A stretch of 64,000 bases of DNA from Vermamoeba vermiformis (taxonomy: Eukaryota), in the NCBI GenBank assembly GCA_045837725.1, contig JBEWZL010000221.1, positions 124,001 to 188,000 of the forward strand. The letters run 5' to 3'. Position numbers and translations under genes: made by a program. Each line of letters opens with the position of its first letter. Within the stretch, counting starts at the first letter, position 1. Of this stretch, positions 1 to 64,000 are shown piece after piece. Below the pieces are notes generated by a model. That model did no database searches and was not told the origin of the DNA. It saw nothing but the letters and a program-made list of their open reading frames with translations.

Positions 1-138
1 TGGGAGGCAATTTGTGGCGCCAACTTACATTTTCTTCGGAACGTTCGAATTTTACGCAATCACCTTTCAACTTACGCAGTACCTTAATAATACTCACCAA
101 AAGCGAAGCTCAAAGCTTAATTTATTTGAGTAATTGGA

Positions 139-1259
139 CTAATGGCCGTGGCTGTGGCTATGTCCACCGTGACCACCGCACGATCCACCGTCGCCATGGC
201 TGTGGCTATGGCTGTGACCGCCGTGACCACCGCCACCTTGCTGAGCCAACTGCTGCAATTGCATGAAAAGATTGTTGTAATCAGCTTGAGTCAGTGTCTA
301 ACAACAGTTAGAAGATCAGATCAGATTGCCTGAAAAATAATGTATTGTGCTTACTCTGTTGTTGACAACCATAGTAGCGACCGAGTCAACAGGCATATGC
401 TCTTCGACGACCATATCAACAAGCTGCATGAGCATCTGTTGGAACAAGAACTGGTTCTTGCGTGGATCTTCTTCGTTATGCTCCGATCCGTCGGCGAAAG
501 TGTAGGTCAAAATGCCAGTAGGCTTGAACTCCACCTTGGTGATGACCTTAGTATGGGCATCAGCGGGGTTGCCCTTCAACACCCAATGATCGCCCTGTCG
601 TTCCTTAACCTCGTATCTGCGACCCTTCTCAACACGCTCCGCAGCGATCTTCTCCATTGCCTCTGCAGGGACGTATTAGAATATGATGTTACTACAACAA
701 ACAAATTACCCATAGTGGTGGTAGAGGACGATGGCAAAGCCTTCAACGAGGTGCAGATCCAAGGCTCGGACTTGTCGTAGTCGAACTCGAAAACAGCGGT
801 CCAGTCTCCAGGGAAATCTGTCTCAAACATGTCCCAGTCAGGCCAGAGTTTGACAGTGGCGACAAACTTGACAGGAGATACGACCTCGCTGATGATACCG
901 TAGAACTTGATCCTATAGCACTTGTCAGTCAATTACGTTCGTTAGTTAGTTTGAGCTTTGCGTTGCTTACCAATTCTTTCCGTGCTTGGGAGTTTTTAAG
1001 TTGAAGTTGCAGCAGAAGCCAAGACCTATTATAATAGAACATTAGTAGGGCCGCGGAGTGTGCGCTCGGGATCCGACATACCAACACGAGGCTTCTTGCC
1101 AAAGAAGAACATTTCGTAGTTAGAAGGATGATACATCGCTCCACCGAAGTCTTTTTCATAGAGCTGCCATTGACGTCAGTATTACAAACAAAAGAACGAA
1201 CAATTTGACCGAACAAGTACCTGCGTTGTCTTCGTGTTCACGAAACCTTCGCTGCACAT
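139..1259 (-). CDS. Hypothetical protein (~280 aa, 6 exons) with a His/Gly-rich C-terminal tail
   Basis: Manual splicing across GT-AG introns gives a continuous frame: MCSEGFVNTKTTQ/LYEKDFGGAMYHPSNYEMFFFGKKPRVG/LGFCCNFNLKTPKHGKNW/IKFYG...(ORF 576-932)/EAMEKIAAER...(ORF 316-657)/TLTQADYNNLFMQLQQLAQQGGGGHGGHSHSHSHGDGGSCGGHGGHSHSHGH*. No family recognised. Confidence 0.75.
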
Positions 1260-1326
1260 TTGAGGCAAGTCAAAAGTAAACTTTTGGCCAGGACCCTCAG
1301 AGTAGACCTCTAATTAAATGACGGTA

Positions 1327-2254
1327 TTAGTCTAACGATAAACAATCGAGAGCAAGCGGGCACGAACCTCCTCCGTGAGCTTGCAAGAACTTGGCAACCT
1401 CAGTGTGTCCGCCTTCTTTAGCCATGGCCAAAGGTGTTGTGTTGCGCGAGGTCTTAACGTTGACGTTAGCACCGTGCTTAATTAAGACCTTGGCGCACTC
1501 AAGGTTGCCGTGGCATCCGCAGTAGTGCAACGGGGTCTCCAACAAGAAATTGGCCTTGTTCAAGTCAATAGGAACATTCTGTGCCTTGCACGTGTCGATG
1601 AGGAGCTAAATGAAGTCATTAGAGAATGCATTGCGTTATGAGGAAAAGCTTACCTCGAGACAGGCGCCAGATTCGTCTCTCAAAGCGGCGTGAACGGAAG
1701 TACTAAATAAAGTTATTGTTATTTAGTGAACATTAACAACATTTATACAAAAGATACGCAAACTAAGTTTACTAAGTTTACTACCGGATGTCAAATAATA
1801 AATAAATTTAAATTGTGGTTATGGTCTTTGATTCCAATAAAAATAAATATATTTTACTCATATTAGATTACCAAAAAATATTATTGAATTTTAAAAGGCT
1901 CCTTCCACGAATTTCGAAGGACAGATCGAAAATTAAATAAAATTTGGTAAAGTCATTTGATCGTCTGCGCGTATGTAGCACTTACAATCCTTGAACAACG
2001 TCACGCTTGTTTGGATCTGCCTTGGCTCTGATGAGAGCTTTCATGATCGGACCGAAAATTTTCGGCGCGTCAGCGTAAAGAGCGCAGGCCAAGTGCAAGG
2101 CAGTCTCTTTATCTACATTACGAGCATTGACGTCGGTAGTAGGATCAGCAAGCAAGTCACTGACTTTGCTCAAATCTCCTTCCTGTACCGCGCGATGCAA
2201 GGGCCAGTTCTTGCGAACCTTAACCTGTTGCTGTTGCTCTTGAGTCTTTTCCAT
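1327..2254 (-). CDS. Small ankyrin-repeat protein (3 exons)
   Basis: Ankyrin consensus motifs WPLHRAV, ETALHLAC, ETPLHYCG and TTPLAMA in ORFs 1982-2254 and 1327-1563, joined by a short exon (TSVHAALRDESGACLE) with canonical splice sites. Confidence 0.9.
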
Positions 2255-2520
2255 GATTAACGAGTTGTTACTGCTCGATAGGAATAAAAGAATAAAAGCG
2301 GACGCTCCTATTTAACCCTGCTTTCCGTCAACCAGGGCAGAGTCGTGGATTTACCTCCCAGTCGATAATTTCTCAGGTAGTCCATCAAAAAAACGTCAAA
2401 AAACTACTTGGAATGTTCGATTAACAGTACGTCCTTAAGACGTAGCTGCTAAACGAACATCATTTACTTGTTACTTAAGTTACTAACATCTACAAGCTGC
2501 GCAAGCAAAAGACGCAAAAG

Positions 2521-3152
2521 TTACTTGCCCTTGAGCTCTCTCTTTTCTGCTTCATGAATTAGCTTCGAGGTGTCTTTCAGCTTGCGATCGAGGATGTTCA
2601 TTTCTCGTTCGTAGTCCCTAAAAATAATAAATGCGAAATTAGATTCGGTCTTTGCCTAAAATAAACCTCATATCTAATTGGAGGTAAGTTTCTGGAACTT
2701 TGTCGTACTTTTGAAGCTTTTTGGCGTCTTTTGCTTCGCGTTTGGCAGTGTCGAGACGCTTCTCAATGACTTTGCGGCGTTCCTTGGCGTCCTTTACTTC
2801 TTGTTTTGCCGCTACGAGCTGTTGCTTAATTTGTAGCGCGATTTGATTGGAGCTTTGAGCGCGGTGCATCTGCGCACTTCTTTTATTATCGAGATCGTTC
2901 CATTGTGATTTTGCCTCGGCCTCCATTCTTCTCGCTTCTTCAAGAGACACCACCGTATTCTGGGCGTCTATACGAAACCATGCATTAGCATATTACATTG
3001 TTTTGATCTTTCGTATCATCTGCTTCGACTTCTTAGCCCGAGTACTTACTCTGAACAGGCTGGCTGTAATAGGTATTTGCACTATAATTAGAAGGCGGTT
3101 GAGGCTCTCTAATCGGAGCTACGTTGCTATTAGATTGTTGTATAGTCGTCAT
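2521..3152 (-). CDS. Small Lys/Glu/Ala-rich coiled-coil protein (paralog of 4360-5248)
   Basis: Spliced frame MTTIQQSNSNVAPIREPQPPS.../AQNTVVSLEEARRMEAEAKS...KQEVKDAKERRK...LQK/DYEREMNILDRKLKDTSKLIHEAEKRELKGK*. Confidence 0.7.
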
Positions 3153-3534
3153 CTCTTCCACTTCGGCGAACAGATTTGCAATTGTCAAATTATCTTGGGG
3201 TGATTTAGCAACAGACTAGTGTTGCTTGTTGGTTGGTAAGTGCGGTTTATGAAGATTACTGAAGTTGTTTCGTTTGTAGAACCTTTTTGAGACGTGTCGC
3301 TACAGATCTCTCATGAATTTCTAGTCTAAGACTGGTTCGCGGGAATCTGTCAGCAAGCTCTCATAAAGACTTGACGCAGCTTGGGTACGCACGTCATGGT
3401 AAGCTCGAAGGATTATGTGCCTCATTAGCGCGAATCTAAAAGATCGGATTAGCTTTTGATGCTGAAGAGTTTGAATAAGCTGCATAATATTACCCCACGA
3501 GAAAAACATCGCCAAAGAAAATCTTTTGTCAGGT

Positions 3535-4167
3535 TTAGTTTATTGCCTGCTTGCTTCGAGGCTTGTATCCGCCATCCAGAGGGTACTCTGCAAGTAGCTC
3601 TCGCTTTTCAATATCTTCAGGCGTCTGCGTTTTAAAATATGCAAATGCCTCTCTAACTTCGCCAGCACCATTGACAGGCGTAAGAGATACTGGTAGCCGC
3701 ATGTACAGATGAGGACACTCCTCGAACTCATCTAAGCGTGCTAAATGTTCTTTATCAACGGTAAATATTTCCCCTAATATTTGATGACCAACACCTGGCT
3801 TATTATAAAGCGCAGGCACGTGTGAATGAAGTTCAGACACATCCTAAAAATTCAAGTTAATAATTACGCTAATAGTTAAAATTAATAGTACTATATGGTT
3901 ATAAAATTAATTACGCAGTTACAAAGAGTGATGGTATTTAATTAGAATTACGAAGGTATTAAAAAAACCGTTGGTTACCTCTTGTAAAGAAATAATAATC
4001 ATTGGAAACTTCTCTACTGTTTTGTATTCGCCTACAAATTCGGCTCCTCGCATTTGAACAAAATTATGGAAGTTTCTACGACCAGATTAGAAAGGCAGTC
4101 GGCAAAATTCATGCTTAGGTTACCTTTTCAACGTTCCATAAACAAATACGTGCACTCTATCAGCCAT
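3535..4167 (-). CDS. GGACT: Gamma-glutamylamine cyclotransferase-like (GGCT/AIG2 family)
   Basis: The N-terminal exon MADRVHVFVYGTLK carries the family FVYGTL motif. The last exon has ILGEIFTVDKEHLARLDEFEECPHLYMR (GE.Y...L..LD.FE....Y.R consensus). Confidence 0.85.
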
Positions 4168-4359
4168 TTCTCTTACTGTCGTTTTGTGCTCTTACAACGC
4201 CGTAAAGCATCAAAATAAAACACAAAAAGAAAATCGTTTTTTTGTCAACCTCCGCTGTGGAATTCAGTTCGCGTTTAAATACGAGCGTGATAGCACATTC
4301 AAAAAGAATTTGTTAATTGCACGACAATAGAGCAAATATTTCACGAGTAACGCCAAGCA

Positions 4360-5248
4360 ATGGAGATCGAACCTGGAACCACTAATGCCGCAGAAGCACC
4401 TCCCGCACCAGCTGGACCTGCACCGCCTAAGAGTAAGTAATTTATATTAATATATCATATATAAAGTTCTTTCGTAAGCGTCTTCCGCTAAGGGAGTTTT
4501 TGGAAAACAAAGAAAACTTTATTTTCAATTATAATATTGCAAAATACGGGCAATCGAAGGGATTAATTTTAAAATTAGTATTTAGATGTTTATTAGCTAA
4601 TTATGCGATAATTCTTTGCAACTTTAATTAACGCTCGTATTTTTAATTAATTCGAATTCTCCCTCCATATTTTTACGATCGAAGACTGCTTGACTATTAA
4701 TACATAATTAATTCGTATGTATAATGAGCTTGTGAATGATCGTGTGTTTGTACTGTCGGAGCAGATCCGATCAGACCTTTTGTGAAAACTTCAGGTACAA
4801 TACTAACCGTTATATCCTTTTTTTATTAGTCCTCACGCTTGCCGAGGCTCGAGATTTGGATTCACAAGCTAAATCTAAAGCAATGGAAAGCAATAGACAC
4901 GCTGAAGATTGTCTCAAAGCAGCCCAAGAAGCTAAACGAAATGAAACTGATGCCAAGCAGCGCGTGAAGACTATTAAGCAAGAAATTAAAGACGCGCAGA
5001 AAAGACAAAAAGAAGCTGAAAAGACCGCAAAAATAGCCGCTAAAGAATCGAAGGAAAAGAAAAAACAAGCAGATCAGGCGAAAAAGGTAAAATACCAGCC
5101 CTTCGTTCGCATATTATCGTAAAATTTATTTGATGGTTATATTTAATTCGTTTTATGACTTTAGGAGGCAAAAACAGCGGACAAAAATGCGAAAGTTGCG
5201 GCAAAACAACTAAAGGACGCTGAAAAGCGAGAGAAAAAGAAGAAATAA
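4360..5248 (+). CDS. Small Lys/Glu/Ala-rich coiled-coil protein (paralog of 2521-3152)
   Basis: Spliced frame MEIEPGTTNAAEAPPAPAGPAPPK/ILTLAEARDLDSQAKS...KQEIKDAQKRQK...QAKK/EAKTADKNAKVAAKQLKDAEKREKKKK*. Confidence 0.7.
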
Positions 5249-5370
5249 CATTAATATGATTATTTTGTATCGTATAGATGTAATTATAAACTTTATTTAT
5301 TAGTTCAGTCGTTAAATTTTGCATCCAATTTATTTTTCCTTCCGTCAGTTAGACGTCACCACAGATCGCG

Positions 5371-7981
5371 ATGGAGAATACAAAAAATGATAGAATAAAC
5401 GTAGATTTGGCAGAGAAGAAGGTACCTGAATGGGTGAATCCGTTTCCTGACAGCGAACACAGCCCAGCGCTTCCATTGATCTGTGGTCAACGAGGAGTGG
5501 TCTTTCAAAATTATTATTACGTGATACAGGGCTACGATGGAGAATATACTACAGATTGCTATTGCTACGCGTTGGGTAAGATTTTTTTATTTTTATAATG
5601 TAAAATTGAAAAACGTTTTGAGGCGTCGTAAAGCTCACAACTTGCTCCTATTTAGCCTGTTACGAGGACAATATTTAAACTATTTTTGATAATTTAAAAA
5701 TCAATTTTTGCACCCGAAATTGAAATACTGACGCTTGTCCCTGTAGATCGAAAGGAATGGATGCCGTTTTATCCATCGAAAGACGTTGATGATTTGGAAG
5801 ATGTCGGCTGGCAATATCATTCAATTGTTTTAGACGGCCATTTAGCGTACATCTTCGGTGGTGCAAGAGACGATAACGGTCTGAATCAACAAATTTCAAA
5901 CGAAGTGTGGTGCATCGATTTACGTAAGTGGTTATAATATTATTACATAAGACAAGCATCTAGATGAGGATGATCAAGTTAAAGAGATAATTCTGCAAAT
6001 GCAAACAAATCCGCTTTTTTTTTCTTTTCTCAGAACTCATAAGATCTTGCTAGGCACGACTCAAAAATACTCTGTTTGTCAAAATGGATTGCCTAGTCCA
6101 CGATACTTACATACTGCCGTACTCTACGACAAAAAAATGTGGATCTTTGGTGGCCGTACTGGCGTCGATGCACAGAGCTTGAACGACCTATTTTGCTTTG
6201 ATCTTGGTAACAAATTACAATTATTTGTATATTTTAATTATAATTTTAATTTTAATTTTAATCCAGAGACGAAGACCTGGAAAGAAATTCATGCGACGAA
6301 TCAAGCACCAGCGCCACGAAGAGCTCACACGAGTTTCGTTCATGAAGACAGAATGTACATATTTGGCGGGTGGAATGGAAGTGAATGCTTTAATGATATG
6401 TGGTATTATGATTTTGGTACGTACAGAATCTGGATGTGGATCCACACCTTTTGTTTCTTTCTACTATTTCAAGCGATTTTTGATACTTTAGTCTCATCTT
6501 TATAACAAGGTTATTAATTAAGTAATTGATTAGAATTAAATGAATGGGTGCCAGTAGAACAAAAAGGCGATGTGCCGTCAGAACGAGAAATCGAATGCAA
6601 CGCAGAATACGGTGGAGAATATTACATATTTGGCGGAGCGTCTAATGGCACTCAAGATAATACTTTATTTGCGTTTAATCCAGGTAACCTACCATACGAC
6701 CAGATCCAGATCCAGATCCAGGATCGAATAATTTTTGTTACTGCGTACTAACACTCTATGCAGTTACGTCTACTTGGCGAATAGTTGAAACTAAAAATAG
6801 CCCACCTGAACGCGAAAGTCACGTGCTTGTGGCTTGCAAAAATAAGTTACTGGTGCACGGAGGTTTTAGCATGTTTCGTTTAAACGATATTTATGAGCTA
6901 GGTAAGTAAAAAAATGAAAATAATTAATAATTATTTATTAATGATAATAATAATTAGAGCTGCCTATCGTGGAGACTAAGCCGAAAAATTTGTTCGAGAA
7001 ATTTCAAGAGGACATGCGCAAATTATACAAGAATCGTAACGAATCAGTATTCGAGCAATTACTACGTATCAGATGTCCTCAAATCAATATCAGTGCAATT
7101 GCGTTTGAAAATCCAAGTCCTGTCGAAGAGATTTTTCTCGAGTGGCTCTTTACTGATACCATCAACGAAGAAAAGTTTTTGTTTCAGCTAAAAGACGCAC
7201 ATACAATATTTGGTGAGGCATTAAATTGGGCGAGGACGAACGGAGTAACAAAATTAGCCGATTGGCTCTTGAACTTGGCAACCAGATCTCTTTGCCACGA
7301 TAATTACGCAGATTTTTTACAATACACTTCCGAACCGGTTATTCAAGACAGGTAATAATACTTTTTATTTACGTATATATATGATTATATTTATGATGGT
7401 TTCAAAGGTGTGAGTTTATCCACAATCAAATGACCAATAAGAACTATCCTACTAATGTTCATCTCGACAACTTTATTTATGAATACAACTCAACATTGCA
7501 CTATGACATGTTAAAATTGCTAAAAGAAGAATCAGACGTCGTATTACAACTACCTAACAACGTCACCATGCCGTTACACTCATGGATCGTGGATCTGAGG
7601 TAACTTCAAGCTCGCTTTTTGTGATTAATACTAATCATATAATACCATAGATGTCCTTATTTTAAGAGTAGTATAGATTTCAACTCGTTAAATGCTCAGC
7701 GGACCAAGGTTATTAAGCATGAACCGAAGATCTCGATGTCGGCATTAGAATCAATTTTGAAGTATATCTACAGCGGAGAATTAGAATTTTTGGTTGAAGA
7801 TTACTTTGATATTGTCAAAGAAGCCAGTTACTACATGATTGACGATGAACTGTTTTATTCCGCCATGAGCGACGAATTCATGCAACGAGTAACGAAAGAT
7901 GATAAAGCAAGACTGTTAGAACTCGTGAAGAAATATGAAGGAAACTTCTTAGGAGAGCTACAATACCTCCAAGAGCTGTAA
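5371..7981 (+). CDS. Kelch-repeat plus BTB/POZ domain protein (LZTR1-like architecture)
   Basis: Multiple Kelch blades (PSPRYLHTAVLYDKKMWIFGG, PAPRRAHTSF..MYIFGGWNG, YYIFGG) followed by two BTB-like segments (LLRIRCP..FLEWLFTD; SDVVL..HSWIVDL/RCPYF..LESILKYIYSG). Confidence 0.85.
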
Positions 7982-8128
7982 TAAAGCCACGTGGACCAAG
8001 TTTTCTGCGGAATTTACCTTGTGACTTTGCGCGGAAAAAAAATCGTCGGTTTATTTCCTCGAATCTTGCAACATGAACCTCACGAGCTGAAGTTAGAACT
8101 TGGAGCCAAGTAGAGCCTTCTGCTACTC

Positions 8129-8399
8129 ATGACCCTTGCTATTGAAGCACACGATGGGCCTGCTTTAAAGAAGCGAAAACTGGATCTTCCGTAGATCCGT
8201 AGTGCTCGAAGAAACAGAAAAGAAAATGGATATAGACTTGAATAATTACTGCTGTTCTTACATCGTCGACTTGCCGCCAGAAATTCTGCTTCAAATCTTC
8301 GAACTATTTCGAAGTAACAACTTTTGTGCTTTCGTTTTAAATTTTATGTTTTACTATGGAATCTATTATTCTCACGAACAAACCGTGTTTATAAACTGA
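8129..8399 (+). pseudogene. F-box-like remnant or F-box-only ORF
   Basis: IVDLPPEILLQIFELF is an F-box-like motif. The upstream ATG ORF MTLAIEAHDGPALKKRKLDLP* is out of frame with it, and there is no room for a substrate domain before the convergent DOCK stop at 8487. Confidence 0.4.
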
Positions 8400-8486
8400 A
8401 CGAATTGACACGAAGTTAATTTCAATTAGTCTCTCAGTTGTGAAGTAAAAATATTCACTGTCGTAAGTGTAGTGAAAATAGGGTCT

Positions 8487-11400
8487 CTACAAGCTCAATT
8501 TGGACACGTGCTCGTTGAAAGTCTTCTTAAATCCAGCAAGCGTGCCTTCCAATTGCAAATGTAATCCACGCATGTTTTCGCCGACCAATCTCTCGTGTAC
8601 TTTCATGCCTGAATTCGAAGACGTTAGAAAAAATATTATACGTTAATTATATGGAATATCAATCTCTTACCAGTCTCGCAAGCTTCGATCTGATCGACGA
8701 ACAAATCTTTCAATTGAACGATTTGTGCTTTCTTGCTTGGATTCTCATTGATGAAGACAGGGTTCAAAAACACTTCTTTGTAAAGTGCTGGACCTCCGTT
8801 AACAGCCGCGTCGATAACACCTGTTTGAAGAAACATGATTAAATTTAATGTCAAGATCGGATGCGAATCCACTCATTCGAAAGTTAACAACAAAAATATT
8901 CATAATAATAAGGTACCTTTCAATAACATAGTCAACGGACTAATGTTAATGCCAGCCTTGTCGTATTTCTCGATTCCTTCGTAAATTTCTTTGTTCTTCG
9001 AGCTCATGAAGGTGATCGAGTTGTCGATAGGCTCCAAGGTTTGCTAGTAAATGATATTAATATAAGAGCTGTATTAAAATATAATAGGAGCCAACGAACC
9101 TCCTTGGTATCAACAATAGCTGCACGACGTTGAATGTGAGGCAGTTTCTTCGCGGTAATGAAGAAGGTCTTCTTGATCCACAAGTCGGCAATTTCTTCGG
9201 CGGGAGTCTCACCTTTTTTCTTATTCTTTCTGAAGGGTCTATAATAACATCATTAGTATAAGAACACTCAAATTTGTGCTTAAGCTTGCCGTACCTCGAG
9301 TAGACGAAGACATCAATGTTGTTGACAGTGACGTATTTTTGAGCTTCAAGCGGCATGGCATCGCTCAACTTGCGCTCTTTGCCTTCGAGTTCTTCTTGGC
9401 TTCCCGGCTTGACTGCAAAGATTTGCAAGTCTGCTCAAAATTAGCACGTGACGCGTCATATTCGGGTCTGAAAGTGTGACACTTACATTGCTTATCCGAG
9501 TTGAGAATGTCGGCGGGAGGAATCTCCGTGTAAGTCAATGTTTCGGCTTGCGGGAAACGACGCTTAATGCGTGCAGTGAAGTCGTCAAGTCTCTCCAACA
9601 TGTTGCCCTTGTAGATGAACTCTTTGTTCTAAGAACGAAGTTTTAGCGATCGCTTGGTCTACTTCCAAATAAGGAAATATTCTTGTACTTACAGCGTACT
9701 CGCCAAAACCTTTGCCGTAGAAGCCGACGCGGAAGTACTCGTGGTAAATGCGCTCGACGGTGCTAATGTTTTGATAGAACGATGCTTCTTGCTTCAACAA
9801 CTCAGCGAGTTGGATGTAATCGAAATCAAAGTTCTTGTATTGCGAGGCCAGGGCGTCCATGACGTTAATCGCCTCTTCCCAGAACTTGCCTTTCTCGAAC
9901 AAAGTGATGGCAGTCTTGTACAAACCGACCTTTCTATCGCGTTCAAGAGCCGCAGGAAGTTTGCTGACTTCTTCAGCGGGCAAAGGCTTAAGCGACCAAC
10001 CAAGTAATTTAGCTGCACAGAAAAATTAGATCTATGACACGAGTCAAAGTGTCAAAGTGTCATACCGTGCAACAAGACAGCGTGTGCGGCTTCAACCCAG
10101 TTTTCGAGTGACTTGTGGAACTGAATAAGTTGATGCAGGTACTTGGTGTATAAGTTGTAACGCTCGGTCTTCTTCAAGTAGTCCATCATGTTGACAATTC
10201 CTGACACTTTGTCGTCCTCGTAAGCAACGTCCTTCGACATGGATTTCAACTCGATCAATCGGTGCATCAACTGCAAGGTCTCGTTAGTATCGCACGTCAT
10301 TACAAACTAAAAATTACGTACGTTGCGGATGTCCTCTAGATAGGCTTTGCCTGCGGCCTTCATTTCAGCGTTGCTGGACTTTTCGAACAAATCGAGCAAG
10401 CTCTGAATGAAGAAGTTCAAGAAGTTCTTGTCGGCGAGGCCCTGGTTGATGAGTTGATCAAAGTGTTCGATAGTTTGGTACTCGACTTCTTTGAGTTGAT
10501 TTGTCTGTTGGAACTCTTCTTCGATCATTTGGAAGTATAAATCAACACCAGTTTGTCTAATATCAGCTTGGTTCATCTGTACAAGATTAAAAAAGTGAGC
10601 CAAAAGATGCAGATTTATGATAGATCTTTCGTTTACGTACCAGCATTAATTCGATTAACGGACCAATGACGTGCGAGACCAAATGGATTTGGTACTTGCC
10701 CAAGACTTCAGACAATTGACGCAAAATGCTACAAGCACCAAGGCGCATATCTCCGTACCTATTTAACAACACCTGTTAGCTACAAAAGACGTGTATGATC
10801 TTTGACTTACAGCTCGTTCACGATGGCGAGCTTTGAAGGCACGAAAGTCTCAACGGCCAAAACCTTCGATCGAATGAACGTGATCAACATGCGAGTGAAC
10901 TTCAACCACAATTGCTCGCCCTAAATAAATTTCACGTCAATATTAGTTGCTTCAAATGATCATGCGAGTGACACGTACCTTGGCTTTAGCGGAAACTTCC
11001 CACAACTTTTCTTGACTTTGCCACTTAGCCTTGAGCGAGTTTTCAATCAATGTGCCCGCATCCAAACTGCTCTTTCTCTTCATGTGCGAGACGGATCCAG
11101 GACTGTTTCTGAATCTCGAAACTGCAGTCTTCTTCTCGTTCAACAAATTATCAGAGCTCGAATGAGGCGATAAGACTGGTGAACTGGTAGGGGAGACGGG
11201 CTGAGGAGCAGCCTTGGGAGGTGCAGGCATCGGTCTGGCGTTTTGACCAGGCGTGGGCGATCTGGCCTTGAGATTGGTCAAGAAAGCGTTCTTAGCCATT
11301 GCAAGACTACGCTGGTGCATTTGATTAGGTCTCTGTTGCGATTGGAATTGCGCGTATGATTGCTGAATGTTCGTCTTGTCGGCTTGGATTTGCTGTTGCA

Positions 11401-14400
11401 TTGGCGAGAACTTTGGTGACGCGCCTTGCGGACCGGGACCAGGGCCGTTAGGGTTCATCGCGACTTGACCATCAGGACCGGGTTGACCTTGAGGCATCAT
11501 CTGGCCGGCAGGAACCATACCAGGAGGCATTTGACCAGGTGGCATCATCTTGGGCATCATGCCAGGTGGAGGACCTTTAGGCGGACCTTGCATGCCAGGC
11601 GGCATACCAGGACCAGGCGGCATCATACCCGGAGGACCTTGCATGCCAGGGCCAGGCATCATTCCAGGTGGGAATCCCTTTGGCGGCATCTTCATGCCAG
11701 GAGGCAAAGGACCCTTTGGACCCATACCAGGAGGGAAGGGGCCTTTCGGTCCCATGCCGGGTGGGAACGGGCCGTTAGGGCCAGGCGGCATCATTCCTGG
11801 AGGACCTTGCATACCAGGGCCAGGCATCATACCAGGTGGAGGACCCTTTGGACCCATGCCTGGAGGGAATGGACCAGGTGGCATCATTCCAGGAGGTGGT
11901 CCTTGCATGCCAGGTGGGAAAGGACCAGGCGGCATCATTCCAGGTGGTGGTCCCTGCATGCCGGGTGGAGGGCCTTGCATACCAGGGCCAGGCGGCATCA
12001 TTCCAGGAGGCATGGGACCTCGCATTTGAGGGTTGGAGCCTAATTGCTGCTCGATCATTTGATGCTGCTCGGCGATGATTTCTTCCAATTGGAACTTGTT
12101 CAATTGACCCATCAAGTCTTGTTCACCGCCCAACAACAACGCGATCAACGGCAAACAAGTCTCTTCGACAACCTTCAATATCGTAGAATAGTAGAACATA
12201 ATGACTGAGAACCAGTGCTCGGGGAACGCGTCGGTAGTCATCATCTTTTGCAAGAGCTCGTAGACGCCAGTCAAAAACTCCAATCGAAGCTCGCCTTGAG
12301 CTCGTCCCAAGATCAACTTGGTGAAGTCGTTAGCTTTCATGAGGTGGAACGCAGTCATCAAACACAAGATCAAGACTGGCACTTTCTTCAGGTCCTCCGT
12401 TTGCGATAACGCTGTCACCATTGCCGGGACGAGGTTGAGCATTGGTGTCACGGGCAATTTCTGCACGCTCGGTTAGAGCACTATTTCTGAGAAGTACTGA
12501 CTTGTTATTATGACGTACCCAGTTATCGAAGCAGTCCAACAAGTTGCTAATGAGATAACTGCACTTGGAGACTTCATCTGTAAGAGTCGAAGACAAGTGC
12601 ATAGTCAAGTGACGAACGACCGTTGGTAGCAACACAGCTCCTAAACAGATCATATGAGCTACTATACGACGCCATATCTTAACGGGCTCGCGTACCTTTT
12701 CGGTCCAAGAACAAAGAGTCAGCAATAATGACTTGCATCAAATTCAACTTTTCGATGTTCAAGTGATGATTCTTCACGTTGTACGTGATATTGTCCAACA
12801 AGTTTTCAATCATCTTGATCAATTCTTCGTTGGAGATCACGGGACGAAGTGTTTGAGTCAACGACCAGAAGTACTACAGCGTGTATTGGTTAGAATTAAT
12901 GTCATAAAGGTCGTCGTGTGCAAGGGTCAGACGTACCTGCAATGCAACAGCTTGACTTCCGAGCCACTGTTGATCGGTCTTTCTCATCATAGCAATGAAA
13001 AAGCCAAAGAAATCTTTCACGTCCTTGTCGAACTCAGCGTCCTTAATGATTTGACCGCCTTGATTGTTGCTAGACGGACCTTGTTCAGCATCTTTCTTGG
13101 CCTTCATAGAAGCAATAATGAACTTGAACAGGTAACCCAGAGCCTTCAACGTAGTGATCAAGTCGTTAGGCTTGACGTTGTCCAAGTCGCCGAAGTAATG
13201 CTTAATGCAGTGCATCAGTTGTTTGTAGGCATTAGGACTTGAGAAGTAGTTCTCAATGTAGTCATCGAGCACGACCTTGAACTTGTCGCTGTCTTGCTTC
13301 ATCTTGTTCACGAGCACGTCCAACAACGCGACGATAGTGTTGTACACGGCGAACGAAATTTGATCGTTGCCAGCCTTCAACTCCAAGACGGCGAAAAGAG
13401 CGTCCAAAATATCAGGTACAAACTAAATACGTTACATTAGCATAAGAACAGCAAGACCATATTAGTGACACGAACTTTCACTGTCTCAGGATCGTTGGCA
13501 ATGAACGTGAAACGGTTCAAGATGGTGCTTAGCGAGTTCATGTGATTGCGCCAATTCAACAGTTGAGCAATAATAGCTAAAAAACCGTTAGCAAGAAGCT
13601 TCTATATGAATAGACTTACCATTCTGAGTGATTCTGTTCGATACCAAGTTCGTTCTGACGGTAATAATATCAGGCGACTTTTTGTTTCTGCACGTGTCGT
13701 CAGCGGCCTTCATAGTGGCAGAATCCAATTTGAATTCCTTGCTCATCTTCATGCATGCAATGTCGTGCTGGCCAGTTTGAATGGCAGTGCCGTCATCATT
13801 GACGAGTTTCTTGACACCAACGAAGCCAACGCTGTCCTTGTCAGCCTCCTTCTTGGTCACGGTTTTAATTGTGAACACTAAATAGGCGTCGTTGTATTGC
13901 TCGGGAGACAAGACAACCTTCAGCTGTTCAGCGTAACTGGGTGTGTTTGTCTTGTAGTGAACAACACCGCGGTACTCGCTGGTCGGTTGATCAGCTGAGC
14001 CATGGAACAAAGAGTCTTGAATAGTGTCACCACGTGAGTTTCTGAGCTGCACGCGCACTTCGTAATTCTTCGCTTTAGGGCCGCTGGCGTAGTTACCACT
14101 CTTAATGTTCACGTACAAATCATTGCGAACAAAGCCACAAGGAATGACCTGTGAAAAGTCAGTCACGCGTGCTTGTCAAGCCGTTGAAAGTAGTACTTAC
14201 ATCAGGCAAGCTGAGCTTGTTGCAAATAGTAATTAACGGGTACTTCGGCAACAAGACCTCAAGTTCCTCGCGGTACATGGCAAGAGTGAAAGTAAGTGCT
14301 TTGGGCAAGTTAGGCACTTCGGTGAACTTCTCCTTGTCGTTCTTAATGACATCTATAGTAATAAATTAATAAGGGTACCAAGATGATTAAAATACATGCG

Positions 14401-17064
14401 TGGCATATAAAATGAACAAGTACTTACATTTGTGCAAGTTGCTAAAGTGATCGTCACTCTTCGGTTGCATTACTTGAAGATTGTGCTCGTATTCACGGCC
14501 AGGCACGAATCGTTCAGAAATGCGAAGTACAGAGATACCATAGGGACGTCTGAAAGTCGTTTGTTGTGCTTTCTTATCGCCAAACTTTAACTTTCCTCGA
14601 CGATGGATCTTGCACACCAAGTACAATTCCGAGGTCAAATCAATCTTAGAAATGTCCTATAATAACGTGTAAGTATCGAGAAGGCCAGCAGCCGATAGAC
14701 TTACTTTAAAGAATGCTTTAGGGTTTGAATAAAGAATAGAGCCTTTGTCAGTCAACTCGACCAAAGCCTCGTCACTAATGAACATATCCTTCGTGGCATT
14801 GTAGACTGAGAACAGTAACTCGGATTCCTCGCCGATCTAGATGAAGTATTAGCTACGTTATATTGAATAGGACATTAAAAATAGGCCGTACTGGGCAAGC
14901 AAAGGCCTTGAAGTTAAGCAACATTTGCACGTTGGCTTCTGGTTGCAAAGCAGCCAAGGACTCTTTAACTTTCTTATTAACCAACGAGATGGCACCGCGG
15001 CTACGAGCACTCTTTGGCGTTGAGTCACCACCAACCGGAGTACCAGCCATGTTGGAGTTCATAAGTGACACGGAAGGTGACGGACCACGTTGTTGCGCCA
15101 CACTCGTGGACTAAACTCACAACAATATTAGGCACTGTACTTCGTGCTATTCTTGTCATAAACTTACGGGTGCGCGACTTAAAGTGACTTGAGGCTTGGC
15201 ACCCGAGACAGTCTGCGAGTGACTGCGCGGCGAGGCCACAGATATCGCAGTGGACGAAGAGGTCTTGTTAGGCGAAGTAGGGCCGCCTGGTTGCTGTAAA
15301 GTGACACCTGACAGGTTCAAACCGAACTTTGGTGGAGCGCCGCTGGGAGCTCCGGGTTGATTAGTTGGAGCGAACGGAGATTGTCCGGGAGTAGGAATGG
15401 GCGCGAACGGCGACTCGCCGACGTCTTCGAAAGGTGAGGCACCCAAGTCTTCAAAGGGCGAGGCTTCGAAAGGCGACCCCGCTGGAAGTGACGGTGCCGA
15501 CATTGGAGATTGCGTTGGAGGCGTGCCAAAGGAGCCAGAAGAACCAAGAGTGAATTTACCTTGTTGAGGGCTGTTTTGAAGGGGCTGTGCCACGAGACCG
15601 AACTGAGGACTGTTTTGCATCGGGGACGAAGGTTGTTGTTGCGGTGCCATGTTCATTGGTTGCGAGAGCGTGAATGGACTCTTTGGTGGACCTGCAGGAT
15701 TAGGCATAGGACGTCCCACTTGAGGACTTCCAGGTGCTGAGCGATTAGACTCGATGGTCTGACTGACTGCAGCTTGCTAAAGAAAGTGTCAGATCCGGAT
15801 CTGCTACACCCGCTTAAAAACCATACCGATTCGCGTCTCATCAGCAAGGGCGATTGTCCTCCCTTCACTGACATCTCGCGCTTGTGTCTGACAGTAACTG
15901 ACTCGGTCTTCTCCTTGTCTTTGAAGTTGTCCATAACAGCCACGTGCTACACAAGTGACGGGTAAGAATGGTCTCGCCGATGTCGTTCTACGCTTACCAT
16001 TTCGTACAAAGCCAAGATAGGAGTGTTGTGCTCCGTTGCTAACTCTCCCGTGTTAGTGCGCAAGAAAATATCTTGACCAAGTTTTCTTCGACCTTCCTCG
16101 ATCTTGTCCAAGACGAGGGTTTTCAACGAGTTCTTGACCTCCTACAAATAATTTTACATGTTAAACAGTGTAAGATTGGCATTGTCACGTGTTTTTCAAT
16201 ATGGTTTAAATTTTTGAAAGTGGCGTAAAGAGAAGAAAAAGTCCTTACAGGAGTAGCGTTCGCAGAGGCCAATTGTCCGTGGTATTTAAGCAATGAGGCC
16301 ATTATATCCATCAAATCCGATGATTCTTGAACTTTGCCTTGCTAAACATACCAATTATATTAGTAATCAAAGAGATGTAGAAGTACCAGGCAAATTGATC
16401 TAGGCGCACGAGGTAGAAACAACTAAAATTAGCTTACACGATAATAATCCTTCAATAGCACGACCCATTCTTTTAATATTTGCTGCAGCTCTAAAACTAC
16501 TTCATCGCGTTGCGGCAAGACGGTCACAAAGTTGGCAGGGAAGATGCCGCACTCTTTTGTCTTGGAGCGGACTCCGCTAATGTAAAAATCGTAAATATGA
16601 ATATACCGTAATATTTTGCACGGTAAATAAGCACTTTAATAAATAAACTCGTGTCTAGTGGTTCGTTTATGCTTACCGGTACCAGGTTTTGTCAGATGTC
16701 ATTTCCAAGAGCTCCAATTGCTCTCCCGCTTCGAAACTAATTTGATGCTCACCTCCTTTCTCGAAGGAATAGGTGGCTAAATAAAATAATGCGAGTTAGT
16801 CCTCAAATGTCAAGTTCATCTGAAAACTAAAATCTTTGAGCTTTCGAAATTTAATTATATTAGTACAACACGTGCATTAATAAGAATTTTATAGCGAATT
16901 TTGAATTGATCTTCTGACGCAACAAAAGATCCGAAATTGACAGATGCGACTAACCGTTGTAAATGTCAAACTAATTTAGCGTATATTATGATATTAATAG
17001 ACTTACCAACCACCACTGTTTTTTCTGCAGGGTACGGTTGCCAATAGACGTTGTTCTTCGCCAT
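8487..17064 (-). CDS. DOCK-family (Dock180/DOCK-A/B-like) Rac GEF: SH3, DHR-1 (C2), ARM region, DHR-2
   Basis: N-terminal SH3 over three exons (VVVATYSFEKGGEHQISFEAGEQLELLEMTSDKTWYR/G..GIFPANFV). DHR-1 start VRNDLYVNIKSGNY. DHR-2 motifs NWVEAAHAVLLH, KFWEEAI, EYFRVGFYGKGF and GVIDAAVNGGPALY. Confidence 0.93.
11430..12020 (-). repeat. Coding low-complexity Pro/Gly/Met tandem repeat inside DOCK
   Basis: Repeated peptides GMMPPGP, GMQGPPP and GMGPKGP. At DNA level, recurrent GGCATCATTCCAGG and CCTTGCATGCCAGG units on the + strand. Confidence 0.9.
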
Positions 17065-17452
17065 TATTATTGATCAGTCCACTTGTTCTGCGGATGCTTT
17101 TGTTGCGTTTTTTGTTTGATTTTTTGTCAATATAATGATATAATAATACAAGTAGTGGTACTAATAATACAAAAATAAGTAGTAAACAAAAATCAGTTTG
17201 CGCGAGCAATAAACTGACGAGACTGACGTGCTTGGAACAAAAGCCACTTTTACCTCTGGTATTATAAGGAATTATAATACTGTAAATAACATGTTATTTA
17301 TGCATATTGGGCTAGATAAGTTACCGCGGCTGTTTGTTTCGGACCACCATTTATTTGACCCGAGACACATCCGTACAAAATTGTCGTGCAAGTCAATAAC
17401 GGCCATAATATAATATCGCTATAAGTATAGTATGTAAGTATAGCAATAAGAT

Positions 17453-18276
17453 TTAGTTCTTCTTCTTGGGAGTCTCAGGCTTGGGAGGGAAGAACAGCAT
17501 CCAAAGAGTAGAAATACCTTAATAACAAATAAGTATTGCCATAATCCCATTATAAAATAATATTATCGTGTCATATTGCTTTTGCGCTGAAATAAATTAT
17601 GCAAGGTACATCCGATTTTCAATGATCCAGATCTTGCTTCAATAAATTCGGACACCCCTATCTATGCTGTATATCTATTACTTACTAGCGATAGAGAAAG
17701 GACCCATAAACTGAGGGAAGATAGGCACGGTCTTAGCAACAAAAACTTCGTGCGTAAAGAATCCAAGAGCCACGAGGAAAGTAAACAAAGTGACACGATA
17801 GACGGACTATTTAAATTATAAACATTAATATACACGATATAGTACATCTATATTATGTTTACGAACCTTGTTGGTCACATCCAAGGCGCAGGAAAGTCTG
17901 ATCGCGGTAGCAAGGAGAGTCCAGCAACCAAACAATCGATTGGTTAAAGGAGTAACTATAAATTAAATTATTAGGCTCGTATTAATTAAATAGACTAGTC
18001 TACAAACAAACGCTTCGTACTAAAATAATTACGATAATGATTGAAATTAATATCGGCGCCGATTAATTTTACAACATAATATACTCTTTAAAAATCGTGT
18101 TTTTATTGACAATATGAATATTATTTAAATTAATTGTAATATTTTCACTTACGCTGGCTGCCGGCCAGATGGAACGTGCCGAGTTCCAAATTGTGAGGCA
18201 AGAAAAATGCTTGGTAAGTTCCAAAAGCAGATGTAGCTGCAACAAAGCCAAGCCAGACACTCAACGCACGAACCAT
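17453..18276 (-). CDS. ERG28: Ergosterol biosynthesis protein Erg28-like (4 exons)
   Basis: Spliced MVRALSVWLGFVAATSAFGTYQAFF.../VTPLTNRLFGCWTLLATAIRLSCA.../FFTHEVFVAKTV...PFSIA/ISTLWMLFFPPKPETPKKKN*. This matches the Erg28 'VTPL..R.FG.WT.L...IR' signature and ends in a KKxx ER-retrieval signal. Confidence 0.85.
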
Positions 18277-18500
18277 TGTGTTTATCTTGTTCGAGATTCA
18301 ACGAATAGATCAATTTCTGCAATTTGATTTTCCCTGCCCAGAAGTTCACCACAACCACAAATCAAATTTGTGAGTAACTAGCATAGTTTTATATTTATGA
18401 AAGAATAGGTTGCGCAATCAGAGCGAAGAGTCCTAATTGTACATTAGTAACGGTCACGAACAAAAGACTACTGGGCGTATTCGTTTCAAAATAGCTTAAA

Positions 18501-19290
18501 ATGGCAGCTAATAATCAAAATATTCATAATTACGATTATCTCTTTAAGGTAACAAGAGCAAGAGAACGAAATTGATCTGAATTTTTCTTCAGATTCTACT
18601 TAGAGGCCACGATGGGGCCGGTAAAACAAGTTTCCAGCGTAGATATATAGACAATTTTTTCGAAGAAGATTTTCAACCCACCCTGCTCGTGGATTTTGTA
18701 AGGATCACGAAAGGGAATTTTTATTTGAATCCCAAATAACCTTCAATAATTTAGAAAGTTAAGAATATTCAATCTACCGATACTTCAAAGTTAATAAGGC
18801 TTCAAATATGGGACTGTGCTCATAATCAAGATAGGTGCGCAGATCGCGTAACAAAAAATTCATATTCAGCAATTGCTTACGACCTAATAATACTAGATTT
18901 CGAGCAATAACAAATGCTTATTATCGAGGAGCCCATGGCATCGTAGTTTTATTCGATTGCACGGATCGCGATTCATTCAAACAAGCTTCGGTGTTATTCA
19001 AAGAGATTGATCGTTTTTCAATGGACATCACTCAAAAAATATTAGTGGCAACAAAAATAGACTTATCCAACCAGCGCCAAGTCTCCTACGATGAAGCCAA
19101 AAAATTAGCAAACGAATTAGGCGTTCCGTACATTGAAACGAGCGCTAAGAACGATACTAATATTAACGAAGCTATCAATATTCTCGCGCGTAATATTGAA
19201 CGAGTTGTGGAGCGACATCCACCACCGCCGCCATTACCACCACTCAAGCCGTTACCAGCCCCTGGATCTTGGAGTTGCACTGTTTTGTAA
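18501..19290 (+). CDS. Divergent Rab1-like small GTPase with CaaX terminus (4 exons)
   Basis: YDYLFK/ILLRGHDGAGKTS...PTLLVDF/...LQIWDCAHNQDR/FRAITNAYYRGAHG...ATKID...ETSAK...PPPPPLPPL...SCTVL*. Confidence 0.88.
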
Positions 19291-19378
19291 ATACTAACCT
19301 ACCTTATTAATAAATTACTGTAGTATAGTTAATAAGAATCAACGAGATCCGGATCGACCGTTTTGTACAAAACCCACT

Positions 19379-21922
19379 TTACATTACGAGCAATGATAGC
19401 AATACTAAGACCGCTGATATCATTAATTTGCATCCATCGGATACGATATTAACAGAGGGTTGATCTGTTGAGCTTTGCGGCACGTCGGTACCAGTGACTA
19501 CGAACGTTAGATCAGATCTACAAATAGTGGTGAAAGAACTTACCTTTTATAGTAACTACGGTCGAGGCAGTAGTACCAAAAGTGTCCTGTGCCATGAACG
19601 TAATGCCATGAGAGCCAATGTCAGTCTGTAAGGGCGCTACGACTAAAGTAATTGCAGAGGCGCTGCTTGATGACACGTTGACAAATGACGGCAGTGTTGA
19701 GTAGTTGAATGACACGCACGAGTCAAAAGATTCAGTCGCTTAAGATTAGGGCGTCAGGTATATGAACAATTGTACGTCGGATGGTAATTTGAAACTTACA
19801 AGTGCACGTGACAGTGATTGACAATTCATGATCGACGAGCACGTCGTATTCTTCGTTTGCGGAAATAACAGGTGGTTGATTCAATAAGGCTATAACGCAT
19901 AGTATCATAAGCATTGAGTATTAAAGAAATATAACAACGTACTTTTTGCAGCTAGCAACGGATTAATTCTTCCGAAACCAAACGTTGTGTCCTAAAATAG
20001 GCAATTAGATAGTGATACTATTAATCAAAGTAATGCAATTCAGCGTACTTGTCCGGCATCGCCCAAATCAACAGCAGTGCTGGCAAACAGGTCCATCAGT
20101 TCTGAGGCACCCATGCTCGGCTTGATCGCCTTCATCAGCGCTGAAATTCCGCTGACAATCGGTGTGGCCATTGAACAGCCAGTCCATTGTTCATAGCCTC
20201 CTGACTTGACTGTGCTCCAGATATTTGTTCCTGTTGAATTCCGATCGGATCAGTTTCGCCGAAGTGACTTTTCATTCAAGGACTTTCATACCTGGAGCAG
20301 CGATGTCAATGTACGAGCCAATGTTTGAAATAACGTTCCGTTCATCAGTTTCGTTGATGTTAGTCACCGCAAATGCGTTTGTGTAAGCGGCAGGGTACCA
20401 CGGCTTATTTGAGTCTGAAAGGTAGCTATTGCCCGCGCAGGCATTAACAATGATTCCTATTACTCTCATATTAATAAAGAATACGACTATGAACGGGACG
20501 TACCTTTGTTGTACAAGGCATTGACGGCATCTTCCATTGGTTGCCAGGTCGAGAAACCCTGTCAAATTAAAATTGTAAATTTGACCTCATAAAAATTATC
20601 AGTTAATAAATATGTTAAATAGCCGTGTTGCTAATTTTGGCCTTTCTGACAGGTGTCGCATCAAGACAACGGATGTGTCAAATTGACATGCCGCGAAATT
20701 TCCGTAGATTTACGTACACCAAGACTCAAGCTAACGATATCTGCGCCCAAATTAGCGGCGTCTAACATGCAAGCCACAAAGTCTTCATAAGTGCCCGAGT
20801 TCGTAAAGTCAAGGACCTTGCCGATAATTAAGTTGACGCCATATGATACTCCAGCAACACCTTTAAGATAGAGAATCAATTCAATTTGCGTTTGTGAAGT
20901 ATTCGTGCCAATAATATTCAAAAATTAACTAATTAGTTCACAAAATTTGAGTGCGTTTCAAATCTTTGCCGGCAATTAACCGAATATATTGAACGGATCA
21001 GACGTTCTGTAGATTTAAATTTATTCCTAACGTACCTATTGTATTATTGATAGTAGCGGCTACAATACCAGCCACGTGCGTTCCTAAAAGAAAAATGACA
21101 TCCGTTAGATCAGATTCAATTTCGAAGCTATTGTCATATTTATTGCTAAATATAGCATCACCATTAAATACGTACCATGACCGTATTCATCCTCAGCAAT
21201 GTCGTCTAAGTTCACATAATCGTACTGCCAGACAATTCTTGACGCATCCAGATCGGAATGCGATGCGATTCCAGAGTCGCAAATAGCAACGGTCTGATTA
21301 TAATCACGTTTAACTTGATGGTTCATCATATTCTTAAGGAGCAATAATAACGTACGATGTTCTTGACAAGAGTTTGTTGATACGAGATCAGATCCCAAAC
21401 ATCGCTCATTTGTAGCTTCGCCATATGCCACATTGAGCTCCATTTATCATCATTTGGTACTGCTCCGCCGAATCCTATTAAAAAGTATATCGTCAATCAA
21501 TTTAATTGTATTGCTAGCATTGCGCTAAAGATTTCAACAAGAATTTAATACCCCTTGGAATTTCATCGACATGAGAAAATCGCGGATCTGCACGCAGTTT
21601 ATCAATCGATACCGTATCGTCAACCTATTTATAATATCGTTAATTATATTATCAATTTTGTGAGTCGGAAATCATTGTGTTCGTGTGTATTAAGCCGATA
21701 ACAATAAAATTGAGAATAATCTTATGATAATAGTCATAATACCTCTATTATGAAGCCTCCTATCTCTTGGAACTCTCTCATAATCTTCCCGACTTCCTGT
21801 ACTACATCCACTGCTCGTTTTTTGGATGTTGGATCTGGTTTAACGTACACTCGTTTGCATTCAGCTAAGCAAGCAATAGAAATGACGCTCAACAATATAA
21901 TATGCTGTATCCGAATGAGCAT
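19379..21922 (-). CDS. Secreted, predicted GPI-anchored subtilisin (peptidase S8) with a C-terminal Ig/cadherin-like domain, copy A
   Basis: Signal peptide, short prodomain and catalytic triad motifs VAICDSGI, HG/THVAG and WTGCSMATP. Then a beta-rich domain (LNQPPVI...LPSFVN...DIGSHGITFMAQDTFG) and a hydrophobic C-terminus (...SDGCKLMISAVLVLLSLLVM*). Confidence 0.9.
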
Positions 21923-24900
21923 CACGCCGAGTGTTGTTCAGTTGGTTACAAAAATCATGAATGAGTGATTTGGGGCTTGAAATTGTCGTTTCCAAAATTG
22001 GACCCGTCGCTTTGAAAGTTAGTCAGGTGAAAACGGCTAATTAATTGCATGAATTGTAATTCGACATATATGCAGCAAACCTCTGATATGATAACGAAAG
22101 CTGATATCAGCGCGGATTTGCAAAATTTTGTGCTATGTTTTTCCGTGTGTATTATTGATATTAGAAATTATATTTTAATATTACATGTAATATGTCGGAG
22201 AGGTTTGTAAAACAATAGTCCGTACGTGGAGCTCACATCGTAAGTAAAATCAAAAATTGCTTTTGCAAGGTTACGAATTTCTGCAATTAAACAATATCAA
22301 ATAATTATTATATTTTTATCGTTTATAAATAGTTAGTTTTCAATGAGGCCGACTTCAAGGTTCAAAAAAAAAAAAATTTGATCGATCTTGTCCCCTGAAG
22401 TTATTATTAAGACAGGCCAGATCTATTAGTAAATACCTCGTTTAATTAATGTTTATAACTTGCATTTTTATGAAAGCTCGCTGGAATAATCTGTGGAAGA
22501 TCTGAATAAATAAAATGTGTGTTCCGAAGCATTTAAATGCTTAAGCATAACAAACTCCATCTTTTGATTAACGGCCATTAGTAGCTATATGGGCTTTTGG
22601 ACTCTAAGATCCCACGGGTCATTTGTGTTGCCCTTGGCCCGAATTGAAATAAATGGTAATTAACACGCGTCGATGAAAAGAAAAGCCTCAAGTGATACAG
22701 AAAATTTAGGTCATCCAACCAAGCGAGTTAAAATGGAAGCAGCAAGTTTGGTGATTGATCAGCCCGAGATCTTCGGAAGAATAATTTCTTACCTTATTTA
22801 TAAGCCAAATTATGCAATTAATTTTGCTTTAGCTTCGAGGAAGTAAGTATTGCGATAAGAAATCGTTTAGCGGATCTACAGCAAACGATTTACCAGAATT
22901 TTTTCGATTAAAATACTCAATTAATATTTGATTCAGGCTACACGAAAATTTGTAAAGTACGATATCGTGGAATTCGGCAGGATTTCAATTTTTGTTGTCC
23001 AGTAACGGTCGGATCGACAAAAATGCATTGGATCTGGCTTTACAAAAGATAGACAATGAAAGGCTGCTTGCTAAAAATTTCAAAATTCAGCAGAAAATTA
23101 CAGCTTATACACGTATGCGAGAGAATCGTGGACGCAAACCGACGCTAATGGGACCTGGATCCGTTGTCACCGAAGAGCCACAAAATTTCAACAAATAAAG
23201 TTACATTATAATATTATACAAATAATATTTAAATATTTTTTTCTATTTATAGCTAAAAAGAACGAGAATGTCTTTGTAAAAGAGTATCGTGAAATTTCAT
23301 CTTGGGGTCGGACACAACCAGCACTACGTGGGTAAGTTACAAAGTAATCATTTGTTATATTGAAAGAATATTTAACGCTGAAGTATAGCCTTTACATTGA
23401 ACTTGACGAAGGAGCTACGGATCCAAATCAGTTGATGAATGCAGGTACTTTCATCGTTTGCAGTGGTGAGGATCATGATTATGATGCAGAATGGGATGAA
23501 AGAGTCATATTTACGTATTCGTGTTTCTTCAAGTACATTTGCGACAATAAGAAGGCAGTTATTTTTGTCACACAGTACTCCGAGAATTACACCAAGCTCG
23601 CTGTTTATTGGAAGGTACGCATACAGTTAGCTAGTTATATGAATAGATTCGATTTTCAATTGCAAAAGAAAACGACAGTTGTGACACGTGTCATTTGTTT
23701 GACGTTTCATCGAAATTTCGTTCTTAACTGACAAGCAGCTTTATTTCATTGGTTGACTACCGGTACGACGTATTAATATGTTGTTAGTTTGATTTATTAA
23801 CTAAAGCAGTTGAAGCGGCCGGTTCTCTGCACGATCTAGCAAGAAAGCAACAAGCACGCGCTGGGAGAAACAAATTTTCTCGTTTGACACGTGCACTGCT
23901 TGAACTATTTGAAATTGACATTACCGATGAAGTGCTGCAAAAGAGCAGCGGATCCGAGTGGTTGTACGAGTGTTCCGCAAAAGCTTTCGTTGTTCAAACA
24001 TTGGCTGATTCCAAATTATAAATCTTTCCAAATTGCTACGATATTATTGTTTTATTTAAGCCTAGTAATTGTAACTAAAGTATAATTCGCTAGTAGCAAT
24101 AGTAGCAAGGAATCGAACTTGCATTACAGCACGAAGGTAATAAAGAATATGGCGAAGGCCAAGAACGCCGTTTTCTTGCTTCCGCTCGAGACATTGTTAG
24201 CTTCTAGTTGATTGGGTGAATTTGGCGATGGTATAGGCTCTGCAGTAACTACAACAATAAAAGTTAGTTAGCGTACTCTTGAGAAGTACTACATTGATCC
24301 GCATACCTTTTATAGTGACATCTTTTGTCGTTGAAGTGTTAAAAGTGTCAACTGCTGTGAAAGTAATAACGTATGAGCCAATGTCGGATTTTGACGGCAC
24401 TCCTTCCAACGTGATTGAAGAGATACTGCTCGATGACGCGTTGACAAATGCAGGGAGCGTAGAGTCGAAGCTGAATGATACACACGAGTCAAAAGATTCG
24501 CTCGCTTTTGAAGTTGTTAGTAACGGAGGAATTGTACGGACGGATTGAAACTTACAAGTGCAAGTGATATTAAGGGATAACATTTCGTCAACCAGAACGT
24601 CGTATTCTTCGTTTGCGTTAATAACAGGTGGTTGATTCAATAGGACTACGTAAAGATTGTTAGCGTTCGACAAAATTTTTTTTCGTGAAGTTCAACAAGC
24701 GTACTTTTAGCAGCGGCTAACGGATTAATTCTTCCGAAACCAAATGTTGAGTCCTTTAACAGGCAATTAGACGGTGATACTATTAATCAAAGTAATATAA
24801 TTCAGCGTACTTTTCCGACGTCGCCCAAATCAACAGCAGTGCTGGCAAACAGGTCCATCAGTTCTGAGGCACCTATACTCGGCTTGATCGCCTTCATCAG

Positions 24901-26071
24901 CGCTGAAATTCCACTGACAATTGGTGTGGCCATTGAACAGCCGGTCCATTCTTCATAGCCTCCTGACTTAACTGTACTCATGATATTTGTTCCTATTAAT
25001 AATCGTTTAGTTTTTTTTGTTAAAAATTGGTCGTTATTAGAGATTCACGGACATCTTTCGAAAAAGGCAAAGAAGACTTTCATACCTGGAGCAGCGATAT
25101 CAACGAAATCACCAGTGTTCGACATGCCGTTTCTTTGATCACTGCCATCAATATTTGTAACTGCATATGCGTTTGCATACGCGGCAGGGTACCACGGTTG
25201 ATTTGCATTTGAAATGTAGCTGTTTCCAGCACATGCGTTCAGTAGGACTCCTACATAAAGTTAATAAAACTCGGATACACTTACAATCGATATGTATGAA
25301 CCGGACGTACCTCTGTTGTACAAGGCGTTGACCGCATCTTCGAGTGGTTGCCACTGAGTAAAGCCCTATCATAAAATTAACTAATAGGCAAATATAACAG
25401 GCATAATGGCGACCAGGTCCGAAAACGGCAATTTTGACTTGTGTATGATAGTTAGTCTACATACGCCCACACTCATGCTAATGATATCTGCGCCCAAATT
25501 CGCTGCGTCTAACATGCAAGCCACGAGTTCTCCATAAGTACCTCCTTTCGTCGAGTTAAGGACCTTGCCGATAATTAAGTTGACTCCATATGCAACTCCA
25601 GCAATGCCTATTCGTCAAGACTTAGTACTACTCGCGGTAACAATCATATGAAGGTTACATACCAATTGTATTGTTGGTCGTTCCTGCAATAATGCCGGCC
25701 ACGTGTGTACCTAAGCACATCCGTTAGTTGAATCTTTTCTGCCCGCTTTATCATTAAATATAGCATTAATAGAACTTACCATGGCCTCCATCATCATCTG
25801 CTATATCATCGTCTGTCATATAATCGTACTGCCAGACAATTCTTGACGCATCCAGATCGGAATGCGATGCGATTCCAGAGTCGCAAATAGCAACGGTCTG
25901 ATTATAATCACGTTTAAATTGATGGTTCATCATATTATTAAGGAGCAATAATAACGTACGATGTTCTTGACAAGAGTTTGTGAATACGAGATCAGATCCC
26001 AAACATCACTCATTTGAAGCTTCTCCATATGCCACATTGAGCTCCATTTCTCATCATTTGGCACCGCTCCG
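21218..26071. repeat. Near-identical direct blocks shared by the two subtilisin paralogs (21218-21470 vs 25820-26071; also ~19950-20212 vs ~24703-24975)
   Basis: Alignment by eye. The ~62-nt intron in the first block differs at only 2 positions between copies. Confidence 0.85.
22673..24021 (+). CDS. Hypothetical spliced protein with an F-box-like N-terminus; internal exon structure uncertain
   Basis: MKRKASS...IDQPEIFGRIISYL (weakly F-box-like), then several GT-AG-bounded coding-like segments ending ...QTLADSKL*. One candidate acceptor gives an in-frame TAA at 22953, which an alternative AAG acceptor avoids. Confidence 0.45.
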
Positions 26072-26493
26072 CTAAATACTATTAAAAAGTACATCGTCAA
26101 TTATATCAATTGTACTGCTAAATTTAGATGCGTATAATGCGGGCTTACTTTCAGGTATTTCATCGACAAAGGAAAATCTAGCATCTTCTCGCAGTTTTTC
26201 AATCGATAGGCTATCATCAACCTGCGTTACAATTTTAATTAGAATTTTCGGATGCGAACGGAGAATGATAATGATTGCAAACCGCTTTCTAATGGTCATA
26301 ATACCTCTATTATGAATCCTCCTATATCTTGGAACTCTCTTCTAAGTTTGCCGATCTCTTGCACAAGATCTACCGCGCGTTTGTTTGAACTCGCTGGATT
26401 TGGTTTAACGTAAACTCTCTTGCATTCGCCTAAGAATGCAATAGATATGACGCACAATACGAAAACGATATGCTGCGTTCGTTGGCAGACCAT
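24124..26493 (-). CDS. Secreted, predicted GPI-anchored subtilisin (peptidase S8), copy B
   Basis: Same exon structure and triad motifs as copy A. C-terminus ...NVSSGSKKTAFLAFAIFFITFVL*. Confidence 0.9.
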
Positions 26494-26868
26494 CGTGTTG
26501 ACTCGCTGAAAATTTTTGTTTAAAAAAATAGTTGTCGGCAACCCGACAAATGTGGCAAACCTGGTAGATCACGTGGTCGAAACAACCGAAAAATTTGGCG
26601 AGTAAGTACTTGCGTGTAAATAACAGGTCGTCAAAACGTTGCCACAAGGGGTATGTAGATGTGCGGTCAACGGTATGACCAATGATCGTGCATGAATGAC
26701 TTCTAACCCTTGCCTGCCTTTGTGCGTTTTGCCCTGACAAAGAGGTACGAGAATCCGGTCAATTATTGTATTTTTTGCCTAATATGGCAGTCGCTACTTT
26801 TATTGCTTAACCAAATACTTTTCGCGTCCATAACACACGAAAGGAGACCGACATGTCCGAATAAAATT

Positions 26869-29199
26869 TCAGTTAAGAATAAGGAATGACACGAGAACGA
26901 CGACCAAGATGGACAATAAGTGGTATCCAAATCTAGTTGTTGCCGTGCTTACTCCAGGAGGTGAGGGAGATCTGCTTGGTGCTGATGAGGTACGTGGTGT
27001 AGTAGCGGTGTAGGGAGGAGAAGAGACTGGTGCAGGCACTGACACGATTTCTATATTACTTTGTTATGATTTATTTATTGCTAAGTATGAAGCAAACTTA
27101 CTCGCTGGAGTGACGGACCAAACTGGATGTGGATTAAAATTTTGTTTCAATTCCGGCCAGTTCGTAGCATTAACCATTCGGAAATATGCATCAGCAGTGC
27201 CAGGTACTCCTAATTGCACGGCAAACGAGATGGCAGGTTGTATATTGCCCCACATACTTTTCGGCCAAGATCCGATATCAAACTCGGCACTAAGGACTCC
27301 TTCTTGCGTACTTAGCCATGTCGGTGGCTTAGCGAATGTAGCAGCATAAATAGCGGACCAATCAGCCAGCCAGGGTCCAGCGCCGGTCAGATAGTCAGGA
27401 AAATTGACGGTAGAGACTGTAATGGTGTACGGAGCTCCATTGATGTACCAATAGCTATTAGACGGTCCTAATCTGCCTATAGCAGCCTTGCATTTCCATT
27501 GGAAGAATTCCATTGCTTTCGTGTTGTCCGCATCCGACACGGGCAGATCGAGCGAGATCGCATGACCCCATGCAGCGGTTACAAAGTCTTGTTGCCATAT
27601 AGCTACAACACTAGTAGCGTCACCATTGCCATTGTCATATCCTTCGCCAGGCTGAATCAGTCCAAAGTCGTTGTTGGCTTGTTGGATGTACTTTTCATGA
27701 TGGAACCGAATGTTGCTTTCCCAGCTCGCCTTGAAGTTGTTGCGATAGTCATCTGAATCGGGAGTGACAGATAGTGCATGGGCAAGGGCTCTAATCATCC
27801 AAGCTGAAGAACGCGTCTGAACGGCACCGAGAACTGGATGCAGCAAACCGGTACTGAAATTTCGCACAATTGCACCATCTGCAAGGCCCAAAAAGTTCGT
27901 AGTTGCTGCAAATTGCACTTGTTCCATGAATAACCATCGACCAGTCACTAAATAAGCCATGTAGCCTACTGACGGAGAATGTGCTGTGTCCCATCTCGGC
28001 GCAAGAGTTCCGTTGCAGCGCGGAGTGAAATCGTACTTGCTAGAACCACCATTATTATAGTACCTGCACGTGTCATCAATGACCAAATTAGGATAATCGC
28101 TAAATCGTAGAGGCTTCAAGGTGTGTTCATCGCGCCAGTGCAACGGATATCGACCCGCACTATAGCCATTAAACACGACGCCCTTGTACGCTATAGTCGC
28201 ATTCACAGAGGTCAAGTACACCACGTCATGTTCGGGAAGCAAACCAATAGGCCGTTGATAGCCAGGTGAAGGCATCTGATCGTTGTCAAAATCGAAGTTG
28301 CCTTGTTGTAAGGGCGCATAAGACCGAACTATTCGACCGAGTGCGTATTGACCTGCATCAGCGTTGGCAAAATACGAAGGAACGAGTAGTGAGGCTTGCA
28401 TGTAGATCGTGTCGTGGTGAACAGTAACTGCTGGATCTGTCGCGTCAAACCAATAAGAAAGAGCGGTCCCTAATAACAGAGGAGTGCGTGTATGAGTTGG
28501 CAAGTCAATTAAGTTGTTGAAAAGAGTGTTGCCGCCCAAATCAAACCTAAAATTAGCAGTTTTGTTGGTCGGATTTGGAACGCGGATGTAGCCATTTTCA
28601 ATCCAAGGAAGAACTTCGACCGCGCCTCCTTTATAAAGTCGTACATCTAGCCAGGCAACGAGATGAGGATCATTTCCAACTGGTTTGCGGTAGATCCAGT
28701 TCGACATCTGCCAGCCAGAGGTCCATTCCAAGTGAGGAGAGTCCCAATCAGCACTTTGCCATGAAACGCTCCCGTAGCTCTCGCAATCGATCGTAGTTGT
28801 AATACCGGTGGCCTTCAAGTCGCTCAGCGTGAGCGGAGAAATATTTGAGACGGTGGATGGACCCAGTGTAACGACCAAAGGAGTGTCTGCTGTAAGATCT
28901 GCGTGGCCAGAAATTACAGCGTACTTAAGGGAGCCATCAGACCAGTAGTTCTTTGGTACTACTTGCATTTCAGCGAGGTTGGATGAAGCGACGCCTTGCC
29001 CGGATGTGATGTGGCCTTTGACGAATGCGAAGCCCAAAGTGAAAGGTGCGCTGCCAGTGATAGGACTAAGTAGCGTAAAAGACATTGAGCCCGTAGGAGC
29101 GGGCACAGAGACACTGGAGTACGTCGTGTTGAGGCATGAGACGGATGTGGTCAGCGAGCAAAAGAGGGCAGCGAACAAAATTAGTCCGAGCGTGCGCAT
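26869..29199 (-). CDS. Secreted ~760-aa protein: bacterial-like catalytic-type domain plus Ser/Thr/Pro stalk and GPI-type tail
   Basis: Signal peptide MRTLGLILFAALFCSLTTSVSC, then a 2.1-kb uninterrupted exon. A single 51-nt intron (27051-27101) leads in frame to KIVSVPAPVSSPPYTATTPRTSSAPSRSPSPPGVSTATTRFGYHLLSILVVVLVSFLILN*. Family assignment (PcRGLX/YetA-like N-terminus) is from recalled motif resemblance only. Confidence 0.8.
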
Positions 29200-29488
29200 C
29201 TTGTTGAGTAATCGACAAATAAAACAATTCAATCAATCGGTTGGTTTGCTTTAAAAGCTGATATAAAAATGGGGACGTGTTAGTCCTGATGTCGTCCCTT
29301 ACTTAATCGGGGAAAATACCGTATGTTTCAGTTTTAAAGAGCACCAAGCTACGATTTTAATTGACAGGAGGCCTTATTCGAGTTAATTTTCACGTTTGAA
29401 AATGGGATTCGTAAGTTGATTATTCTCCGTCATACTTCAGTTCTATCGTGGTTTAAGTAATTGCAACACTTTGTTTTATGAACCTTGT

Positions 29489-30871
29489 TTAAATTGTTCC
29501 TATTACACGTCTAATTGATTGGTCTTTGAAGATTGATCGTGCAATCGGACCAAAGTCAAGTGTCACTCCTGGATATTTGACATGTGACACGATCAACGTC
29601 CAAATATCACGTGGTAGTACTGGCATTGACTCGTTTGAATGAGCGCAATGACTTGATCGTGCAATATTGTACAACAGCACTATCATCGATCGAACTCGTT
29701 CGTTCTGAAGTTTTCTGTTACGAAGTGTTATCTCTTTGATCTGCCTTTTATCAGTGTTCCGATATAATTCACAGTCTACTATTGATTCGTTCTCTCGGAG
29801 TATTGACAGGTCATTGAGCGGAGACTTCAAAATGAGTTCAAACTTTCGCAAAGACTGTGCCATTTTTAATCCATTTTTAAAGTCGATATTATCCACTATC
29901 CTATCAGTATTCATATTTAACAATAAATCTTCCAATACCGGAGAATTGGCGAGTATTTTTCCGATCGAAGAGTACAAATCTGGCATGCAGCGGTAGTTGT
30001 CGTAAAGTTCCATGTGTAAAATCCTCACGCTACTATCCGCCAAAGCATTAAATGTATCATATCTGGGGTCCTTGTTACAGTAAAATCCAAATTTCAGCTT
30101 CGTTAATGCTTTTGATTTTTGGATCAGCCGAACTAGATGTGGCATTGCCGGCACGGTGACCAGTATATGCGCCAATTCCAGTGATATTAATTTGTCATTA
30201 TGCTCGACAAAATATTCGCAGAATTCTTTGAATCCTTCCGCTTCAAATGGAATTTCGTCGCCAAAAAGAGATATCGCAGCGAATGAGAACTGATTGAAAT
30301 TCGTTCCACTTGCAAGTGTTGCTGCGATTTCGGTGAATAAATCAGTCCAGCTATCAATGCAAGGAACATCCAATTTGAAATACTTCGTTGGGCAGCGAAG
30401 ACCGTTCAGTTTTGTATTGAGTGGTGCACGTGAACTGTCATCTTCGGTGACTTCCAAAGTCACAAGATCGATATTGCAGTGATTATTATTGTTATTGTAC
30501 TCCTTAATTGCATCAAACAGGAGTTGGATGTGCTCGCGGGTTGTATTCGCTTCTAAATCAAAATTGATCTCGTTGATTTGATAATTCATGTTCGGTTGCT
30601 TAATATCATCAATAAAGTATTTAACGTCTTCTGCAAGCTGGGTTAGAGCGATGATGACTCTTTTAACATTCGGGTAATTCAAAATTCTGGTCTCTTTGTT
30701 TGATATTGTTATCTGAATGCATAATAATTAATATACATAATAATACATCTATAGGTATTTTTTTGGGTCGATAATAAAATCATACCATTTAATAAAAAGA
30801 GAAAATTAAAAGATAATTCGAAATCTTTGACCAAGCTCAATTAAAATAATTACCTCATTGATCTGCGACAT
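29489..30871 (-). CDS. RNI-like LRR protein with C-terminal F-box-like motif, copy A
   Basis: Micro-exon MSQINE spliced to a long exon containing ORF 29489-30682. LxxLxL repeats (LISLEL, LTKLKF, LEDLLL, LRKFEL). C-terminal VLPRDIWTLIVSHV. Confidence 0.75.
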
Positions 30872-31409
30872 GACTATATTGATATAAACTAATTTTGAGG
30901 CAATCTTGTGGTGCTGAGCCAATGACCAAAAAAAAAAAATGAAATCCGGATGTTGATCCAAAATACACCGCTAAAAACCAGTGCGGACCTTGTCCACAAA
31001 TGTCAGTCACGTTAATAAACCTAGATCAGCCCCAAAAAAGATTGCTCTCCAAACTCACTCAATGCCAAATAACACCGATTCTTGTGCGACGTTTCATCTT
31101 GATCCACCAAAATGACATTTTAGTAAGTCTTCGCTGAAGACTGTAATGTTTAAATCTCGCTCATTTTATTGATATATTACACGTCTAATCGATTGGTCTT
31201 TGAAGATTGATCGTGCAATTGGACCAAAGTCAAGTGTCACTCCTGGATATTTGACATGTGACACGATCAGCGTCCAAATGTCACGTGGTAGTACTGGCAT
31301 TGATTCGTTTGATGAATTATTGCAATGATTGGATCGTGCAATATTGTACAACAGCACTATCATCGATCGAACTCGTTCGTTCTGCAGTTTTCTATTACGA
31401 AGTGTTATT
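29501..31409. repeat. ~230-bp near-identical direct repeat (29501-29731 vs 31175-31409) forming the 3' ends of the two LRR-like genes
   Basis: Long identical runs such as GGACCAAAGTCAAGTGTCACTCCTGGATATTTGACATGTGACACGATCA occur in both copies. Confidence 0.9.
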
Positions 31410-32579
31410 TCGTTAATTTTGTCGGTCGGATTTGTCTTATGATTATGGGCATTAATTGGGCATTTGAATTGTATTAATGATTCATTTTCTTCTAACAAAT
31501 ATGAGACTTGCTCTTCGCTCAAGGGAAATTCGGGAAGTGAAAGCGATTTTAACGAGTGTGCTGTTTTTAACGCTTCTTTAAATAGCTTCTTGTGATTAGG
31601 ATTTTCGATTAATTCTCTATCAAATGACGTTACGATCAATTCTTCTAATTTTTGAGAATTTTTTATGAGACCAATGCACATCTCGAGGCTTTCGACTGTT
31701 AAGTTCTTTATGTTGCTATTCCGTATAGCGTCATACATGCTACTATCTCTCTTGTATAGGAAAGATGGAAATTCATATTTGAGATCTGTTAATGCTCGCG
31801 AATTTTGAATGAGTTGACTGATCTGTTGATAATTCTTGAGGCAAATATCGAAGTTGAAGAACTCTAATGATAACAATTGCTCGCTATTTTCACTAAAGTA
31901 TTCGTAGAATTGGGTAAATCCCTTGTCGAGCGTTAACGGGCAATCGTACATGAAATTTGCATCACGGAAGGAGATCTGATTGAAATTTGTTCCGCTCCGA
32001 AGAACCGACACTAGGTCTTGAAACATACTGTCAATATCATCATCGATCGAGGCACTAAATTTGAAATATTCTGTTGGTCTTTGAAGATTTTTGAGTTTTT
32101 CAAGAGATCCGATATTTTCTTCTTCATCCTCAGCAATATTAAGGCGTTCTATCATAATAGTCAAATTACGAATCTTGTGGCTACCGGTATTATTGTACTG
32201 TTCAATCGTTGAAAAGAGTAATTGAAAGTGCTCGTGTTTTGTGCGCGAATCCGCACAAAATATCACTTCGTCTATGACTAATGGCGGCTTAAGTACTTTT
32301 GGAACTTCAGCTATATCATTTGCATTATCTTTTAACTTTATATGGAACTGTTTGACCTCTTTGTTCGGAGATGTAATGGCGCGAACATTGAATATCTGCG
32401 GAAATAAATCAGAAAATTACAAATGACGAGGATAAAATTATTTTATCAGATTTTCACGCTAAAAACCAATTTTTCAACGTTATTGTATTTATGCAACGCA
32501 AGATGCGTTTTGGGCGAGAGCAAAACGTGTATTATGCTCATTATTTAGTCACCAACAGAAAATTACTCACGTTATTCAT
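31166..32579 (-). CDS. RNI-like LRR protein with C-terminal F-box-like motif, copy B
   Basis: Micro-exon MNN spliced to a long exon containing ORF 31166-32266. Colinear similarity to copy A (SGTNFNQ, LLSLEF, LKSLSL) and a near-identical C-terminus. Confidence 0.75.
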
Positions 32580-32715
32580 TTTTAGTCCTAGATTGCTATT
32601 GTTTGAGAACGGCAGACGTGGTAAACACTCACAGCATTCAATTAAATTAGATCAATTTTTGTTTTTGACCGTATTCATTTTTCTCCTCGGAGGACGCAAC
32701 GTTAAACTTGTTCAT

Positions 32716-35289
32716 TTATTTATTTTTTAGCAATTCAACGCACTTTTCCGCGTCTTCTCCTCGCCGCATTGCCTCATCCAAAGCAGTTTCATCATCAACG
32801 TTCTAGCAGAAAGAAAATCTTAGTTAAGGGCACCACGAACATGGGTATATTATTTACGTACCACTAGTGATGGATCGGCACCATTTTCAAGCAAAAACTT
32901 AACCACCTAATCGAGATCCAGATCAGTACACCATTCTACGCGATCAAGTGGTCCGATTTGCTCACTATGTATGTATATACGGTATTTACGTCCCATATAT
33001 ACTATTTAATAGCTTACCTCATCTCTACCGAACTTAGCAGCCAAGTGTAACGGTGAATCTTTTCCGGGATTGGACTGAGTATTAACGAGCGACTTGTCCT
33101 TATTTAATATAACCCGTATACTATCAATAGCGCCACCCATAGCTGCAACGTGAATAAGCTCGCCACCATCGATGTAAACGTCGACAAGTTTGTTTGTCAG
33201 ATCCGGCTTTACACCATTGTCCAGCAAAAGCTGTAAGCCTAATAACAAGTATTATAAGTAGCTGAGCGTTATATTATCCTAATTATAACTGTTAACTACC
33301 TTCAGCAAAGTTTTGAGCGGCCATTTTGTGCGCGATCGTGTTTCCGTCGCTGTCTGTGAGCTCTTCAATTAAGTTAGCATCAAAATGAAGTTTCTTATCT
33401 TTTGCGAGGTAAGTGAAGCAATGCATCGCATGAGACTTGAGCGCAGTTAAAATTAACGTTTCTTGACGGTCATTCTTGATAGATGCAAGATCCAGATCCT
33501 CCCAACCTAACATTAGTTCCATATCAGTATTGATTAGTAAGGTATGATTATGAATTTTAAATTAAAAATGAATCGGAATTCGGCTGTTTAAGGAATAGCC
33601 CGACGGAATATTACGTATTCCTAATTTGGTAATTCAGTTTTTTACGGATCTCGGAGCTTACCGGAAAGAACAAATTTCAATGGTCCGATGAGATCTTCTT
33701 CTACAAATAAATGGAGGACGCCGCGACCTCCGAATTTCAAATCAAGCACGCCGTGGAAATTGATCGGCACAACGAGTGCTTCTTTGTGAGTCGTTATATT
33801 CGACAACAACGTATCAAAATTGAAAACATTGCCCACCTATAAATAATACAATATTAGTACTAGTTTAATAGAGAATAGGATGCTTAACGCCCTACTTTCA
33901 ACTGAGTTTCAAGCGGAGTTTCTCCGTTGTTATTTTGCACTACGACGGATCCACCGAAGCTCATTAACAACTCTAAATACTCCGAAGAGCATGCTGTTAA
34001 ATGCATAGGTGTATTTCCTGCATTGTTCTTCTTGTTCGGATCTGCTCCATGTTCAAGCAACAATTTAACATGATCTGTTTTAATATTGACGCCAGCAGTA
34101 AGTTTACGATCACCTACATAAAATTGTTAGTATTATAGTGATAAGGGTCAGTATTATATGATAGATTGAATTGAAGTTCTCACCTGCTAAATGTAGGACA
34201 GTATTTCCATCCAGATCCGCAACGTTTACGTCGATTAATTTTCGTTCAATAATATCGGTGACAATATCCGTGTTGCTCCATATAGCTGCTTCGTGTAGAG
34301 GAGTGTATCCCTTGTTATTAGGAGTCGAAATCAACTGCTGGAGCTTCCCGTGATCTACCAAAAAATTAAATCACATGATTACAATTATTGCCGGAAGTTC
34401 GCGTTAGAAATTTAATTTAATATGAAAGCAATATTACGCTTTAATATGATTTTTGTTAAATTTGGAAATGTTTTCGATTGTGTACGAGATCGTTTTCGGG
34501 TTTACCTTTCTCGCTTTGCATAAGCAGATCTACCAATAATTTGAAGCATTTGACGTTGCCTTGTCTAGCAGCTTTTAATAGAGGAGTATCGCCTTGCTTA
34601 TTTTTTTCAATTAAGCTCGCGCCTTTGCTCGCCAAAACTTCGATAATTGCTGTCGGATCTGCACCTGGTCTTGATAAAAGCTAAATTGGTATATTAATGC
34701 CAATCGTACGAGCACATTAATATGATATTATTCTGCTTACAGCGTGTATTATAGTATTCCCTTGGTCATTTTTTTTGTTGATATCGGCACCAGCATCGAT
34801 AAATAATTGGCACATTGGTAAGTTATTATTTAGAGCAGCGAAAAATAAGCAACTATTGCCCTTTTCATCGGTCACATCGACTTTAGCCTAATTAAAATTC
34901 AATAAATTAGAAAAAAATCTGAAAAATTACCGTATCTATATTTCTTGGGATTACTTACTCCTGCCTTCGTGATTAAATATTTACATGTATCAAGTGATCT
35001 ATTTACAGCATTTGTCGCAGCCAAAAGTGAGTTAGTAAGTCCGGATCTTCCGCGTTTTTGAATAGTATTCGGGTTAGCTCCTAGAGATCGATTAATATTT
35101 GTAAGTTTTATTAAAATAATACGCACCCTTGCTAATTAACACGTCCAATATTTCTTCGGACACGCCCAATCCGGATGCTTGAAACAAAATCTCATCCAAT
35201 GAGGTTTGCAAGTTTTCAGCTGGAATTTTTGCTATTAGGTCCACTAACGCGGACTTATCGCCCTTCTGTAGTACACCTAACGAGTCCAT
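32716..35289 (-). CDS. Multi-exon ankyrin-repeat protein
   Basis: Many ankyrin motifs across exons: GNSALFFAA, GDTPLLKAA, GYTPLHEAA, GNTVLHLA, GNTPMHLTA, DSPLHLAAKFG, DETALDEA. Confidence 0.9.
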
Positions 35290-35402
35290 CGTAAAAATGA
35301 CACAAACATCGCTGCGAAAGATTTTTTGGCTTAAAATTTTTGCGCGCCATTTTGCAATCTCATTTTTGAATTTCAAACGTCGATTTGGCGAGAGAATACA
35401 GC

Positions 35403-37579
35403 ATGGAAGTTACTATTAGTCGATTTAAATTAGCAGGAACGCTATTTTATTTCAATTGTCGCTGGTTCGACACGTATTTTGAGGTCGATCTTTCAGATGG
35501 CAAATACGTCTGGCAAGGCAACGGTAAGATCTGGCTGTATTTTGGATTAAATAATTTTTAAATATTTTTAATAGCGACGAGAGAATATATTGAAGAAGAA
35601 CTCAAGCCTAAAGGCATGGATTTTTCAGAATATATTAATTTAGTCAAAGAAGCGTTTGCCGTTCAAGATCTGACCAAGAAAAAATTCTCATATGGTATTC
35701 AAAAAGGCGACACAAGTAATCAACTTAAGGTAAGAATAAATACGCAGATCTAGCGTTCTGAACGAAATGTTTTTTTCCTAGCTGATCTGGAGTATTCATC
35801 TGGGCGAAGACGATGAAGAAGTTAAATTTGCGGTAATATCTTAAACATAATAATAACTCTGTTAAATATTGCTCGTTCTTACGCCGTACAACAGATGCAA
35901 GGTCTGCTTATTGTTGAACGTATCGCTGAATCTCGACAAGTTATTCAAAAATATTTTGATTGGCTTATTGACAATAAGGTCAAGTTAGAGGTACGCTAAT
36001 AGAATAGGAAATAATGGATCTCTGAATCGAGATCTAACTTTTGATCCAAGGAGGAGAACAGAGAATTGAAGAGAGTTAACAAATCGGTTTCTAATCAACG
36101 AGATCTGGCTATTAAACAATTTGATCAATTGATTATCGAAAAACAATGTCTTGAAACTGAACTCTACGGCAAGGTAAGAGATCTTGCTCTATTTAAATAC
36201 CGCCGCTAACTTCTATGATAACAGTTCGTAGAATTGCTTAACGAGAAAAAAAAGAAGATCAGAGAACTGAAAGATGAACGTAAGTTTGAAAACAGATCCG
36301 TTACAAACTCCTCTTAATTCTTTGTCGTTCAGTGAAAGCGAGACCTTTTCAACGCCAACACTCGCAATCCATTGAATTGCAAGGCAGTGACGATGAGAGC
36401 GAGAGTGAAGATGGATTGAACAGTACAATGGTACGTACAATCGATTTCAATGCTTCGCGTACTGACTTCGATCCGGATCCAGCTTCAAACAGGAGACTCC
36501 CAAAGCGCATTAGAACAACGACAACTGGGCTCACATTCGACAGCAACATTTAATATGAGTATTAACCACATGGCAACTCCATCAATGGATCTGCTCGCGA
36601 CTGAAGAATCGGCTGTATTAGAACCTGTAATTAGACGAAGGTACGAATTAATTAATTCTAGTCACGTGACATTACCTAATTTGGAATAATATTATGAAGG
36701 TACCGCCCGAACTTCCCAAAACAGAGCACTAACGTCACGGCGATGAAACAAACGACTGAGTTTGGATCTCCTATTCAATCGCCGATTAAAATGTTATCGC
36801 CACCTTCTACTACGAAAAAACGAAAACGATCTGAAATGGAATCTCCGACTAATAATGCGACATCCAAGAAGAGTTCTAAAAATAATCCGGATGCGAAACC
36901 AAGTGGCAAGACAACGTCATCTTCAAAGACTTCTACGAGCAAGACAACAGTTGAAAATACGAGCAAAAATTCCAAGAACAATAAGAACAATAATGATTCG
37001 CCGCCAGCCATTACAAAGGCTAAAAATAGCAGCAAAAACGTCTCACCGAATAACCATAAGAAGACATCTCCACCGACAAAGAGCACCAAGAATAATACCA
37101 ATACGCCCAGTAAGACTAATAACAATCATAACAATGACGTTAATAGTCCGACGGCGAAGAAGATCGGTCAAAATTTCCTCAAGAAAAAAACAGCCGCATC
37201 AAACACCATTCAACGACCAGACCCCATTAGAATTGCAATTAACAACGAGAACATCGACACTAGCAATATTTCAATCAAATCTCCGTCGTTATCGCACAAC
37301 ACCAACACATCCAATAACTCGCACATGACCAGCGTGGATCTGACAAACAATCCAATTACGAGCCAATTAAGCAGCAGTTACAGCGATCTACCGCTGAAGT
37401 CTCCTGAAAAGAAGACGGCTCAAAAACTATTCAAACAGCCTGCACCGACTTCAAAATCATCGGTCAAAGACGAGCCAGCGAAAAAATCTAAAAATGGACC
37501 TGGCAGTAATTATAATCAACCGTTGAATTTAACTCTTGAAGATGACGCTAGCGAATTGATTAATATGATGAGCTATTAA
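35403..37579 (+). CDS. XRCC4: DNA double-strand break repair protein XRCC4-like, with a long low-complexity tail
   Basis: Spliced N-terminus MEVTISRFKLAGTLFYFNCRWFDTYFEVDLSDGKYVWQG.../YINLVKEAF.../LIWS.../...LETELYGK/FVELLNEKKKKIREL. This matches the XRCC4 head (DG..W.G) and the ligase-IV-binding coil (LY.KF..LLNEKK.KIR). Ser/Asn/Lys-rich tail in ORF 36743-37579. Confidence 0.85.
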
Positions 37580-37742
37580 TAGCGCAAACTAACCATGGTT
37601 AGCACTTAACGCTGGTCAAGTACCACAACCTGTAAATTGTTTATTAAACCTGTACCATAACATTGAATTCATACTTTAACGTATTGTAAAGATTTCTGAC
37701 CTTTAGATTATTTTATGTTAGAATGGGATAACCTATCCTGTT

Positions 37743-39943
37743 CTAATCACTATCGCTATCGCTATCGCTATCTGACTCATCATCCTCGTTTTGTTGCTCG
37801 TTGTTGCTTTGATAAGAATCAGAAGAAGCGTCGTCACTATCAGATTCGTAATGTTCAGCATCAGAGTCGTTTGAATTGAGAATCAAGTCTTCTGGATCTG
37901 GTCCAGATCCACTATCAGAATCAGAGTCAACCTCGTCTCCGACAGGTTTCGAAGCAGGTCGTGTGTAATAGGTCTCTATTGAGGACAACGAGACTATTGT
38001 GTCGAAAACTCGGAAGTCTTCGACATCTAAAATCAGTTTTCTGATCAGCCATTCAAGTGAGAATTTTTTGCCAACGACGTATTGATTCAACACTCTATCA
38101 ATGATATCCACGACTTCCTGGTGTCTAAATTTAAATTTAGGATACTTCGAGTTTCTAGGTTCGTAGGGCCCGCTGTACGCAATCAACAGCCTCTCTAAAT
38201 CTTTTTCTTTTAGAACTGCGGTCATAGGCTTCCAACCAATGCCGTTGACGTAAACATTTACCATTTGCGATCCTCGTTCGGAAAATAACTTTAATTGAAA
38301 ATTGTCAGTCAAATTCGAGTTTCGCATTGCAACACTTACTATTTGTATAGTGACTTTCAATTGCAATGAATCCGAAAAAATCAATTTGAAGATATGAGTT
38401 GCCACGTAAGCAACGTCAAATGGCGGATCCACTGAAAAATAAGTATTAGCAATAAGTTTAACTCCAAAAATAAAATGTTTGATTACTTGACGATTCGACC
38501 GCCGGAACAAAAGATGTTTCGGTTTTGATGAATTCAACGATGGGCAGAGTATTTTCCACGTATTTCTTCATTGTTTTAGCCTCCACGTCTCGGTAGAAAT
38601 CTCTATCGTCGCACAAATTGGCCATGCGAAGGTTTCCCAAGACCCAAGTATTCGTAAAACCCCTCAATAGCGTGTAAAATTGCTCGACTTCCTCGTATGA
38701 GTGGAAAGTAGGATTGAGATCCAACACTTTTTGCTTGATCTGCTGGAAAACCTCGACACAGGGGTATTGCGCTTTTTTATGGGCAAACTTCGGTAAATAA
38801 CGGTTACTATAAGTATCTAGGATCTCTGATATACTTTAAAACGTACCATAGGAGCAACTTCTTTTTCTTTGAGCGGGATCTTGTTCGGCATAAAAGGCAC
38901 ATTGGGAGATTTCGTGAGCCCTTTTGACACGATTGAAAAATTGATCGTTTTCCAATTGATTGCCATATTAGTAAATCCGTGGATGGCTAGCAAAAAGCGC
39001 GGGAAAAGGAACTGCTTCTCGTCTTCAGCCAAACTCCATTCTGAGCATCCGAACTCTGCTGCCAAGCTAAGCGAGTTTAATACCGTAGTAATTGAAACAT
39101 ATGCGAGTATGAGTACTTATTGAAGGCAGTTCTATTTAGCCTGAACGATGCTGGCGTGGTGTGGTCATGTCGGATCAGCAAGCCTAAGTATTTCGCAGGG
39201 CTTTTGAATTGTGTTCTGATCTGCTTTCTTTTCTTGTTAAGTAAATCGCCGATGTCCTCATTCTGTACATCTTCGGCGAATGTCATAGCGCCACCAACAA
39301 ACTGATGGCATTGTTCGCGTTGCAACGGGAACGAATCCAGAAAAACTAGCAGATAGAAAAGATCGTCAGCATGTACCAAAAGATATTAATTTAACCTTTC
39401 GTACCTATTTTATGAGTATAATTTGCTACTCGGCTAGCGATCAGAGTTTCTGGTGAACCCACGAGGAAAGTAAATCCAGCGAAAATGTCCTTTGCCTTAG
39501 CTCGATCCTCCGGCTTAGTGAATATTTTATCGATCACAAACGGGATAGTTTGACGTAATCGCTTTGCAAATATGAACTAAAAAAGGTATTATTTTCGGAT
39601 TTAAAAAATTTTAAATTCGGTTAGGGCTTACGCCTGTAAGATCCGACGTCGCAAACCCAACAGTAGAAGAGTTCATGTCTTTGGTAGAAAATCTGACGCC
39701 TTTAGTTAAGGCTTGTAATTTTGGCAAGAGCTGAATAAATTGAGGACCACAGAAATGCGTTGCAATGCTGCTGAACTTCTTGTTGACTAATCTACAAGCC
39801 AAAAGACTGTCTGTCGTGCGTTCGATAGCTTCATAATCGTCAGGCGATTTAAGGACAGTAACGTAGGTCGGCGATCGGCTCGTCTTTGCCTCGTCAATGA
39901 TTTTCGCGAGGATTTCCTGTGGTAAGTCTAATATTGAGCTCAT
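37743..39943 (-). CDS. F-box protein with acidic Asp/Ser-rich C-terminus
   Basis: MSSILDLPQEILAKII...LLACRLVNKKFSSIA is an F-box with an insert. Several downstream coding exons end in DSDSDSDSD*. Confidence 0.7.
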
Positions 39944-40742
39944 CGCTGTTACCAAGTTACAAAATACTGAAGAATAAAATGCAATTATTTTTAGCTCCTA
40001 AATAGAAAAAATCTCTCGAGCGAGATTGCAGAGTAGCCTGTTATCCATATAAATAGGATTAGTTGCATCGCTTACGCCGGTAATAGCGAGGCTACTAACA
40101 ATATGCTGTATCATTCTTGCTGCTGTCTAGACTGAATCACGTGGTTCAATAAGGTTTTTGTTTCCATTCTTGGCATTTGGACTTATTGTTATTCTAATTA
40201 TCGATAACTACTACTACAATCGACTTACCAAGCTCTTCGACGATGCCATTCGAACCAACATCTCGCGAGAATCGTCGTCCGTTGCCGCTAACCTTCTGCA
40301 TGACTTTCGTTGGCCAAATCCACGAACTCAGGCGTCGCATGCGCATCAGACCTAGCTGGGCTAAAGTAAATATTAGTAATGCTGCGTTTAAAGGTACGAG
40401 TATTACGTACTGACCTTTGTGGTAGCGTGTTGAGAGAGTCGAATCCGCGCCAGTACAAATGGGATTGACTACTGATTACTTTTCGATCTTTTTATTTTGA
40501 TAATACATTGTAAGAAGTTAATAAACGACTAATATTAACAAATGGAGATAAAAATAAAAATTAAAATTGAGTTTTCTCGATCCAAATACTTCGACCTTGA
40601 AATTAGCCGAAATATATGAATAGAGAACATAAATAATTTAAAAAACATTCGCCATGGATTGTAGCGAGTCTATTATCACAATATTGTATTTTTTGGCAAT
40701 GAAGAGTTGAAGCCCAAAATTTTTGTTGGTACATCCACTCGC

Positions 40743-43700
40743 TTACTGAATGGTGCACCGCTTCTTCTTGCCCTTCTTTCCTCTCTTGCCATTCTTTTTA
40801 CGTCCTCGTCCTGATCGAGACTTTTCTTCGCTGCGATGAGCGTTGGCAGTATTGTTTCGAGAACTCTCAGCAGGTCGCTCAGTTACCTAATGATAATGAT
40901 CGCATTAGCTTATTGCTTAGCTAATCGTAGCAATTATTGTATCGCTAATATTATGGCTACTTACTCTTGGGGTTGAGGAGGTGGATGCGCTTCCGCTGCC
41001 GGATTTGCTGCCTTTTGAACTATAGAAAATAGTTAGCTCGTGCATTCCTTATTACTAAGCAAAATATGAATATGAAACCATTATTAGCCATTAAAGGAAT
41101 TTAAAAATCATTTTCAAGATCAGCGCGCTTTTGGATTCGATTTGTAATTATCACAAAACAATTCTTCTACTCGTGTTAATTAACTTGTACGCACCTGCCA
41201 AGCTGTCTGAAAGGTCCAGATCGACGAGAATCGTCTCGTTCACCACCAGCCTCCTTAGGTTCAAAGCTCTCGGCTGGAGCAGGATTAAAGGGATCGTCGT
41301 AATCGCCAGCAGGTGCAGGTGCCTCTCCGTACAAGGTCTTATATTCCTCGCGCTTACGAGCCTCTTCAATTTCCCAATCGAACAAACTCTCCTCAGATGC
41401 GTTGTTCTTCTCCAACAAACCTATTCGATTATCATTAGAAAAGCCGAAAATAACCTCTTTAAGCAACAATATGCTATTGTAATATTTTTAGCTCGTTGCA
41501 TGGCATTATAACTTACTCTTCATCAGATCGGTCAAATAATCGTAGTTTGGTCGGTCTTCATAGCGCAAAGTCTTGAGGTGATTCATAAACTTCAAAAATT
41601 CCTCAGGCAAGCCCTTGACTAGTCGTTCATTGTTATAAGCTAATTTCATGTCTCGAACTTTATCGAGGTTAGAAATTCCTCGCAGATGTGCCCATGGAAC
41701 TGTGCCAGTATAGAACTCGACTAAGACGTATAATAATGACCACAAGTCATCACGACGACCTTGTTCTTTCTGTAACGAAACAACAATTAGCTCGGGGAGC
41801 GAATAAAAATTGTCAACGCGAGAGGTCACATCCACGCGAAAATATTTGCGATTATTTATATGTGCTTACCCTCAAATGAGTATTGATAGACATATATCGT
41901 CGAGAGCCAACCCATCGCGCAGTCTTTCGTTTCTACAAATAAAAAGTATGTCAAAAAATGTCTTGTGAATGTGGCGCATGTCAACATATTGATGAAGCGG
42001 TAGATCAGTCCTCAAAAATTCAATAACATCGTAATTACAATATGCTGACAATAGATGTCGAGTACTATTGCAACAAGTGTATTGAGTATAGAAGGGAAGT
42101 CACGAAGGGGAAATTTATATTCGTAAACTTCGTGTGAATTTTGATTATACCACGAGTTTTCAGCAATAAAAAAACTCCTACTCGCGATCGGAGCTAGCGT
42201 AATACGAACAAATATATGACTATAATATCTATCTCAATATTAAATTCGAATGATCGTTTGACTTACAGGTCTAACGCCTCCGTCAGGTCTGAAATGTCGT
42301 CTGCTAAGTCCAAAATCGATAATAATAACAGTACGCGGATTGCCAGTTCGTTTCGTGCCTAATACAAAATTGCCCTAAAATAATAAATTGACCGTTAGAA
42401 AAAATGAATTGGGTGGCACAGCGCGCCATAAATCAAGTATTTAATTGGATTGGCAAACACCGAAAATAATTCAAGCTATTTTTAGTTTTAAATATTTCGA
42501 CCAAAAATTGAACCAGAAGGAGGAGATTTAACCACCCCTTCGCAGGATCAAGATCCGATCTGATGAAACAAATAAATCAAGACTTACGGGTTTAATATCT
42601 CTGTGAAGATATCCTCGGTCATGCACTTCTTTAACTGCACGAATAGTTTGAATTGCTAGCAATGCCGTCGTAGTTAGAGAAAATCGATGATCTGCTTGTT
42701 TTCGTCTCAAACTGCTCAAATTATCGGCATAGAGGTCCATAACTAATATATAAGGATGATTAGTATTTTTCACTCGGGGACTTGACATAAAAGCTCCAAA
42801 ATAATACAGCGTTGGTAGATCCCGCTTGCTGATCGACAACACCGTTCTGTGAATTCTGGCAATAATGAAATATTTCTCCAAAATAAAGAATGTGCTTTAT
42901 CATCTCTTTCTTGAATGATTCACGCAGAACGCAATTCGCAAAATAAATTATTTTCCTGATCGGGCAATCAAGGCATCAAAATACTGGTATGTCCCATAAC
43001 TTACTCATATAATTGACTTGGTCCTTATGGCGGCCAGTTGATAAGAGTCGTGGTACATATTTACAGCCTATAATCAAAACAAAGTCCGTTAGTAATCTCG
43101 CTCCATGGATCTCGCATAGAATTTAAGGATTTTACAAAGTTGCACGTGCATAAATAAAGTTTAATATCGGTGACTATGAGGTTTTAATACTATAGCAATA
43201 CGTTCTTCGGAGAGCTAAATTGTAAAACTAGATTTGCTCGTTGGAAAAAAGATATTGAATTATTGTGCGTTTGTATAATAAAATAATGATATGTGCGGTG
43301 ATCAATGAACGTTATATGTTCCATTTGCGCGTAAATTTCCAATACCAAAGGTTTAATTATTGAATTGGAAGTTTGATCGAGCGTTAGAATCCGAAAACAT
43401 TGCAAAATTAGAGCGGCTAATCGTATTTTCATTATATTTGTGTTATATTACATATAAAAACGGTATTCCACGCACAGAGAGGCTATTTGAAGGTTATCTA
43501 TGACCAGATTTGATCGGCCCCGTAAATTTTTGAATGGGCGCAATTTGATAATTGAATAAAGTAGTCGTAAATATATCATACATATCAAATTATATGCACG
43601 TCTAATGTAATCATTATTGTATTAATTACGATATTTTTCCGTTATGATTTTTCAGTTTTAATAAAGATGCGAGTTAATATTTTCGCCAATAGCTTACCTT

Positions 43701-44019
43701 TTAAATTTCTTAATATCCTTTCTTCTTCTAATAAATTTCCAGGTTTACTGAGTCGTTCTACTTTCACAGCGACGGAGTCTCCGGTCCTAACATGTCTTGC
43801 TGAATATATTTCACCTAATTTATTGCATATTAAATCAATCCAGTAATAATAAAATATTGATAATATTGCTGGCGTATTAACAATATTATGATAATTACCA
43901 TAACCTCCTTTGCCTAATCTCTTCACAATTTTGTATTTTTCATCAATGACGTCGCCCTCACTGAAAATATCTTCCTCTTCTTCAGCGGCACTACCTTCAT
44001 TTCTGCCTTGCTGCGCCAT
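40743..44019 (-). CDS. Tau-tubulin kinase / CK1-family protein kinase with polybasic CaaX tail
   Basis: LGKGGYG/EIY, VAVKVE, YLHRDIKP, IIDFGLSR and EQGRRDDLWSLLYVLVEF..G.VPW are TTBK/CK1 signatures. The last exon ends RGKKGKKKRCTIQ*. Confidence 0.9.
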
Positions 44020-44315
44020 TGTGTTATTATTGATGTCTAGCCAGGCCGAACACGCAACAAAAACACAAAATTAAAATTTAGCGAGCGCGAGATAAACTTC
44101 ATAAAACGGATGCACAATTTTTTCTGTCAGGCGACTCCGACATTGCCAATTATGCTTGTAGCAAGTAATGATAACCCTCATTACATTTACCGTCGAATAG
44201 TCCACTGTTGCTAATTTGTGAACACGCCGAGACAAACACGAAATCCGGAACCTCTGCTTTGGTTCGCTAACATCGAAATCAAATAATAAAATCCGACCAA
44301 TTATCATATCACAGT

Positions 44316-45896
44316 ATGGATTGGAGGTTTGAAGGATGCGAATTACCGGCTGAAATCTGGCATCTAATTGCGTCCTATCTTCCAGTAGTAGCTATAGTGA
44401 GGTAATTACGTACATATATAAATGCACGCTAGCAGTGTTTATTTAATTATAATTCACCGCTGCGAGATCCGCTCCGTTTGTTATTACAAAAATTACTATA
44501 TAGATATTTTGAGCGGTTTCTTTCGTGAAAAATAAATGAAAAATTATTTTCAGGCGTAGGTTTAGCATAATGATATATTAGAGCTTCGGCATCTCCAGAT
44601 CTAACAAGTAATTACTAGAGCTTCAGAGGTCAACAAAGAAAGCACTAAATGTCTCTACTACATATACAACCTGGATTTAACGAAAATGGAGATTAATGCA
44701 TCGTGGCACAAGTTCAGCAGCATCGCGCGACGCCTGCCAAATGTTCGACGGCTTTCTGTCAATATTAGGACGGAAAGCCACGTCAATGCGATGCATAATA
44801 TAACAATACTAGAGAATTTACAAGAATTATTGCTCTATGGAGGCGTCTATTTGAATATTGGACAAAGACCGCTGATCTGCGACATTACGCAAAAGCTTCC
44901 TCACTTACAACGCTTACTTCTCGAAATATATCCTCGAAATCTCGATCAAATCGTAGATGCTACACCTAATCTTACGAGTTTGGCCATCAGCACAGCAAGA
45001 CGAGATAAATTGATGCATCTGAACTCGTTAGCGAAATTAACCAAACTCAAAGAACTGAAGATAGCCGCAATTGGCAATAAAGCACTAGAGCCCTTCGACA
45101 AGTTTTCACAGCTAACAACATTAACCAAGCTAAACTTGACTGGAGCCGAGTTCAACGAAGTTTTGAATTTTGGAGATCTAACTCTACTTGCCGACTTGGG
45201 CGTATTGAAGCTTAATCAGATAAAATACGACTCGATGAATGGCGTCATGCACAAACTGACGAATTTGCGGCGCTTAGACTTCCTGCAGCACATCCACGGC
45301 TCGTCCAGCGAAACACTGTTGGACGAGTGTGAGGGGCTTACACGACTGACTCATCTTTATATTGATGATGTATACGGAAAAGAGGCCAAGATTTTGGCTC
45401 TTTCGCAACTTAAAAGCTTTGCAGTAAGTATTTAGCGCAAATTTTTACTCGAGCACATGTGGATCTTCAACACATTCGGTCAACTTTAGATCATTTACTG
45501 ATCCTTATTTGGGCATAGGTGCTTGGCATGTTCAATGGCATCGAGACAATGTCACATTTGCGAAAGCTGAAATTGATCAGCATGATTCAAGCGGATGCGT
45601 TCCATGCTGTGTGTAGCTCGATGACAGCTTTGGAGCGCCTCTACCTATGGTCGTGGCTGAATTGGCATATTCATGACAAAGACTTCGAGGATATCACGAA
45701 GCTAAATAACTTGACCTCATTGTATATCTATGGAATGGATCTAGTCACCAACGAGGGATTTGGATGCGTAACCAAACTCACTCGGCTGCGGAGGTTGGAT
45801 TTTGCCGGCGAATTAGTGACCACGGACGTGCTTTCTGAATTGAAGCAACTAACGAACCTTAACTTCCTTTGTATTAATTCTTCAATGCCTAAATGA
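44316..45896 (+). CDS. F-box/LRR protein, tandem copy 1
   Basis: Exon 1 MDWRFEGCELPAEIWHLIASYL (F-box), followed by LRR exons (ORFs 44686-45435 and 45519-45896). Confidence 0.85.
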
Positions 45897-45980
45897 ACAA
45901 TCAAAGAAAGATTTTTTGATTTACTTTTAGTAACAGCTACCACAACCGGAGTTTTAATCCTTAAACCCCTTATTAAGATA

Positions 45981-47380
45981 ATGAATTGGAGAATAGAAGG
46001 TCAGAGTTTACCGTCTGACATTTGGGGTATCATAATGACTTTTTTAGAAACAACAGAAATTATACGGTGAGCGAAAGAATACTGCGAACAAAATAAATAT
46101 TTATTACTATTTTATATAATTATAGAGCCTCTCAAGTCGACAAAATCAGCCGGGATTGCAGATCATTTGTTCGTTGGATAAAATACAGCCGGGAAAACTG
46201 GAGCCTGTTTGCTGAAAGAATGGCTCCGTTTCGAGGCATTACAAAACTAGATATTCTACTGGTTGATGTTCTTGCCGAATTCAAACACATAACAATGTTG
46301 CAAAAGTTGCGCCATCTTCATCTGTTTGTTGCAGATCAGACGAACGTGGTTCCAATACTGGCGAAACTGACGTCCCTTCAAGCATTGGAAGTAAATATTG
46401 ATGAAAATATAGACGCTATTGCAGAGAACTGCACGCAGATTACGCACCTGTCACTCAGATCCTTCTTCAGCTCATACAGATTCCGGTTCGCGAGTGCGCT
46501 GCCCAAATTTACACAATTGCAACACTTACAACTAGCAATTGCAACCCGCGTGGATTTAGCAGACATCCCGGATCTGGCAACATGGAGTCGTCTGACCTCA
46601 TTAGTGCTTTCAACTTTCAGGACTTTCCATTCAGCGTCTTACCATCACTTTGAATCAAATCTAACACGCGGGCAATTAAGCGCGTTAACCAATCTACGCG
46701 TGCTAGAAATATCAAATGTAGCCATCAAAAAAGACGAGGCAGTGTATTTACAGTCATTTGCAAATTTGACCAATTTGGAGCGATTGGAGCTAAACAGGCC
46801 GCCCTATCCCTCGTATGAATGTGTTAGCAACATGCCAAACCTGACGTGTTTGATAACGGCAGATTATAAATCCGCAGAAAACAATTACTACAAGCTGGAG
46901 AGTCTGACCAAATTGCAAGCACTACAGCTCCTAGTATGTCTTTTTTACGTTACATCTATTCTAATACTCGAAAAGGTCTACCAAGGTTTACAAAGCAAGT
47001 TGACGTTACTGCCGCAGACCATAACGAAGTTGCATTTGATTGAAAGCGGTTCCCTAATGAACAAAAGCTTTGTTTTTGAGATGGTGCAACACTTGCCGCG
47101 ATTAGAAGACTTGTCAATGGAGCGCTGCAAAACCCTGTTGCCGCATCCAACGGTAGAAGACATTAGTCCTCTGACAAGCTTGGAACGACTGACTTCATTG
47201 AATCTGCATAAATACCACTCAATTACTAGTGAAGAGATGACGACAATAATCAAGCACTTTACCAACCTGAAATATTTGTATCTGAAAGGCCACCAGTTAA
47301 GCGCTTCAAAAATGTCGGAAGTCATCTCAATGCCGTCATTAAAGAGAATACACTTAAATGGTACCTTAGTAAAGGAATGA
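45981..47380 (+). CDS. F-box/LRR protein, tandem copy 2
   Basis: Exon 1 MNWRIEGQSLPSDIWGIIMTFL (F-box, intron in the same position as copy 1), then LRRs in ORF 46220-47380. Confidence 0.85.
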
Positions 47381-47416
47381 CGAGTTTAAAAATAAATTAT
47401 ACGATTTGGTCGGCGT

Positions 47417-47428
47417 TGACACGTGTCA
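47417..47428. promoter_or_regulatory. Perfect palindrome TGACACGTGTCA (G-box/E-box core) ~130 bp upstream of the LRR kinase ATG
   Basis: The same 12-mer recurs at 23682-23693 and within a 16-bp palindrome at 54211-54226. Regulatory function is inferred only. Confidence 0.35.
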
Positions 47429-47560
47429 TTGGCCTCGAGTTTTTTTGCTTGCATTTTACGAAGCACAAAATACGAACAACAATGCTCAGGCATTGAAATA
47501 TTATTTATTTATTTGTAATTTCTTCAATCCAAGGCAGAGAGGCTTTAAAGAGAAGAAAAA

Positions 47561-50500
47561 ATGTGGCTGATCAGATCTCTGCTTTTGATAGTCGTTTTAT
47601 ACGGCGTAATTACTCCTTCCACAACGTTGGAGAGCCAAGAATATTCTTTTTTTCAGGATTTTTTCCTCTTAAATCCGCCAGCGTGGACACGCTATTTAAC
47701 ACCAGGATGGGACTCAACCCAAATCGTATCAGCTTGCGATTGGGCAGGTGTAATATGCAACAGCAATCAAACTAACGTTATACGATTGTAAGTTTAAAGA
47801 TCAATATTGAAGCAAAAAGTTACAAGACAGATCATGACATCTGATTTCAATAGAATTTAAGATTTAACGAAATTATAATTTTATATATCGTTTATTTATT
47901 TACTGCAATCGAATGCTCCTTATATTTTAATTAATTAATGAGATACTCTTTGAATTCGAATTTTCTCGCGAAAGAGACGGCTAGCACAAACGTCGTCCAT
48001 TTTACCTTTTAGGGCTTTTATTTGACTATCAATCATGTACTGAATTAAGGAATCACGACATAACGAATCAATTTTATTACTAGGGTTTTGGACGGAATCC
48101 GATCGCTAACGACCTCGAATATAACATTGCCGCCGTCAATTAACAAATTGACGCAGCTACAAGAGCTGTAAGTATTGCATAATGAAAAGATTAGAACATG
48201 AACCTCATTGTGCACGTGCAAATCCGCTGTCGTTTGGCGTATTTTAGTTGTGATTCACGCGGCATTATTAGAACAAATATACTCTAGCACTTATTGATTA
48301 ATATGACTCAGATCTCTTGGCCAAATTCCGCTGGGACGTTTGCCGGATGCAGTTACACAACTTTCGAACTTGCAAATTCTGTAAGATCAACGTTTTTTAG
48401 AACCATATTATTTTTAATAATACTAATTCTCATTAAGGAACTTGGATCGGACGAATATTCCCTCTTTGCCAGACAATATTGGCGCGTTAAAAAATTTAAC
48501 TCGAATGTAAGTGCTCCTAAATTACTATTTATTGAGTAATAATTGCTAATTTAATATTGCAGTGATTTACCAGCTATATCAAGTTTACCACTATCATTTA
48601 GAGATTTAACGTCACTTACGCAACTGTACGTCAATTTTTTAGATCTGAAAAGCAGCTTAATTTACATTATTAATTATAGAAATGCTAGAACGTTTAATTT
48701 TCGAGCGATGCCTACTATTTTATGCGAGCTAAAATCGCTTCAAATAATTCGTATTGTCGGTGGAATACTTAGCGAAGCTTTCCCGCCCTGCTTTGGACAA
48801 TTAACGGACTTGATTGAACTGTAAGTAAAACGCTATTAAATAAGGCATATAAGCTAATCCGTATCATTTTGCAGCAACATTCAATCGTCAAACTTGAACC
48901 ACTTTCCTCTTTTTTCAACCTGGCAAAAACTAGAGATTTTGTAAGTCTCAAGAGAAAAGCTTATGACCTAATAATTAATCGGTCATATTATTTAGGACGA
49001 TTGGATACGCTAATTTGCAAGGCACAATTCCGGAAATAATTGGATCGCTGACCAACCTTCGTGAACTGTACGACAAGTCAACATTACTTTCCACGACCAT
49101 CAACTAATATTAATCTATTTGCAGTACGCTTCGCAGCAACATGCTTACGGGAACATTGCCCAGATCGATCGGCAATCTGCAAAATTTGGTCTCTTTGTTC
49201 GTGGATGTCAACAGGTTAACAGGGACGATTCCAAGTACCATTGGTAACTTGACCAATCTAAGTACGCTGTAAGTATACTACTTGAAGCCTATACGACGAG
49301 CATATATTTATTGACCTAATTATAGCATGCTATTGTCCAATCAGTTCACCGGAACATTGCCTCGTGAAATTGGCAATTTGATTCATTTGCAGCACTTGTA
49401 AGTTTATTTTATTTTCATGAAATATCTATTATTAACATTGTAAAAGGGATATAAGCACTAATAGGCTTACGGGATCACTCCCTGAAGAGCTCGGACTTTT
49501 GACCAACCTGACAGCTTTGTAAGCGGATCTGACACGTCTTCACTTCAACCTATACTAATATATGAGTATTATAGCGCATTCACCGATAACTTGTTCAGCG
49601 GATCTATTCCTGCATCAATTGTCAATACCTCCTTGCGTTCAATGTAAGATTGGATCTGCAGATCCGTTTGTCACATTGCCGTTGATTCTAATGTATTATT
49701 CATAGTAACGGAGGCAATAACCAGCTGAGCGGGCAAATTCCAGACGATATTGGAAAATTACCTTTAAGAACAGTGTACGCATCCGCAGATCAAATCCGTT
49801 ATTTTTTTTCGTAACTTATCATCATTTTGCTTAGATTGCTGTCTAATAATCAGCTCTCTGGAACACTGCCGCCAAGTTTTGAGAATTGTACCATGATGAG
49901 AGATTTCAACGTCGCTTTTAACTTAATTTCTGGCCCTGTGTTCGACTTCACCAAGTTTACCCAATCAGTCTCCTTGTACGTACTCGAAAATAATTCTTTT
50001 CTTATTAATTAATTAATTTTAGGTCCTTTCAATTCAATTTGCTGAACGGAACATTGCCTAGCGAAGGTTACGAACAATTAATTAGACTGGAAACAATTTC
50101 ATTTCAGAATAATGACATTCGCGGAACAATTCCGTCGTCTTTAGGTGCGATTAATGCTCGAACAATGTAAGCACAAATAGCACAAATTATAACTAAAGTC
50201 ACTGAACTGACACCTTTTTTAGTAACTTGTCGAGTAACTGGCTGATCGGAACTATTCCGCCAATTCTTCTCGTAAACAACACGCGCGTTACGTTTATGTA
50301 AGTCTATTTGTTAAAATTATCGTATTTTCGCTAATTTTTTTGTTACAGCGATCTTTCTGACAACTTAATCTCGGGCACTATTCCTCCCATCGATCTTGAT
50401 AACATCCAAACACTGTAAGAACGGCATTAATATTCTTTTGGATTTGCATCCCTAATATTAACTGTTAATATAGATTCTTTGAGGACAACATACTTAGTGG

Positions 50501-53500
50501 TCCTACACCTCCAACGAATCATTTGAATAATTTGCAGTTTTTGGATTTCAGTCACAATCATCTGTCGGGAACTTTGCCGGCTTTTTCATCGAGATTGATA
50601 TATTTGTAAGTACTATAACTATATTTATATATACTTCATACATCAAGCTCATTAGTTTAATAGGGCACTTAACTTTAACATGTTAGAAGGCACTATTCCA
50701 CCTGAAATTTTCAACATCAACGGCCTCGGATTGCTGTAAGTATTGCCATTTATGGTAATAGCCGGCACTGACTAACACGTGTGCCTTAATAGGGACTTGT
50801 CGTATAACTTCTTGAACGGCACCATTCCACGACTTCCAACCAGTCAAACCAGTTTGCGACACATGTAACACCTAACTTGATTTTATTTTGTTTTGTACGC
50901 GGTGCTAATTTCTATTGGCCTAGTGACTTGTCAAACAACAGACTGACCGGAGAACTTCCGCAAAGTTTAGTTACGATGGTTTCTATTCAGAACATGTACG
51001 TCAATTTCAACTATCATTTGATATTATTATGCAGTTACTCGATTGATCATTTGATACTCAAATGAGTTGTTTAAAAATACGGAGCGAGATCTAATGATTT
51101 TTTTTAGCATTTTGTCCAATAATTTGCTGTCTGGAAACTTCCCGTTCACTGGCACTCTGTTCAACATTAACATTCTGTAAGTATCGTATTGTTTAATATG
51201 GAGCCTTATACTAACATTGAATGCAGTCGAATTGATCGAAATTTCTTGACGGGAAATTTCCCACGACACTTTTTGGCAGCGGTTAACTTGGAGATTCTGT
51301 AAGTACACGTTAAATGGCCTATTTAATACATTTATAATATCTTTGCAGAGATTTATCGGACAACGAGCTGACTGGAGTTATTCCGTCGACCGCTGATCGG
51401 CCACGTAGATTGAAGGAATTATCGCTCGCCAGAAACAAATTAACGGGCGCAATTCCGCCGACTTTGTCCAATATTGCAGGTTTGGAACGATTGTAAGCTT
51501 ACCATTGGTTATAATAATTCAGGCTTGTTAGAGGTTCTAACAATGTTTTAGGGATTTGTCGGGCAATCTGTTCATCGGAGGTATTCCGCCACAATTAGGA
51601 ACTTTGCGACGATTACGAGCAATTGATTTCTCGAAAAATGATTTGATCGGAACCATTCCTGACACAATCGAAGACTTGACACAATTGGAGGTTTTGTAAG
51701 TGTTACGCTAACGGCCTAGTCACGTGCTTAACTGTGTTTCATGAACAGGGATCTTTCAGACAATCACATCGAAGGCACGATTCCCGAATTCATCGGCAAC
51801 TTGTTCCAACTTCAAGTGCTCAATCTTGGAGGCAACAACTTGGTTGGCTCTATCCCGAACTCGATTTTCAATTTGCGAGCCCTGGTCGAGCTGTAAGTAT
51901 CGCGAATGACACGTCAAAAAAATGTCACATAACTAACTGACACCTTGTCTAGTGACTTAGGCGATAATCATCTTCAAGGCACGGTTCCCAGAACTTTATT
52001 TACTTTACAGCGTGCTAAGGGACTGTAAGTACTAATCTTTTTTTTTGAAAGTCTGACCCGTGTCTCACGTACTTTTCTCAGCGATCTCTCGGACAACAAT
52101 TTTGTAGGAACCTTGCCTTCAACATTGTCTCAGATGCGCACTCTCGAGTACTTGTAAGCCCTTAATAACCACCCCATTAACTTTTTTTCTAACGTGTTTG
52201 CAGTAACATTGCCAACAATGCCTTCACTGGTCAAGTGCCGCCATTGCACAGCTTGGCTAACCTTAAAGAGATGTACGTTACATTAATCAAGTGACTAGCC
52301 AGTATATTAATGGTCCTTATAATAAGCTATGTGCAATCGAACAAGTTCAGTGGCTGCATCCGGTTGCCGCCGCAGTTCTCGGATCTGGATTCGAACAGCA
52401 CGTGTGTTCTCGACAACAACAACTTTTGTTGCGCTGATTCAGCGTACAATTGTCGATTTACTGATGGTACGTACGAATGAATACAGCTTTTTCTGGCACT
52501 TTCTAATGGTTCTGCAATAGGCCGATGCGACATCAATTCAGTTCTCAGAATTTCCTCAGGAAATCGAGTGAACATCAACGACGCTGATAGTTTCACAAGT
52601 AAGTCTCGAGTACAATGAGTATATACGGCAGTTTCTAATATTATCGTTTTAGAGCTCGTTGTGGAACGAGGTGGAACCTTGGTCATAACGCCATCAGCCA
52701 GCATGTCGCTAGATTGTTTGGAGCTGCAAGGCACAATTGACATTGAAGTGAATGAAGAGTACGAGGACAAGCAGTTTGAAATGGACTTGTTCGTCTATAC
52801 CTGTGGATCCACGCAGAACGCGACTTTCCGCACCAGCAAAGGTTGTCGCATTTCACAGAACCGAACGATCAGTCAAATTTCAGGCAATTTCAGATACGAA
52901 CTGCAGCTGGATTGTTCGCTGAATTATATCTCGCAAGGTACACTCAAGTTTTCAATTTTTTCATGTTTTCGACATCTGGATCCCGCGGGACTTAACTTAT
53001 GTCTATTTTTAGGCACTATCATTGCTATTATTGTAGCGTCATGTATCGCAGGAGCACTCGCGATTATTGTTGGTGCGGTGACGTACAGATACTTCAGAGG
53101 CAAGCGCCGTGTGAAGCAACTACTCAACAGAGTCGAGTTGTTGACTTTGACAACAAAAACGTCTGATTATTCCACTCTACCGCAATGGCACGCTCCCGAA
53201 CATTACGCTTTGAAACCAATTGAAGATATGCCTATTTACGTTGGTGGAACGAGGTTTGATTTTGGCGCCAAAGGCAACTTGCTCAGAATCGAGACCCAGT
53301 ACAAAGATGTAATGAAAGTGCAAATCAAAACAAAACAAGCACGAAGAGGCGGTCGCGGCCCTGGTCTAATCGAACGATTGCTCGACAAAAATATTACGGT
53401 GAAACTGCATCCCGTACAATCGGAGAAGTACCAGCTCGCGATAGATCCGCCCGAAATTCAAGTCAACGAAAAAGACACGGTAGACGTCACTTTATTACTG

Positions 53501-54568
53501 CAAATGAAGATGACTACGAAGACCAACGTGTCTTTATGGGTTGAAATCCCTGAGCTGAAGGAGTTCTCGTTGCTCGAGTTTACCGCCGCAAGTGAACCGT
53601 CACCTTGGGTCGACATTGACGAAGTTGATGGCATTACTGAATCACTCGGAGAAGGTGGTTTTGGCACAGTCTACAAGGCTCGATATAGAGGTCAAACTGT
53701 CGCCTATAAGAAGTTGAAGGTAAATCTCGCGGCATGCTTCAAAGTGATCACTCCTAACGCTCGATTTTTTTTTCACAGTTCCAAGAATTGAACGTGCAAC
53801 AGTTCGAAGAGTTCAATCGTGAAGTCGCTATGATGATGAACTTGCATCATAAGAGCATTGTTCAGTTCATTGGTGCGTCAAAAGTGCCAGGCAAACTTGC
53901 CATCTTGACCGAGTTCATTCCTGGCGGTAACTTGCAAACGCTGTTGAACACGAAAACTTTGGATATTACGCTCAAGCTTAAGATTGCATTGGACATTGCC
54001 GAGGCATTACAGTTCTTGCACACGAATAATATTCTTCATCGCGACATCAAAGCGGAAAATATCTTGGTCGTGACCACGAACAGAGACGCCGCGATCAACG
54101 TCAAGTTAACGGACTTTGGCACAGCAAGATCAGTGTCTGAACAAGTCACTATGAAGTTCACTAAGGGCATCGGCACTCCGACTTACATGGCTCCCGGTAC
54201 GAACACTTTTTTTGACACGTGTCAAACAGTCACTTTTGGTTGCTGAAACTAACTTCGTATGTATAGAAATCTTGGATAATAAGACATATGAAAAAGCAGC
54301 CGACGTCTACAGTTTTGGCATTCTATTATGGGTGCTAATAACGCAAGAGCAGCCCTACTCGTTCGTCCAACAAGCATGGGAAGTCGCGAGTTACGTAATC
54401 TCCGGAAAGAGATTGCCTATTCCGTCAGACACACCAGTATCGGTTGCAGAGCTGATTAGAAAGTGTTGGGCTCAATTACCAGCCGACAGACCGACGTTTG
54501 ATGATGTAGTGAAAGAGCTTTCGGTCATAGTAGAGATTTCAATGACGAAACTAATTAGCTTTTTCTAA
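47561..54568 (+). CDS. LRR receptor-like transmembrane kinase (TKL group), ~34 exons
   Basis: Signal peptide, LRRNT cap (W...ACDWAGVIC) and ~35 plant-type LRRs (L.L..N.L.G.IP..IG.L..L). Then a Cys-rich cap, a TM helix (TIIAIIVASCIAGALAIIVGAVTY), an intracellular beta-rich spacer, and a kinase (LGEGGFGTVY, HRDIKAEN, DFG, GTPTYMAP/E, DVYSFG). Confidence 0.93.
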
Positions 54569-54737
54569 TAGTTGTACAATATAACGAAGTGATTGAAGTC
54601 ATGGAGTTGTTTATTAAATAACAAATACCACATGATTTTATTCTTTCCGTTGTAAAAATATTTATTTATTTATTATTTTATTTGTACAACGATATTATCA
54701 TTTCGTGATAACCATAACCATATCTGATAGGGTAGTT

Positions 54738-57396
54738 CTATATGTCCTCATCATCATCAAGGGAATCGTTTTCTTCACCTTCTTTAATGGGTATGGGTGC
54801 CAAACTCGTCAGTTGTTTCATCGATGGCATAGACCAATCGTTCTTGAAGAAATCAAGCATCAACAAGAATCCTGGGCCCGTTTGGCTGTCTTCGCTGGCA
54901 GGAATAGCGACGAAGCTGATTGGTGGAACAAGTAATTTTGGTGTAGGAATGTCTTCGAGCTCTACCCTAGCGGTCTCAAAGTCATTGAACGCGGCTAAAA
55001 AGGAAGTTAAACGTACGTTAGGTTTTTCAGAGATTAAGTCAAAAATATTATTAATAATTATAATTATTATTTTTAATACTTACAAGCAAAGTTGCAGAAA
55101 AGTGGCTCGTTGCCAAAGCCAATCATAATTTTGTCGTTTTCAATTAATATCTTCTCCTTATCGATTTGATATTCTTGATTGAACAAAACTAACGTAGAGG
55201 ATTTCACTTCGAACAGGCCTTCTTCCAAAAGTTCCTGCCAATTAGTATCGTCTTTTTCATAGCCTGCCATATATCGTTTCTTAATAGCTTTGAAATCGAT
55301 CGGGCCCAATATTGAATTCGCAGAAATGTTTTGTAATTTCCTGACTTTTCTCCATAAATTTGATAAAATGAAGGCTGAGGTCTGAGTGGCCGGATTTTTC
55401 GGATCCGAAATAACCTTTGAAATGCATTGCAATCCAAACGCTGTGAAAATGTTCGAGTTCGATGGTGTACCTTTGTCACGTGATCGACCATTAAAATAAT
55501 CCAAAACAGCAATGATCGCTATTTCCTTCAGATAGTCGTGTGGTGTACTTCCATTCACTGAACCAGGTTCATGAACGTAAGGGAACCAATAGTCGCATCC
55601 ATTCGTTGCAAACACAAAGTTGCCTCGCCATCGTTTTTGCAGGACTAAAGGCGGCGCGGAAGTGTCATCTGTCAAGCCCCAGTGCAAATTGTTGACACGT
55701 TCGTAGAGCTCGTGAGCGTAGCGTGAGAGTGCAGGTTGAAAAGTGCTTTGAAGTGTCATGTAGACTGCTGAGTTGAACAGTTTGCCGACTTCAGGCGTGT
55801 GGTTCAATTTCCAGTATTTAAAAATGAGCTCGGTGCGTAAAAACACTTTGTTTGTCTTCACGAACGGATTGCCTTCGTGCAAATACTGCTGATCGAAAAT
55901 GACGCAATCGAATTGTTTCACTTTAGTCAGCTCAAACGCGCTGTTTTTCTCGGAATTTTCGTCGCTATTATCCCACACCTTCATAACAGGACTGCCAGAT
56001 CCGCTACTGAGATAAATAATCATCGTGAATTTTGACACTTGCCCTTTAGCAGGATCATAGTAAGGAGTGTCCATATGGGCTTCAAACTTTGCATCGCCCG
56101 GGGCAAATCTGTTGCAGCGAAACACATGATTCACCGCCGTAAACCTCTTGCAATCCAGGTCGGCTGAATCTTTTTCCATAGCTTCAAATGCCTCGGTCAA
56201 CGCGCTGCTTAACTTCTCAGAAGAGAAAATGAAGCGCTCGCCACCTCTCGTGCTCGAATTTGACGGTTTTTGATAAAGTCCCAACTGATCCAATTGTAGG
56301 AGCAGATCCAGACTCGACCCACCAATAGTCGTTTTGTAAATATGCATCGTCTCGGATAAATTTTCAAGAGGAGACATTGTAAATGCCATGCTTTGTTTGT
56401 CGCCAAGATGTAACGCTCGATCCAGCGGCAAAATGCACTCAAAGTTGTGATAGGACAAGTCGCGACCATCGACCCATACTGCATATAGTGGGCTGTTTGC
56501 GTCGTTATTTTTGTTGTCATCACTTTGTTTTTCGCTCACTTCATCGTCTTCGTCTTTGGTCGCTTTCTTGTGTCGGTTTGAGGGTAACTTTGGGATGCTT
56601 TTTGGAGCCAGCTGTGCGACAGATTGAAGCAGCGATTGATCGATGTCAGAGAGCTCTTCGAGGTCTTTGATATATTTGAGAATTCGTCTGTTCTTCGAGG
56701 GGCAGAAAGAGAACGGCAGTGATTGAAACTCCGCGGAGGGCACAAATTCGTCATCCAAAATGTCCAGTAATTTGTTCAAAACTTGCTTCTCGCTTTGATC
56801 TAACCAGCCACGCGAGTCAGCCAACCATAAATCGCGCACTCCAACGCAAAAATAGAGTGCTTCTTGTTCGTTCAGAGAAGTCAGTATTGAGGGATCCCTA
56901 CAAACTTGTTGCATGAATGCCAGAGACCTTTTCGAGGCTAATTGGTGAGTACTTTTGTCGATTATAAGCGGCCATAGCTTTCCAGTGATAATAGCTCCTG
57001 AAACAAGATTTTGCATCAAAAGTTGATCTTCGATCTCTGCAGGCTCGAGAGCGTTGTTGAGCTTTTCATCGCATAATATCAACACTTTATCTTTTTTGTT
57101 CACTTTGAGCGTTTGAACCTTGCAATACCTTGCGATTTGCGAACTGTAATAAATAAAATTATTCAATTATTAGATCGAGGTTAGATCTGATCAAAAATTC
57201 AAATCTGCTTACGAATCATTAACACGTTCATGTTTGTTTTTTATAGATTCCTCTTTTTCCGTTTTCCTGGAGCTGATAATAATTTTAGATCTTGAATCAT
57301 TAATACCAGCGATTGCTTCTAAGTTACGTACCTAATTTTTGCTTTCTTATTCGGAGCAAGATCTTCTTTATTGCTCAATTTTCTTTTGCGTTGCAT
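54738..57396 (-). CDS. Large protein containing a 2OG-Fe(II) oxygenase-like domain (4 exons)
   Basis: FRCNRF..GDAKFEAHMDTPY (HxD), FTMIIYLS, VIFDQQYLHEG (distal His) and KVFLRTELIF (2OG-binding R) within the 2.1-kb exon. N-terminal exons MQRKRKLS...; final exon ends DDDEDI*. Confidence 0.75.
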
Positions 57397-57763
57397 AGTG
57401 GCTAAACTCGAGAGAATAATGCGGAAAAAAAATTCAATCAAAGAATTAAATAGCCAGGGACCTTCAACTTTTCCTGGAATTTATTACGTAAATTGTGCCA
57501 TGTTTTCTGGCCCGTAGAAGCAGAAATAATGTTTTATAATTGATCTTGGTCCACAAACAGGGGAAGCTCATCTTCATTCGTAGGTAAGCGACCTCGAAGT
57601 TACCTTCAAATTGTTGTTTATGATACATAGAGTAGTATAGTAAAAGTAGTATGACCGTTGCGTAACAATACCTTACGAGGCCGCAAAAAAGGTTTAAATC
57701 CGTTTCTCCGTTTGTCCGTGTTCGAAAATAAATATCCGAGCAGGCAATTGTGAAACAATAATT

Positions 57764-58811
57764 ATGAAACAACACGTATTACTATTATTAACATTTATTA
57801 TCGCCTTACAAGTCGGCACGATGATGGGCAAAGCGTACAAAGCTGTGATTATTGGCGCATCTGGTGAAGTCGGTGGTCACGTCTTAAAAGCACTTTTGAG
57901 CTCACCAAACTGCACTCATATCACTAGTATTGGCAGAAGAAAATTGGAATTTCCTGAAGATCAACAAGGCCTCGAGAAATTGAGCCAGCACGTAGTCGAC
58001 ATGGACAATCTGGAACAAGAAGTAAGTCAAATATTATCTCAATAATTTTAAAATAATTTTAGGAATATTTTGTTAATATTTTAAATTGTATTTGTAATAT
58101 TTGAGTTGTCTGGAATTTTTCACTAAATTTTTCAAGGCGAAAGATCTCGTGAAGGACCACGAAGTCGCTTTCATTACTCTCGGAGTCGGTAGACCGTCGA
58201 AAGAAACAGAGGAATACTTGAAGAAAGTTGAAGTTGGATATAATACAGCTTTTGCAAAGGCGTGCAAGAACGGAGGCACAAAACACATCTCTTTCTTGTC
58301 CTCGCCTGGAGTCAGCCACAGCTCTTGGATTCCTGTACTAAGAGTACGTATATAATACAAGCATTACGGATACGATTACTAGGTTCCTATAGAAAATGTT
58401 CTGAGCATGTACGGAATCTGACTGCATCCGGTTTTATTAGGTCAAAGCTCAACTGTACGATAATCTCAAGGAGCTCAATTTCGCAAGAACGAGCTTTTTC
58501 TGCCCAACAGTAATCATGACACCTCAAGCGCGCTACGGATGGGTGGATTCGTTTTACATTAACTTGTGGAAGGGTCTGTCGCCTATTCTACCTAACAAAT
58601 ACAAAGGCGCAACATCAGAAAGCATCGGAAAATCAATGGTATTGAATGCTGAGTTGACTGAAGCAACTGGCGTCGAAGAATTGTATTGGACGGTAAGTAG
58701 TCCCTTTGATTCGCAAAAATTAGCTGCACGTTATTAATCTTATTGCCATTTTAGGACTTTAAAAGAATATTGAGATTGAAAGATCCTAAAGCTGACCCCA
58801 GCAAGTGGTAA
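57764..58811 (+). CDS. HTATIP2/TIP30-like NAD(P)-binding Rossmann (SDR) protein
   Basis: AVIIGASGEVGGHVL...SIGRRKL, AFITLGV, KVEVGYNTAFAKACKNGG, then FCP (vs RP). The true start may be the ATG at 57821 or 57824. Last exon ends ADPSKW*. Confidence 0.82.
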
Positions 58812-58958
58812 AGCACTCAATGAAATTTTCATCGACCTAAGCTTTCGCGACAACTCATGTAAATATATCAAAGGTTATGATAAAGAGCTTTAAAATTACA
58901 TTTAAATCTACCGAATTATAAAATACAACGGCACGTGGGTCAGCAAAAAAAAAAAGGT

Positions 58959-61900
58959 TTACTGCTGGGCTGATTCAGACACCGAACTCGTGGCGTCAGT
59001 GTCCGAAGAAGAGCCACCTGAGTCAGATGAAGACGAGCTCATTGAAGCCTCAATTGCCAACTTGCCAAATGCAGTCTTAAGCACATCACGTGGCTTAGGG
59101 CGTTCACTGAAAACGATTGCATGAGATAAAATTTCGAAAGGTGAAAATTATATAAGGTACTTACAGCGCACCAAAGCCGTTGCTCAACTTAGGGTTAGAT
59201 TTCCAAGAATAGACACACTTTCCTTTTTTGGAAAAGACGAGGACAGCAGGCTGGGCCATACCGTTAACATATCCGTGTCGCCTAATAAGCGGCAGTCAGC
59301 AAGGGTCGCTTAATAAATGAACGCAAAGGTACGTACTCTGAGACATTCAACATGAACTGATCAGCAATTGTATTTTCAGGCTCGCCAATCACAGGATAAG
59401 TCAAGCCCCACTTGTTAGCGGTCTTTGTGATGCTGCGTTGGTTTTCAGATGAAATTCCGACTAGCATGCCTCCCTTAGCAAGGATCTTCGTGAAGTACTT
59501 GTTCCAGTTTTGCATGTAGCGCTTCATGAAAAATTTTTAGATCCAAAAATTTACGCTACAAAATAAACGTGCCACTTACGTTGCAGAATGGGCACCACGA
59601 ACCACGGAAGACCACTACAACGAGGAATCGGTGCTTTGAAATTTCATCGTTCAACCAATCAACGAGTCGCTCGTACTTCTCGGGAGATTTCGTCAAAAAT
59701 CCAACGTTGGGAATGAGACTTGAATTAGCGCTTGACAAAGATCTGCTCGAGACGGAAGTCAATGAGCTACTTGACACTCTGCTGTCTAGTGACGGTCGGT
59801 TCTCAACCGAAGATTCGATTTCCGAGTCTTCTTCTTCTGGGAAAGTACCAGGAGGTGCGAACGCTAGACATATAAATTAGCATTATTGCATATAAATTTT
59901 TTGTTGTACCTTTGAGAATGGCTTGTTGGATGTAATCAGTAACGCCCTCTTCGTCGCCGACATCCCCAGCACAACGAGTGCACATTTGTTGGGCTTCAGG
60001 CATCTCTTCGGCCTTCTGTTTGAATTTTCTCAAGACAGGAAGGTACTGCGATATGTTCTCGTTCAAACGATCGATGATCTTAGGCGACATGTAGAGCACA
60101 AATCCGCCGACCATGAAGTAGTCTTTGTCGAGCATCACGTGATCAGGGTTCAATGACTTTGTTATTCTCTTTTGCGAGATGCGTTTTGTGACCAACGTGC
60201 TCTTTTTCTAAACTATCGCATTGTTAGTTACTTCAATACTTGATCACATGTTAGTAACTTACCGAAATAGTGTCGAGGAGCGTATTAATCTTAGTGGCAT
60301 TTTCTTTGCAGAAATCTTGCAAAGCTGGCTCTGCGACAGGTTTGCCTAAGGCGACGCTCTCAAGCAACAGCGATAAGCGAGACAAGTTGTAACGAGCAGC
60401 AGGTGAGATGGGCTCTGTTTATATCACGTTGTTAGGATTGGTCGTGAAATTTCACGTGCACAAAGAGGACGTACCTTTTGTTAAACCAGCCGCGTCAGGA
60501 GCGGCTATAGCGCGGCAATAGAACTTCTCGAACATAATTGCTGCAATACCCTTAGTCTTAATCACGTCTTCATGAGCAAAAGAGAAGGTCGATTTCATCT
60601 TGGCATCGATGCGTTGCAACAAGGCGACCATTTGAGTCGGGATCGAGTTCTTATTGTCAATAATTCCGTTGATCATCTTCGTGGCAAACTTGATTAGTTG
60701 CTTGGCATTCTTGGCGCTTTCATTTTCTTCTTTAGTTCGCTTCTTATTGCTGACCATGCTCGACACTTGGAGCTCCTTGTCGTACTTCAGAACATCAGCG
60801 ATGACGTCACCGAACATTTTTTTCATGTGAGACGAGCAAGTCAAGCATAAGTATCGCACGATGATTTGCGTAGTGATTCTAGTGTCGTAGAATAAGAGCT
60901 CGAAAGATGGGAAATCATCTTTCATGATGAAGCCCCAGTTGTCTTTGAAGTTTTGCTTCACTGAATCTAATGACAAAGCCGATATTAGTTATGCTTACTC
61001 TAGTTAGAATGATTAGTACCTGATGACGTGAACTCAAGGTCAACAGCCCAGTTGAGCAGATCCGCCAATCGACCCTCGTCATTGAACACACGTAACAAAC
61101 TGTCAATAAGCGCGACATCGACACGTGCTCCGTAGCTGCTTTGAAACAGAACGTTCATGAAATTCTTGTCAGAAGTGAGGGTATTGAGCATTTCCTGGCC
61201 GACCACGTTTTCGGTGATTTGTTGATACTTAACACTCTGTAATAAACGTCAGATCCGGTCGCCAAAAATAAACGAAAATTAACTAAGTCTTACCTTTTTG
61301 ACTCGCTTGGAGAGCTTCTTGTAGAGTCTATTATTAGGCTTCCAATGGCAACATCAATTTGCCCGCCTTCTTGTTCTTTGTCAGTGTTGAAGTATGAAAC
61401 AAAGAACTCGCCCTCAGGGGTCATTAAAAATCGATGTTTTTTGCCAGGAAAAGTCTTTGATTTTAACGGCACGAAGCGCTCGTCCAAAGAAATGTCCCAT
61501 ACGTTGATTTCTATAAATAGACATATTGAGTTACCTTATTGCTAATCCATATCGGATGACTTACTGTTTTTAACCAAAACTAGTAAAAATCCATTCCTGA
61601 AGCAAATCCAGTTCACACGGGCTTCCATTAACTCCTTGAAATTCTTCTTTGAGGCGCCCATTGAAGAGGCATTATGGAAAGATTGTCCCTTCATATGGTT
61701 AGGCATGTAGTAGAAGTCTACTAAGCCCTTTACGTTGCCAGTAACAAGCGTGTTTTCGTAGATCTTCATAGCGGAGATTGCAAATTCGGTTGATACTTCA
61801 TAGTCGCGAGCTGGTTGGGAAAAACGGTTAGCCTCAACTGCGCCCAAAATATTGCGAGAGAAATTTTAGGTAAATTTCATATTTAACAATTTCCAAAAAC

Positions 61901-62802
61901 GGAAAATCACGTATTTTTAGATTAATTGATTTTAACTTACTCTCATCCGCAATATTCCAGATATAAAGCTTCTCAGATGTAGCTGCGGCGATAAACTTTT
62001 CGTCTTGCTCGATCATAGTGATTTTGAAGTAATTTTTGAGTATTCTTCGGAAGATCAATTTGCCGCTTTCTGTGTCGAACACCAAAACCGACAAGCCATC
62101 ACTAAATAACAATCGGCTGTTATTAATAGATGACAGTTTATGGTCGAATTGTTCGGTGGTAGCGACTTCTTCACCTTCTAATTGCACGGGCTTGGATTTG
62201 GCCGCTTGAAAACCTTTTAAAGTCAAAAGCATTAGTATCCATTGCTCAAGGAGAGAAGCAACGATATTTTAAAATATGATTGAGCAATAAAGCTTACTTT
62301 GTGACATTTCTTCTATGGATCCCTTTTGGTCTAGATGCGGTTTGTTAGCCAATGCTTTTCTTGTCCTATTTTGTTACATACCTTGCCATTTAATATTCAG
62401 AAGCGAGCCACCTGTTAGTACGCAGAATAAGGATTCTTCTGAAGCCAATGTAACGGCGATCTTCAGATCTTTTTCTTGCGAGGTTGAAAATTTCTTCTTT
62501 GACTCCACATTGTAAATTTGAAGCTCTTGGTATTGAGCCGTCCTTTGGTGCACGGAGGCAATGAAGGGATAGGAAAATTGGAATGATACTGTTGGGTTTT
62601 GATTCTTTACCGTGATCTCGTTCTTGCGTGCCAGATCCGAGAAGATGTAGTCGCCGGTATTATTAAATGCGGTGACCACATAGACGTCTTCTTGAGTAGC
62701 AATATCATTCTTGCTTATGAGGCTATAGGCTTGACGGCCATAGTATTTTTCTTTCAAGAAACTAGGACTGATGTCGCCTGCTATAGCAATCGTAGTAGCC
62801 AT
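58959..62802 (-). CDS. Multidomain protein: WD40-like beta-propeller, degenerate RasGAP domain and AhpC/TSA-type redoxin (WCPFC)
   Basis: Propeller-like exons (LYIWNI, INVWDI). RasGAP-like exons (LADLLNWAVDLEF, IPTQM, FYCRAIAAPD, RYNLSRLSLLLESVA). These splice in frame via intron 59864-59909 to VVVVFRGSWCPFCN...LVGISSE...LTYPVIGEP...AQPAVLVF. The junction near 61240-61360 is unresolved, so the propeller part could be a separate gene. Confidence 0.7.
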
Positions 62803-62947
62803 TTGTGTTGTTCTATTAATCTATTTAATTGTAAATAATTGTCCGAGATTTCAGATTTGTTTTTGGATGGCAAAGTTGTAAACTTAGTTAATTTACCATA
62901 AAAGGATATTTTTATGACGAAATTAAATCAGATCAGAACTTACTTTT

Positions 62948-64000
62948 TCAATGCCAGTCAAAATGATGCTTGATCCGATCGAACCTCTGGCCGTTCAGAT
63001 CGTGTTGATGAATAGTAACTTCCATTAAGCCGTTGTCACCAAACATCCAATCCTGATCCGTCTCCACTTCCATAAGCAGCCGATCTTGACATTGGTGCGG
63101 GTAATCACGTGAGCAAACGATATGATCGCTATGGTAGCTATTATACACTCGCTCTTGTTCGTTGTTGGCAGACGGAGCGCAACTCCGAAGGTTCATCTCG
63201 TCGCAGTACTTCGCCAGACAGGCCTCGTATGTCCTTTGAAATGGCGTGCTCAATCCTAACAGCGCATGCTTGCCATACTTCTTGCGTAGAAAATTCGTGA
63301 TCGTAGTGAGAGCGAGGTCTTCGTCGTCCGTCAAATCAAACAGCGGCAAGTTGTGCGAGTACTTCCCGATCGTGAGGATCTGCGTGAACTCCGCGCGACA
63401 AGACTTGTAGATGTGTCGCGCCTTCTCGGAATTTGGGCCCACAGGTCTCGTTCTGATTAAATTTTCGTTTGTGTTAGACGCGTAGAAGTGAAGTTTAGCG
63501 TTGCTGTGAAGGTTCTTGTGGTCACTGTTAACGAGCACGTAAAATATTCCGCGCTTTGGCAATAATCGCCTAATATGGAAATCATCGGGAATATCTTCAA
63601 GATTCAATTGAAATAGCAGCTGCGGGATTTCTAAGCCCTTTTCCGTTTTGAAGTTCGGCACCCAACTCTCGGGCAGATCGGGACATCCTCCGAACTTGCT
63701 TCGTCCTACAGGTATGTTGTCTTCATTAGGCTCGGGGACTGTATTAATTCGCACCTGCCAGTACATTTGATAGGCTGCTTTATATAGAGCTCGGTCGTTC
63801 TTCAGAAACGGCTCGTAGACTTGCATCCGTAACTCGTTCTTGTGATCTTCAAGCAGCTTCTTTAAGTACTCTCCTTTATCTCTGACCTCTAATAATATGT
63901 TAGTACTGTTTTAACAAATGTTTGCAATTGATTAGCGAGAACGGATCTCGCGATCAAGCGCAGTTGGAGATATCATCGTACGTACCTCTTATTTTCGATA
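62948..64000 (-). CDS. DUF1963/YwqG-like domain protein, 5' end beyond the window
   Basis: SKFGGCPDLP, LLFQLNLEDIP, LPKRGIFY and WMFGDNG...I...DL...FD are DUF1963 motifs. The acceptor near 63890 and a donor near 63985 show upstream exon(s) running off the window. Confidence 0.75.

What the first reader, a model, noticed from the sequence alone, without database searches (positions are those of the whole stretch)
26869..29199. Bacterial-type 700-aa domain domesticated as a surface protein by a single intron adding a stalk and GPI-type tail
Seen: a 2.1-kb uninterrupted exon, visibly more GC-rich than its surroundings, in a genome where most genes have introns every ~100-300 bp. It has an N-terminal signal peptide. 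Its only intron (27051-27101) sits right after the globular domain and attaches a Ser/Thr/Pro stalk plus hydrophobic tail; the ORF track misses this. Recalled, unverified: the N-terminal PFTLG.AF.KG...W.DGSLK.A motif resembles the first beta-sandwich of PcRGLX/YetA-like exo-rhamnogalacturonan lyases. Motifs DTAHSPS.GY.AYL.TG and QTR..AW resemble uncharacterised secreted proteobacterial proteins. Inference: horizontal acquisition of a possible glycan-degrading enzyme of undescribed specificity, now displayed on the cell surface.
Basis: partly seen in the sequence, partly recalled or inferred. Interest (0 to 1): 0.75.

Follow-up and report, generated by a model that had tools for sequence, protein, structure and literature searches.

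The report
Amoeba's borrowed bacterial slime-cutting surface enzyme
An amoeba took a gene of an unstudied bacterial and phage protein family that looks built to cut polysaccharides, added a stalk and membrane-anchor tail through an intron, and did the same with the family's usual partner domain, probably to strip the protective slime from its bacterial prey.

Summary
The gene model is right. Exon 1 is 29199-27102, a 51-nt intron 27101-27051 follows, and exon 2 adds a Ser/Thr/Pro stalk and a terminal hydrophobic helix (759 aa). One contig of a probable RNA run skips exactly this intron. Two paralogs share intron and tail, under purifying selection. The host is an amoebozoan.

The domain nests among bacterial and phage proteins at 48-56% identity, near two Bdellovibrio copies. 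Its fold is PL26-like: beta domains plus an (alpha/alpha)6 barrel. It is not a PL26 member. Arg356, His407 and Arg463 are invariant in 274 of 274 sequences.

New here: 33 of 79 bacterial copies lie in PEP-CTERM exopolysaccharide clusters (control 0 of 20). 56 phage loci carry it, and 11 of 12 examined have virion genes beside it. The amoeba also holds 8 copies of the family's partner beta-propeller, rebuilt with the same kind of intron and tail and sharing a promoter motif.

Best reading: a GPI-type surface depolymerase, probably a lyase, for prey floc or capsule polysaccharide. Activity, substrate and anchor are inferred. The raised GC content is not evidence of transfer.

The parts
29272..29298 (-). 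Upstream GGGAC/GTCCC elements 77-99 nt before the ATG; candidate shared regulatory site
   Evidence: found 70-105 nt upstream of all 10 related starts examined (3 barrel genes, 1 remnant, 4 propeller genes, 2 beta-helix genes); 37 of 319 window bins of 200 bp hold one, 3 of 319 hold two. The 11-nt-spaced doublet is not enriched genome-wide. Function untested.
29134..29199 (-). Signal-peptide-like N-terminus (about residues 1-22)
   Evidence: Sequence; hydrophobicity; kept in both paralogs and in relative P0124. No predictor run.
29086..29133 (-). Short low-confidence Ser/Thr/Pro linker (residues 23-38); its last residues match the Pro-rich linker of bacterial lipoprotein P0006
   Evidence: pLDDT under 50 for residues 1-34; sequences
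28414..29085 (-). Beta-rich N-terminal part (residues 39-262): RIFT-barrel-like first domain and a second beta domain with invariant Glu201
   Evidence: PF19501 E 0.0068, 16.6 bits, cut-off 22.1; hhalign to PL26 88%; AF2 model; conservation
27103..28413 (-). (alpha/alpha)6-type barrel (residues 263-699), the putative catalytic domain; invariant Arg356 (28134), His407 (27981), Arg463 (27813); Trp467 and Arg470 99%
   Evidence: AF2 pLDDT 95.5; best folds GH88/GH105 Z 15.7-15.9, rmsd about 4, about 290 aligned; conservation in 274 rows
27051..27101 (-). 51-nt phase-1 GT-AG intron placed where single-domain bacterial relatives end
   Evidence: Skipped in a contig of run X1; same position in two paralogs; C-termini of P0005, P0006, P0008, P0035, P0062
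26920..27050 (-). Exon 2: Ser/Thr/Pro stalk (65% S/T/P) and candidate small-residue cleavage site plus spacer
   Evidence: aligns with paralog and P0004 tails better than 500 of 500 shuffles
26869..26919 (-). Terminal 16-residue hydrophobic segment with no charged or cytosolic residues behind it (GPI-signal-like), and stop codon
   Evidence: Mean Kyte-Doolittle 3.3, 0 charged residues in the last 20; genome encodes the GPI transamidase subunit Gaa1. No GPI predictor run.

Best explanation
An amoebozoan ancestor acquired from a proteobacterial-type donor (or its phage) a gene for an undescribed polysaccharide-processing barrel protein. It kept the coding region intron-free, gave it a eukaryotic signal peptide, and turned the old C-terminus into a splice donor that joins a stalk and GPI-type tail. 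The gene was duplicated to three intact copies. The beta-propeller that is fused or adjacent to this domain in bacteria and phages was acquired too and rebuilt the same way. SHOWN: gene structure, splicing (one contig), paralogs, purifying selection, nesting among bacterial and phage sequences, fold, invariant residues, genomic contexts. INFERRED: the protein enters the ER, is GPI-anchored and held on the O-glycosylated stalk at the cell surface or phagocytic cup, and cuts the acidic (amino-uronic) exopolysaccharide of PEP-CTERM floc- or capsule-forming prey so that cells can be freed and engulfed. The chemistry is most likely beta-elimination, with Arg/His holding the uronate carboxylate. The propeller would bind or further process the same polymer. 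My odds by step: gene model 0.95, transfer 0.95, surface anchor 0.75, glycan-cleaving enzyme 0.75, substrate is bacterial EPS 0.6, lyase rather than hydrolase 0.6.
For: Splice junction. Paralogs with dN/dS 0.10-0.14. Host contig carries DOCK, Rab, RasGAP and kinase genes; the named HSP90 relatives looked up are amoebozoan. Tree: eukaryote clade 100/100, with two Bdellovibrio 99/95, with P0005 99/99; AU p 1e-13 against an outside position. Fold: PL26 Foldseek E 6e-7, Z 11.4, rmsd 5.0, 494 aligned; barrel alone GH88/GH105 Z about 16, and the top ten rows are all sugar-acting or annotated glycosyl hydrolases. Invariant residues are Arg/His/Trp, several at helix N-termini, and all are kept in the amoeba copies. 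33 of 79 bacterial loci have two or more EPS or PEP-CTERM gene families within about 8 kb, against 0 of 20 control stretches; these include TviB/TviC-like amino-uronate enzymes (best hits, under cut-off), a Wzx flippase and exosortase A-associated genes over cut-off. 56 phage loci; 11 of 12 examined have virion genes as neighbours; one close relative is fused to Ig and SU10 adaptor domains. Eight propeller genes in the amoeba with signal exon, phase-1 intron and stalk-tail. Flocs are believed to resist protozoan predation and need EPS plus PEP-CTERM genes (PMC9850573, passages).
Against: No activity or localisation data. 0 of 18 Roseateles and 0 of 2 Bdellovibrio loci have EPS neighbours, and 46 of 79 loci fail the test; the query families were picked from these same loci and the control is one genome. 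The barrel cannot be aligned to PL26 by profile (probability 0.1%), is only 6-13% identical to any solved structure, and no Tyr is invariant (best Tyr416 250 of 274, Tyr591 248 of 274). Asp325, Asp357 and Asp538 are 90-96% conserved, which would fit a hydrolase. The Bdellovibrio sister link weakens when composition-biased sites are removed and is not seen for the propeller. The splice evidence is one low-depth contig from a run only guessed to be RNA; two true RNA read sets had no read on the gene. Many phage copies sit among head and neck genes rather than tail-spike genes, which also fits a binding role.
Confidence: 0.5

Rival explanations
1. Same origin and location, but a non-catalytic EPS-binding lectin or adhesin: a prey receptor on the amoeba, a host-binding decoration on phage heads, an EPS tether in bacteria.
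For: Phage copies often lie between capsid and head-tail genes and carry Ig, LamG or fn3 domains; stalked GPI-type proteins are often receptors (general knowledge); no catalytic residue could be mapped from a known enzyme.
Against: Strict invariance of Arg, His and Glu over 274 sequences as distant as 26-56% from the query is more typical of an active site; the nearest folds are enzymes.
Confidence: 0.17
2. A glycan-cleaving surface enzyme whose substrate is not prey EPS: a plant or algal uronate polymer (PL26-like), or unsaturated oligosaccharides left by other lyases (GH88/GH105-like), used for nutrition.
For: Best whole-protein match is PL26 and best barrel match is GH88/GH105; Roseateles copies lie outside EPS clusters; the amoeba also has beta-helix proteins with similar tails that could be upstream lyases.
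Against: Carriage in phage virion modules and in EPS biosynthesis clusters points to a bacterial polymer; no PF21345/PF21346 match.
Confidence: 0.15
3. An EPS depolymerase as proposed, but working inside: kept on phagosome or lysosome membranes by a C-terminal transmembrane anchor, or shed, and digesting capsule after uptake.
For: No localisation data; a terminal hydrophobic helix could be a membrane anchor; plasma membrane becomes phagosome membrane in amoebae (general knowledge).
Against: No cytosolic residues follow the helix in any of 7 tails examined, so there is no room for a sorting signal; Gaa1 is present.
Confidence: 0.15
4. Bacterial contamination, assembly chimera or a dead transferred fragment.
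For: Intron-free bacterial-type ORF; a fourth copy on C200 lacks most of the gene; two RNA read sets show no reads on it.
Against: Eukaryotic neighbours, spliceosomal intron spliced in a contig, three copies on three contigs with dN/dS about 0.1, host-like GC3, a 73% relative with the same tail.
Confidence: 0.02

Closest known systems
PL26 exo-rhamnogalacturonan lyase PcRGLX / YetA-like (PDB 5XQ3, 5XQG, 5XQJ, 5XQO; Pfam PF19501, PF21345, PF21346)
   Same: Order of domains (RIFT-like beta domain, second beta domain, helical barrel); best whole-length structural match (E 6e-7; Z 11.4, rmsd 5.0, 494 aligned); first domain alignable by profile (88%).
   Different: About 660 against about 900 residues; 10-13% identity; no PF21345/PF21346 match; barrel not alignable by profile; bacterial context is EPS synthesis and phage virions; stalk and GPI-type tail.
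GH88 / GH105 unsaturated uronyl hydrolases (4Q88, 4WU0, YteR 1NC5, UGL 1VD5)
   Same: Best match for the barrel alone (Z 14.9-15.9, rmsd about 4, about 290 aligned); act on uronate-containing glycans.
   Different: 6-10% identity; single-domain enzymes; Asp-based catalysis (recalled), whereas the strictly invariant barrel residues here are Arg and His.
EPS-operon depolymerases such as AlgL (recalled; 4OZW ranks 41st, Z 10.4) and phage capsule depolymerases (recalled)
   Same: An exported glycan-cleaving protein inside a polysaccharide synthesis cluster, with the same activity used by phages as a virion protein.
   Different: No sequence relation found; known phage depolymerases are mostly beta-helical tail spikes (recalled); no PHROG or NCBIfam family matches P0001.
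Predicted alginate lyase of Acanthamoeba castellanii (PMC7641382, one passage read)
   Same: An amoebal polysaccharide lyase gene proposed to break bacterial biofilm EPS; described there as not yet characterised.
   Different: Known family and known polymer; the passage mentions no stalk or anchor, partner domain or phage counterpart.

Membership tests
PL26 / PcRGLX-like | N-terminal RIFT barrel PF19501 | tested here: inconclusive
   E 0.0068, 16.6 bits against cut-off 22.1; hhalign 88%, E 2.8e-6; carried by 15-29% of members of the three nearest Atlas clusters
PL26 / PcRGLX-like | Central and C-terminal domains PF21345 and PF21346 | tested here: not met
   No match for the query, for 35 relatives (best 5 families shown per protein), or for PF21346 in the own genome while the control rang in 2 of 14
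PL26 / PcRGLX-like | Beta domains plus (alpha/alpha)6 barrel architecture | tested here: met
   Foldseek E 6e-7; VIA Z 11.4, rmsd 5.0, 494 aligned over residues 37-711; distant (TM 0.27)
PL26 / PcRGLX-like | Catalytic Tyr (mutated to Phe in substrate complex 5XQO, chain position 437; name Tyr458 and the partner Asp/Arg/His residues recalled) | tested here: inconclusive
PL26 / PcRGLX-like | Exo-lyase activity on rhamnogalacturonan I | not testable with these tools
   Needs an assay
GH88 / GH105 | (alpha/alpha)6 barrel | tested here: met
   Z 15.9, rmsd 4.2, 294 aligned to 4Q88
GH88 / GH105 | Family profile match | tested here: not met
   Pfam scan to E 1 gave only PF19501; no PDB sequence match with query or profiles
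GH88 / GH105 | Catalytic Asp at the equivalent position | not testable with these tools
   Asp325, Asp357, Asp538 are 90-96% conserved but could not be superposed
GPI-anchored protein | N-terminal signal, small-residue cleavage site, spacer, terminal hydrophobic segment without cytosolic tail | tested here: met
   By inspection and hydropathy in 7 of 7 tails; no predictor run
GPI-anchored protein | Host has the transamidase | tested here: met
   Gaa1 PF04114 over cut-off, E 4e-26; other subunits not searched
GPI-anchored protein | Lipid addition and surface location | not testable with these tools
   Needs PI-PLC release or proteomics
Bacteria-to-eukaryote horizontal transfer | Nested among prokaryotic or phage sequences with support | tested here: met
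Bacteria-to-eukaryote horizontal transfer | Integrated in the host genome and spliced | tested here: met
Bacteria-to-eukaryote horizontal transfer | Not found in other eukaryotic lineages | tested here: inconclusive
   Of 268 listed homologs only P0004 has a stalk and tail and the nematode-labelled P0085 is 89% identical to a Burkholderiales protein; but only 120 of 555 and 150 of 1479 hits were listed and most are unnamed

The most novel reading that the evidence does not exclude
This is the founding member of a new polysaccharide lyase family. A two-module unit (barrel plus propeller) that PEP-CTERM floc formers use on their own exopolysaccharide was captured by three kinds of predator: tailed phages as a virion protein, Bdellovibrio as a lipoprotein, and an amoeba. 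The amoeba split it into separately stalked GPI-type surface proteins under one promoter element, together with beta-helix enzymes, as an anti-floc kit.
Probability: 0.3. Interest if true: 0.85.

Novelty: new variant of a known kind. Interest (0 to 1): 0.66.

Why it matters
Flocs and capsules are thought to protect bacteria from grazing, but how amoebae get through them is mostly unknown; the Acanthamoeba alginate lyase was still uncharacterised in the passage read (PMC7641382). This finding names a protein, its likely catalytic residues, a candidate substrate (PEP-CTERM-type EPS of Rubrivivax, Massilia, Noviherbaspirillum and kin) and a partner, so the question becomes directly testable. It also gives a first functional handle on a large unnamed family (1479 clusters at 50% identity) shared by bacteria, phages and predators. 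It shows how a bacterial lipoprotein was refitted for a eukaryotic surface by introns at its domain boundaries. Such an enzyme could be useful against sludge flocs and biofilms.

Tried and rejected
GC content as a sign of transfer: rejected, GC3 is host-like. PL26 membership: rejected on Pfam and profile tests. Mapping PL26 catalytic residues onto the barrel: failed (the PL26 alignment had low diversity). PDB sequence searches with the query and two profiles: no match. PHROGs and NCBIfam: no family for P0001. Bdellovibrio as proven donor: not accepted; both groups share low-GC amino-acid bias, only 2 rare shared residues, the order changes after site stripping, and the propeller is nearer to Burkholderiales (50% against 35-44%). 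Common origin of barrel and propeller tail exons: inconclusive (3 to 327 of 500 shuffles reach the score); the tail search of the genome did not return the propeller tails. Exon 2 is only modestly more conserved than the intron at DNA level (75-77% against 63-67% of aligned columns), so frame and protein carry the argument. Promoter doublet as a genome-wide finder: 25 hits against 30 for the control; 6 were barrel or propeller promoters, and of the other 19 one preceded a hydrophobic start that looked like a membrane-protein exon. Other partners of the family (phage LamG protein, Pseudoduganella 421-aa protein): not found in the own genome with these queries. The contig of relative P0004: not found in two metagenome scans, so its intron is inferred from the read-through protein only. 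PL26 search in 301 genomes gave only the known copy. Earlier findings of the scan: none. Literature: 9 searches; 'PcRGLX' is in 0 papers of the library; no listing described this family; the library lacks most subscription papers, so this does not show that it is unpublished. No complex prediction was run because no binding is claimed.

Full report
1. The observation. The gene lies on the minus strand, ATG at 29199. The frame is open to 27064 if unspliced. A GT-AG intron at 27101-27051 (51 nt, 23.5% GC, phase 1) joins a 59-codon exon that is 65% Ser/Thr/Pro in its stalk and ends in 16 hydrophobic residues and a stop at 26869. Of four public runs laid, one (X1, a near strain; RNA by the tool's guess) has a contig that skips exactly these 51 bases; its 16 contigs fall only in the bins that cover this gene. 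X5 gave one short contig inside exon 1. X7 and X9 gave no read on the gene.

2. Copies and host. The genome has two more full copies (C61 85%, C95 84%) and a 64-codon remnant on C200. The remnant sits in a duplicate of window 25233-29375 that lacks about 26747-29036. Both paralogs have the intron at the same site, 49 and 51 nt long, and the same tail. dN/dS is 0.10, 0.10 and 0.14. A metagenome protein at 73% identity (P0004) carries 17-18 extra residues at the intron position and then the same tail, as expected if a prokaryotic gene caller read through a stop-free intron; its DNA could not be fetched. Window neighbours are DOCK, Rab, RasGAP, kinase, subtilase and LRR genes. The named HSP90 relatives looked up are Gocevia, Endostelium, Nematostelium, Soliformovum and Balamuthia at 71-73%, all Amoebozoa by my knowledge; one fused plant record also appeared. 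The host is therefore an amoebozoan, and I infer that it eats bacteria.

3. Origin. After the three eukaryote-type hits come proteins at 48-56% identity, those with names being Roseateles, Massilia, Rubrivivax and Bdellovibrio (555 hits, 120 listed). The family has 1479 clusters at 50% identity. In a 274-row tree (376 full domains thinned by identity) the eukaryotic rows are one clade under nine nested nodes with support of 90 or more. In a 59-row IQ-TREE they join two Bdellovibrio proteins (99/95) and the unplaced P0005 (99/99). Holding 17 bacterial and phage rows together without the amoeba is rejected, p-AU 1e-13; I chose these rows after seeing the first tree. The exact sister is unsettled: amoeba and Bdellovibrio share a low-GC residue bias, and removing the 20% most biased columns puts P0005 closer. 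The nematode-labelled hit is 89% identical to a Burkholderiales protein and is probably contamination.

4. What was changed. 46 of 71 bacterial ORFs have a twin-arginine signal and lipobox pattern ahead of the domain; 0 of 52 phage ORFs do. Single-domain bacterial relatives stop within a few residues of the amoebal splice donor, and the amoebal linker before the domain matches that of lipoprotein P0006. So an N-terminal lipid anchor was replaced by a signal peptide and a C-terminal stalk with a GPI-type end. None of seven tails has a cytosolic part, and the genome encodes Gaa1. GPI addition itself is inferred.

5. Fold and site. AlphaFold gives a confident model (pLDDT 92, pTM 0.92) with beta domains at 40-262 and a helical barrel behind. 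The best match is PL26 PcRGLX over the whole length (E 6e-7; Z 11.4, rmsd 5.0, 494 aligned, 13% identity). The barrel alone matches GH88/GH105 best (Z 15.9, rmsd 4.2, 294 aligned), PL26 at Z 10.7. Only the first domain aligns with PL26 by profile, and PF21345/PF21346 do not match, so this is a separate family with a PL26-like build. Glu201, Arg356, His407 and Arg463 are invariant in 274 of 274 rows, Trp467 and Arg470 in 99%, and all amoebal rows keep them. Arg463, Asp325 and Trp535 lie at helix starts and His407 just before one, where such barrels carry their active sites (general knowledge). An Arg/His core suggests uronate binding and beta-elimination. The absence of an invariant Tyr and three well-kept Asp residues leave a hydrolase open.

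6. Context points to bacterial EPS. The GTDB scan gave 137 relatives in 169 stretches; 79 loci were fetched. 33 of 79 have at least two EPS or PEP-CTERM families nearby, against 0 of 20 control stretches of one Massilia genome: Rubrivivax 6 of 7, Noviherbaspirillum 4 of 4, Massilia 9 of 16, Rhizobacter 3 of 6, but Roseateles 0 of 18 and Bdellovibrio 0 of 2. The markers were taken from these loci, which favours them. They include exosortase A-associated ligase, decarboxylase, O-glycosylation ligase and PrsK over their cut-offs, and amidotransferase, flippase and TviB/TviC-like enzymes under them. In Aquincola, floc formation needs such EPS and PEP-CTERM genes, and flocs are believed to resist protozoan predation (PMC9850573, eight passages read). 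IMG/VR gave 57 relatives in 303 stretches, 56 loci. In 11 of 12 loci examined the neighbours are terminase, portal, capsid, neck or tail genes. In EBPR siphovirus 1 a weak relative (gp39, 23% identity, E 4e-6) adjoins a gene annotated as a glycosyl hydrolase.

7. The partner came too. A Kelch-like beta-propeller is fused to the domain in 36 and a separate gene in 10 of 79 bacterial loci, and fused in 23 and separate in 10 of 56 phage loci (my ORF caller missed the target in 12 bacterial loci, so these are lower bounds). The amoeba has 8 propeller genes in tandem pairs on four contigs; three pairs are near-identical and may be haplotypes, and one copy has an internal stop. Each has a signal-peptide exon, a propeller exon that begins at the linker of the fused bacterial protein, a phase-1 intron and a stalk-and-tail exon. 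They form one clade among Burkholderiales-dominated sequences (about 50% identity). GGGAC or its complement lies 70-105 nt before the ATG of all 10 related starts examined, including two beta-helix genes with similar tails, and before none of the other signal-like starts listed. A 16-nt version, written after seeing two promoters, occurs four times in the genome: before one barrel and three propeller genes. The looser doublet is not enriched genome-wide and found no new member. Co-regulation is a lead, not a result.

8. Mechanism and verdict. Most likely the amoeba displays barrel and propeller on stalks and uses them to cut the acidic EPS that holds prey in flocs or capsules, as phages appear to do from the virion (confidence 0.5 for the whole chain). 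Rivals are a non-catalytic EPS receptor (0.17), another substrate (0.15), an intracellular site of action (0.15) and artefact (0.02). Transfer of glycan enzymes to protists is a known kind of event; an alginate lyase of Acanthamoeba was proposed for biofilm breakdown and was still uncharacterised in the passage read (PMC7641382). The family, the double capture and the sharing among predators appeared in none of nine paper searches, in a library without most subscription journals; supplements were not read. New variant of a known kind; interest 0.66.

Noticed in passing
L169-L176 (G000 C284, C82, C260, C246): Eight genes for the partner beta-propeller, each with signal exon, intron at the domain end and stalk-tail exon; one C260 copy has an in-frame stop; the C246 pair has an extra internal intron.
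   Followed up: yes
L147:187-1629 (C79); L185:2443 onward and L145/L146 (C103, C111): Secreted right-handed beta-helix proteins (PF13229; Chondroitinase B-like, weak) with S/T/P stalk and hydrophobic tail and the same upstream GGGAC element. L147 has no intron, so a tail can also be added without one. Origin not tested.
   Followed up: partly
L004 / G000:C200:41039-44233 against window 25233-29375: A duplicate of this region at 89-94% identity in which most of the gene (about 26747-29036) is missing; promoter, first 64 codons and the downstream subtilase remain.
   Followed up: partly
window 19900-26500, minus strand: Intron-rich secreted subtilase (S8) with Ig-like repeats just downstream; 20488-21892 resembles part of it, suggesting a tandem copy.
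   Followed up: no
window 29489-30727 and 31166-32416: Two long intron-free ORFs with a nearly identical C-terminal block and no convincing Pfam match; a similar C-terminal block appears in the gene next to the C61 paralog.
   Followed up: no
window 55073-57166: 697-codon open frame with no Pfam match at E 0.001.
   Followed up: no
L068, L069, L045, L044, L060, L072, L075, L007: Three-gene bacterial form: a small Tat lipoprotein, then barrel and a 370-460-aa partner, most of which lack signal peptides but begin with a shared MAQ-SSN-F-type motif; possible piggy-back export or docking on the lipoprotein.
   Followed up: no
L087, L088, L094, L095, L100, L107, L108, L115, L123, L125-L127: A roughly 590-aa LamG/Ig protein is the commonest phage neighbour (12 of 56 loci); not found in the amoeba genome with one query.
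   Followed up: partly
L187 (C61) and L189 (C284): Other tandem secreted genes with S/T/P-rich or hydrophobic C-termini lie beside the C61 barrel and the C284 propeller genes; they lack the GGGAC element.
   Followed up: no
P0085: A protein deposited under a nematode name is 89-92% identical to Burkholderiales-type sequences; probably bacterial contamination of that assembly.
   Followed up: yes

Follow-up and report, generated by a model that had tools for sequence, protein, structure and literature searches.

A receptor kinase gene of Vermamoeba vermiformis whose array of symmetric phase-2 LRR exons probably records old exon duplication

In the window, a 64,000-nucleotide stretch of Vermamoeba vermiformis DNA, positions 47561-54568 of the + strand form one gene (35 exons and 1569 aa in a hand-curated, script-checked model). 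From N- to C-terminus, its product comprises a signal peptide, an N-cap, 37 leucine-rich repeats (LRRs), a Cys-rich cap, a stalk, a transmembrane (TM) helix, an ASH/MSP-like beta-sandwich and a TKL-type kinase. The gene is real and transcribed, and the product is a cell-surface receptor kinase. The likely explanation, in our judgement, is one constitutively spliced type-I membrane receptor kinase, whose exon array would record old duplication of LRR exons and intron turnover at a canonical site. The gene looks like one conserved receptor rather than a variant generator, and nothing shows present use of the array to make variants. Two points go beyond the original prediction: the architecture of rice LRR-kinases occurs on a kinase that, judged by its best matches, is apparently not RLK/Pelle-like, and a related metagenome contig, L001, splits exon 25 by one more phase-2 intron.

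The plant-type architecture of an LRR receptor kinase is seen in the translation, the LRR consensus, the Pfam matches to LRRs and kinase and the predicted TM helix, and the original prediction of an LRR-TM-kinase gene is thereby borne out by the curated model. The gene is laid out as follows, in coordinates of the window.

47561..47787, + strand: exon 1, with the start codon, signal peptide and Cys-containing N-terminal cap, ending in phase 2
48084..52272, + strand: LRR exon array, exons 2-29, with 36 LRRs spread over 28 symmetric exons in phase 2
48084-48167, 48312-48380, 48438-48506, 48563-48625, + strand: exons 2-5
48680-48820, 48875-48940, 48996-49067, 49125-49268, + strand: exons 6-9
49326-49397, 49447-49518, 49575-49643, 49706-49774, + strand: exons 10-13
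49835-49975, 50023-50166, 50223-50297, 50349-50414, + strand: exons 14-17
50474-50605, 50664-50735, 50793-50864, 50924-50995, + strand: exons 18-21
51108-51176, 51227-51298, 51349-51492, 51552-51695, + strand: exons 22-25
51749-51892, 51953-52024, 52082-52153, 52204-52272, + strand: exons 26-29
52327..52466, + strand: exon 30, with the final LRR and the Cys-rich C-terminal cap; joint 52272>52327 in RNA contigs
52521..52937, + strand: exons 31 and 32a (52521-52598, 52653-52937), the extracellular, Cys-containing stalk
52938..53012, + strand: intron 32, 75 nt, phase 1, in frame and without a stop, spliced out in X6 and X7 contigs
53013..53719, + strand: exon 32b, with the TM helix, a helical extension, the beta-sandwich, and the glycine loop and VAYK lysine of the kinase
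53779..54568, + strand: exons 33 and 34 (53779-54196, 54267-54568), the kinase core and stop codon; joint 54196>54267 in RNA contigs

The lengths of exons 2-29 are divisible by 3 in 28/28 cases, and all 29 introns flanking them (introns 1-29) lie in phase 2, behind an upstream exon ending in xT (xT|N). In all 29, the split codon encodes L, I, F, V or M at the second L of LxxLxLxxN. Twenty exons hold a single LRR (63-84 nt) and eight hold two (132-144 nt), the sizes being 63 (one exon), 66 (two), 69 (six), 72 (nine), 75 (one), 84 (one), 132 (one), 141 (two) and 144 nt (five). These are frame-neutral runs of uniform phase, with only partial uniformity of length (9/28 exactly 72 nt). The earlier reading of about 28 same-phase exons of one or two LRRs at 48084-52272 agrees with these counts (28 exons, 28/28 symmetric, 29/29 introns in phase 2), as do its size classes of 63-84 and 132-144 nt and the same hydrophobic xT|N codon interrupted at all 29 flanking introns. 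The four exons that it had measured at 72 nt (49326-49397, 49447-49518, 51953-52024, 52082-52153) are exact, and five more are also 72 nt. Its statement that skipping, repeating or exchanging any exon would leave the reading frame intact is true by arithmetic, xT|N being hydrophobic with almost any partner.

If phases were equally frequent, 29 introns of the same phase would be expected with a chance of (1/3)^29, or ~1e-14. Only the LRR part has this bias, the remaining five introns of the gene being in phases 1, 1, 1, 0 and 1; exon 30 ends in phase 1 and closes the phase-2 run, at a position conserved in L001. Introns begin with GT and end with AG in 34/34 cases; their lengths have a median of 57 nt, their GC content lies below that of exons, and their retention would break the frame for 32/34 (exceptions, introns 5 and 32). 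The first ~7 LRRs are irregular, with 21-23 residues, and carry the intron at the same position as the others; the rest follow the 24-residue 'plant-specific' pattern LxxLxLxxNxLxGxIPxxLxxLxx, the consensus of 19 units of 24 aa being dLsxNxLtGTIPxtignLxnLxxL. LRR_1/LRR_8 of Pfam match three double exons. As for the stalk, it has no Pfam match and belongs to no known family; by itself it is matched by four fragments (P0004, at 80% identity, P0010, P0050 and P0051).

Binding of a ligand to the concave LRR face would alter receptor pairing and thereby activate the kinase. The kinase core shows the motifs HRDIKAEN, DFG and APE in translation and matches Pkinase (3.9e-31) and PK_Tyr_Ser-Thr (9.4e-28) of Pfam, and is apparently an active, RD-type Ser/Thr kinase of the TKL group. 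Among solved relatives, its scores are 76.9 bits for a Tyrosine-protein kinase chain (7t6f), 72.3 for CTR1, 66 for TNNI3K, 64 for Roco4 and 61.5 for IRAK4. The kinase of P0001, the only full-length LRR-bearing homolog found, has its best matches in LRRK2, CTR1 and EGFR, with neither a plant RLK kinase domain nor IRAK4 among the 60 best. Membership of the RLK/Pelle (IRAK) family is thus not indicated by the best matches, a comparison distinct from a tree.

Within exon 32b, the TM helix lies at ~53015-53086 and the cytoplasmic domain at ~53190-53615. AlphaFold2, run on an alignment (A2), predicted a helix at residues 2-48 followed by 8 strands, with a mean pLDDT of 85. Foldseek with this model retrieved the ASH domain of OCRL (TMt 0.58), PapD-like domains of HYDIN (TMt 0.67 and 0.60), the ASH domain of CEP192 and the MSP domain of VAP, with E values of 1e-4 to 3e-3 for these matches and 18 matches at E<=1e-3; at the sequence level, the region has no Pfam match. 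As modelled, the cytoplasmic domain is a seven- to eight-stranded beta-sandwich of the ASH/PapD/MSP-like type. Among 61 relatives found for exon 32b, P0009 and P0016 have the same module of TM helix, juxtamembrane region and kinase start joined to Kelch and Ig ectodomains, which suggests that the lineage has a kinase cassette of its own, whose ectodomains can be exchanged.

Genes with one LRR per exon are found in several lineages. In plants, ERECTA/SERK-type RLKs have this organisation. The LRR ectodomain of animal LGR/glycoprotein-hormone receptor genes is also built from small one-repeat exons of uniform intron phase, but these receptors have a GPCR output and a different LRR subtype, whereas the output here is a kinase.

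The gene closely resembles the 'group 5' LRR-kinases of rice. According to the available text of PMC3050792, their phase-2 LRR introns split the first Leu of xxLxLxx, their exons measure 72 nt for a single LRR, other one- or two-repeat exons being 144, 81, 78, 75, 69 or 66 nt long, and the array is attributed to exon duplication. The gene described here has this structure in 29/29 introns and 28/28 exons, as set against that description, and shares with plant LRR-RLKs the order of signal peptide, N-cap, 24-residue plant-specific LRRs, TM helix and kinase. It differs from them in its 37 LRRs, in the ASH/MSP-like domain between TM helix and kinase, and in a kinase nearest to CTR1, TNNI3K and Roco4-type TKL kinases, not IRAK/Pelle; moreover, its introns, with their median of 57 nt, and the genes next to it look unlike those of a land plant. 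The original prediction had pointed to precedents that do exist, in plant LRR-RLKs (PMC3050792) and in Ectocarpus ROCO genes (PMC3341825). It had missed that the introns, too, agree with those of plant genes, down to their exact position and phase.

In Tetrahymena, tandem arrays of equal-phase LRR exons, >96% of them flanked by phase-2 introns, share the junction codon between two exons and are in some cases fused to protein kinase domains (PMC6564038). These exons are exactly 90 bp long, number tens of thousands in >1,000 genes per species, have expanded clonally in recent times while keeping their nucleotide similarity, and are associated with a retroelement (PMC6564038); by contrast, we found one gene with 72-nt-based units, whose copies have diverged and give no indication of having expanded recently. 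The ROCO genes of Ectocarpus, as presented in the available part of PMC3341825, have one 24-residue LRR per frame-neutral 72-nt exon, beginning at GxxP and ending after NxLx, and undergo shuffling, with relic and antisense LRR exons in introns and LRR numbers that differ between recent duplicates. Here the exon register is different, and neither relic or antisense exons nor, over the seven LRRs compared, a difference in LRR number from L001 was found. LRR-TM-kinases of oomycetes and other non-plants likewise combine a plant-like LRR ectodomain with a non-RLK/Pelle kinase, read as an independent fusion, although their kinase clades differ from that of our gene (PMC3268121, PMC8254037, PMC10463195, in their available text). 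Within that text, none of the three describes an exon-per-LRR array, on the basis of a word search ('intron' and 'exon' have 0 occurrences in the main texts of PMC3268121 and PMC8254037, and 'intron' is absent from PMC10463195), or reports an ASH-like domain such as the one present here.

These comparisons bear on the possibility that the ectodomain cassette and its phase-2 introns share descent with streptophyte LRR-RLK ectodomains, a tentative reading which we consider rather doubtful. Either intron-bearing genomic DNA would have been transferred and then joined to an ASH-TKL kinase module already present, or a one-LRR phase-2 exon unit would predate plants. The intron position and phase and the spectrum of exon sizes (72, 144, 69, 66 and 75 nt, among others) are as described for rice LRR-kinases in the available text of PMC3050792, and the 24-residue LRRs are of the plant-specific type. 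Plant receptor ectodomains are by a wide margin the best solved matches: exon 26 retrieves GSO1, FLS2, RGI, PEPR1, ERL1 and similar chains, the first non-plant match being a far lower Leptospira LRR protein (1.8e-16), and the LRRs of P0001 likewise match plant receptor ectodomains best. In line with this notion, relatives of the kinase module carry quite different ectodomains, which implies that the ectodomain was joined on secondarily, and the 72-nt exons of Ectocarpus are in another register (GxxP...NxLx; PMC3341825, available part), so that one-LRR exons do not always have the plant-like position. However, only one founder intron must coincide, with a chance of ~1 in 72 if positions are equally likely, and Tetrahymena, too, evolved arrays of LRR exons in phase 2, so that the design may be favoured repeatedly. 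Further against common ancestry, the irregular N-terminal LRRs share the intron position, as in-gene duplication predicts, and the plant-like LRR ectodomains on non-RLK kinases of oomycetes are read as independent fusions (PMC3268121, PMC10463195, available text).

The N-terminal cap also bears on this question. Its C-x-W-x-G-V-x-C-like motif, present in the translation of exon 1, may resemble that of the plant LRRNT_2 cap. Exon 1 has no Pfam match at E<=0.01, and the Pfam plant N-cap model matches neither exon 1 nor P0001 at the thresholds applied. For the LRR unit with its intron, we take an independent origin to be fairly probable, and shared descent with, or transfer from, plant LRR-RLKs to be a weaker possibility. 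Shared descent concerns origin and is compatible with the present function that we propose.

As to how the array grew, our preferred explanation starts from a founder unit of one LRR and one phase-2 intron within a structural Leu codon, which would have been multiplied by unequal crossing-over, the copies then diverging; the frame-neutral design would have allowed this past growth. Each of the eight double exons would most simply stem from a pair of single exons whose intervening intron was precisely lost, and at one such site L001 may still have the intron, or lack the loss. Exon 25 (51552..51695, 144 nt, double-LRR) corresponds there to 72+72 nt, separated by a 56-nt GT..AG intron in phase 2, which sits where LRR introns canonically lie and falls between bases 51623 and 51624 of the window, a difference between two sequences that cannot be polarised as loss or gain.

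Recent and independent insertion of the introns by a spreading, introner-like element, instead of inheritance with duplicated exons, is extremely improbable. Such a burst could account for the very uniform intron lengths (47-62 nt in 30/34) and for the intron that L001 has and the window lacks. Yet the non-LRR introns of the gene are equally long, the sequences are barely more alike than shuffled introns (mean identity 0.52 vs 0.46, maximum 0.69 vs 0.63), the additional intron of L001 is unlike all the others (maximum identity 0.61 and 0.52), and independent insertions would not strike the same codon position in 29/29 repeats. Since the introns are near their shuffled controls and the LRR units are on average 52% identical in nucleotides (maximum 65%), there has been no recent exon duplication.

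The original prediction had envisaged a potential diversification system, in which alternative splicing or recombination between paralogs could generate combinatorial recognition variants. An array in such use now would work through regulated skipping or mutually exclusive use of exons, or through their frequent exchange among paralogs or strains. If true, receptors of differing solenoid length and binding face could serve in the recognition of prey, pathogens or kin, and a unicellular eukaryote would have a recognition system based on splicing. Our results make this very unlikely. Frame neutrality of all 28 exons, with a split codon that is hydrophobic with any partner, would permit it, and LRR exon shuffling has precedents in Tetrahymena and in Ectocarpus, in the latter case in ROCO genes and not in LRR-kinases (PMC3341825, available part).

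The RNA evidence consists of assembled contigs of two public runs, X6 and X7, a form of data that drops rare isoforms. An X6 contig spans 47555-47745, i.e. the exon 1 region, and the stalk joints 52598>52653 and 52937>53013 are present in both runs. Exact GT..AG joints occur at no fewer than 14/34 introns, including at least 11/29 of the phase-2 LRR introns (introns 14-19 and 25-29), and introns 21, 30 and 33 are additionally supported by pieces or near-exact joints (one ambiguous letter in intron 21), so that splicing is supported at 14-17 introns overall. None of the 15 joints listed from these contigs skips an exon, those listed connecting adjacent exons; one odd backward joint (50831>50576) appears in X7. 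Two raw RNA-seq runs labelled with the species of the window yielded 4 and 11 reads only, and no spliced read over LRR exons 2-29. The reads were 95-99% alike, fell exclusively within the kinase part and had a different joint. They indicate transcription of one or more diverged copies of the kinase part, a point in favour of variant generation, and did not sample isoforms of this gene itself.

Comparison with L001, which covers the last 7/37 LRRs in one relative, points in the direction of a single conserved receptor. AG/GT is kept at 8/8 covered intron positions, and the seven LRRs correspond 1:1, none gained or lost. dN/dS is 0.106 for the LRRs, 0.059 for cap and stalk and 0.058 for the TM/juxtamembrane part, values that are only rough because dS is saturated (~1.5); purifying selection on the compared part is shown. 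The ligand-face x positions, on the concave side, changed about twice as often as the others (13/35 vs 28/132), a mild excess (Fisher p=0.075) that would suit a variant generator. No relic LRR exons were detected in introns or on the antisense strand, and no paralog in the 64-kb window. Recent or ongoing shuffling of LRR exons is therefore not what the diverged units, the lack of relics and the 1:1 LRRs (7/37, one relative) describe. P0001 has ~19 LRRs against 37 here, with a mean aa identity among units of 45% vs 30%, so that over longer times members of the family have come to differ in how many LRRs they carry, as a generator of variants would also lead one to expect.

The LRR-transmembrane-kinase gene lies on the plus strand, from an ATG at 47561 to a stop codon ending at 54568, and comprises 35 exons and 34 introns encoding 1569 residues. 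Its exon model was built by hand from GT..AG sites, the open frame and the LRR register, with a 75-nt intron added from spliced contigs. The gene opens with the following exon:

47561-47787, plus strand: exon 1, encoding a hydrophobic signal peptide and a cysteine-containing cap

The original prediction of a same-phase, frame-preserving LRR exon array at 48084-52272 is confirmed in full, with transcript support. The array consists of exons 2-29, all 28 of which have a length divisible by 3 (63 nt once, 66 nt twice, 69 nt six times, 72 nt nine times, 75, 84 and 132 nt once each, 141 nt twice and 144 nt five times). Twenty of them encode a single LRR and eight encode a pair, for a total of 36 repeats, and exon 30 encodes the 37th together with a cysteine-rich cap. 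Introns 1-29 are in phase 2 without exception (29/29), a run whose probability, by arithmetic under equal phase use, is ~1e-14. The preceding exons end in xT, so that the split codon (CT|N, AT|N, TT|N or GT|N) always specifies a hydrophobic residue, namely the second L of LxxLxLxxN. Since the other five introns are in phases 1, 1, 1, 0 and 1, the phase-2 bias is confined to the LRR part. The exon array is frame-neutral and almost certainly the product of LRR-exon duplication.

The introns have a median length of 57 nt (47-62 nt in 30 of the 34) and a GC content below that of the exons, and most of the 34 contain a CTRAY motif 11-25 nt upstream of the acceptor. Retention would introduce a stop codon or a frameshift for 32 of the 34. 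The 75-nt intron at 52938-53012 (GTACAC..TAG) is in frame and free of stop codons; it is spliced out in contigs of the public runs X6 and X7, and its retention would extend the protein by 25 residues immediately external to the membrane.

Four public runs were compared with 47400-54700 for spliced joints. For X6 and X7, the RNA label is a guess, and the precise GT..AG joints are themselves the indication of spliced RNA. Joints in contigs from these two runs exactly remove introns 14-19, 25-29, 31, 32 and 34, that is, 14 of the 34 introns, all of them GT..AG, and introns 21, 30 and 33 gain further support from contig fragments and from a joint in which one letter is ambiguous. The introns of the gene are therefore real. 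Every joint among those listed for X6 and X7 links adjacent exons; seven further joints lie outside that list. One X7 contig has a backward joint, in which 50831 (inside exon 20) is followed by three additional letters and then by 50576 (inside exon 18); misassembly between similar LRR exons may account for it, as may a rearranged copy. The raw RNA-seq runs X21 and X23, which bear the species label of the window, contributed only 4 and 11 reads, all in the kinase part (53500-53990) and 95-99% alike. These reads have in common five fixed differences from the window, and at intron 33 their joint runs from 53715 to 53779 and includes four additional A. Their probable source is a copy of the kinase part that has diverged and is expressed, and they are uninformative on isoforms of the LRR-kinase gene itself.

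A metagenome scan reduced 311 pattern matches to one confirmed locus, L001, a related contig of 2133 nt that is collinear with window positions 51549-53283. Its exons align with those of the window at about 80% whereas its introns are unalignable, and AG/GT is retained at all eight intron positions covered. The last seven LRRs correspond one-to-one between the two copies without indels. Window exon 25 (51552-51695, 144 nt) is represented in L001 by two 72-nt exons, separated by an extra GT..AG intron of 56 nt (L001 126-181) at the canonical phase-2 site, which is absent from the window and resembles none of the other introns. This canonical-site intron provides a clean case of intron turnover within the repeat array. 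Because exon 25 equals 72 plus 72 nt in L001, the double exons are best read as fused single exons, although a comparison of two sequences leaves the direction of change free. An introner-like origin of the introns was rejected, as they stand near shuffled controls and the extra L001 intron is unlike any other.

The original prediction had also proposed that these exons could serve as a modular system for receptor diversification, through splicing or recombination. The frame-neutral array that this proposal requires does stand; the variation itself was not borne out by the adjacent-exon joints or by the comparison with L001. Nei-Gojobori dN/dS between L001 and the window is 0.106 for LRR exons 25-29 (167 codons), 0.059 for cap plus stalk and 0.058 for the transmembrane plus juxtamembrane part, in each case with a saturated dS of ~1.2-1.8. 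The five concave-face x positions were changed in 13 of 35 cases, compared to 28 of 132 elsewhere (odds ratio 2.2, p=0.075). Within the gene, LRR units share a mean nucleotide identity of 52% (maximum 65%), adjacent units being at 53% and non-adjacent ones at 52%, and introns share 52% against 46% for shuffled introns (maxima 0.69 and 0.63). No periodicity by repeat offset indicative of higher-order block duplication of LRRs was detected, and no relic LRR exons were found in the introns, including the long introns 1, 2 and 21, or on the antisense strand. Within the window, tblastn revealed neither another kinase gene nor another LRR gene of the plant type. As judged from contig-level RNA and one partial relative, this looks like one conserved receptor gene that is spliced constitutively and evolves under purifying selection, and not like a variant generator; it gives no evidence for a new mechanism of recognition diversity.

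With regard to the ectodomain, LRR_1/LRR_8 are the Pfam matches of the double exons. Nineteen of the units are exactly 24 residues long and yield, in exon register, the consensus dLsxNxLtGTIPxtignLxnLxxL. We take these 24-residue units to be of the LRR type named 'plant-specific'. The first ~7 LRRs are shorter and devoid of GxIP, with the intron position unchanged. When compared to solved structures, a 47-aa double exon best matches plant receptor ectodomains (GSO1 at 1.5e-74, followed by FLS2, RGI, PEPR1, ERL1 and others), and chains from outside plants begin only at 1.8e-16.

The kinase domain (Pkinase/PK_Tyr_Ser-Thr in Pfam, exons 33-34) points elsewhere. The highest-scoring match of its core is a Tyrosine-protein kinase chain (7t6f, 76.9 bits), ahead of CTR1 (72 bits), TNNI3K and Roco4, with IRAK4 lower at 61 bits. 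Given the presence in the translation of the G-loop, VAYK, HRDIKAEN, DFG and APE motifs, the domain is predicted to be active, and by motifs and best hits it looks like an RD-type TKL kinase rather than a member of RLK/Pelle. The region between the transmembrane helix and the kinase has no Pfam match. In an AlphaFold2 model of it, based on 32 aligned relatives (pLDDT 85), a long helix leads into a beta-sandwich, for which Foldseek retrieved ASH/PapD-like/MSP domains (OCRL, HYDIN, CEP192, VAP), with 18 matches at E<=1e-3. We thus assign the following candidate module, in which exon 32b is one of the two parts (32a and 32b) into which intron 32 divides exon 32, originally taken as one frame:

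53190-53615, plus strand: predicted cytoplasmic ASH/PapD/MSP-like beta-sandwich within exon 32b, between the transmembrane helix and the kinase

Word-based homolog searches retrieved P0001 as the sole full-length LRR-bearing homolog. This protein of 1143 aa has ~19 very regular LRRs, shares 37% identity over the stalk-to-kinase exon, and contains a cap, stalk, juxtamembrane domain and kinase as in the window gene. Its ectodomain is best matched by plant receptors (GSO1, 1.7e-190) and its kinase by LRRK2, CTR1 and EGFR. Exhaustive searching by HMMER, with the exon-32 frame as query, yielded 61 relatives, mostly fragments or intron-cut gene calls, of which 32 reach E<=1e-10. Many span 1100-1200 residues and end at the kinase glycine loop, where an intron has probably truncated the gene call. 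Both relatives that were scanned, P0009 and P0016, carry Kelch propellers and Ig domains, without LRRs, ahead of the common transmembrane and juxtamembrane module, which suggests that the kinase cassette forms a lineage-own family with exchangeable ectodomains. Judging by sequence and predicted fold, the combination of transmembrane helix, ASH/MSP-like domain and TKL kinase with swappable ectodomains appears to be an undescribed receptor-kinase family. A literature search for Kelch or LRR transmembrane kinases that contain an ASH/MSP domain retrieved no relevant work, and an ESM Atlas search gave no usable match.

In rice LRR-kinases, exons are described as mostly 72 nt per repeat, others being 162, 144, 81, 78, 75, 69 or 66 nt, and exon duplication and shuffling are put forward as the source of the array (PMC3050792). 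As described there, intron position (the first Leu of xxLxLxx), phase and size spectrum are identical to those of the window gene (PMC3050792), which differs from plant LRR receptor kinases in having kinase and juxtamembrane modules of another kind. Other LRR-exon arrays include those of Tetrahymena, in which the LRR exons measure exactly 90 bp, >96% of the introns are in phase 2 and recent clonal expansion is clearly evident (PMC6564038), and those in the ROCO genes of Ectocarpus, whose 72-nt one-LRR exons follow a register other than that of the window gene and are accompanied by relic exons within introns and by LRR numbers that differ between recent duplicates; the LRR-kinases of Ectocarpus lack this pattern (PMC3341825). 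Oomycetes and a small number of other lineages possess non-plant LRR-transmembrane-kinases, which are interpreted as independent fusions (PMC3268121, PMC10463195, PMC8254037), the word 'intron' being absent from the main texts of these three papers. The intron phase of animal LGR genes was not found in the literature searched.

The plant exon grammar on a non-plant-type kinase makes the origin of the ectodomain testable. Either a plant-type LRR ectodomain and its introns were invented once and then moved or inherited, or the design recurs through tolerance to duplication. We regard shared descent or transfer of the plant-like grammar as a tentative and rather unlikely account. Relative to the original prediction, the new elements are the exact plant LRR-RLK exon grammar in such a gene, the presence or absence of an intron at the canonical site between relatives, and the putative ASH/MSP-like juxtamembrane domain common to relatives with Kelch/Ig ectodomains.

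The upstream neighbour gene (44605-47380, plus strand) encodes LRRs of another type (Pfam LRR_14 and LRR_4, Zer-1-like) in long exons, or open frames, of 276, 125 and 427 codons; therefore, the small-exon design is not general in the LRR genes of this genome. Neither Rfam nor tRNA scanning gave a match in the window. Its GC content of ~0.34-0.50 and the genes around the receptor (DOCK, RasGAP, a Ras-family GTPase and Kelch) are in keeping with a non-plant protist, amoeboid or otherwise; for comparison, a published Vermamoeba genome has a GC content of 41.7% and 3.5 introns per gene. Its remaining features are as follows.

Other features of the window
5951-6505, plus strand: Kelch-repeat exon
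9057-16000, minus strand: DOCK-family GEF (DOCK-C2 and DHR-2 pieces)
10952-12472, minus strand: long open frame of 506 codons, no Pfam match at E<=0.001
18835-19290, plus strand: Ras-superfamily GTPase exon
27064-29232, minus strand: long open frame of 722 codons, no Pfam match at E<=0.001
29489-30727, minus strand: long open frame of 412 codons, no Pfam match at E<=0.001
31166-32416, minus strand: long open frame of 416 codons, no Pfam match at E<=0.001
55073-57166, minus strand: long open frame of 697 codons, no Pfam match at E<=0.001
60452-60988, minus strand: RasGAP exon
62948-63910, minus strand: intron-free DUF1963 frame
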